In this document: positions 1 to 30,000 of the stretch, piece after piece
Layout: the number at the start of each line of letters is the position of its first letter
How positions within the stretch are numbered: the first letter of the stretch is position 1
DNA from: Sutterella sp.
Lineage (GTDB): Bacteria > Pseudomonadota > Gammaproteobacteria > Burkholderiales > Burkholderiaceae_F
Assembly (NCBI GenBank): GCA_020025955.1
Contig: JAHHRF010000011.1
Location: 13,093 to 43,092 of the forward strand
DNA length: 30,000 nucleotides
Direction of reading: 5' to 3'
The notes under the pieces: generated by a model
The model's database searches: none
The model's input: only the letters and a program-made list of their open reading frames with translations
What the model was told of the DNA's origin: nothing
Made by a program: the position numbers and the translations under genes

Positions 1-186
1 GTCCCGGTGGCGGTTGTCGCCATTGATGGGGCAGCCAATGCCGCGCTACTCGCCATTCAAATGCTCGCCCTCGCCGACGAGGCCTTAGCCGAGAAGCTCG
101 CACAACACAAGCGTGCGATGGCTCGCAAAGTTCACGAAAAAAACGAAAAGCTTCAACAAGCCTTAACCGAGTTCTTCCCCGCCTAA
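1..186 (+). CDS. purE: N5-carboxyaminoimidazole ribonucleotide mutase PurE, 3' end only (5' end lies outside the window)
   Basis: The frame-1 translation [40 protein letters not shown]... matches the conserved PurE C-terminal segment ([14 protein letters not shown]). The stop TAA is at 184-186. The gene lies directly upstream of purC. Confidence 0.8.
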
Positions 187-208
187 TGGGGGTGTACTCG
201 GTTTTTTT
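165..208 (+). terminator. Terminator-like hairpin plus T-run that overlaps the purE stop codon
   Basis: AACCGAGT (165-172) pairs with ACTCGGTT (196-203). An inner CCCC/GGGG pairing brackets the TAA stop. A run of T follows at 202-208. Confidence 0.5.
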
Positions 209-288
209 GTCGCCAGTGTTTTAGCGCGACCGCCAGTTCTTCTTCTTTCTCTTCTCTTTTTTCGCCACATCAGGGCAAGGGAGTCACC

Positions 289-1011
289 ATGGACGCACAA
301 GTTTTAGAACAACTCTACGAAGGTAAGGCCAAGAAAGTCTTTAAGACGACGGATCCGGACCTCTACTACCTCGAATACAAGGACGATGCCACGGCCTTCA
401 ACGGGGAAAAGAAAGGTCAGATTCATGACAAAGGCGTGATGAATAACGAAATCACGTCGCTCATTTTCGAGTACCTCGCCAAAAACGGCGTACCGAACCA
501 TTTCGTCGAACGCGTGGACGATCGTCACCAAGTGGTGAAAAAGGTCACCATCGTGCCCTTGGAAGTCATCATCCGTAACCGTACCGCAGGCTCCATGGCC
601 AAGCGCTTAGGGCTGGAAGAAGGTCTCTTGTTAGAGCCGCCCGTCTTGGACTTCTGCTACAAGAAGGACGAATTGGGGGATCCCTTAATCAACAACGACC
701 ACATCATTGCGCTCAAGTTGGCGACCCCTGACGAAGTCAAAGAAATCTCCGCCATGGCTTACCGCATCAATGCGCTCCTTCAGAAGCTCTTCTTAGAGTG
801 CGGGCTCATTTTGGTGGACTTCAAAGTGGAAATCGGACGACTGCCGAGCGGCGCCCTGATTTTGGCTGACGAAATTAGTCCCGATACCTGCCGACTCTGG
901 GATGCCAAGACCTTAGAGAAGATGGACAAAGACCGCTTCCGCCGTGACTTAGGTCGAGTGGAAGAGGCCTACATCGAAGTCTTGAAACGCCTCCGTTCGG
1001 AATTGGCGTAA
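289..1011 (+). CDS. purC: Phosphoribosylaminoimidazole-succinocarboxamide (SAICAR) synthase
   Basis: A 240-aa ORF of the right length. It begins [10 protein letters not shown] and carries the [14 protein letters not shown] motif typical of PurC. The RBS-like GGGAG lies upstream of the ATG. Confidence 0.95.
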
Positions 1012-1036
1012 TTCGATCGCTCTGAGGAGAGACGCC

Positions 1037-2434
1037 TTGTTTATTGGTCAAGATGGGCGCTATCACGAAGAGTGTGGCGTATTCGGTATTTTCGCCCCGG
1101 GGGAAGACGTTGCCCGACTCACGTACTTGGGGCTCTTTGCATTGCAACACCGAGGCCAAGAGGGCTGTGGGATCGCCGTTTTAAAGGACGGCGCCCTGCA
1201 ACACCACAAAGCCTTGGGGCTGGTGAACGAAGTCTTCAGTGAAGACATCCTCACCAAGCTCGGTACGGGGCAAGCCGCCATTGGGCACGTGCGGTATTCC
1301 ACGACGGGGGGCAATAGCCAAGTCAACACCCAACCCGTGGTGGGGCATTACGGTCACGGGGCCTTAGCGCTCGCCCATAACGGGAACTTGGCCAATAACG
1401 AGGCGCTCCATAAGAAACTCTATAAGCACGGGGCGGTGTTTCAGTCCACGACCGACACCGAAGCCGTGGTGCATTTATTAGCGAGCTTTGGCGATGTGCC
1501 CTTAGCCGAAGCGATGGCGTTAGCCATGAAAGAACTCCGTGGGGCTTACGCCTTTGTGAGCCTCAACGGGCACGAACTGGTGGCTGCGCGCGACCCCCAA
1601 GGCAATCGCCCCTTGTGTCTGGGGCGCTTGGGTGAGAAAGGCTGGGTGGTGGCCTCTGAGAGTTGTGCGCTAGAAACCGTCGGTGCCACCTTTGTGCGTG
1701 ATGTGAACCCCGGCGAAATCCTCGTGATTGATCACCAAGGGGTGCGCGTGCACCAAGAGAACATGGGATGCCAGCGCTGTGCGCACTGCATTTTCGAGTA
1801 CGTCTACTTTGCGCGTCCCGACTCCACGTTGGACGGGGTCAACGTCAACACGGCTCGCCGCCAAATGGGCGAAATCCTTGCGCGCGAAATTGAAAAGTTA
1901 GACGTTGACATCGTGATTGGGGTTCCGGACTCCGGCACGACCGCCGCCATTGGGTTTGCCGAAGCCCAAGGGACGAAATTTACGCAAGGGATCATGAAAA
2001 ACCGTTACGCGGGGCGCACCTTCATTCAGCCCACCCAAGCGTTACGTGAATTGATGGTGAATTTAAAACTCAACCCCATTACCGAAACCCTGAAGGGCAA
2101 AAAAGTGGCCGTCGTTGACGACTCCATCGTGCGCGGGACCACGAGCCGACGCTTAGTCACCCGCCTTCGTGAGCATGGGGCCGCCGAAGTGCACTTCTTA
2201 CTGAGTTGCCCCCCGGTGACGCACCCCTGCTACTACGGGATTGATACGGGGGAGGCGGACACCTTGATTGCGGCCACCCATAACCTCGACGAGATTCGCC
2301 AGCACATTGGGGCGGACTCCCTTCATTACTTGTCGCTCCCCGGGCTCATTGAATCCGTGGGGGGCGAAAACAAATTCTGCACGGCGTGCTTGAGCGGGGA
2401 CTACCCCATGGGCACGCCCACTGAGTCGAACTAA
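1037..2434 (+). CDS. purF: Amidophosphoribosyltransferase, B. subtilis type (propeptide and 4Fe-4S ligand cysteines)
   Basis: CGVFGIF (the Ntn catalytic Cys) follows a 12-residue leader. The PRPP loop is VAVVDDSIVRGTTS. Cysteine clusters occur at CAHCIFEYVYFARPDS, CPPVTHPCYYGID and FCTACLSGDYP. The apparent start is TTG at 1037, preceded by GAGGAGAG. No in-frame ATG lies upstream of the catalytic Cys. Confidence 0.93.
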   Translation: MFIGQDGRYHEECGVFGIFAPGEDVARLTYLGLFALQHRGQEGCGIAVLKDGALQHHKALGLVNEVFSEDILTKLGTGQAAIGHVRYSTTGGNSQVNTQPVVGHYGHGALALAHNGNLANNEALHKKLYKHGAVFQSTTDTEAVVHLLASFGDVPLAEAMALAMKELRGAYAFVSLNGHELVAARDPQGNRPLCLGRLGEKGWVVASESCALETVGATFVRDVNPGEILVIDHQGVRVHQENMGCQRCAHCIFEYVYFARPDSTLDGVNVNTARRQMGEILAREIEKLDVDIVIGVPDSGTTAAIGFAEAQGTKFTQGIMKNRYAGRTFIQPTQALRELMVNLKLNPITETLKGKKVAVVDDSIVRGTTSRRLVTRLREHGAAEVHFLLSCPPVTHPCYYGIDTGEADTLIAATHNLDEIRQHIGADSLHYLSLPGLIESVGGENKFCTACLSGDYPMGTPTESN

Positions 2435-2448
2435 AAGGAGACGAGACC

Positions 2449-3519
2449 ATGCGTGATGCGCCTTTAACGTACGCCGATGCGGGCGTCAACATTGATAACG
2501 GGAACCGCTCGGTGGACCTCATTCGCTCTCACGTGGAGCGCACCCGTCGCCCAGAGGTGTTGTCGGGGCTCGGGGGCTTTGGGGGGCTCTTCGCCTTGAA
2601 GTTAGCGGACTATCAAGAACCCGTGCTCGTCTCGGGCACCGATGGTGTGGGCACCAAACTGCGCCTCGCCATTGAAAGTGGGGTGCTCGATACGATCGGG
2701 ATTGATGCCGTGGCGATGTGCGTCAACGACATCCTGGTCTCGGGCGCCGAACCCTTGTTTTTCTTGGACTACTTAGCCTTAGGCGAGTTGGTTCCTGAAC
2801 AAGTCGAACAAATTGTCAAAGGGGTGGCAGACGGGTGTGAGCAAGCCCACTGCGCCTTAATCGGCGGGGAAACGGCCGAGATGCCAGGGTTCTATCCCCC
2901 AGGCGACTTTGATATCGCGGGCTTTAGCGTGGGGATCGTGGATAAAGCCAACCTGATTGACGGCTCCACCATTAAACCCGACGACCTCTTAGTGGGATTG
3001 AGTTCCACCGGGCTTCACTCCAACGGCTACTCCTTGGCTCGCAAGGTCTTTTTTGAGAAAGCCGGCTTAGGGCTTGATGACACCCTGCCAGAACTCAATG
3101 GTCGCCCCTTAAAAGACGTTCTCTTAGCCCCCACGCGCATCTATGTGCCGATGGTCTTGCCCTTAATTAAGAAGTTGGGGGCTCGCCTCAAAGGCATGGT
3201 GCACATCACGGGCGGGGGCTTCCAAGACAACATCCCGCGTGTGTTGCCCGATGGGGTCGAAGCGGTGATTGACCGTCGTAACTGGACGCCACCTGCCATC
3301 TTCTCCGCTCTCCAACGCCTAGGGAACATCGATCGCGACGAGATGTATCGCACCTTCAACATGGGGGTGGGGTTCGTGTTGGTGGTCTCCCCTGCGGCGC
3401 TTCCCACCATTGAGCGCGTGATGAAGGACTTTGACGTCACGGTGACCACCATCGGGACCATTAAGGCTAAAGACGGGAAACCCGCCGTTCGCTTTGAGGA
3501 ACTCGCATGCAGTTATTAA
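2449..3519 (+). CDS. purM: Phosphoribosylformylglycinamidine cyclo-ligase (AIR synthetase)
   Basis: YADAGVNID and SGTDGVGTKL motifs, 356 aa, with an AAGGAG RBS upstream. Confidence 0.95.
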   Translation: MRDAPLTYADAGVNIDNGNRSVDLIRSHVERTRRPEVLSGLGGFGGLFALKLADYQEPVLVSGTDGVGTKLRLAIESGVLDTIGIDAVAMCVNDILVSGAEPLFFLDYLALGELVPEQVEQIVKGVADGCEQAHCALIGGETAEMPGFYPPGDFDIAGFSVGIVDKANLIDGSTIKPDDLLVGLSSTGLHSNGYSLARKVFFEKAGLGLDDTLPELNGRPLKDVLLAPTRIYVPMVLPLIKKLGARLKGMVHITGGGFQDNIPRVLPDGVEAVIDRRNWTPPAIFSALQRLGNIDRDEMYRTFNMGVGFVLVVSPAALPTIERVMKDFDVTVTTIGTIKAKDGKPAVRFEELACSY

Positions 3520-4121
3520 AGATTGCGATTCTCGCCTCTGGACGAGGCAGTAACGCCAAAGCGATTTTGGAGAGCATTAAGACGGGCGCCCTTCACGCGG
3601 AAGGCGTGGTGCTCCTGTCCGACAACCCCGAGGCTGAGGCGCTCCTCATGGCCCAAGACTATGGCGTCCCCGCGATTCTCGTAAACCGCAAGGCCCACCC
3701 CAGTCGCGAAGCCTATGAAGCGGCGCTTCTCACAGAGCTTAACCACTTTGACTACAACGTCGTTTGTCTCGCCGGCTACATGCGAGTGTTGGGCGAAGGC
3801 TTTTTGCTGGGGGTTAAAGCGCCGGTGCTCAACATTCATCCGTCGTTGTTGCCGAGCTTCCCCGGGCTTCATGCTCAACGGCAAGCCCTGGACTATGGCG
3901 TCAAGGTGGCGGGCTGCACCGTGCATTTGGTCGATGCGGGCTTAGATAGCGGTCCCATCCTCTTGCAGCGCGCCGTTCCCGTTTTGGATGACGACACGGA
4001 GGCGACGCTCTCCGCGCGCATTCTCAAAGAAGAACATCAACTTTATACCGAAGCCCTGCAACGCTTCCAAGCAGGCATCACCATTCAGGGACGCACCGTC
4101 AAGGCGTCCGCAAAGGAGTAA
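3507..4121 (+). CDS. purN: Phosphoribosylglycinamide formyltransferase
   Basis: ILASGRGSN N-terminus and the NIHPSLLPSFPG formyltransferase motif, 204 aa. It overlaps the purM stop by 13 nt, which suggests translational coupling. Confidence 0.93.
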   Translation: MQLLKIAILASGRGSNAKAILESIKTGALHAEGVVLLSDNPEAEALLMAQDYGVPAILVNRKAHPSREAYEAALLTELNHFDYNVVCLAGYMRVLGEGFLLGVKAPVLNIHPSLLPSFPGLHAQRQALDYGVKVAGCTVHLVDAGLDSGPILLQRAVPVLDDDTEATLSARILKEEHQLYTEALQRFQAGITIQGRTVKASAKE

Positions 4122-4124
4122 GGC

Positions 4125-5648
4125 ATGAACGTAGCACTCATCAGCGTATCGGATAAAACGGGCGTCGTCCCCTTTGCCCAAGGGCTTGTCGAACTGGGGT
4201 GGGGGTTACTCTCCACGGGCGGAACGGCCAAAGCCCTCAAAGCGGCGGGGCTTCCTGTGCGCGATGTCTCGGACGTGACCCAGTTCCCTGAGATTCTCGA
4301 CGGACGCGTAAAGACCTTGCACCCCTCGGTGCACGCTGGGCTCCTCGCCATGGATACGCCTGAACACCGTCAAACCCTCAAGGACCTGTCGATCGACCCC
4401 ATCGACTTGGTGGTCGTCAACCTCTATCCCTTTGATAAGACGGTCGCGAACCCCGAGGTGACCTTGGCAGAGGCCATTGAAAACATCGACATTGGTGGCC
4501 CCACCATGATTCGTGCGGCCGCGAAAAACCACGGTCGCGTCGGTGTGGTGGTCTCGCCCGATCAGTACGACGCGGTGCTCGCAGAACTCAAAGACGCGGG
4601 GGGCTTATCGCTTACTACCCGTCAGCGTTTGGCCCTTCGCGCCTTTGAGCATACGGCCCGTTACGACGCCGCGGTGAGTCACTTCTTGGCCCCGCGCTTT
4701 GGGGACGGGGACTTCCCGCCCGAGGCCAGTGTCGGGGGACAGCGTTTGATGACGTTGCGTTACGGTGAAAATCCCCATCAAAAGGCGGCCTTCTATCGTA
4801 CGGATGCGAGCCCTGGGACCTTAGCAGGCGCCCATCAGCACCAAGGGAAAGCCTTGTCCTACAACAATATTGTGGACGCGGATGCCGCTTGGGTGTTGGT
4901 TAACGAAATTCAAAATGTGCCCGCGGTGGCCATCATCAAGCACACCAACCCCTGTGGCATGGCCTTAGGGGACACGATTCATGAGGCGTATCTTCGTGCT
5001 CTGGAAGCCGACCCCGTCTCCGCCTTTGGCGGGATTGTGGCGGCCAACCAAACGGTCACCGCCGAGATGGCCCAGGAAATGGTGAAGATTTTCTTAGAAG
5101 CCGTCATCGCCCCCGCGTTTGAGGAAGACGCCTTAGCGATCCTTGCGCAAAAGAAAAACCTGCGCGTGTTAGCGACCGGGGGTCCGGTGACCCTCTCGGG
5201 CCCCTGGTTAGAAACGGTGAGTGGCGGGTTCTTGCTCCAGAGTCGCGATATCGACGCCGAATTGACGCTTGAAACGGTTACGAAGGCTAAAGTGCCCGAG
5301 GCCTTAATGAACGACCTTCGCTTTGCTTGGAAGGTGGTCAAACACGTTAAATCCAACGCCATCGTGGTTGCCAAAGACGGACAAACCTTGGGCGTCGGCG
5401 CGGGTCAAATGAACCGCGTGGGGTCGTGCGAACTGGCCTTTGCTCAAGGGGGCGCGGCCTGCCGCGGGGCGGTGTTGGCCTCGGATGCGTTCTTCCCCTT
5501 TGCCGACAGCATTGAACGCGCTCACGAAGCCGGGATTGTCGCGATTGTGCAGCCCGGTGGCTCCATTCGTGATGAAGAGGTGATTGCCGCGTGCGATCAG
5601 TACGGCATCGCCATGGTCTTTACCGGTACGCGTCACTTCAAGCACTAA
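4125..5648 (+). CDS. purH: Bifunctional AICAR transformylase / IMP cyclohydrolase
   Basis: ALISVSDKTG (MGS-like domain), KTLHP, IIKHTNPCG and the C-terminal FTGTRHFKH, 507 aa. Confidence 0.95.
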   Translation: MNVALISVSDKTGVVPFAQGLVELGWGLLSTGGTAKALKAAGLPVRDVSDVTQFPEILDGRVKTLHPSVHAGLLAMDTPEHRQTLKDLSIDPIDLVVVNLYPFDKTVANPEVTLAEAIENIDIGGPTMIRAAAKNHGRVGVVVSPDQYDAVLAELKDAGGLSLTTRQRLALRAFEHTARYDAAVSHFLAPRFGDGDFPPEASVGGQRLMTLRYGENPHQKAAFYRTDASPGTLAGAHQHQGKALSYNNIVDADAAWVLVNEIQNVPAVAIIKHTNPCGMALGDTIHEAYLRALEADPVSAFGGIVAANQTVTAEMAQEMVKIFLEAVIAPAFEEDALAILAQKKNLRVLATGGPVTLSGPWLETVSGGFLLQSRDIDAELTLETVTKAKVPEALMNDLRFAWKVVKHVKSNAIVVAKDGQTLGVGAGQMNRVGSCELAFAQGGAACRGAVLASDAFFPFADSIERAHEAGIVAIVQPGGSIRDEEVIAACDQYGIAMVFTGTRHFKH

Positions 5649-5658
5649 GGAGACGAAC

Positions 5659-6945
5659 ATGAAGGTGTTGGTGATTGGTTCGGGGGGTCGTGAGCATGCC
5701 CTCGTTTGGAAACTCTTGCAAAGCCCGAAGGTGGATACGCTCTTCGTGGCGCCGGGTAACGACGGGATGGACGAGCGAGCCGTGCGGGTGCCCTTAAACG
5801 TCACCCAAGTCGAGGAGCTCACCGCGTGGGCCCAAGCGCACGCCATTGATCTGACGGTAGTCGGTCCCGAAGCCCCCTTGGCTTTAGGACTCGTGGACAA
5901 ATTCCAAGCCGTCGGGCTCAAGGTCTTTGGTCCCACGAAGGCAGCTGCGGAATTGGAAGGCAGTAAAACCTTTGCGAAAACCTTGATGCATAAGCACGGG
6001 ATTCCGACGGCCGCCTACGGCACCTTTACGGAACCCGCGCTCGCCAAAGCCTATGTGCATGAGTTGGGCGTGCCCTGCGTGGTGAAAGCCGACGGCTTAG
6101 CCGCGGGGAAGGGCGTTGTGATTTGCCACACCTTGTCTGATGCCCTCACCGCCATTGACGAAATGCTGCTGGGAAGCGCCTTTGGAGAAGCGGGTCACCG
6201 CGTGGTGATTGAAGAATTTTTAGAAGGCGAAGAGGTGAGTATCCTCGCGTTTTGCGACGGGAAAACGGTGCTCCCCATGGTCTCCGCGCAAGACCATAAA
6301 CGCATTTTTGATAACGACCAAGGGCCCAACACGGGCGGGATGGGGGCGTATTCGCCCGCGCCCGCGTACACGGTAGACGCCTCACTTGCTCCCTTTGTGG
6401 AAAGCGAAATCCTGCAGAAAACCGTCAAAGCTATGGCCTATGAAGGGCGTCCCTTCACGGGCGTTCTCTACGCGGGGCTCATGCTCACGGCGTCCGGCCC
6501 CAAGGTGCTCGAATATAACGCCCGCTTTGGGGATCCGGAGACCCAGCCCGTCTTAATGCGCATGGACTCGGACTTGGTGGACGTAATTGAAATGGTCGTC
6601 GAGGGGAGTCTGGACAAGGCCACCGTTCGCTGGAAGGACGAAGCGGCCGTTTGCGTCGTGATGGCTTCCAAAGGCTACCCCGAGTCGAGCTCGTCGGGCG
6701 ACGTGATTGTCGGGATTGACAAGGCAGAGCAGACGGGCGCCGTGGTCTTTCATTCAGGAACCCGGAAGCGCGATGACGGCGCTTGGGTGACGGCAGGCGG
6801 TCGCGTCTTAGGCGTCACGGCCTTAGGGACCTCGATTGAAGGGGCGATCGCCAACGCCTACCGTGCGGTCGATGAAATTACGTTCCCGGGCGCCCAAGTC
6901 CGACGCGATATTGGACAAAAGGCTTTGAAGTACGAAAACCGATAA
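5659..6945 (+). CDS. purD: Phosphoribosylamine-glycine ligase
   Basis: MKVLVIGSGGREHALVWKL is the canonical PurD N-terminus. ATG 5659 is preceded by AAGGAG. The ORF-track start at 5584 overlaps purH and is rejected. ATP-grasp motifs are present (EEFLEGEE, EYNARFGDPE). Confidence 0.93.
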   Translation: MKVLVIGSGGREHALVWKLLQSPKVDTLFVAPGNDGMDERAVRVPLNVTQVEELTAWAQAHAIDLTVVGPEAPLALGLVDKFQAVGLKVFGPTKAAAELEGSKTFAKTLMHKHGIPTAAYGTFTEPALAKAYVHELGVPCVVKADGLAAGKGVVICHTLSDALTAIDEMLLGSAFGEAGHRVVIEEFLEGEEVSILAFCDGKTVLPMVSAQDHKRIFDNDQGPNTGGMGAYSPAPAYTVDASLAPFVESEILQKTVKAMAYEGRPFTGVLYAGLMLTASGPKVLEYNARFGDPETQPVLMRMDSDLVDVIEMVVEGSLDKATVRWKDEAAVCVVMASKGYPESSSSGDVIVGIDKAEQTGAVVFHSGTRKRDDGAWVTAGGRVLGVTALGTSIEGAIANAYRAVDEITFPGAQVRRDIGQKALKYENR

Positions 6946-6985
6946 CGACCCTAACGAAAAAGAACCGATGAGAGGAGAGGCTACG

Positions 6986-9900
6986 ATGAGCATGCTGGTG
7001 AAACGCTATTTTGTAGAACGCCGTCCGGGCTTTGATGAAGAAGCTAAGGGGCTACTGAAGACCTTGCAAGAAACCTTAGGGTTAAAGGGCGTGACGGGTG
7101 TGCGGTTACTCAATCGCTATGACATTCGTGCGGAGGCCCCCCTCTTTGAAAAAGCGGGCCTAGCCACGCTCTTAGCGGAACCCCCGTCGGATGTGCTTCT
7201 CACCGAGTGGGCGCCTGATGCGGGTTGGATGGCGCTCGCCTTTGAAAGCTTGCCTGGACAGTACGACCAGCGAGCCGACTCCTGTGCGCAGTGTTTGGCA
7301 CTCCTTGATGCGGGGGACGCTCAAGTGCGCTGCGCTCGGGTGGTAGCCCTCGAGGGGGCGCTCTCGGATGACGAACGAGAGCGCCTGGAAAACTACCTCG
7401 TGAACCCCGTGGACGCGCGTTTGGTGGAGCCCCTGGGGGACGCTGACTTCTTGGATGTCTCACCCGAAGTGGATGCCGTCTCGGTGGTGGATTTAATTCA
7501 TGCGAATCCGTCAGACCTTAAAACGCTCGCCCAATCGCTGGGGCTTGCCATGGGATTAGACGACTTACTGGTGCTTCAGGCCTACTTTAAGGGAGAAGGG
7601 CGTAACCCCACGGAAACGGAAGTGCGAGTGCTCGATACGTACTGGTCGGATCACTGTCGCCACACCACCTTTAATACGACGATTGCGAGCCTCGCGTTTG
7701 AAGACGAGCGTGTTAAAGCCGCGCACAGCGTCTACCGTGACCTACGTCGTGAGCGCTATGGGGAAGGGTGCACGCGCCCCGAAACCCTGATGGACATCGC
7801 AACCTTAGGGGCCAAAGTCTTGAAAGCCCGTGGGGTCGTGAAAAACGTCGACGAAAGTGAAGAAATTAACGCCTGCTCCGTGAAGGTCAAAATCGAAACG
7901 GATAAGGGCCCTGAGGATTGGCTCTATCTCTTCAAAAACGAAACCCATAACCACCCCACGGAAATTGAACCCTTTGGGGGTGCCGCGACCTGCTTAGGGG
8001 GCGCGATTCGCGATCCCTTGTCGGGGCGTGCCTACGTCTATCAAGGCCTGCGTTTAACGGGGGCGGCTGACCCCACGGTGCCGCTCTCGGCAACGCGCCG
8101 CGGTAAACGCGCTCAGCGACAACTCTGCCAATTGGCCGCCAAAGGTTTCTCCGCCTACGGCAACCAAATTGGGTTGGCAACAGGCTTAGTGGACGAACTC
8201 TACCACCCAGGGTACGAAGCCAAACGCATGGAAGTGGGCGCCGTCATTGGGGCGGTACCCTTGAAAAACGTACGCCGTGAAGTGCCTCGTCCGGGCGACT
8301 GGGTGATCCTCATTGGGGGTCGCACGGGGCGCGATGGCTGTGGGGGCGCAACCGGGTCCTCGAAAACCCATACCGAAACCTCCATTGAAACGGCTGGCGC
8401 CGAAGTCCAGAAAGGGAACGCCGTTGAAGAGCGCAAGATCCAGCGCCTTTTCCGCCGTCCCGAGGTCGCGCGCGCGATTCGTCGCTGTAATGACTTTGGT
8501 GCAGGGGGTGTGTCGGTTTCCATCGGGGAATTGGCCGATGGGATTCGCATCAACTTGGACGCCGTGCCCAAGAAGTACGTGGGCTTAAACGGGACGGAAT
8601 TGGCGGTGTCGGAATCGCAAGAGCGCATGAGTTGCGTGATTGACCCCCAGGACTGGCCCTTGATTGAAGCGGCGGCGCGCGACGAAAACGTCGAAGCCAC
8701 GAAGGTTGCGGTCATCACGGAAGAAAAACGCTTGGTGATGACCTGGCGTGGGGACACGATTGTCGACTTAGACCGCGCGTTCTTGGATTCGGCGGGCGCT
8801 AAGAAAACCACCACAGTGGTGGTCCCTGCCCCCAAGGCGGTTCCAGCTAAGCCTGTTCCTGAAACGCTCAAAGCCCTCATGGAAGGGGTGGTGGGCGACT
8901 TGAATGTCTGCGCCAAGACGGGGCTCATTGAAAACTTTGACGCGTCGATTGGGTCGGGTACGGTCTTGCATCCCTTAGGGGGTGAGCGCCAAGAGACGCC
9001 CGCTCAGGTGATGGCGTCGTTATTCCCCGTTTTAGAGGGCACCACCACGACGGCGAGTCTCTTCACGTATGGCTTTAACCCCTATGTGTCGGACGCCGAC
9101 CCTTACCGTGGGGCGTATGAAGCCGTGTTGGAGAGCCTCACCAAACTCATGGCGGCGGGCTTTACGGAAGATGAATGGTATTTGTCCTTGCAGGAATACT
9201 TCCCGAGCCTCAAAAACGATCCCCGTCGATGGGGTCGTCCCGTGGCGGCGCTCTTAGGGGCGTTGCGCGCTCAGATGGACTTTGAGGCGCCCGCGATTGG
9301 CGGGAAAGACTCCATGAGCGGGAGCTTTGAAAATTTAGATGTACCCGCGAGCCTCATTAGTTTTGCCACCGGGGTGATGGGGGCTGATCGCGTACGGTCG
9401 TCGGAATTAAAGGGCCCGAAGCATACGCTCTATCGCGTAACGATCCCGCGAATCGATGACCTGCACGTAGACGTGGCGGGCTTTAAGGCGGTACGTCAAG
9501 CGCTCTCCAACGCCGTGAAGGCGGGGCATGTGTTGAGTAGTTGGGCGCTTTCTCGCGGTGGGCTCGCCGAAGGGCTCTTCAAGATGGGGATCGGGAACGA
9601 CATTGGGGTGGCGCTTGCGCCCACGGTGACGCTCGCAGACTTGGTGGCGCCCGCCATCGGGACGATTTTGGTGGAATCCGATGCGCCCCTCTCCGCCCCC
9701 TTTGAGGCGATTGGGGAGACGACGATTGCGCCGGAACTTCGTTTGGGGGATGAGGTCGTGACCTGGTCGAGTTTGCGCCCCGTGTACGAAGCACCGTTAC
9801 GCGACGTGTATCCCACGCGTCCCGCGGTAGAAAGCGGTGAGCAAACGCTGGAGGCGATTGTCGCGCCGAAGCGCCCGCCGTTGGCAGCTCCCCACATCCT

Positions 9901-10711
9901 GGAAGCGCGTCCCTTGGCGGTAATCCCGGTGTTCCCTGGCACGAACTGCGAAGTCGATACGGCTCGGGCGCTCTCAATGGCGGGGGCTGAACCCTGTCCC
10001 GTACTCGTTCAGAACCTGACGCCTGAGGCGTTAACCGAGTCGGTGGCACGCATGGAAGACGCGCTCTCGCGCGCTCATATGTTGGTCTTCCCCGGGGGCT
10101 TTAGTTTTGGGGATGAACCTGATGGAAGTGGCAAATACATTGCCGCCTTCTTTAGGCATGAGGCGTTAAAGCGCCGTGTAGAGGGGCTCCTAACGGAACG
10201 CGACGGGTTGATTCTCGGGATCTGTAATGGCTTCCAAGCCTTGGTGAAGTTGGGGCTGCTCCCCTATGGGGAAATTGGGCAAGTGACGCCCACGTCGCCT
10301 ACCTTGACCTTTAATACGATTGGTCGCCATCAGAGCCGTTATGTGAAGACGCGGATTTGTTCGGTGAACTCTCCGTGGCTTACGGGCGTAGAAGTCGGCG
10401 ACGTGCACACCATTGTGGTCTCCCACGGGGAAGGGCGCTTTGTGGCGCCGCCCGATGTGCTCTCGCGCCTCATTGCTAACGGGCAAGTGGCCACCCAGTA
10501 CGTCAATGGCTGTGGGATCCCCAGCATGGACCCGAGCGTCAATCCCAATGGCTCGAGTTTAGCGATTGAGGGGTTACTGTCTGCCGATGGGCGCATCTTC
10601 GGGAAGATGGGGCACTCCGAGCGTGTCGGCCCCTTTGTTGCGAAGAATATCCCTGGCGCCAAGTATCAATCCCTCTTTGAAAGTGGGGTGCGGTACTTTA
10701 CGGGGAAATAA
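6986..10711 (+). CDS. purL: Phosphoribosylformylglycinamidine synthase, single-chain large form (~1241 aa)
   Basis: The N-terminus VKRYFVERRPGFDEEAKGL...RLLNRYDI resembles the clostridial/actinobacterial large PurL type. SDHCRHTTF motif. The C-terminal glutaminase domain has GICNGFQAL (Cys nucleophile) and SHGEGRF. ATG 6986 follows AGGAGAGG. The alternative start is ATG 6968. Confidence 0.92.
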   Translation: MSMLVKRYFVERRPGFDEEAKGLLKTLQETLGLKGVTGVRLLNRYDIRAEAPLFEKAGLATLLAEPPSDVLLTEWAPDAGWMALAFESLPGQYDQRADSCAQCLALLDAGDAQVRCARVVALEGALSDDERERLENYLVNPVDARLVEPLGDADFLDVSPEVDAVSVVDLIHANPSDLKTLAQSLGLAMGLDDLLVLQAYFKGEGRNPTETEVRVLDTYWSDHCRHTTFNTTIASLAFEDERVKAAHSVYRDLRRERYGEGCTRPETLMDIATLGAKVLKARGVVKNVDESEEINACSVKVKIETDKGPEDWLYLFKNETHNHPTEIEPFGGAATCLGGAIRDPLSGRAYVYQGLRLTGAADPTVPLSATRRGKRAQRQLCQLAAKGFSAYGNQIGLATGLVDELYHPGYEAKRMEVGAVIGAVPLKNVRREVPRPGDWVILIGGRTGRDGCGGATGSSKTHTETSIETAGAEVQKGNAVEERKIQRLFRRPEVARAIRRCNDFGAGGVSVSIGELADGIRINLDAVPKKYVGLNGTELAVSESQERMSCVIDPQDWPLIEAAARDENVEATKVAVITEEKRLVMTWRGDTIVDLDRAFLDSAGAKKTTTVVVPAPKAVPAKPVPETLKALMEGVVGDLNVCAKTGLIENFDASIGSGTVLHPLGGERQETPAQVMASLFPVLEGTTTTASLFTYGFNPYVSDADPYRGAYEAVLESLTKLMAAGFTEDEWYLSLQEYFPSLKNDPRRWGRPVAALLGALRAQMDFEAPAIGGKDSMSGSFENLDVPASLISFATGVMGADRVRSSELKGPKHTLYRVTIPRIDDLHVDVAGFKAVRQALSNAVKAGHVLSSWALSRGGLAEGLFKMGIGNDIGVALAPTVTLADLVAPAIGTILVESDAPLSAPFEAIGETTIAPELRLGDEVVTWSSLRPVYEAPLRDVYPTRPAVESGEQTLEAIVAPKRPPLAAPHILEARPLAVIPVFPGTNCEVDTARALSMAGAEPCPVLVQNLTPEALTESVARMEDALSRAHMLVFPGGFSFGDEPDGSGKYIAAFFRHEALKRRVEGLLTERDGLILGICNGFQALVKLGLLPYGEIGQVTPTSPTLTFNTIGRHQSRYVKTRICSVNSPWLTGVEVGDVHTIVVSHGEGRFVAPPDVLSRLIANGQVATQYVNGCGIPSMDPSVNPNGSSLAIEGLLSADGRIFGKMGHSERVGPFVAKNIPGAKYQSLFESGVRYFTGK

Positions 10712-10740
10712 TTTCCCTTGTGTCGTTTGAGGGGCACACC

Positions 10741-10780
10741 CTGACCCCCTAGGTTTCGAATCTAGGGGGTCAGGTTTATT
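10741..10780 (+). terminator. Hairpin terminator downstream of purL
   Basis: A perfect 12-bp stem, CTGACCCCCTAG (10741-10752) with CTAGGGGGTCAG (10762-10773), and a 9-nt loop, followed by GTTTATT. A second short dyad, GAGGAGA..TCTCCTC, lies at 10782-10797. Confidence 0.6.
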
Positions 10781-10926
10781 GGAGGAGATTTCTCCTCAAT
10801 TTTCATGTGAGTAGAAAGGTTGTGTGAAGAGGGTGACGGTTTTGAAGCGTCAACAACTCAGGGAAATTCACCCTATCGTCGCTAGGGAATAGTCGGGGGC
10901 ATTGGGCTAGAATTTTTACATTCGTT

Positions 10927-12324
10927 GTGTCCACTTTAGTGACGAATCGTCGCCTTTTATCGTTTTACGTTATGTCCTCCCCCTTTACGCGCGCTGACAT
11001 CTTGAGGGTGTCCCTTCCTTTATTGGCTAGTTATTTGCTTGAGCAAATTATTGGCATGACGGACGCGGCCTTTCTGGGGCGTGTGGGGGAGGTGGAATTG
11101 GGAGCGTCGGCTATTGGGGGGATCGCGTTTCTTGCGTTCCTTACCTTGGTCTTGGGCTACGGCTATGCAGCGCAAGCCTCGATGGGACACGCCATTGGGG
11201 AACGACGACTGGGCGATGTGGGCGCTGTCTTTGGCAGTGCAACGCTTCTCATGCAGAGTTTAGGCTTTGCGATTTTGCTCGTTATCGTCTTCTTTTGTGA
11301 CGATATTTTCGCCTTGCTTTGTGAAGATCCCGCTGTGGCTCACGCCGCAACGGACTACGTGGTGTGGCGATCTCTAGGGTTGCCCGTTGCCTTTGCGGTG
11401 GGGCTACTACGTGCCTTTTATGTGGCCACCTTTAATACCCGCATGATTACCTTGAGCGCCATTGCGATGGCTCTATCCAATGGGCTCTTTAATTACGCCC
11501 TCATTTTCGGTGTGGGACCGATCCCGGCGATGGGGATTAAAGGGGCGGCGCTAGCCTCCGCTTTGAGTGAAGGTGTAGCGTTTCTAGTCCTCTTTGGGTT
11601 TTTGTTTCGCGCACAGCAACACAAAACCTATGAACTCTTTTCGCACTTTACGTTTGCCCCCAAACTCATTCGTAAACTCGTCAACATGGGCATTTGGGTG
11701 AGCCTTCGAGATGTGGCTGCTTTCGGGACCTGGATGCTCTTTTTCGTCGCAGTGGAACATATCTCCCCCTTGGCGCTTGCCTCATCCAACGTGGTGCGTC
11801 AATTCTCCAGCCTCTTTTTGATGTTCTTGCACGCCTTTGGGGCGGCGACGGGATCGTTAGGGGCGAATTTAATCGGTCAAGGGAAACCAGAAGCAGTGAA
11901 AGCCGTAAGCTTGGAAGGCTTAAAGCTCACGATTGCGTTTGCGTTACCCGTAGCCGTGGTGCTCTTGGTGGCAAACGTCGACAGTTTGCGCATCTTTACC
12001 GACTTGCCTGATGTTTTGAATCACTCGATGGGACCGTTGCTCGTCATGGTCGCGGGTTACCTCTTTGGGGTGCCGGGGATGTTTTACATCTATGTCTTCT
12101 CGGGGATCGGCGCCAATCGAGCGTCGGGGATCGTGATTTGGGTCGCCAGCTTCTTATACGTGGTTTACACGCAGGGGATTGCTTGGTTGACGATGAGTAC
12201 CACCTGGGTGTGGACGGCAGATGCGTTTTTCTACGGGCTGGTGTGTGCTGGGGTGCTCTACTTTATGCGCCACGATGCCTGGCTCAATGAAGCCATGAGT
12301 CGCCGCAATACCGCGAACCAATAA
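10927..12324 (+). CDS. MATE-family multidrug/toxin efflux transporter
   Basis: A 465-aa polytopic membrane protein. The N-terminal LPLLASYLLEQIIGMTDAAFLGRVG is typical of MATE TM1, with about 12 hydrophobic segments. The start is uncertain (GTG 10927 or ATG 10972), and neither has a clear SD. Confidence 0.78.
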   Translation: MSTLVTNRRLLSFYVMSSPFTRADILRVSLPLLASYLLEQIIGMTDAAFLGRVGEVELGASAIGGIAFLAFLTLVLGYGYAAQASMGHAIGERRLGDVGAVFGSATLLMQSLGFAILLVIVFFCDDIFALLCEDPAVAHAATDYVVWRSLGLPVAFAVGLLRAFYVATFNTRMITLSAIAMALSNGLFNYALIFGVGPIPAMGIKGAALASALSEGVAFLVLFGFLFRAQQHKTYELFSHFTFAPKLIRKLVNMGIWVSLRDVAAFGTWMLFFVAVEHISPLALASSNVVRQFSSLFLMFLHAFGAATGSLGANLIGQGKPEAVKAVSLEGLKLTIAFALPVAVVLLVANVDSLRIFTDLPDVLNHSMGPLLVMVAGYLFGVPGMFYIYVFSGIGANRASGIVIWVASFLYVVYTQGIAWLTMSTTWVWTADAFFYGLVCAGVLYFMRHDAWLNEAMSRRNTANQ

Positions 12325-12344
12325 AGCGAACGAATAGGGTGAGC

Positions 12345-12383
12345 AAAAAAAGAACCCGGTGGGAAATCCCATCGGGTTCTTTG
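12345..12383. terminator. Bidirectional terminator between the convergent MATE gene and aspS
   Basis: A 14-bp stem (one G-T pair), AGAACCCGGTGGGA / TCCCATCGGGTTCT (12351-12380). An A-run lies upstream (12345-12350) and TTT downstream. Confidence 0.65.
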
Positions 12384-12415
12384 CGTCAGTGGTGACGTAA
12401 CTTAGCGGTTACGGA

Positions 12416-14227
12416 TTACTGACCGGCGATGTTGAGCTCTTTCTTCTGCTCGTTACGCAAACGGATGTGAAGTTCACGCAACTGCTTTTCATCAACCGTG
12501 GACGGAGCCTGCGTGAGCAAGCACTGAGCGCGCTGCGTCTTCGGGAAGGCAATCACGTCACGGATGGAGTCAGCACCGCACATCATCGTCACGATACGGT
12601 CAAGACCGAAGGCCAAACCGCCGTGGGGAGGCGCACCGAATTCGAGCGCCTTCAAGAGGAAGCCAAACTTAGCTTCGGCTTCGTCCGGCGTAATCTTCAA
12701 TGCGTCGAAGACCTTCTTCTGGACTTCTTCACGGTGGATACGGACGGAACCGCCACCGATTTCCCAACCGTTAAGGACCATGTCATAGGCCTTGGCGTAA
12801 GCCTTGCCCGGATCCGTCGCCAAGAGGTCTTCGTGACCATCCAAGGGGCTGGTGAACGGGTGGTGGCAAGCAACCCAACGGTCTTCTTCTTCGTCGTATT
12901 CGAACATCGGGAATTCGACGACCCAGAGGGGCTTCCAGCCCGGGGTGAAGAGGCCCGTCTTCTTACCGAATTCGGAGTGACCGATCTTCAAGCGCAAAGC
13001 ACCGAGGCTGTCGTAAACCACCTTGGACTTGTCAGCGCCGAAGAAGATCACGTCGCCATCCTGAGCGCCCGTACGAGCGATGATGCCGTTTAATTCGTCG
13101 TCGCTCATGTTCTTGATGATCGGGCTCTGCAAGCCGTCACGACCCTTGGCGAGTTCGTTGACCTTGATGTAGGCGAGACCCTTAGCACCGTAGATCTTGA
13201 CGAATTCCGTGTAGCCGTCGATTTCGGAGCGGCTCATGGAGGCAGCGCCCGGTACGCGTAAGGCCACAACCATCCCGCTGGGGAGGGAGGTCACGCTGGA
13301 GAAGACCTTGAAGTTGGAGTTCGCGACCAAGTCAGAGACGTTCACGAGCTTCAAGTTCACACGAAGGTCAGGCTTGTCGGAGCCGTAGTTGGCCATCGCG
13401 TCGTCGTACTTCATGATCGGGAAGGCTTCCGGGAGTTCCACATCGATCGCGTCCTTGAAGACGTGACGGATCAAGTTTTCCATGATCCCGCGGATTTCTT
13501 CTTCCTTCAAGAAGGACGTTTCAATATCGACCTGGGTGAATTCAGGCTGACGGTCAGCACGCAAGTCTTCGTCACGGAAGCACTTCACGATCTGGTAGTA
13601 GCGGTCAAAGCCAGCCACCATCAACATCTGCTTGAAGAGCTGCGGGGACTGCGGGAGCGCATAGAAGCAACCGTCCTGAACGCGGGAGGGCACGAGGTAG
13701 TCACGGGCACCTTCCGGGGTGGAACGGGTCAACATCGGGGTTTCGATGTCGATAAAGCCTTCCTGGTCGAGGTAGCGACGGAACGCCATGGCAGCGCGAT
13801 AACGCGTGCGCATGTTCTTTTGCATCGTCGGACGACGAAGGTCGAGAATACGGTAGCTCAAACGCGTCGTTTCCGAGATGTTGTCATCGTCCAATTGGAA
13901 CGGAGGCGTCGCGGAGGCGTTCAAGATTTCCAATTCGTGGCAGAGCACTTCCACGCCACCGGAGACCAAGTCATTGTTCTTGGTGCCTTCGGGGCGAGCA
14001 CGCACTAAACCGACCACCTTAAGGCAGAATTCGTTACGGCACTTGTCAGCCGTATCAAACACGTCGGGACGGTCCGGGTCGCAAACAACCTGAACGAGGC
14101 CTTCGCGGTCGCGAAGGTCAATAAAAATAACACCACCGTGGTCACGACGACGGTGAGCCCAGCCGAAAAGGGTCACGGTTTGACCGATTAATTTTTCGTC
14201 AACCAAACCAGAGTAAACGGTTCGCAT
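12416..14227 (-). CDS. aspS: Aspartyl-tRNA synthetase (long bacterial type, 603 aa)
   Basis: [45 protein letters not shown], class II motifs [16 protein letters not shown] and [12 protein letters not shown]. From memory it closely resembles Burkholderiales AspS. A GGAG RBS precedes the ATG. Confidence 0.97.
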
Positions 14228-14710
14228 AAATGCTCCGAATTGAAATGTTTGTTGCTCACCAAAACCAGTGATACAACAGGGGAAAAAGAAAAGTTTTCAC
14301 AGTAGCGGAATTGTCCGCCAAGAGATGAATTCTTCAGGGTGTCCAAAGTGTGGACACACGTCACTACTTTAATTTTAGCAAGGGAAACCAGAAAATTCAG
14401 AAAACCCGTTGTTCATTACTCGCTATAGGGAAATTTCTAAGAAAAGAATGGCAATGTCTTTCTGTCGAGCGTTAGCCCTAAATAGCCCTTAAAGCGTGGT
14501 ATCTCAATCAAGAAATGGGTCTTTTTAATGAAAAAAGCCCCTTAATGGAGTGACAAAATTCGTCACTTTTCGAATTTGATAAATTCTACCTAGGTGTGTT
14601 AGCTTAGAAACGCAGCTGTCTCCAGAAATGGGGGCGAATTATAAAACCGCGTATAGAAATCTGATCCCAGAGGAGCGGGAAACGGGTGCGCATTCAACGG
14701 TAACTTTCCT

Positions 14711-15394
14711 ATGTCAACAACTAACACTATGAAAACGGTCGCTCGTGTTTTTGAGCGCGGTGCGGCCTGGGATGAAGCTGAATATGTCGTGATTTGGTAT
14801 CACGGTTTTGGTGCCGATGGTTACGACTGTCAGCCAATTGTCGATGTGTTAGCTGAGTTTGGTTTATCCAATAAGGTTAAGTACCTTTTTGCAGAAGCCC
14901 ATCCCCGTCTTTGCAACATTGAAGAAATGCCTGGCATGTATTTGTCGTGGTATGACTACAAGTCGTGGTTCCCCACCACGAAGGTTGAAAAAACCGTTGA
15001 CGACGCCTTGGTCGATGTGGCCAAGCTCGTTCAGGAAGTGGAAGCGAAGGGGATCCCCGCGAACCGTATCGTTTTAGGTGGTTTCTCTCAAGGCGCCGCA
15101 CTTTCGGTGGATGGTGCGTTAAAGAATCAGTTGGATATCGGTGGGATTGTGGCTTTGAGCTGTGACTTCCCGTTGTCGTGTTTGGATCAGGAAAGTCCCA
15201 AGAAGTACAAAATCTTCTTTGGTCATGGTCAGGCGGACATGATGGTTTCTTACAAAGATAAGGATGCCGCAGCCAAGGTGCTTCGTGAAGCCGGTCACGA
15301 TGTGGTGGACTTCACCTATCCGCGACTCCAGCACAGCATGTCGCGCAACGAATTGCGTGATGTCTACAATTTCTTGCGTACGGTCATTAAGTAA
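14711..15394 (+). CDS. Alpha/beta serine hydrolase of the phospholipase/carboxylesterase (APT1/EstB-like) family
   Basis: 227 aa. It has a GFSQGAA nucleophile elbow, with downstream GHGQADMMV (Asp) and LQHSMS (His) completing a plausible triad. YHGFGADG is near the N-terminus. Confidence 0.8.
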   Translation: MSTTNTMKTVARVFERGAAWDEAEYVVIWYHGFGADGYDCQPIVDVLAEFGLSNKVKYLFAEAHPRLCNIEEMPGMYLSWYDYKSWFPTTKVEKTVDDALVDVAKLVQEVEAKGIPANRIVLGGFSQGAALSVDGALKNQLDIGGIVALSCDFPLSCLDQESPKKYKIFFGHGQADMMVSYKDKDAAAKVLREAGHDVVDFTYPRLQHSMSRNELRDVYNFLRTVIK

Positions 15395-15404
15395 CGCACC
15401 AACG

Positions 15405-15437
15405 AAAAAGGGTTGACGATGAGGTCAACCCTTTTTT
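15405..15437. terminator. Bidirectional Rho-independent terminator between the hydrolase and the convergent regulator gene
   Basis: AAAAAGGGTTGAC (15405-15417), loop GATGAG, then GTCAACCCTTTTTT (15424-15437). The GC core is flanked by an A-tract and a T-tract. Confidence 0.75.
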
Positions 15438-15453
15438 GGTATTGGCGTGCCCG

Positions 15454-16347
15454 TTAGGCGATGCTCGACTCTGGCATGATGTCTTCGAGCGTGAGGTTAT
15501 TGCGGTACGTCGAACGGAATTCGTCAAAGACGCATAACCAATTCATCATGTCCACGACGAGGTTGCTCTGGAAGTACATGTAGGGCGCTTCGGTATAGAG
15601 GATCCCTTCTTTTTTCCAGGTGGTGATGGTCTTGTCGACCGACGCGCGCGACGAACTAATTAAGCGCGAAAACTCTTCACGCAGGAGCGGCAACGGAATG
15701 CGAACCCACTGCGTTTCGTTGGAGTCCGTAATCAAGACCCCCCAGTAGACGGCCCAGCTCAATAAATAGAGCTTGATACGCTCCGTGACCCCGAGGCTTG
15801 AAATCGCTTCTAAGGTGATGGAGTTCGATAAGTAGCACAGCTCGAAATATTGTTGGAGCGTTTGCTGCAGAGCGTCGTCGTTATCCAAAATCTGCTTTAA
15901 GACTTCCTTGTTGCAGACCAGGATTTCCGACTTCGTCAAGGCATAACGCGTCGAGCGGAACGGGTGGCAGAAATAGAAGTCCAACCCACCCCCGAGAATG
16001 CGCCCAGCTGGCGTAATCGACAAGGAGTGTAACTTCGAGCCCGCCCCACTCGTGGGCGTCGCTGTTTGACCAATGATCCCGCGACGAACGTAAATCAAAT
16101 GGTCATAGTGCGCGTACTTTTCCGCCGGGATTTCGCCCCCAGGGCTCTCTAAGGCTGAGGTTAAAAGTTCTCCCGGTTCCAAGTGAATCGTGGTACCAAT
16201 GTTTTTTAAGGTGCGCGCCAAGCAAAACGGCGTGGACGGTGAAATCCACGGCATGACGGGCTCGGAAGGGCCACATAAATTCCACTTGCTGTAACGGTAT
16301 TCACTGAGCACCTTGTCCCACGTGTCAGTGAGTTTTTTCATGGACAT
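15454..16347 (-). CDS. Crp/Fnr-family transcriptional regulator, atypically long (297 aa from the ATG; 307 aa from an upstream TTG at 16377)
   Basis: The central beta-barrel-like region is IHLEPGELL...LIYVRRGIIGQ. The dimerisation helix and C-terminal HTH read GVTERIKLYLLSW...LREEFSRLISSSRASVDKTITTWKKEGILY, which matches the Crp pattern (.TR.E.A..LG.SRETVSR.L..L...G.I). There is no FNR-type N-terminal Cys cluster. Confidence 0.7.
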   Translation of the reverse strand: MSMKKLTDTWDKVLSEYRYSKWNLCGPSEPVMPWISPSTPFCLARTLKNIGTTIHLEPGELLTSALESPGGEIPAEKYAHYDHLIYVRRGIIGQTATPTSGAGSKLHSLSITPAGRILGGGLDFYFCHPFRSTRYALTKSEILVCNKEVLKQILDNDDALQQTLQQYFELCYLSNSITLEAISSLGVTERIKLYLLSWAVYWGVLITDSNETQWVRIPLPLLREEFSRLISSSRASVDKTITTWKKEGILYTEAPYMYFQSNLVVDMMNWLCVFDEFRSTYRNNLTLEDIMPESSIA

Positions 16348-16360
16348 ATCAAACCTCAGT

Positions 16361-16409
16361 GGATCCGTGCAATTCAAGTACGCAGCTGGAAGGACGGATC
16401 CGTGTGCAA
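16361..16409. repeat. Direct repeat GGATCCGTG(TG)CAA, two copies, just upstream of the regulator start codon
   Basis: GGATCCGTGCAA at 16361-16372 and GGATCCGTGTGCAA at 16396-16409. The second copy contains the 10-bp perfect palindrome ACGGATCCGT (16394-16403). Confidence 0.5.
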
Positions 16410-16441
16410 AGAGAAATAAAGGAGGGGGGCGAATTCACGAC

Positions 16442-17083
16442 TTAGAGGGTCGTAAAGACGTCCTCCTTGGCAAAGCGCGACTTGGGTCGCGTTGCGTTCT
16501 TGTCGCCTTCGGATCGGTAGCCCAAGGCCACAACGCAGACCGCCTTACGATTGACGGCCTTTAAATCCAATAATTCATCAAGTTTCTTGAAGTCGACTGC
16601 ACCCATCGTAGTCGAATCAATCCCTAATTGCGGTAAAGCAAAGAGCAAGAACCCCGTGGCAATGGCCACCTGTTCACGCGTCCAGATTTCCCCCTTGTCG
16701 TAACCGCCTTGGAGCATCGCTAATTCGTCATGACGGAATTTGTAGAAGGGAGTTAAGTCGGCACCCGGACGATAACGACCGTCGCGGACTTCTTTTTGGA
16801 AAAGCTTTTCTACCCATTCGTCATCGATCTTGGTTTCGATCGTGCAGACCAAGAGGTGCGAGCAATCACGTGCGCGTTCCACATTGAAGTCAATGATCGC
16901 GGGGATGATTTTTTCTTTTGCTTCACCTTCCGCTAAATAGAAGTGCCAGGGTTGCGCGTTAATGGACGACGGGGCATTACGAAGAATTTCTTTAATGTCT
17001 TCGATTGTCTCTGCGGGAATTTTCTTCGTCGGGTCGTAGTGTTTGGCGGTGTATCGCGTTTGCGAAATCTGAACTGGGTTCAT
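16442..17083 (-). CDS. NfsB/NfnB-type oxygen-insensitive NAD(P)H nitroreductase (FMN-dependent)
   Basis: MNPVQISQTRYTAKHYDPTKKIP...APSSINAQPWHF parallels E. coli NfsB (..RHSTKAFD..KKLT...SPSSTNSQPWHF). The C-terminal NATRPKSRF parallels NATLPKSRL. ATG 17083 is preceded by GGAGGAGA. The 43-codon TTG-initiated extension in the ORF track is rejected. Confidence 0.85.
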   Translation of the reverse strand: MNPVQISQTRYTAKHYDPTKKIPAETIEDIKEILRNAPSSINAQPWHFYLAEGEAKEKIIPAIIDFNVERARDCSHLLVCTIETKIDDEWVEKLFQKEVRDGRYRPGADLTPFYKFRHDELAMLQGGYDKGEIWTREQVAIATGFLLFALPQLGIDSTTMGAVDFKKLDELLDLKAVNRKAVCVVALGYRSEGDKNATRPKSRFAKEDVFTTL

Positions 17084-17332
17084 TTTTTCTTCTCCTCCAG
17101 GACGAGAGCTAGGTTGTAGGTCAGGGATAGAAAGTAAATGAGTGTTCCATTTTCGAGAGTGTGGTCGGTGCTCAATGAGCGCTTGGGGCGCTAGGAATCG
17201 GCTTTCTATCAAGGAAGTCGAGGCTCATTATGACACTTTGTTGTGTAAGCGTGAACCCCTACTGTATTTGTAACGTACCCCCTCGTCTGGCTACGTCTTT
17301 ATGATTGTGTCAAAATCGCTGAATCTTACCGA

Positions 17333-17350
17333 ATTTGATTATAGTCAAAT
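17333..17350. promoter_or_regulatory. Candidate Crp/Fnr-family operator (18-bp dyad) in the divergent nitroreductase/caiT intergenic region
   Basis: ATTTGATTATAGTCAAAT has 8 of 9 symmetric pairs. Its core TTGAT-TATA-GTCAA matches the FNR consensus TTGAT-N4-ATCAA at 9 of 10 positions. It lies about 176 nt upstream of the caiT ATG. Confidence 0.35.
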
Positions 17351-17517
17351 CGTAAGTTCAGAAAAATCAAAAACACGTTAATTTTTTTCTGAAAAATCCA
17401 CTAAGTGGCTTGGGGATTGTTCTGCTGTCACATTCATAAGTAGTACTTAAGATAGCAATGTCTGTTACGGGTGTAACAGCTGTTTACATTTCCAACTATC
17501 TTATTTGGGAAAAAATT

Positions 17518-19038
17518 ATGGGTTCTCTTACTAAGAAGAAGATCACAATCGATCCGAAGGTGTTTTTCCCGCCTTTGGTCGTCGCTGTGATTCTTATCGC
17601 ATTAGTCCTTCGTGACATCGATGCTGCGAACGCCATGATTTCCGCTGCCTTCAACTTCGCGACCACGAAGTTTGGTTGGGCATTCGAGTGGTATATCGTG
17701 GTAACGCTTTGCATTTGGCTTTGGCTGGTGTTTGGTCCTTGGGCCAATCGTCGCCTCGGTGAAGAAGAGCCGGAATTCAGCACGCCTAGCTGGGTCTTCC
17801 TGCTTTTCGCTTCCTCGACCTCCGCAGCTGTGCTGTTCTGGGGTTCGATCGAAGTCTACTACTATGCTTCGACGCCTCCCTTTGGTTTAGCGCCGATGTC
17901 CACTGAAGCCTACGAATTCAGTATGGCTTACTCCTTGTTCCACTGGGGTCCGATCTCCTGGTCGACCTTTGGTTTCTTCACGGTGGCCTTCGCTTACTTC
18001 CTCTTCGTTAAGAAGATTGAAGTGGTGCGTCCGTCCGCTACCTGTGAAGCCGTTATTGGTAAGAAGAATGCCCAGGGCTTCCTCGGCGGCATTATCGATA
18101 ACCTCTACTTGGTCGCTCTCCTCCTCGCGATGAGTACCAGTCTCGGGATGGCTACGCCGCTCGTTACGGAATGTATGCAGTGGTTGTTCGGTATCGAACA
18201 TACCTTAGAACTTGACGCTGCCATCGTGATGGCCTGGATTGTCGTGAACGCTGTTTGCGTTGCGTTCGGTCTCGAAAAGGGCGTGAAGGTTGCTTCTGAC
18301 GTTCGTTCCTACCTCACGTTCTTGATCCTCGCTTGGGTTCTCACGCTCGGTGCCACGACGTTTACCATTAACTACTTCACGGATTCTGTCGGTCTCTTCT
18401 TGAACAACATGTTCCGCATGATGTTCTACACGGATGCCATCGGTAACGGCGGCTTCCCGCAGAGCTGGACGGTCTTCTACTGGGCTTGGTGGGTAATCTT
18501 TACGATCCAGACGTGCTTGTTCTTTGCACGTATCTCTCGTGGTCGTACGGTTCGTCAAGTTTCCGTGGCTGTGGTCGGTGGTGTGACCGCTACGACCTGG
18601 CTCATCTGGCCGATCCTCGGTTCCAACACGGTTCATTTGATGGTTACGAAGGCTTTGGACATCCCCGCTTTGATCGAACAGTATGGTGTTGCACGCGCCA
18701 TTATCGAAACGTGGGCTTCCTTGCCGGCTAGCACCTTAACGATGAGCATCTTCTTCGTCTTGTGCTTCATCGCTACCTTGACGCTCGTTAACAGCTGCTC
18801 CTACACGTTGGCTATGTCCACCTGTAAGGATGTGAGCGGCTACGACGAACCCCCGGTTTGGGTTCGTGTGATGTGGTCCCTCTTAGTGGGCGGTATCGCA
18901 CTCTCCCTCATGGCTCTTGGCGGTATTAAGCCCCTCCAAACGGCCATTATTGTTGGCGGCTGCTTGCTCTTCTTCGTCAACATTGTGATCGCGGTCTCCT
19001 TCTTCAAGGAAGCTAGCGCTAACAAGGAATGGAAGTAA
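17518..19038 (+). CDS. caiT: BCCT-family L-carnitine/gamma-butyrobetaine antiporter
   Basis: 506 aa. It is collinear with E. coli CaiT as I recall it: [113 protein letters not shown] 17518 aligns with the E. coli N-terminus. The track start at 17458 adds 20 unmatched residues. Confidence 0.9.
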
Positions 19039-19084
19039 TTCTGACCAATTGCTTCAACCAACCATCCAAATAAAAGGATCAAAA

Positions 19085-20227
19085 ATGAACTTTGAACTTA
19101 GTGATGAACAACAGTTGCTCGTGGCCGGTGTCCGAGAACTGATGGAAAGTGAAAACTGGGAAACGTACTTTGACGAGTGCGACAAGAACAGCACTTATCC
19201 GATTCGTTGGGTCAAGGCCTTAGCCGATCTCGGTATCGATCGTTTGTTATTGCCGGAAAGCTATGGCGGTTTAGAGTCTGACTTAGTCACGCTCGCTGCC
19301 ATCTGGGAAGAATTGGGCCGCAACGGGGCCCCGACCTATGTTCTTTATCAGCTCCCTGGCGTAACGTCCGTTCTCCATAACGGTACACCCGAACAGATCG
19401 AAAAGATCGTTGCCCTCTTAGGTACGGGCGAGCAGATGTGGAACTCTGCTATTACCGAACCGGGCGCTGGTTCTGACGTCGGCAGCTTGACGACGACGTA
19501 CGAACGCCGCGACGGCAAGATCTACTTGAACGGTCACAAGGCCTTCATCACGAGCTCCTATCATTGCCCCTACTTAGTGGTGATGGCTCGCGACGCTGCC
19601 TCCCCCGATAAGCCGATCTTCTCGGAATTCTTCGTTGACATGTCCAAGGCTGGCATCAAGAAGGAAAAGCTTCCGAAGCTCGGTCTTAAGATGGATAGCT
19701 GCTGCGAAATCTACTTCGAAAACGTTGAGTTGGAAGAAAAGGATTTCTTCGGCAAGGAAGGGATGGGCTTCCAGCGCGTTAAGGACGAGTTCGACGTCGA
19801 ACGCTTCTTGGTGGCTTGCACGAACTACGGTATCGCTTACTGCGCCTTCGAAGACGCTGCTAAGTACGCTAACCAGCGCGAACAGTTCGGCGAAAAGATC
19901 TACCGCTATCAGTTGACCCAGTTGAAGTTCGCCGAAATGGCAACCGCCTTGGCCAACATGCGTCACATGATCTATCAGGCTGCTTGGAAGGCTGATAAGA
20001 CCGGCGTGATGGATACGGGTGATGCCGCCATGTGCAAGTGGTACTGCGCTAACGCTGCCTTCTCCGTGGTCGACAAGGCCATGCAGGTTTTAGGTGGCAT
20101 GGGCGTTGCCGGGGATCACCGTGTGGGCCGCTTCTGGCGTGACCTCCGCGTTGACCGCATCTCTGGTGGTACGGACGAAATGCAGATCTTGACCTTAGGT
20201 CGTGCAGTTCTCAAGAAGTATCGTTAA
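19085..20227 (+). CDS. caiA: Crotonobetainyl-CoA reductase/dehydrogenase (acyl-CoA dehydrogenase family)
   Basis: 380 aa, the same length as E. coli CaiA, with roughly two-thirds identity by eye: [26 protein letters not shown].., [60 protein letters not shown]. An AAGGA RBS lies upstream. Confidence 0.9.
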
Positions 20228-20250
20228 TCGCGTTTAAGTAAAAGATGCAG

Positions 20251-20273
20251 CCCCAGAGCTAGAGACTCTGGGG
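20251..20273 (+). repeat. Intercistronic hairpin between caiA and caiB
   Basis: CCCCAGAG (20251-20258), loop CTAGAGA, then CTCTGGGG (20266-20273). The stem extends by wobble and AU pairs to 20247-20277. There is no T-run. The caiB RBS GAGGAGAG follows. Confidence 0.5.
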
Positions 20274-20290
20274 TTGTAGAGGAGAGAAAA

Positions 20291-21505
20291 ATGAGTTTGA
20301 ACCAAAAGCCGGATTTCGGGCCTCTTCATGGCGTTCGTGTGGTTGTGTCCGCAATGGAAATTGCTGGGCCCTTCCCCGCTCACATGATGGCTGAATGGGG
20401 TGCCGATGTTATCTGGATTGAAAACACCAGCTATCCGGATACCATCCGTGTCCAACGCAACTACTGCGAACTCGCTCGTCGTAACTTTAAGACCATTACG
20501 TTGAACATGTTCGCTGAAGAAGGTCGCGAAGCCTTCTTGCGTTTGATGAAGGACACCGACATCCTTATCGAATCCAGCAAGGGTCCCTCCTGGCCGCGCC
20601 ACGGGATCACTGACGAACTCTTGTGGGGTGCCAACCCTGCTTTGGTGATCGCTCACTTGTCCGGCTACGGCCACTGGGGCGACCCCAACTACATCAACCT
20701 CCCGAGCTATGACTTGATCGCTCAGGCCTTCTCTGGCTACCTCGTTCAGAACGGTACGGTCGAACAGCCTGTTCCCGCCTTCCCGTACGCAGGTGACTAC
20801 TTCGCTGGCTTCACGGTCTTGAGTTCCGCTTTGGCTGCTCTCTATCGTGCTAAGCAGACGGGTCAGGGTGAATCCATCGACGTTTCCATGTACGAAGCCC
20901 TCTTGCGCGTTGGCCAGTACTACATGATGGACTACTTCAACGAAGGCAAGGTCTACCCGCGTTCCAACATGGGTAAGGATCCGTTATGCGTCGGCTGTGG
21001 CGTCTACAAGTGCAAGGACGGCTACATGACGATGGAATTGGTGGGTGCCCGCCAAGTCGCCGGCATGATGAAGGAATTGGGCAAGGACGCCCTCATCGGG
21101 ACGGATGCCTGTCCTGAAGGCTGCCAGTTATTGCTCTTGAGCATGCCGCACGGTACCGAAACGGAAGCCGACATCGACAAGTACTTTGCCGATATGACGT
21201 TGGCTGACGCTGAAGCCGTGATGAGCCGCTTAAAGATTGCTGGCGGTCGCATGATGACGGTTCAGGATCTTGAAAACCATCCGCACTACGTTGCTCGTGA
21301 AGACATCGTGACGTGGGAAGGTTCCAACGGTCGCACCGTTAAGGGCCCGAACATTGTGCCACGCTTCAAGAATCGTCCTGGCCAGATCTGGCGTGGTATG
21401 CCGGATCGCGGCGAACACACCAAGAGCGTTCTCGAGGGCTTAGGCTACAACGATCAACAGATCGCTGAGCTCGAAGAAAAGGGTATTGTATTGTTGAAAA
21501 AGTGA
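20291..21505 (+). CDS. caiB: L-carnitine:gamma-butyrobetainyl-CoA CoA-transferase (family III CoA-transferase)
   Basis: 404 aa, against about 405 in E. coli. PDFGPLHGVRVV.S..EIAGPF, WGADVIWIEN, DTIRVQ.NY, EGREAFL.LM, PAFPYAGDYFAG (the catalytic Asp context AFPY.ADYF.G), GKDP, KGPNI.PRFKN.PGQIWRGMP. Confidence 0.9.
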   Translation: MSLNQKPDFGPLHGVRVVVSAMEIAGPFPAHMMAEWGADVIWIENTSYPDTIRVQRNYCELARRNFKTITLNMFAEEGREAFLRLMKDTDILIESSKGPSWPRHGITDELLWGANPALVIAHLSGYGHWGDPNYINLPSYDLIAQAFSGYLVQNGTVEQPVPAFPYAGDYFAGFTVLSSALAALYRAKQTGQGESIDVSMYEALLRVGQYYMMDYFNEGKVYPRSNMGKDPLCVGCGVYKCKDGYMTMELVGARQVAGMMKELGKDALIGTDACPEGCQLLLLSMPHGTETEADIDKYFADMTLADAEAVMSRLKIAGGRMMTVQDLENHPHYVAREDIVTWEGSNGRTVKGPNIVPRFKNRPGQIWRGMPDRGEHTKSVLEGLGYNDQQIAELEEKGIVLLKK

Positions 21506-21510
21506 TAAAC

Positions 21511-21531
21511 ATATATTATTAGATAATATAT
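21511..21531. repeat. Perfect 21-bp AT-only palindrome in the caiB-caiC spacer
   Basis: ATATATTAT-TAG-ATAATATAT (9-bp arms, 3-bp centre). It starts 6 nt after the caiB TGA-TAA double stop. It sits in an AT-rich stretch of about 60 nt that contrasts with the surrounding coding sequence. Confidence 0.6.
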
Positions 21532-21569
21532 AGATCATCTTTTCACGATCATTTACTTAATGGACCAAT

Positions 21570-21596
21570 GGGGGATTAGGGTTTTTCCCATCCCCC
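21570..21596 (+). repeat. GC-rich hairpin immediately upstream of the caiC ribosome-binding region
   Basis: GGGGGAT (21570-21576) pairs with ATCCCCC (21590-21596). An inner GGG-TTTTT-CCC pairing gives about 10 bp with a 2-nt bulge. No T-run follows. The caiC ATG is 21 nt downstream. Confidence 0.5.
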
Positions 21597-21616
21597 TGAG
21601 GTTCAAGGGACTCTCG

Positions 21617-23215
21617 ATGTTAGATATTGTTGGCAATAAGAACCTTCGTCAGTTTTGGGAAGAACTGGCAAAACAGAACCAGGATAAAATCTGCGTCCAC
21701 GCCCAGGATAAATTAGGGCATACGATTTCCTACACTTACGGAGAACTCAATAAAGAAATTAACCGTGCGGCTAATTTGTTTATTGCGAGCGGTATCGCTA
21801 AGGGCGACCGCGTCATGGTTCAAATGACCAATACCGTGTCCTTTCTTAAGGTCTGGTTTGGTTTAGCGAAGATTGGGGCCGTGATGGTGACGGTGAACAC
21901 CGGCTACATCACCAATGAGTTTGACCACTTGGTAAAAACGGCTGATTCCACTCGCTTGATTTGTGATGCAGCCTTCCTTTCTCACTGGCGCGCCTACGAA
22001 CGTAGTGCTAAGCCGTTTGAAAAGATTTTTGTCACCAACATTGAAGAACATGCCGACTTGGGCGAAGGCGTCATCTTTGAAGAAGCCTTACGTGACCAGC
22101 CGGAAGAATTGACGGAAGTTCGTCCCATCGACAGCGAAGACGTGATGGAAATCCTCTTCACCTCTGGGACGACCTCGGCTCCGAAGGGGGCACAGATTAC
22201 GCATGCGAACTTGATCTGGGCAGGGCTCTTTACCTCCGCCCAGGCTCGCATGAACCGTGAAGATGTGTTGCTCACGACGATGCCTAACTTCCATGTGGAC
22301 TTCCAGTGCAATGCCTGCATGCCGACCTTGACGGTTGGGGGGACGTTGGTGATGTTGCAGCGCTTCAGCGCTCATCACTTCTGGGAATCGGTGTGCTTGT
22401 ATCGCGCCACGATCATTCAGGCGGTTCCCATGATCCTTCGCACGATTATGTTGCAGCCGGTGAAGGCTTGGGAACGTAATCACTGCGTACGTGATGTGCT
22501 CTACGCGTTGCCGCTCTCGAAGACTGAATACCAAGCGTTTAAGGATCGCTTTGGCGTCGATCTGTTGAATTCTTACGGGATGACCGAAACCTTAGTGGGT
22601 TGTATTACGACCCTGCCCGAAGAAGATCGTCGCTTCCCCTCCGTGGGTCGTCCGTACTTTGGTTACGAAGCCAAGTTAGTCGACGACAACGGGGACGAAG
22701 TCCCCACCGGTGAAATCGGTACCTTCATGGTCCGTGGGATCCCGGGGCGCACCCTCTTTAAGGGGTATGTAAACAATGAAAAAGCCACCCGTGAGACCTT
22801 AGTCGGGGATGGCTGGATGATGACCAAGGATAAAGGTCGCATCGACGAGGATGGTGTTTTCTGGTTCGTGGACCGTTCCATCGACATCATCAAACGCAGT
22901 GGCGAAAACATTTCCAGTTCGGAAGTTGAACGCGTACTGGTATCGCATCCCAAGATTGCCGAAGCGGCGGTCATTGGTGTGCCTGACCCGATCCGTGACC
23001 AGGAAGTCAAGGCATATGTGCGAATCAAGGATGGCGAGTCGATTACCAAGAAGGAAGTGATTGAACACTGTGCTCGCAGCTTAGCTGAATTCAAGTTGCC
23101 GGTATACGTGGAGTTCCGTCAAGGGTTCCAACATACCTGCACTGGAAAGATCGTCAAAGAGCTTCTCAAGGCTGAGAAGAATGACGAAACAAAACGTCTT
23201 GTAATCAACCGATAA
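21617..23215 (+). CDS. caiC: Crotonobetaine/carnitine-CoA ligase (adenylate-forming enzyme)
   Basis: MLDIVGNKNLRQFWEELA parallels E. coli CaiC MDIIGGQHLRQMWDDLA. AMP-binding motif ILFTSGTTSAPKGAQITH. WFGLAKIGA.MV, NSYGMTET, GW..T.D.G..DE.G.F.FVDR, IKR.GENIS. The 19-codon upstream extension in the ORF track runs through the hairpin and is rejected. Confidence 0.88.
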   Translation: MLDIVGNKNLRQFWEELAKQNQDKICVHAQDKLGHTISYTYGELNKEINRAANLFIASGIAKGDRVMVQMTNTVSFLKVWFGLAKIGAVMVTVNTGYITNEFDHLVKTADSTRLICDAAFLSHWRAYERSAKPFEKIFVTNIEEHADLGEGVIFEEALRDQPEELTEVRPIDSEDVMEILFTSGTTSAPKGAQITHANLIWAGLFTSAQARMNREDVLLTTMPNFHVDFQCNACMPTLTVGGTLVMLQRFSAHHFWESVCLYRATIIQAVPMILRTIMLQPVKAWERNHCVRDVLYALPLSKTEYQAFKDRFGVDLLNSYGMTETLVGCITTLPEEDRRFPSVGRPYFGYEAKLVDDNGDEVPTGEIGTFMVRGIPGRTLFKGYVNNEKATRETLVGDGWMMTKDKGRIDEDGVFWFVDRSIDIIKRSGENISSSEVERVLVSHPKIAEAAVIGVPDPIRDQEVKAYVRIKDGESITKKEVIEHCARSLAEFKLPVYVEFRQGFQHTCTGKIVKELLKAEKNDETKRLVINR

Positions 23216-23243
23216 GACGTAATTTTCAAAAGGAGAGAGAGTT

Positions 23244-24098
23244 ATGGCTCTGAAACTTGATATGGTCGGCAAGACCTACGGTCCTTTCATTTACAACTAC
23301 AACTTCCGCGATCTCATCTTGTTCGCATTGGGTTGTGGCGCTGGCTACGACGGCAAGACTGACCTGAAGTATGTCTACGAAAAGGATCAGAAGGTTTTAC
23401 CGATGATTGCCGCGTGCCCGATCGTGGCCAGTGAAGTGACCAAAACGATCGACTGGGGTTTCGAATGGGGTGGCAGCCTTCACTGGGGCTTCGACTTCCG
23501 CTTGATGAAGCCGCTTAGCAAGGTCGAAGGTACCTTCGAAACGATGGTTACGCTCAAGGGCTTGTTCGACCGTGGCGAAGGCCGTGGTACGTTGGCTCAG
23601 CACTATGGCGAAACGCGCGACAAGGAAACTGGCGAACTTCTGTTCACGAACGAAAGCTGGGACTGCGCTATTTTCGACGGCGGCTGGGGTGGCCCGAAGG
23701 CTCCGAAGGACATCGTTGAAATTCCCGAAACGGAACCGGATTGGATCTGCGAACAGGAAATCCCGTTGAACCAGGCCATCATCTATCGCCTCTCGGGTGA
23801 CTACCATCCGCAGCATATCGATTGGGAATACGCTCAGAAGTTCGGTTATCCGAAGCCCAACCTCCACGCTGTGTCGACCGCTGGTACCGCCTTGCGTCAC
23901 ATCATCAACGCTGTGTTGGATGGTGACTCCGATCGCCTCACGCGCTTCAAGACCCGTATCACGAAGCCGTTATTCCCGGGGTGCCGTGTTCGCATCCGTA
24001 TCTGGAAGTTCGGCGAAGGCTGCGTGCACTTCAACGTTGAAGATGCGGACAAGCCGGGTCACTTCTACTTGAACTTCGGCTTGGTCGAGTACAAGTAA
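23244..24098 (+). CDS. MaoC-like double hot-dog (hydratase-2 type, R-specific) enoyl-CoA hydratase/dehydratase, occupying the position of caiD/caiE
   Basis: 284 aa. The C-terminal half carries the hydratase-2 motif YRLSGDYHPQHIDWEYA (nt 23784-23834). The consensus is [YF]-x-[LVIG]-[STGC]-G-D-x-N-P-[LIV]-H-x5-[AS], so the catalytic D and H are kept but N is H and [LIV] is Q. The N-terminal YNYNFRDLILFALGCGAG and the Gly-rich linker DGGWGGPKAP resemble the MFE-2 hydratase domain layout. A strong AAAGGAGAGAG RBS precedes the gene. Confidence 0.8.
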   Translation: MALKLDMVGKTYGPFIYNYNFRDLILFALGCGAGYDGKTDLKYVYEKDQKVLPMIAACPIVASEVTKTIDWGFEWGGSLHWGFDFRLMKPLSKVEGTFETMVTLKGLFDRGEGRGTLAQHYGETRDKETGELLFTNESWDCAIFDGGWGGPKAPKDIVEIPETEPDWICEQEIPLNQAIIYRLSGDYHPQHIDWEYAQKFGYPKPNLHAVSTAGTALRHIINAVLDGDSDRLTRFKTRITKPLFPGCRVRIRIWKFGEGCVHFNVEDADKPGHFYLNFGLVEYK

Positions 24099-24112
24099 TC
24101 TTTTTTAAAGCC

Positions 24113-24149
24113 TTGATGGCTAGTGGTTTGACCAACGACTAGCCATCAA
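24113..24149 (+). repeat. Perfect 12-bp-stem hairpin at the cai-half / fix-half junction
   Basis: TTGATGGCTAGT (24113-24124), a 13-nt loop, then ACTAGCCATCAA (24138-24149). No T-tract follows. The fixA ATG is 22 nt downstream. Confidence 0.55.
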
Positions 24150-24170
24150 CTCAAACCCTCTGGAACTACT

Positions 24171-24944
24171 ATGAAAATCTTTTCTGCATTTAAGTTTGTT
24201 GAAGAAGAACAGGACATTGTTGTTAACGCCGATCGCACCCTTGACTTAAGCAAGGCTACGGTGAAGATTAGCCCCTTTGATTTGAATGCAATCGAAGCGG
24301 CTGTTCAGGCAAAGTCTTTAGTTGAAGGTGCTGAAATCACCGCCATTTCCGTTGGTGGTAAGCGCTTGGCTAACCCGAAGGCACGAAAAGATGTGCTTTC
24401 CCGCGGCCCCGACAACTTGTTGTTGGTTCAGGACGATCTCTTTGAAGATCTCCGTCCGAACGAAACCGCTAAGGTTTTATCCGGTGTTCTGAGCATTCGT
24501 GGGTTTGATTTATTGATCTGCGGTAACGGTTCGGCTGACATCTATGCCCAGCAGACGGGCTTGTTGTTAGGCGAAGCCCTCAGCATCCCGACCGTGAACG
24601 CTGTGAGCCGCATCGTTAGCCTCGAAGAAAAGAAGATTGTTGTTGAACGTAGCTTGGAAGACGAAGTTGAAACCTTGGAAATTCAGCTTCCGGCCGTGAT
24701 CTGCGTGACCGCCGACATCAACGAGCCCCAGATTCCTGCTATGCGTGCCATTTTGGCTGCCGCCAAGAAGCCCGTTGAAGTCATGAGCGCTTCCGACTTC
24801 GCTTGCACGTTAGAAAACCGCCCCGTGGCTGTTGAAAGCATCCTTGCTCAGCCCCAGAAGGACCGTGCTCAAGTGGTTATTGAAGGTGAAGATGATGCTT
24901 CGATTGAAGCCTTCGCCGCCCACCTTCGTAAGGCATTGGTCTGA
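24171..24944 (+). CDS. fixA: Electron-transfer flavoprotein beta subunit, FixA type
   Basis: 257 aa. It parallels E. coli FixA: KISP.DLNAIEAA, SVGGK.L.N.K.RKDVLSRGPD, CG.GS.D.YAQQ.GLL.GE.L.IP.VN.VS.I, LPAV..V..DIN.PQIP.M.AIL.AAKKPV. Confidence 0.9.
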   Translation: MKIFSAFKFVEEEQDIVVNADRTLDLSKATVKISPFDLNAIEAAVQAKSLVEGAEITAISVGGKRLANPKARKDVLSRGPDNLLLVQDDLFEDLRPNETAKVLSGVLSIRGFDLLICGNGSADIYAQQTGLLLGEALSIPTVNAVSRIVSLEEKKIVVERSLEDEVETLEIQLPAVICVTADINEPQIPAMRAILAAAKKPVEVMSASDFACTLENRPVAVESILAQPQKDRAQVVIEGEDDASIEAFAAHLRKALV

Positions 24945-24970
24945 TAAAAGCCAGAATTCAGGAGAAAAAA

Positions 24971-25900
24971 ATGAGCAAGTTTGTGAAAGTTTGGACCTTT
25001 AATGATTTGGCCGCTCGTGAGGGTGAAGTCATCGCCGCCGGCCGTCAGTTTGGTGTGGAAGTTCGTTCCATCGTTGTGGATGCCGCCAAGGCTAATGATG
25101 TCATCGGTCTCGGTGCCGACAAGGCTGTCGTCGTGAAGGGTCTCCCGGAAGGCGCCATGCTCGAAGATTGCGCTGCCACGATCGCTAAGGCCATCACGGC
25201 TGACGAATTGCCCGCCGTCTTGGTGATGCCCGCCTCCGTGCGCTGCAAGGCCATCGCCGCTAAGGTCGCTAAGTTAACCAACGCTGGTATCGTCAATGAA
25301 GTGACCGAAATCAACGACGACACGTTCACCCACTTGGTTTACGGTGGTTTGGCGTTAAGCGCTGAAAAGGTTGAAAGCACGGTTGCCATTATTACGATGG
25401 CTCCGGGTGCTTACGCTGCTCTCGAAGCGGATGCTTCCCGCTCGGGCGATGTGATTGACGTTGACTTCGTGGCTCCCGCTGTTGGCGGTGTGACGCGTGT
25501 CGGCGTGACGAAGAAAGAAGCTGGTTCCGTGGACTTGGGTCGTGCCAAGCGCGTCGTTGGCGTGGGTCGCGGCTTCTCTGAAAAGGAACAGCTCCAGTTG
25601 GCCGAAGGCTTTGCCAAGGCTATGGGCGCTGAACTCGGTTGCTCCCGTCCGATCGCTGAAGGCGAACAGTGGATGGAACGCGAACGTTACATCGGTGTCT
25701 CGGGCGTCATGCTCAAGCCTGAAGTCTACGTTGCCGTTGGTGTGTCCGGTCAGATCCAGCACATGGTGGGTGTGAATACGGCTAACACGATCTTCGCGAT
25801 CAACAAGGACAAGAAGGCTCCGGTCTTCAAGTATGCCGACTACGGTATCGTCGGTGACCTCAAGGTCATCCTTCCGAAGCTCCAGGCGCTTTTAGCTTAA
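24971..25900 (+). CDS. fixB: Electron-transfer flavoprotein alpha subunit, FixB type
   Basis: 309 aa, with the ETF-alpha FAD signature VYVAVGVSGQIQHMVGVNTANTIFAINKDKKAPVF. Confidence 0.9.
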   Translation: MSKFVKVWTFNDLAAREGEVIAAGRQFGVEVRSIVVDAAKANDVIGLGADKAVVVKGLPEGAMLEDCAATIAKAITADELPAVLVMPASVRCKAIAAKVAKLTNAGIVNEVTEINDDTFTHLVYGGLALSAEKVESTVAIITMAPGAYAALEADASRSGDVIDVDFVAPAVGGVTRVGVTKKEAGSVDLGRAKRVVGVGRGFSEKEQLQLAEGFAKAMGAELGCSRPIAEGEQWMERERYIGVSGVMLKPEVYVAVGVSGQIQHMVGVNTANTIFAINKDKKAPVFKYADYGIVGDLKVILPKLQALLA

Positions 25901-25922
25901 TTAAAAGCGAGAGATAAGACTC

Positions 25923-25966
25923 AACTAGTCCGACCTCAAAGGATAACTCGTGGTCGGACTAGTTTT
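25923..25966 (+). terminator. Strong hairpin with a short T-run between fixB and fixC (candidate partial terminator/attenuator)
   Basis: A perfect 13-bp stem, AACTAGTCCGACC (25923-25935) with GGTCGGACTAGTT (25952-25964), and a 16-nt loop. The stem runs into TTTT (25963-25966), then GGATTCTTTT. Confidence 0.45.
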
Positions 25967-26009
25967 GGATTCTTTTGTCGAACCCCATAGAACTTGATAA
26001 GGAGATGAC

Positions 26010-27308
26010 ATGTCGGAAGAGGACGCCTTTGACGCAGTCATTATTGGTGCTGGTCCGGCTGGCGCCACCGCTGCCTACGTTTTAGCGAAGGGCGGCGCGA
26101 ATGTTCTGGTGATCGAACGCGGTAACTACGCGGGCGCCAAGAACATGACGGGGGGCCGTTTATATGGTCACAGTCTGGAAAAAGTGATCCCTGATTTCGC
26201 AGACGAAGCCCCGATTGAACGTATCGTGACGACCGAAAAAGTGTCGTTCATGGAAGCCCAGAGTGGTACCACGATGGATTACCGCTCGGCTGAACCCTGT
26301 ACGAAGAATGAAAAGTCTTACACCGTCTTGCGTGGTCCCTTTGACCAGTGGTTAGCGGGTAAGGCAGAAGAAGTTGGCGCGCAGATCATTTATGGCATTC
26401 GCGTTGACAAGATCGTCAAGGACGACAATGGCAAGGTCGTTGGTATTGAAGCCGACGGCGATGTCATTGACGCCAAATGCGTGATCATCGCCGAAGGGGC
26501 GAACAGCATCTTGACGGAACAGTTGGGTCTCGCGACCCGTCCGATGGATCCGTCCACGATGGCCGTCGGCGCTAAGGAATTGATCGAATTCCCCAGCGGC
26601 GAAGTTGAAAAGCGTTTCGGCTTAGCTAAGGGCGAAGGCGTGGCTTGGTTGTTTGCCGGTACGCCGTCCAACGGTTTGATGGGGGGCGGGTTCCTCTATA
26701 CGAACAAGGACTCGGTCTCGTTAGGCGTGGTCTGTGGCTTAGCTCACATTGGCGACAGCAACAAGAGCGTCCCCAAGATGCTCGAAGACTTCAAGAACCA
26801 TCCCGTTGTTAAGCCGTTGATCGAAGGCGGCAAGATGGTTGAGTATTCCGGTCACATGGTGCCGGAAGCAGGGATCAACATGTGTCCGAAGCTTTACGCC
26901 GATGGCGTGATGGTGATCGGTGACGCTGCTGGTTTCTGTATCAACCAGGGCTTTACGGTTCGCGGTCTTGACTTAGCCATTGGCTCGGGCGACTACGCAG
27001 CTCAGGCTGTGTTGGAAGCTTTGAAGCGTAATGACTTCTCCGCCAATGCTTTGCGTGTCTATCAGACGCGTCTTGAACAGAGTTTCGTGATGCAAGACTT
27101 GCAGCTCTACAAGGATCTGCCGGCCTTCTTCGAAAACGATCGTCTTTTCAACGCTTATCCCAAGCTCATGAACGGCATTATGCGTGACGTGTTTGTGATC
27201 GGTGAAAAGCCCTCTGAACCCTTACGCAAGAAGCTTTTCAAGCGTTTGAAGGAAGTTGGGTTCATCAACATGCTCAAGGATGCCTACAACGGAGGTAAAG
27301 CGATATGA
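26010..27308 (+). CDS. fixC: FAD-dependent ETF-quinone-oxidoreductase-like flavoprotein, FixC type
   Basis: 432 aa. N-terminal dinucleotide fold FDAVIIGAGPAGATAAYVLAKGG, with GDAAGF later. The gene order is fixB-fixC-fixX. An AAGGAG RBS lies upstream. Confidence 0.9.
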   Translation: MSEEDAFDAVIIGAGPAGATAAYVLAKGGANVLVIERGNYAGAKNMTGGRLYGHSLEKVIPDFADEAPIERIVTTEKVSFMEAQSGTTMDYRSAEPCTKNEKSYTVLRGPFDQWLAGKAEEVGAQIIYGIRVDKIVKDDNGKVVGIEADGDVIDAKCVIIAEGANSILTEQLGLATRPMDPSTMAVGAKELIEFPSGEVEKRFGLAKGEGVAWLFAGTPSNGLMGGGFLYTNKDSVSLGVVCGLAHIGDSNKSVPKMLEDFKNHPVVKPLIEGGKMVEYSGHMVPEAGINMCPKLYADGVMVIGDAAGFCINQGFTVRGLDLAIGSGDYAAQAVLEALKRNDFSANALRVYQTRLEQSFVMQDLQLYKDLPAFFENDRLFNAYPKLMNGIMRDVFVIGEKPSEPLRKKLFKRLKEVGFINMLKDAYNGGKAI

Positions 27309-27598
27309 CGGAATACATGAATGTTGACGAGAAGCTTGGTGTTAACAAGTTCTACGTTGACGAAGAAAACGCCCACATTGTGCTCAAGGCGGCCGACAAA
27401 ATCGATCGCAACGAGTTCATGAAGTTAGTCAAAGCCTGCCCCGCGGGTTTGTACTCCATCGATGAAGAAGGGAACTACAAATTCGACTACGCCGGCTGTT
27501 TAGAATGCGGGACCTGTCGCTTCTTGTGCGGCAAGACCTTGTTCGAAAAGTGGGAATTACCGCGAGGGACATTCGGTATCGAATATCGCAACGGTTAA
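27305..27598 (+). CDS. fixX: Ferredoxin-like protein FixX
   Basis: 97 aa. NVDEKLGVNKFYVDEE..HIV.KA, VKACPAGLY, FDYAGCLECGTCR and YPRGTFG-like ELPRGTFGIEYRNG closely parallel E. coli FixX. The ATGA overlap with the fixC stop suggests translational coupling. Confidence 0.9.
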   Translation: MTEYMNVDEKLGVNKFYVDEENAHIVLKAADKIDRNEFMKLVKACPAGLYSIDEEGNYKFDYAGCLECGTCRFLCGKTLFEKWELPRGTFGIEYRNG

Positions 27599-27608
27599 AA
27601 CAATGATC

Positions 27609-27647
27609 GGGGTTAGCCTTTTGCTCCTACGGGCTAACCCCTTTTTT
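27609..27647 (+). terminator. Canonical Rho-independent terminator after fixX
   Basis: GGGGTTAGCC (27609-27618), a 13-nt loop, GGCTAACCCC (27632-27641), then TTTTTT (27642-27647). Confidence 0.8.
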
Positions 27648-27676
27648 CTGATCTCATCGACTTTCAAGGAAAAAAT

Positions 27677-28978
27677 ATGTCAACGTTAGCTGCATTTGAC
27701 AATCTAAAAGTAAGTGGTAGGCACCGCCTGATTACGTTATTTGCCAGTGGCGCCTCATTTATTGACGGCTATATCCTCATCATCATTGGGGTGGCCCTTG
27801 AAAGCTTGATGCAAGAATTCCAGTTAGACGAATTTGGTGTGGGCTTAGTGACGGTCAGTACCTTCGTGGGTCTGGGCGTAGGCACGTTCATCTTCGGCTA
27901 CATTGGCGACAAGATTGGTCGCAAAAAAATCTTAAGCTACAACATTCTCTTGTTGGCGCTTTGTTCGGTGTTGTCTGCGTTTGTGACGACCCCGACGGAA
28001 TTGATTATTGCGCGCTTTTTCATTGGTGTTTTGATCGGGGGTGACTACCCGATTGCAACCAGTATGGTTGCTGAATTCTCCCCAATTAAAAACCGTGCTT
28101 GGTCCATGGGGACGATTGCTGCCGTTTGGTATGTGGGCGGTATCTTTGCAACCGTCGTGGGCTACTACTGCTACGACTTCGCAGACAGCTGGCGTTGGAT
28201 GTTAGCCAGTGCGGTGATCCCCTGCATGCTCGTTTTCTTTGGTCGTATGGGTATTCCAGAATCGCCCCGTTGGTTGCTCCTTCAGGGTCGTGTGGAAGAA
28301 GCGCGTGCCATCTTTAAGGAATTTGGCGCGGACGTGAGCGAAGAAGTCTTCCAGCGCTTTGCTAACGAAAAGCCGAAGAGCCCGGACGTGAAGAAGATCT
28401 TCAAGGGCGACAACCTTCGCAACCTCTTATTCGTGGCCACGATTTGGATCTGCCAGGTCGTTCCGATGTTCACGGTCTACATGTTCGGTACCCAGATCAT
28501 GGCGGACTACTCCAACGTCACCCCGCAGACGGCCATGATTTGCAACACCGTGATCAGTATTGCCTTCTTTACGGGCTGCTTCCCCGCTATGTGGTTAGTG
28601 GGTGTGATTGGTCGCCGTACGGTTTGCGTCTATAGCTTCTTGATCATGACGGTGGCCATGGGCTTACTGTATGTCTTCACCGACAACTTGATCGTGCTCT
28701 TACTGTGCTTGTTGGTTTATGCCTTAGCTGCTGGCGGTCCTGGCATCTTGCAGTGGCTCTACCCGAATGAATTATTTTCCACGGACATTCGTGCTTCCTC
28801 GGTTGGGGTGGCGATGAGTATCACCCGTGTTGCCACGATCTTCTCCACCTTCTTCTTGTATCCGATGTTGGTGGCCTACGGGAGTGAAGCCGTGGTGATC
28901 GGTGGGATCATCATCTCCTTCATCGGTTTGGTGGTCAGTGTGTTCTGGGCCCCGGAAACCAACGGGATCTCGCTCTAA
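27677..28978 (+). CDS. yaaU: MFS transporter of the sugar-porter-like subfamily, YaaU-like
   Basis: 433 aa and about 12 TM segments. Motifs GDKIGRKK (loop 2-3), PESPRWL and PETNG. The N-terminus FDNLKVSGRHRLI..GASFIDGYILIIIGVALE resembles E. coli YaaU as I recall it. It also sits immediately after fixX, as yaaU does in E. coli. The symbol is tentative. Confidence 0.7.
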   Translation: MSTLAAFDNLKVSGRHRLITLFASGASFIDGYILIIIGVALESLMQEFQLDEFGVGLVTVSTFVGLGVGTFIFGYIGDKIGRKKILSYNILLLALCSVLSAFVTTPTELIIARFFIGVLIGGDYPIATSMVAEFSPIKNRAWSMGTIAAVWYVGGIFATVVGYYCYDFADSWRWMLASAVIPCMLVFFGRMGIPESPRWLLLQGRVEEARAIFKEFGADVSEEVFQRFANEKPKSPDVKKIFKGDNLRNLLFVATIWICQVVPMFTVYMFGTQIMADYSNVTPQTAMICNTVISIAFFTGCFPAMWLVGVIGRRTVCVYSFLIMTVAMGLLYVFTDNLIVLLLCLLVYALAAGGPGILQWLYPNELFSTDIRASSVGVAMSITRVATIFSTFFLYPMLVAYGSEAVVIGGIIISFIGLVVSVFWAPETNGISL

Positions 28979-29037
28979 TTCTTCGCCGTTAAGACGAAAT
29001 ACGTTGTGCTTTAAAAAAGCTATGGAGTTTTATCGAA

Positions 29038-30000
29038 ATGAGTCAAGTCAATAATCGCTTAGATGTTCCGGCCCTCTTGAAGGGGGATATGAAAGCTGTT
29101 TTAGATTTCCAGCTTTCCCAACCGACGGAAGAAAATGACGGTAGCTTTGCCGCCATGCGCGAAGCCTACATCAAAGAACGTCGTTTCTGGAACGAGGGCG
29201 GTCCCGAGATGCTTCGTAAGGAAGATGTATCGGTGGCAACCCGCCACGGCGCCGTGACGGCTCGTATCTACCAGGCGGTTGAAAAGCCGGTTTCGACCTT
29301 GTACTTCATCCATGGGGGTGGCTTCCTCGTGGGCAACAACGATACGCACGATCGCATCATGCGTATTCTGGCGGAAAAGACGGGGGCAACCGTGATTGGG
29401 GTGGATTACACCTTGTCGCCGGAAGCCCGTCATCCGCAGCCCATTGAAGAAGTGGCCGACGTGGTGGCGTATTTCCACGCTCATCAAGCCGAGCACGGTA
29501 TTGATGCGAGCAAGATTAGCTTTGCGGGGGATTCCGCAGGGGCTTATCTCTCGATGGCGAGCGTTCTCTGGATTCGCGATAAAGCGGTGGCTTGCGGTGA
29601 AATCGTGTCCGTCTTGCTCTACTACGGTCTCTTTGGGTTACGCGACGGTCGCTCCCGCCAGCTCTACGGTGGTACGTGGGATTGGTTGCGTCCCGAAGAC
29701 TTAAAGAGCTACGAAGACGCATACTTAGCGGATGCTTCGCAGATTGAAGACCCGTACTACTGCTTGTTTAACTGCGATTTAAAGAAGGCTGTTCCGCCCG
29801 CCTTCGTGATTAGCGCCGAGTACGATCCCTTATCGGACGACAGCGTGGCGTTAGCTCAGTTACTCAAGGCCTACGGTCATGAAGTTCACTTTGAAGAGTA
29901 TCCCGGTGTGCTCCATGCCTTCCTTCACTTCTCGCGCATGATGCCGGAAGCCATGAAGGCCTTGGAAGAGGGGGCTGCCTTCTTGAAGGCTCACCTCTAA
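29038..30000 (+). CDS. aes: Acetyl esterase of the hormone-sensitive-lipase (HSL) family, Aes-like
   Basis: 320 aa. HGGGF oxyanion motif (H at 29311) and GDSAG nucleophile (Ser codon 29533-29535). Long collinear matches to E. coli Aes from memory: DTHDRIMR.LA, IG.DYTLSPEAR.PQ.IEE, LW.RDK, YGL.GLRD, PYYCLFN.DL, AE.DPL.DDS, YPG.LHAFLH.SRMM. The stop TAA is at 29998-30000, exactly the window end. Confidence 0.88.
   Translation: MSQVNNRLDVPALLKGDMKAVLDFQLSQPTEENDGSFAAMREAYIKERRFWNEGGPEMLRKEDVSVATRHGAVTARIYQAVEKPVSTLYFIHGGGFLVGNNDTHDRIMRILAEKTGATVIGVDYTLSPEARHPQPIEEVADVVAYFHAHQAEHGIDASKISFAGDSAGAYLSMASVLWIRDKAVACGEIVSVLLYYGLFGLRDGRSRQLYGGTWDWLRPEDLKSYEDAYLADASQIEDPYYCLFNCDLKKAVPPAFVISAEYDPLSDDSVALAQLLKAYGHEVHFEEYPGVLHAFLHFSRMMPEAMKALEEGAAFLKAHL

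Follow-up and report, generated by a model that had tools for sequence, protein, structure and literature searches.

A MaoC-like double hot-dog protein in the caiD position of carnitine loci from Sutterella and other bacteria: a candidate carnitinyl-CoA dehydratase

On the route from red meat to TMAO, which has been linked to cardiovascular disease, microbes first act by converting L-carnitine anaerobically to gamma-butyrobetaine. A 30,000-nt stretch of a Sutterella sp. genome (GCA_020025955.1, contig JAHHRF010000011.1, positions 13,093 to 43,092; referred to below as the window) contains a locus of this kind, with full caiT-A-B-C and fixABCX gene sets, in which a gene for a MaoC-like protein lies between caiC and fixA. 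The locus raises the question of which enzyme dehydrates carnitinyl-CoA when the crotonase CaiD is missing, and whether a protein of unrelated fold could have taken over that step. The genes surrounding the MaoC-like gene are as follows (window positions).

15454-16377, reverse strand: Crp-like HTH protein, candidate regulator of the locus (weak PF13545 match)
17458-19038, forward strand: caiT, L-carnitine/gamma-butyrobetaine antiporter of the BCCT family (NF002887, 792.5 bits, cutoff 541)
19049-20227, forward strand: caiA, crotonobetainyl-CoA reductase of the acyl-CoA dehydrogenase family (NF002885, 697.6 bits, cutoff 540)
20291-21505, forward strand: caiB, family III carnitine CoA-transferase (NF002914, 595.5 bits, cutoff 413)
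21560-23215, forward strand: caiC, crotonobetaine/carnitine-CoA ligase (NF005947, 687.7 bits, cutoff 651)
24113-24149, forward strand: maoC-fixA spacer, stable hairpin with a perfectly paired stem of 12 bp
24171-27598, forward strand: fixA (24171-24944), fixB (24971-25900), fixC (26010-27308) and fixX (27305-27598), electron-transfer flavoprotein system feeding CaiA
27677-28978, forward strand: YaaU-like MFS transporter (47% identity to YaaU of E. coli, whose gene likewise follows fixX)
29038-30000, forward strand: Abhydrolase_3 esterase, candidate acylcarnitine hydrolase (PF07859, 3e-51)

The NCBIfam models matched by CaiT, CaiA, CaiB and CaiC are of the equivalog type and that matched by FixA (344 bits, cutoff 219) is a subfamily model. 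FixB (318 bits) and FixX (130 bits) score under their model cutoffs, and FixC reaches 601 bits against 610 on the FixC model and 580 against 466 on PRK10015; the four fix genes are complete, their products are 44-61% identical to the E. coli proteins, and ETF, ETF_alpha and DAO/ETFQO domains of Pfam are found in them. The true start of caiA probably lies about 12 codons downstream of the TTG of the open reading frame, since public gene calls (e.g., in locus L086) give a protein of 380 aa. The MFS transporter and the esterase recur in most of the loci compared below, and in L001 and L003 the locus is likewise flanked by homologues (60-64%) of the Crp-like protein. The hairpin (-22.1 kcal/mol, z = -4.3, with none of 200 shuffled sequences as stable) is not an intrinsic terminator because it lacks a T-tract, and its sequence is not conserved in L001 or L003. 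A promoter and terminator scan of positions 15300-30000 gave counts equal to the shuffled expectation and placed no site in the spacers flanking the MaoC-like gene.

The MaoC-like gene occupies the position directly downstream of caiC, which in E. coli belongs to caiD, as the earlier note on this DNA had claimed; it begins 28 nt beyond the caiC stop codon. The same note held that a crotonase or hexapeptide-repeat gene is lacking throughout the window, and this was borne out. None was found by Pfam among the 23 ORFs read as genes or the three long antisense ORFs (no crotonase at E < 1e-5; true CaiD proteins carry PF00378), and tblastn with E. coli CaiD and CaiE returned only short chance matches from the window even at E <= 10. 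CaiD, CaiE and the activator CaiF are missing from the window and from a further 2 kb past its end; CaiF was seen only in E. coli among the loci compared. The gene and the parts of its product considered here are listed below.

23230-23236, forward strand: ribosome-binding site AAGGAGA, 7 nt upstream of the ATG, read from the sequence
23244-24098, forward strand: MaoC-like gene, ATG start, 284 aa, candidate carnitinyl-CoA dehydratase and functional analogue of CaiD
23292-23657, forward strand: N-terminal non-catalytic hot-dog half, residues 17-138 (PF22622, MFE-2_hydrat-2_N, E 2e-11)
23724-24017, forward strand: C-terminal catalytic MaoC hot-dog half, residues 161-258 (PF01575, MaoC_dehydratas, E 1e-14)
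23784-23834, forward strand: variant hydratase-2 motif YRLSGDYHPQHIDWEYA, residues 181-197, with the Asp186/His191 dyad kept and Asn changed to His188, Leu to Gln190 and Pro to Trp194
23868-23870, forward strand: codon of Ala209, at the site of the third catalytic residue of hydratase 2, a Gly (human Gly-533; ILHG of 1s9c aligned with NLHA)

The protein is a double hot-dog of the hydratase-2/MaoC type. Profile search and structure prediction, both suggested in the earlier note, agree on this: the two Pfam matches exceed their gathering scores, there is no match to ECH_1, and the AF2 model (pLDDT 94, pTM 0.92) superposes in Foldseek on human hydratase 2 (1s9c, TM 0.88) and on 3khp (TM 0.87), which are also matched in sequence (E about 1e-32). 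The C-terminal half aligns with the catalytic domain of 1s9c, 3khp and 7mku. Homologues number 247, those of full length among the matches listed being 44-94% identical, and relatives occur in more than 200 other species of at least six phyla; with an exact match in three public assemblies as well, the ORF is not a chance reading frame. The names given to members of the family are only generic or, in many NCBI records, refer to bile-acid metabolism ("...cholest-24-enoyl-CoA hydratase").

Asp186 and His191 of YRLSGDYHPQHIDWEYA align with D510 and H515 of the human enzyme, and the motif reads as the earlier note described it: the dyad is kept, His188 replaces the canonical Asn, and Gln190 stands where Leu, Ile or Val would be expected. 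The strict hydratase-2 motif has been given as Y-R-L-S-G-D-x-N-x-L-H-I-D-P-x-x-A (PMC3823801), from which the window protein departs by Asn to His, Leu to Gln and Pro to Trp. All three changes are family-wide: YRLSGD-x-H-P-Q-H-I-D-W is the signature of a tight MaoC-like family, the pattern YRL[SNQ]GDxHPQH[IVA]DW is matched by 80 of 80 genomic copies, and the residues concerned are close to invariant (D186 in 112/114, H188 in 113/114, Q190 in 110/114, H191 in 113/113 and W194 in 113/113). The near-invariance of Asp186 and His191 is what purifying selection on catalysis predicts. The earlier note passed over position 209, at which hydratase 2 has the conserved Gly of its catalytic triad and the window protein has Ala; across the family this residue is Ala in 98 members, Gly in 15 and Ser in one (n = 114). 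A G217A mutant of P. capsici MaoC loses activity (PMC3823801). Acidic and aromatic residues specific to the family are found in the N-terminal half (E137, W139 and D140) and just past that domain (D145); the corresponding residues of human MFE-2 are Q, S, L and S. A paralogous clade has C, N or I in place of the catalytic Asp, keeps His188 and His191, and is conserved beside a second caiB.

The association with caiC was followed in 80 loci retained from 232 genome stretches that encode a MaoC-like relative, each viewed to 10 kb on either side, with a sampling seeded on MaoC or CaiD that places a class with neither enzyme outside its reach. In every one of the 80, which span at least six phyla, the MaoC-like gene comes directly after caiC, a recurrence far wider than the earlier note had guessed; the median gap is 31 bp, and 11-bp gaps or overlaps are seen in many Actinomycetota. 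The same order is found in Enterobacillus, in Coriobacteriales and on the contigs with an exact match. The positions of caiT, fixABCX, the MFS gene and the esterase gene shift between phyla while the caiC-maoC adjacency is constant, and trees of MaoC, CaiA and CaiC recover the same major groups. Two apparent CaiC::MaoC fusions were discarded, that in L062 consisting of separate ORFs on inspection and that in P0121 (443 aa) of frameshift garbage, and no genuine fusion was found.

Relative to CaiD, the loci fall into three states. Most lineages possess the MaoC-like gene only, including Enterobacillus, which has the exact divergent layout of E. coli with maoC where E. coli has caiD-caiE; no crotonase (E < 1e-5) was detected in 65 of the 80 loci. 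About 15 Shewanella and Ferrimonas loci have the order caiC-caiD-maoC-caiE with the motifs of both enzymes intact, and CaiD without MaoC is found in E. coli, S. algae, Hafnia and Budvicia. As judged from sequence, this distribution fits a non-orthologous displacement of the carnitinyl-CoA dehydratase. The proposal that MaoC replaces CaiD thus describes most lineages, whereas the Shewanella and Ferrimonas loci keep the two side by side, which argues against pure redundancy. The further proposal that CaiE is replaced as well was not upheld: caiE accompanies maoC alone in Endozoicomonas and is absent from the caiD loci of Hafnia and Budvicia, so it is independent of the type of dehydratase. Recent transfer of caiD alone into Shewanella was considered and rejected, as the whole Shewanella/Ferrimonas operon is E. 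coli-like (identity to E. coli 78-82% for CaiA, 81-83% for CaiB, 83-89% for CaiD and 68-76% for CaiE). CaiB forms distinct subtypes, and how closely it resembles CaiB of E. coli depends on whether caiD is present and not on phylogeny (62% identity in Enterobacillus, 81% in Shewanella); a second caiB with the MaoC paralogue forms a module in some genomes. The named CaiD orthologues among the best 120 matches all derive from Gammaproteobacteria. A CaiA-seeded scan of metagenome contigs retained 80 loci, all of Escherichia type (CaiA 96-100% identity) and in the CaiD-only state with no MaoC match. When a plasmid collection was searched with CaiA by tblastn, the sole matches were chromosomes of E. 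coli and Proteus that had been entered there as plasmids.

From genomic context and the complementary distribution with CaiD we infer, with a probability of roughly 0.65, that the MaoC-like gene encodes a hot-dog carnitinyl-CoA dehydratase/crotonobetainyl-CoA hydratase, a non-homologous functional analogue of CaiD; without it no gene of the locus would account for the dehydration step, although the set of CaiA, CaiB, CaiC and Fix is complete. The following scheme is likewise deduced in each of its steps, as are substrate and reaction. The MFS transporter and the esterase may deliver carnitine from acylcarnitines, and CaiT would exchange carnitine for gamma-butyrobetaine. CaiC would prime a betaine-CoA pool, from which CaiB would move CoA onto L-carnitine, and the MaoC-like enzyme would then eliminate water from carnitinyl-CoA by means of the Asp186/His191 dyad on the overhanging segment of the C-terminal hot-dog, with the non-catalytic N-terminal hot-dog perhaps helping to shape a pocket for the trimethylammonium head group.

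One difficulty for a dehydratase is stereochemical. Crotonases make the L-(S)-3-hydroxyacyl geometry, which is that of L-(R)-carnitinyl-CoA, and canonical hydratase 2 makes the opposite; this argument, raised in the earlier note, is correct from first principles, and canonical hydratase-2 stereochemistry accordingly predicts D- and not L-carnitinyl-CoA. The replacement of the triad Gly by Ala in the great majority of members and of the motif Asn by His also speaks against the dehydratase assignment. The options for an L-carnitine enzyme are inverted facial selectivity on trans-crotonobetainyl-CoA, in which the family-invariant His188 could possibly serve as a new catalytic residue, or canonical facial selectivity yielding cis-(Z)-crotonobetainyl-CoA, a possible intermediate whose geometry would then be erased by CaiA. 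That the protein is an L-carnitinyl-CoA-specific hot-dog dehydratase, with a stereochemical course unlike that of every characterized hydratase-2/MaoC enzyme, is put forward tentatively, at slightly less than even odds.

The stereochemistry could instead be canonical, with trans-crotonobetainyl-CoA and D-carnitinyl-CoA interconverted either for the use of D-carnitine or as half of a carnitine epimerase completed by an L-specific crotonase, either CaiD or a paralogue not linked to the locus, much as hydratase 1 and hydratase 2 together give 3-hydroxyacyl-CoA epimerase activity. The fold and dyad are indeed shared with (R)-specific hydratases, the older literature reportedly discusses a carnitine racemase activity of enterobacteria, and the coexistence of CaiD and MaoC with intact motifs in the 15 Shewanella and Ferrimonas loci keeps this role alive as a minority explanation. 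Such a role is nevertheless unlikely: in the 65 loci lacking a linked crotonase, as in Enterobacillus and Coriobacteriales, it would leave L-carnitine without a dehydratase in an otherwise complete operon, and S. algae, Hafnia, Budvicia and E. coli manage without the MaoC-like enzyme. D-carnitine is rare in nature, which makes conservation over at least six phyla hard to explain.

About equally improbable is action on another CoA ester of the same locus, be it a 3-hydroxy or enoyl quaternary-amine ester or an enoyl- or hydroxyacyl-CoA derived from acylcarnitine chains, the locus itself reducing crotonobetaine or another betaine with no need of a carnitinyl-CoA dehydratase. The departures from the canonical motif (H188, Q190, W194 and Ala209), the acylcarnitine input implied by the esterase and MFS genes, the CaiB subtypes that track caiD and the module of second caiB and paralogue would all suit a different substrate. 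Opposed to this, CaiT, CaiA, CaiB and CaiC each exceed carnitine-specific equivalog cutoffs, no beta-oxidation genes are present at the locus, and the tight, universal linkage to caiC points to the betaine-CoA pool itself. A protein that is no hydratase in vivo and instead assists CaiC or CaiB in a non-catalytic or regulatory role, such as that of a scaffold binding CoA esters or of an editing factor resembling a thioesterase, would account for the Ala at the oxyanion Gly position, for the conserved paralogues that have lost the catalytic Asp and for the constant adjacency to caiC. It is highly improbable given the retention of Asp186 and His191 in the primary family, the want of any genuine fusion with CaiC, and a dehydration step that would be left without an assigned enzyme in most loci.

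The carnitine locus with a hot-dog protein in the caiD position is a real, widespread and essentially undescribed variant of a known pathway. The view that nothing of the kind had been described for cai-type loci has to be qualified by one passing remark: in the Scoary2 study, Propionibacterium freudenreichii was found to have a cluster without caiD and caiT, comprising caiABC, an enoyl-CoA hydratase, an MFS transporter, fixABCX and an MFS/alpha-beta-hydrolase pair, and the authors (Genome Biol 2024) noted that the "enoyl-CoA hydratase" "might fill" the caiD gap (PMC11007987). These caiD-less strains with an intact cluster had more carnitine and (putative) gamma-butyrobetaine (PMC11007987), a phenotypic hint in favour of the dehydratase assignment. 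The literature search found no other paper joining MaoC or hot-dog enzymes to carnitine, and the fold, family, breadth, stereochemical issue and biochemistry of the hydratase are absent from the Scoary2 paper (PMC11007987). The gene order of that cluster is the order seen in Actinomycetota loci, including those of the Propionibacteriaceae MAGs L070 and L074; a homology search with a Propionibacteriaceae member and a look-up of cluster names did not return the name P. freudenreichii, and the supplement of the paper carries no annotation.

Current gene-cluster definitions take E. coli as their model (caiTABCDE), examples being gutSMASH-style rules and the gamma-BMGC database (PMC11857547), and caiD-less clusters are invisible to caiTABCDE-based rules. 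Should the hot-dog enzyme be the dehydratase, the cluster of most carnitine reducers outside the enterobacteria would lack caiD and often caiT or caiE as well; these organisms would include gut and oral Sutterellaceae, Actinomyces/Schaalia, Trueperella, Coriobacteriales and Bacillota. If the enzyme is moreover an L-carnitinyl-CoA-specific dehydratase of the kind put forward above, a corollary would be that the MaoC type, and not the CaiD type, is both the ancestral form of anaerobic carnitine reduction and the most widespread one, and surveys of gut gamma-butyrobetaine and TMAO potential keyed on caiTABCDE would then miss producers among the Sutterellaceae, Actinomycetaceae, Coriobacteriales and Bacillota. 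For enzymology, CaiD and a hot-dog dehydratase would make up a natural experiment in analogous enzymes, in that unrelated folds whose active sites are mirror images would have been recruited to one chiral substrate; genomes that retain both CaiD and MaoC are available for genetics.

In comparison with E. coli CaiD, the MaoC-like protein occupies the same slot directly downstream of caiC in the same caiTABC and fixABCX pathway and is predicted to catalyze an equivalent reaction. The two have no sequence similarity, CaiD adopting the spiral crotonase fold (ECH_1) in contrast to the double hot-dog, and the crotonase mechanism is Glu-based whereas the MaoC-like protein has an Asp/His dyad; their canonical stereochemical outcomes are opposite, and the Gammaproteobacterial range of the named CaiD orthologues contrasts with the multi-phylum spread of the MaoC-like family. 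With hydratase 2 of MFE-2 (human 1S9C and C. tropicalis 1PN2/1PN4), M. tuberculosis 3KHP and PhaJ the protein shares the double hot-dog, a single C-terminal active site and the Asp/His motif of the overhanging segment (TM 0.83-0.88, 27-31% identity). These enzymes belong to beta-oxidation or PHA synthesis, in contrast to carnitine respiration, and the presumed substrate here would be a short cationic betaine-CoA of opposite C3 geometry. Precedents for MaoC double hot-dogs that act on small, charged, non-fatty-acyl CoA esters are provided by mesaconyl-CoA hydratase and the itaconyl-CoA hydratase PaIch (8HUC/8KHG), the latter being among the structural neighbours of the model (TM 0.65-0.68, 16-17% identity), although these hydratases use anionic dicarboxylate substrates in another genomic context and the MaoC-like protein would act on cationic betaines.

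The MaoC-like gene, whose start lies 28 nt beyond the stop codon of caiC, belongs to a run of genes transcribed from the forward strand in the order caiT, caiA, caiB, caiC, MaoC-like gene, fixA, fixB, fixC, fixX, YaaU-like MFS transporter and Abhydrolase_3 esterase. For CaiT, CaiA, CaiB and CaiC alike, scores exceed the cutoffs of the carnitine-specific equivalog models of NCBIfam. The region before the locus comprises an operon for purine biosynthesis, genes for a MatE protein, AspS and an esterase, and then those for a Crp-like HTH protein and a nitroreductase. The locus ends after the Abhydrolase_3 esterase and is followed in exact-match public contigs by a HaeIII-type restriction-modification system. 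The features concerned are:

15454-16377, reverse strand, Crp-like HTH protein; homologues (60-64%) adjoin the corresponding locus of two Sutterella MAGs, L001 and L003
16442-17212, reverse strand, nitroreductase
23244-24098, forward strand, MaoC-like ORF of 284 aa with ATG start and AAGGAGA ribosome-binding site
24113-24149, inverted repeat (hairpin) in the maoC-fixA spacer, perfect 12-bp stem, -22.1 kcal/mol, z = -4.3
27677-28978, forward strand, YaaU-like MFS transporter, sharing 47% identity with YaaU of E. coli
29038-30000, forward strand, Abhydrolase_3 esterase closing the locus

The earlier note held that the window lacks any crotonase or hexapeptide ORF, and this is borne out: Pfam detects neither among the 23 gene ORFs and three long antisense ORFs; CaiD and CaiE of E. 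coli, used as tblastn queries, yield only short chance matches, even at E≤10. The Crp-like HTH and nitroreductase genes lie divergently upstream of caiT and, since no CaiF homologue was found in any non-E. coli locus surveyed, the Crp-like protein may be the local regulator. The spacer hairpin lacks a 3′ T-tract, and its sequence is unconserved in the Sutterella loci, where the equivalent spot carries different, GC-rich repeats; it may act in the processing or stability of the mRNA, or serve as an operator separating the cai half from the fix half. The caiA ORF (19049-20227) begins mechanically at a TTG (392 aa), but the gene called at this place in public records of identical contigs encodes 380 aa, so that the true start is probably about 12 codons downstream. 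The GC content of the cai-fix block (17000-30000) is about 0.52 (range 0.47-0.56) versus about 0.59 for the purine operon (1-10700) which, together with the restriction-modification system, is compatible with horizontal acquisition.

In the window protein, Pfam places an MFE-2 hydratase-2 N-terminal domain at residues 17-138 and a MaoC dehydratase domain at residues 161-258. The two matches exceed the gathering scores, and the protein matches no NCBIfam model. A PDB sequence search retrieved M. tuberculosis MaoC (3KHP) and human MFE-2 hydratase 2 (1S9C) over the full length (E ∼1e-32). The AlphaFold model, built with a 114-sequence alignment, has a pLDDT of 94 and a pTM of 0.92, and Foldseek ranks hydratase-2 structures first (1S9C, TM 0.88; 3KHP, 0.87; then 7MKU, 3KH8, 1PN2, and 1PN4), whereas more distant MaoC enzymes, itaconyl-CoA hydratase among them, reach ∼0.67. 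The assignment as a hydratase-2 double hot-dog protein is therefore upheld, and the earlier description was accurate in all checkable details.

Within the motif YRLSGDYHPQHIDWEYA (residues 181-197), Asp186 and His191 align with the hydratase-2 catalytic dyad. The family departs from the canonical motif at three positions, each of them fixed family-wide, and the Asn-to-His and hydrophobic-to-Gln changes reported previously are found both in the window motif and in family usage.

Residue usage over the 114-member family alignment (113 at positions 191 and 194) and in canonical hydratase 2
Position 186: Asp 112/114; canonical Asp (catalytic)
Position 188: His 113/114; canonical Asn
Position 190: Gln 110/114; canonical Leu/Ile/Val
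Position 191: His 113/113; canonical His (catalytic)
Position 194: Trp 113/113; canonical Pro
Position 209: Ala 98, Gly 15, Ser 1; canonical Gly (human Gly-533)

The Ala at the Gly-533 position had been overlooked; in one canonical MaoC, a Gly-to-Ala mutant at that site loses activity (PMC3823801). The family also has invariant acidic or aromatic residues (E137, W139, D140, and D145) where human MFE-2 hydratase 2 has neutral ones, which, judged from sequence, is what a pocket for a trimethylammonium group might be expected to show.

Homologues of the window protein number 247 and, among the 120 matches listed, are 44-94% identical and mostly full length. A genome scan limited to one genome per species found 232 stretches encoding a relative, from which 80 loci were kept and surveyed by tblastn with the window proteins and E. 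coli CaiD, CaiE, CaiF, and YaaU. These include Sutterellaceae (92-94% identical, and hence the probable source family of the window), Desulfovibrionales, Endozoicomonas, Shewanella, Ferrimonas, Geopsychrobacteraceae, Campylobacterales, Bacillota (Schinkia, Neobacillus, Desulfitobacterium, Syntrophomonas, and Sporomusa), Actinomycetota (Actinomyces, Schaalia, Trueperella, Arcanobacterium, Oerskovia, Sanguibacter, and Propionibacteriaceae) and a Dormiibacterota MAG. Of the adjacency proposed for checking, the caiC-maoC part recurs across these phyla, maoC coming after caiC in all 80, with a median gap of 31 bp; 11-bp gaps or overlaps are found in many Actinomycetota, and wider gaps only where another gene is inserted. 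A Coriobacteriales contig has the same caiC-maoC-MFS core. The remaining cluster is reshuffled between phyla, with fixABCX before or after, caiT present or absent and the esterase upstream or downstream. MaoC, CaiA, and CaiC fall into matching major groups in their NJ trees. Enterobacillus (Enterobacterales) has the exact divergent E. coli layout, yaaU-fixXCBA / caiTABC, but with maoC alone in the place of caiD-caiE. Some additions are lineage-specific: in Actinomycetaceae (e.g., Trueperella, L053:12288-13708), the MFS gene is separated from fixA by a gene of the metallo-beta-lactamase fold and an unannotated ORF of 248 aa, and in Desulfobaculum (L004:13516-15138) a sodium:solute symporter lies between fixB and fixC.

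No crotonase-like match (E<1e-5) lies within ±10 kb in 65 of the 80 loci. The other 15, from Shewanella and Ferrimonas, have the order caiC-caiD-maoC-caiE, with a CaiD 83-89% identical to that of E. coli and an intact MaoC motif. Recent import of caiD alone is ruled out there, as the whole operon is E. coli-like (CaiA 78-82%, CaiB 81-83%). MaoC relatives are absent from 80 Escherichia-type loci gathered via CaiA, and from the CaiD-seeded loci of S. algae (caiTABC-caiD-caiE-esterase), Hafnia and Budvicia (both caiTABC-caiD); named CaiD orthologues among the best 120 matches are all gammaproteobacterial. Three locus states thus exist (MaoC-only, both and CaiD-only) among loci seeded on MaoC or CaiD, a design that places any neither-enzyme class outside view, the CaiA-based scan being swamped by E. 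coli. Two of the states occur within Shewanella. The overall distribution is the one expected of non-orthologous gene displacement via a redundant intermediate. The gene caiE is present beside MaoC-only loci of Endozoicomonas and absent where Hafnia and Budvicia have caiD, and is hence independent of both dehydratases; of the proposal that MaoC replaces CaiD and CaiE, the CaiD part fits most loci and the CaiE part does not.

Likeness of CaiB to E. coli CaiB follows dehydratase type rather than phylogeny (loci L005, L014, L016, and L017 versus L082 and window 20291-21505), with 81-83% identity in caiD-bearing loci. In Enterobacillus, CaiA (85%) and CaiT (79%) are the most E. coli-like, yet CaiB reaches just 62%. 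In two database proteins, P0165 (428 aa) and P0168 (451 aa), a single polypeptide has both the ECH_1 domain of CaiD and the hexapeptide domain of CaiE. They share 93-99% identity with E. coli CaiD and could be genuine fusions or merged gene calls.

The window protein is predicted to be the carnitinyl-CoA dehydratase of the cai locus, acting via the Asp186/His191 dyad, with a probability of roughly 65%. The product of crotonases is L-(S)-3-hydroxyacyl-CoA; that of canonical hydratase 2, formed from trans-enoyl-CoA, has the D-(R) geometry. Replacement of CH3 by CH2N+(CH3)3 swaps the CIP priorities at C3, so that L-(R)-carnitinyl-CoA shares the L-(S)-3-hydroxyacyl-CoA geometry, and the stereochemical argument raised earlier is sound on established enzymology. 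If L-carnitinyl-CoA is used, facial selectivity would be inverted, with the invariant His188, Gln190, and Trp194 and with Ala209 as candidate changes, or the canonical face would be kept and cis-crotonobetainyl-CoA formed, its double-bond geometry being erased by CaiA. The cis option draws by mirror logic on the textbook conversion of cis-2-enoyl-CoA to the D-3-hydroxy product by crotonase.

A D-specific enzyme, whether paired with CaiD as an epimerase or serving the use of D-carnitine, would accord with the coexistence of caiD and maoC in Shewanella and Ferrimonas but would leave most loci without an L-dehydratase, and is for this reason considered unlikely. Action on another substrate is also given only a small chance, and a non-catalytic role for the protein appears very improbable.

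A second, deep-branching MaoC paralogue clade, 46-51% identical to the window protein, has these members (locus:positions):

L007:9108-9956
L010:9108-9956
L028:7492-8340
L030:12198-13046
L085:10001-10852

In its motif, FRL[LI]G[C/N/I]YH[PH]LH[VA]DW, Cys, Asn or Ile stands in place of the catalytic Asp; His208 is replaced by Met, and His188, His191, and Trp194 are retained. In Endozoicomonas the paralogue immediately precedes the primary maoC, and in Campylobacterales and in a second Ferrimonas locus (fixABCX-MFS-caiB′-maoC′-BCCT) it adjoins a second caiB. CaiB of the window, Sutterella and Enterobacillus groups with these second caiB copies in an NJ tree. The Asp-less protein may be a non-catalytic partner or perform different chemistry.

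The MFS transporter and esterase recur as a pair in most related loci, including the caiD-type locus of S. algae, and yaaU likewise follows fixX in E. coli. In P. freudenreichii, an MFS/alpha-beta-hydrolase pair adjoining the cluster is statistically linked to acylcarnitine depletion, and also to higher carnitine and putative gamma-butyrobetaine (PMC11007987). These observations suggest that uptake and hydrolysis of acylcarnitines form a conserved entry to the pathway, and they give E. coli yaaU a candidate function.

The earlier observation is thus confirmed and extends far beyond this window: outside a subset of Gammaproteobacteria, caiC is usually partnered by a member of a dedicated hot-dog family that is essentially uncharacterised. 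Members of this family carry public names such as 'MaoC/PaaZ C-terminal domain-containing protein', 'acyl dehydratase' or, misleadingly, bile-acid enoyl-CoA hydratase, and a Shewanella genome paper annotated 'caiABCDE' with the extra gene unmentioned. In the full-text literature, no paper was found tying MaoC or hot-dog enzymes to carnitine except that describing Scoary2 (PMC11007987), which suggests that an 'enoyl-CoA hydratase' in the caiD-less caiABC-fixABCX cluster of P. freudenreichii might take the place of CaiD. That cluster has the gene order of the Actinomycetota loci surveyed here, which makes its hydratase a candidate member of the family. With enzyme function and stereochemistry both inferred, the MaoC-type locus represents a variant on the known carnitine pathway rather than a separate kind of system.
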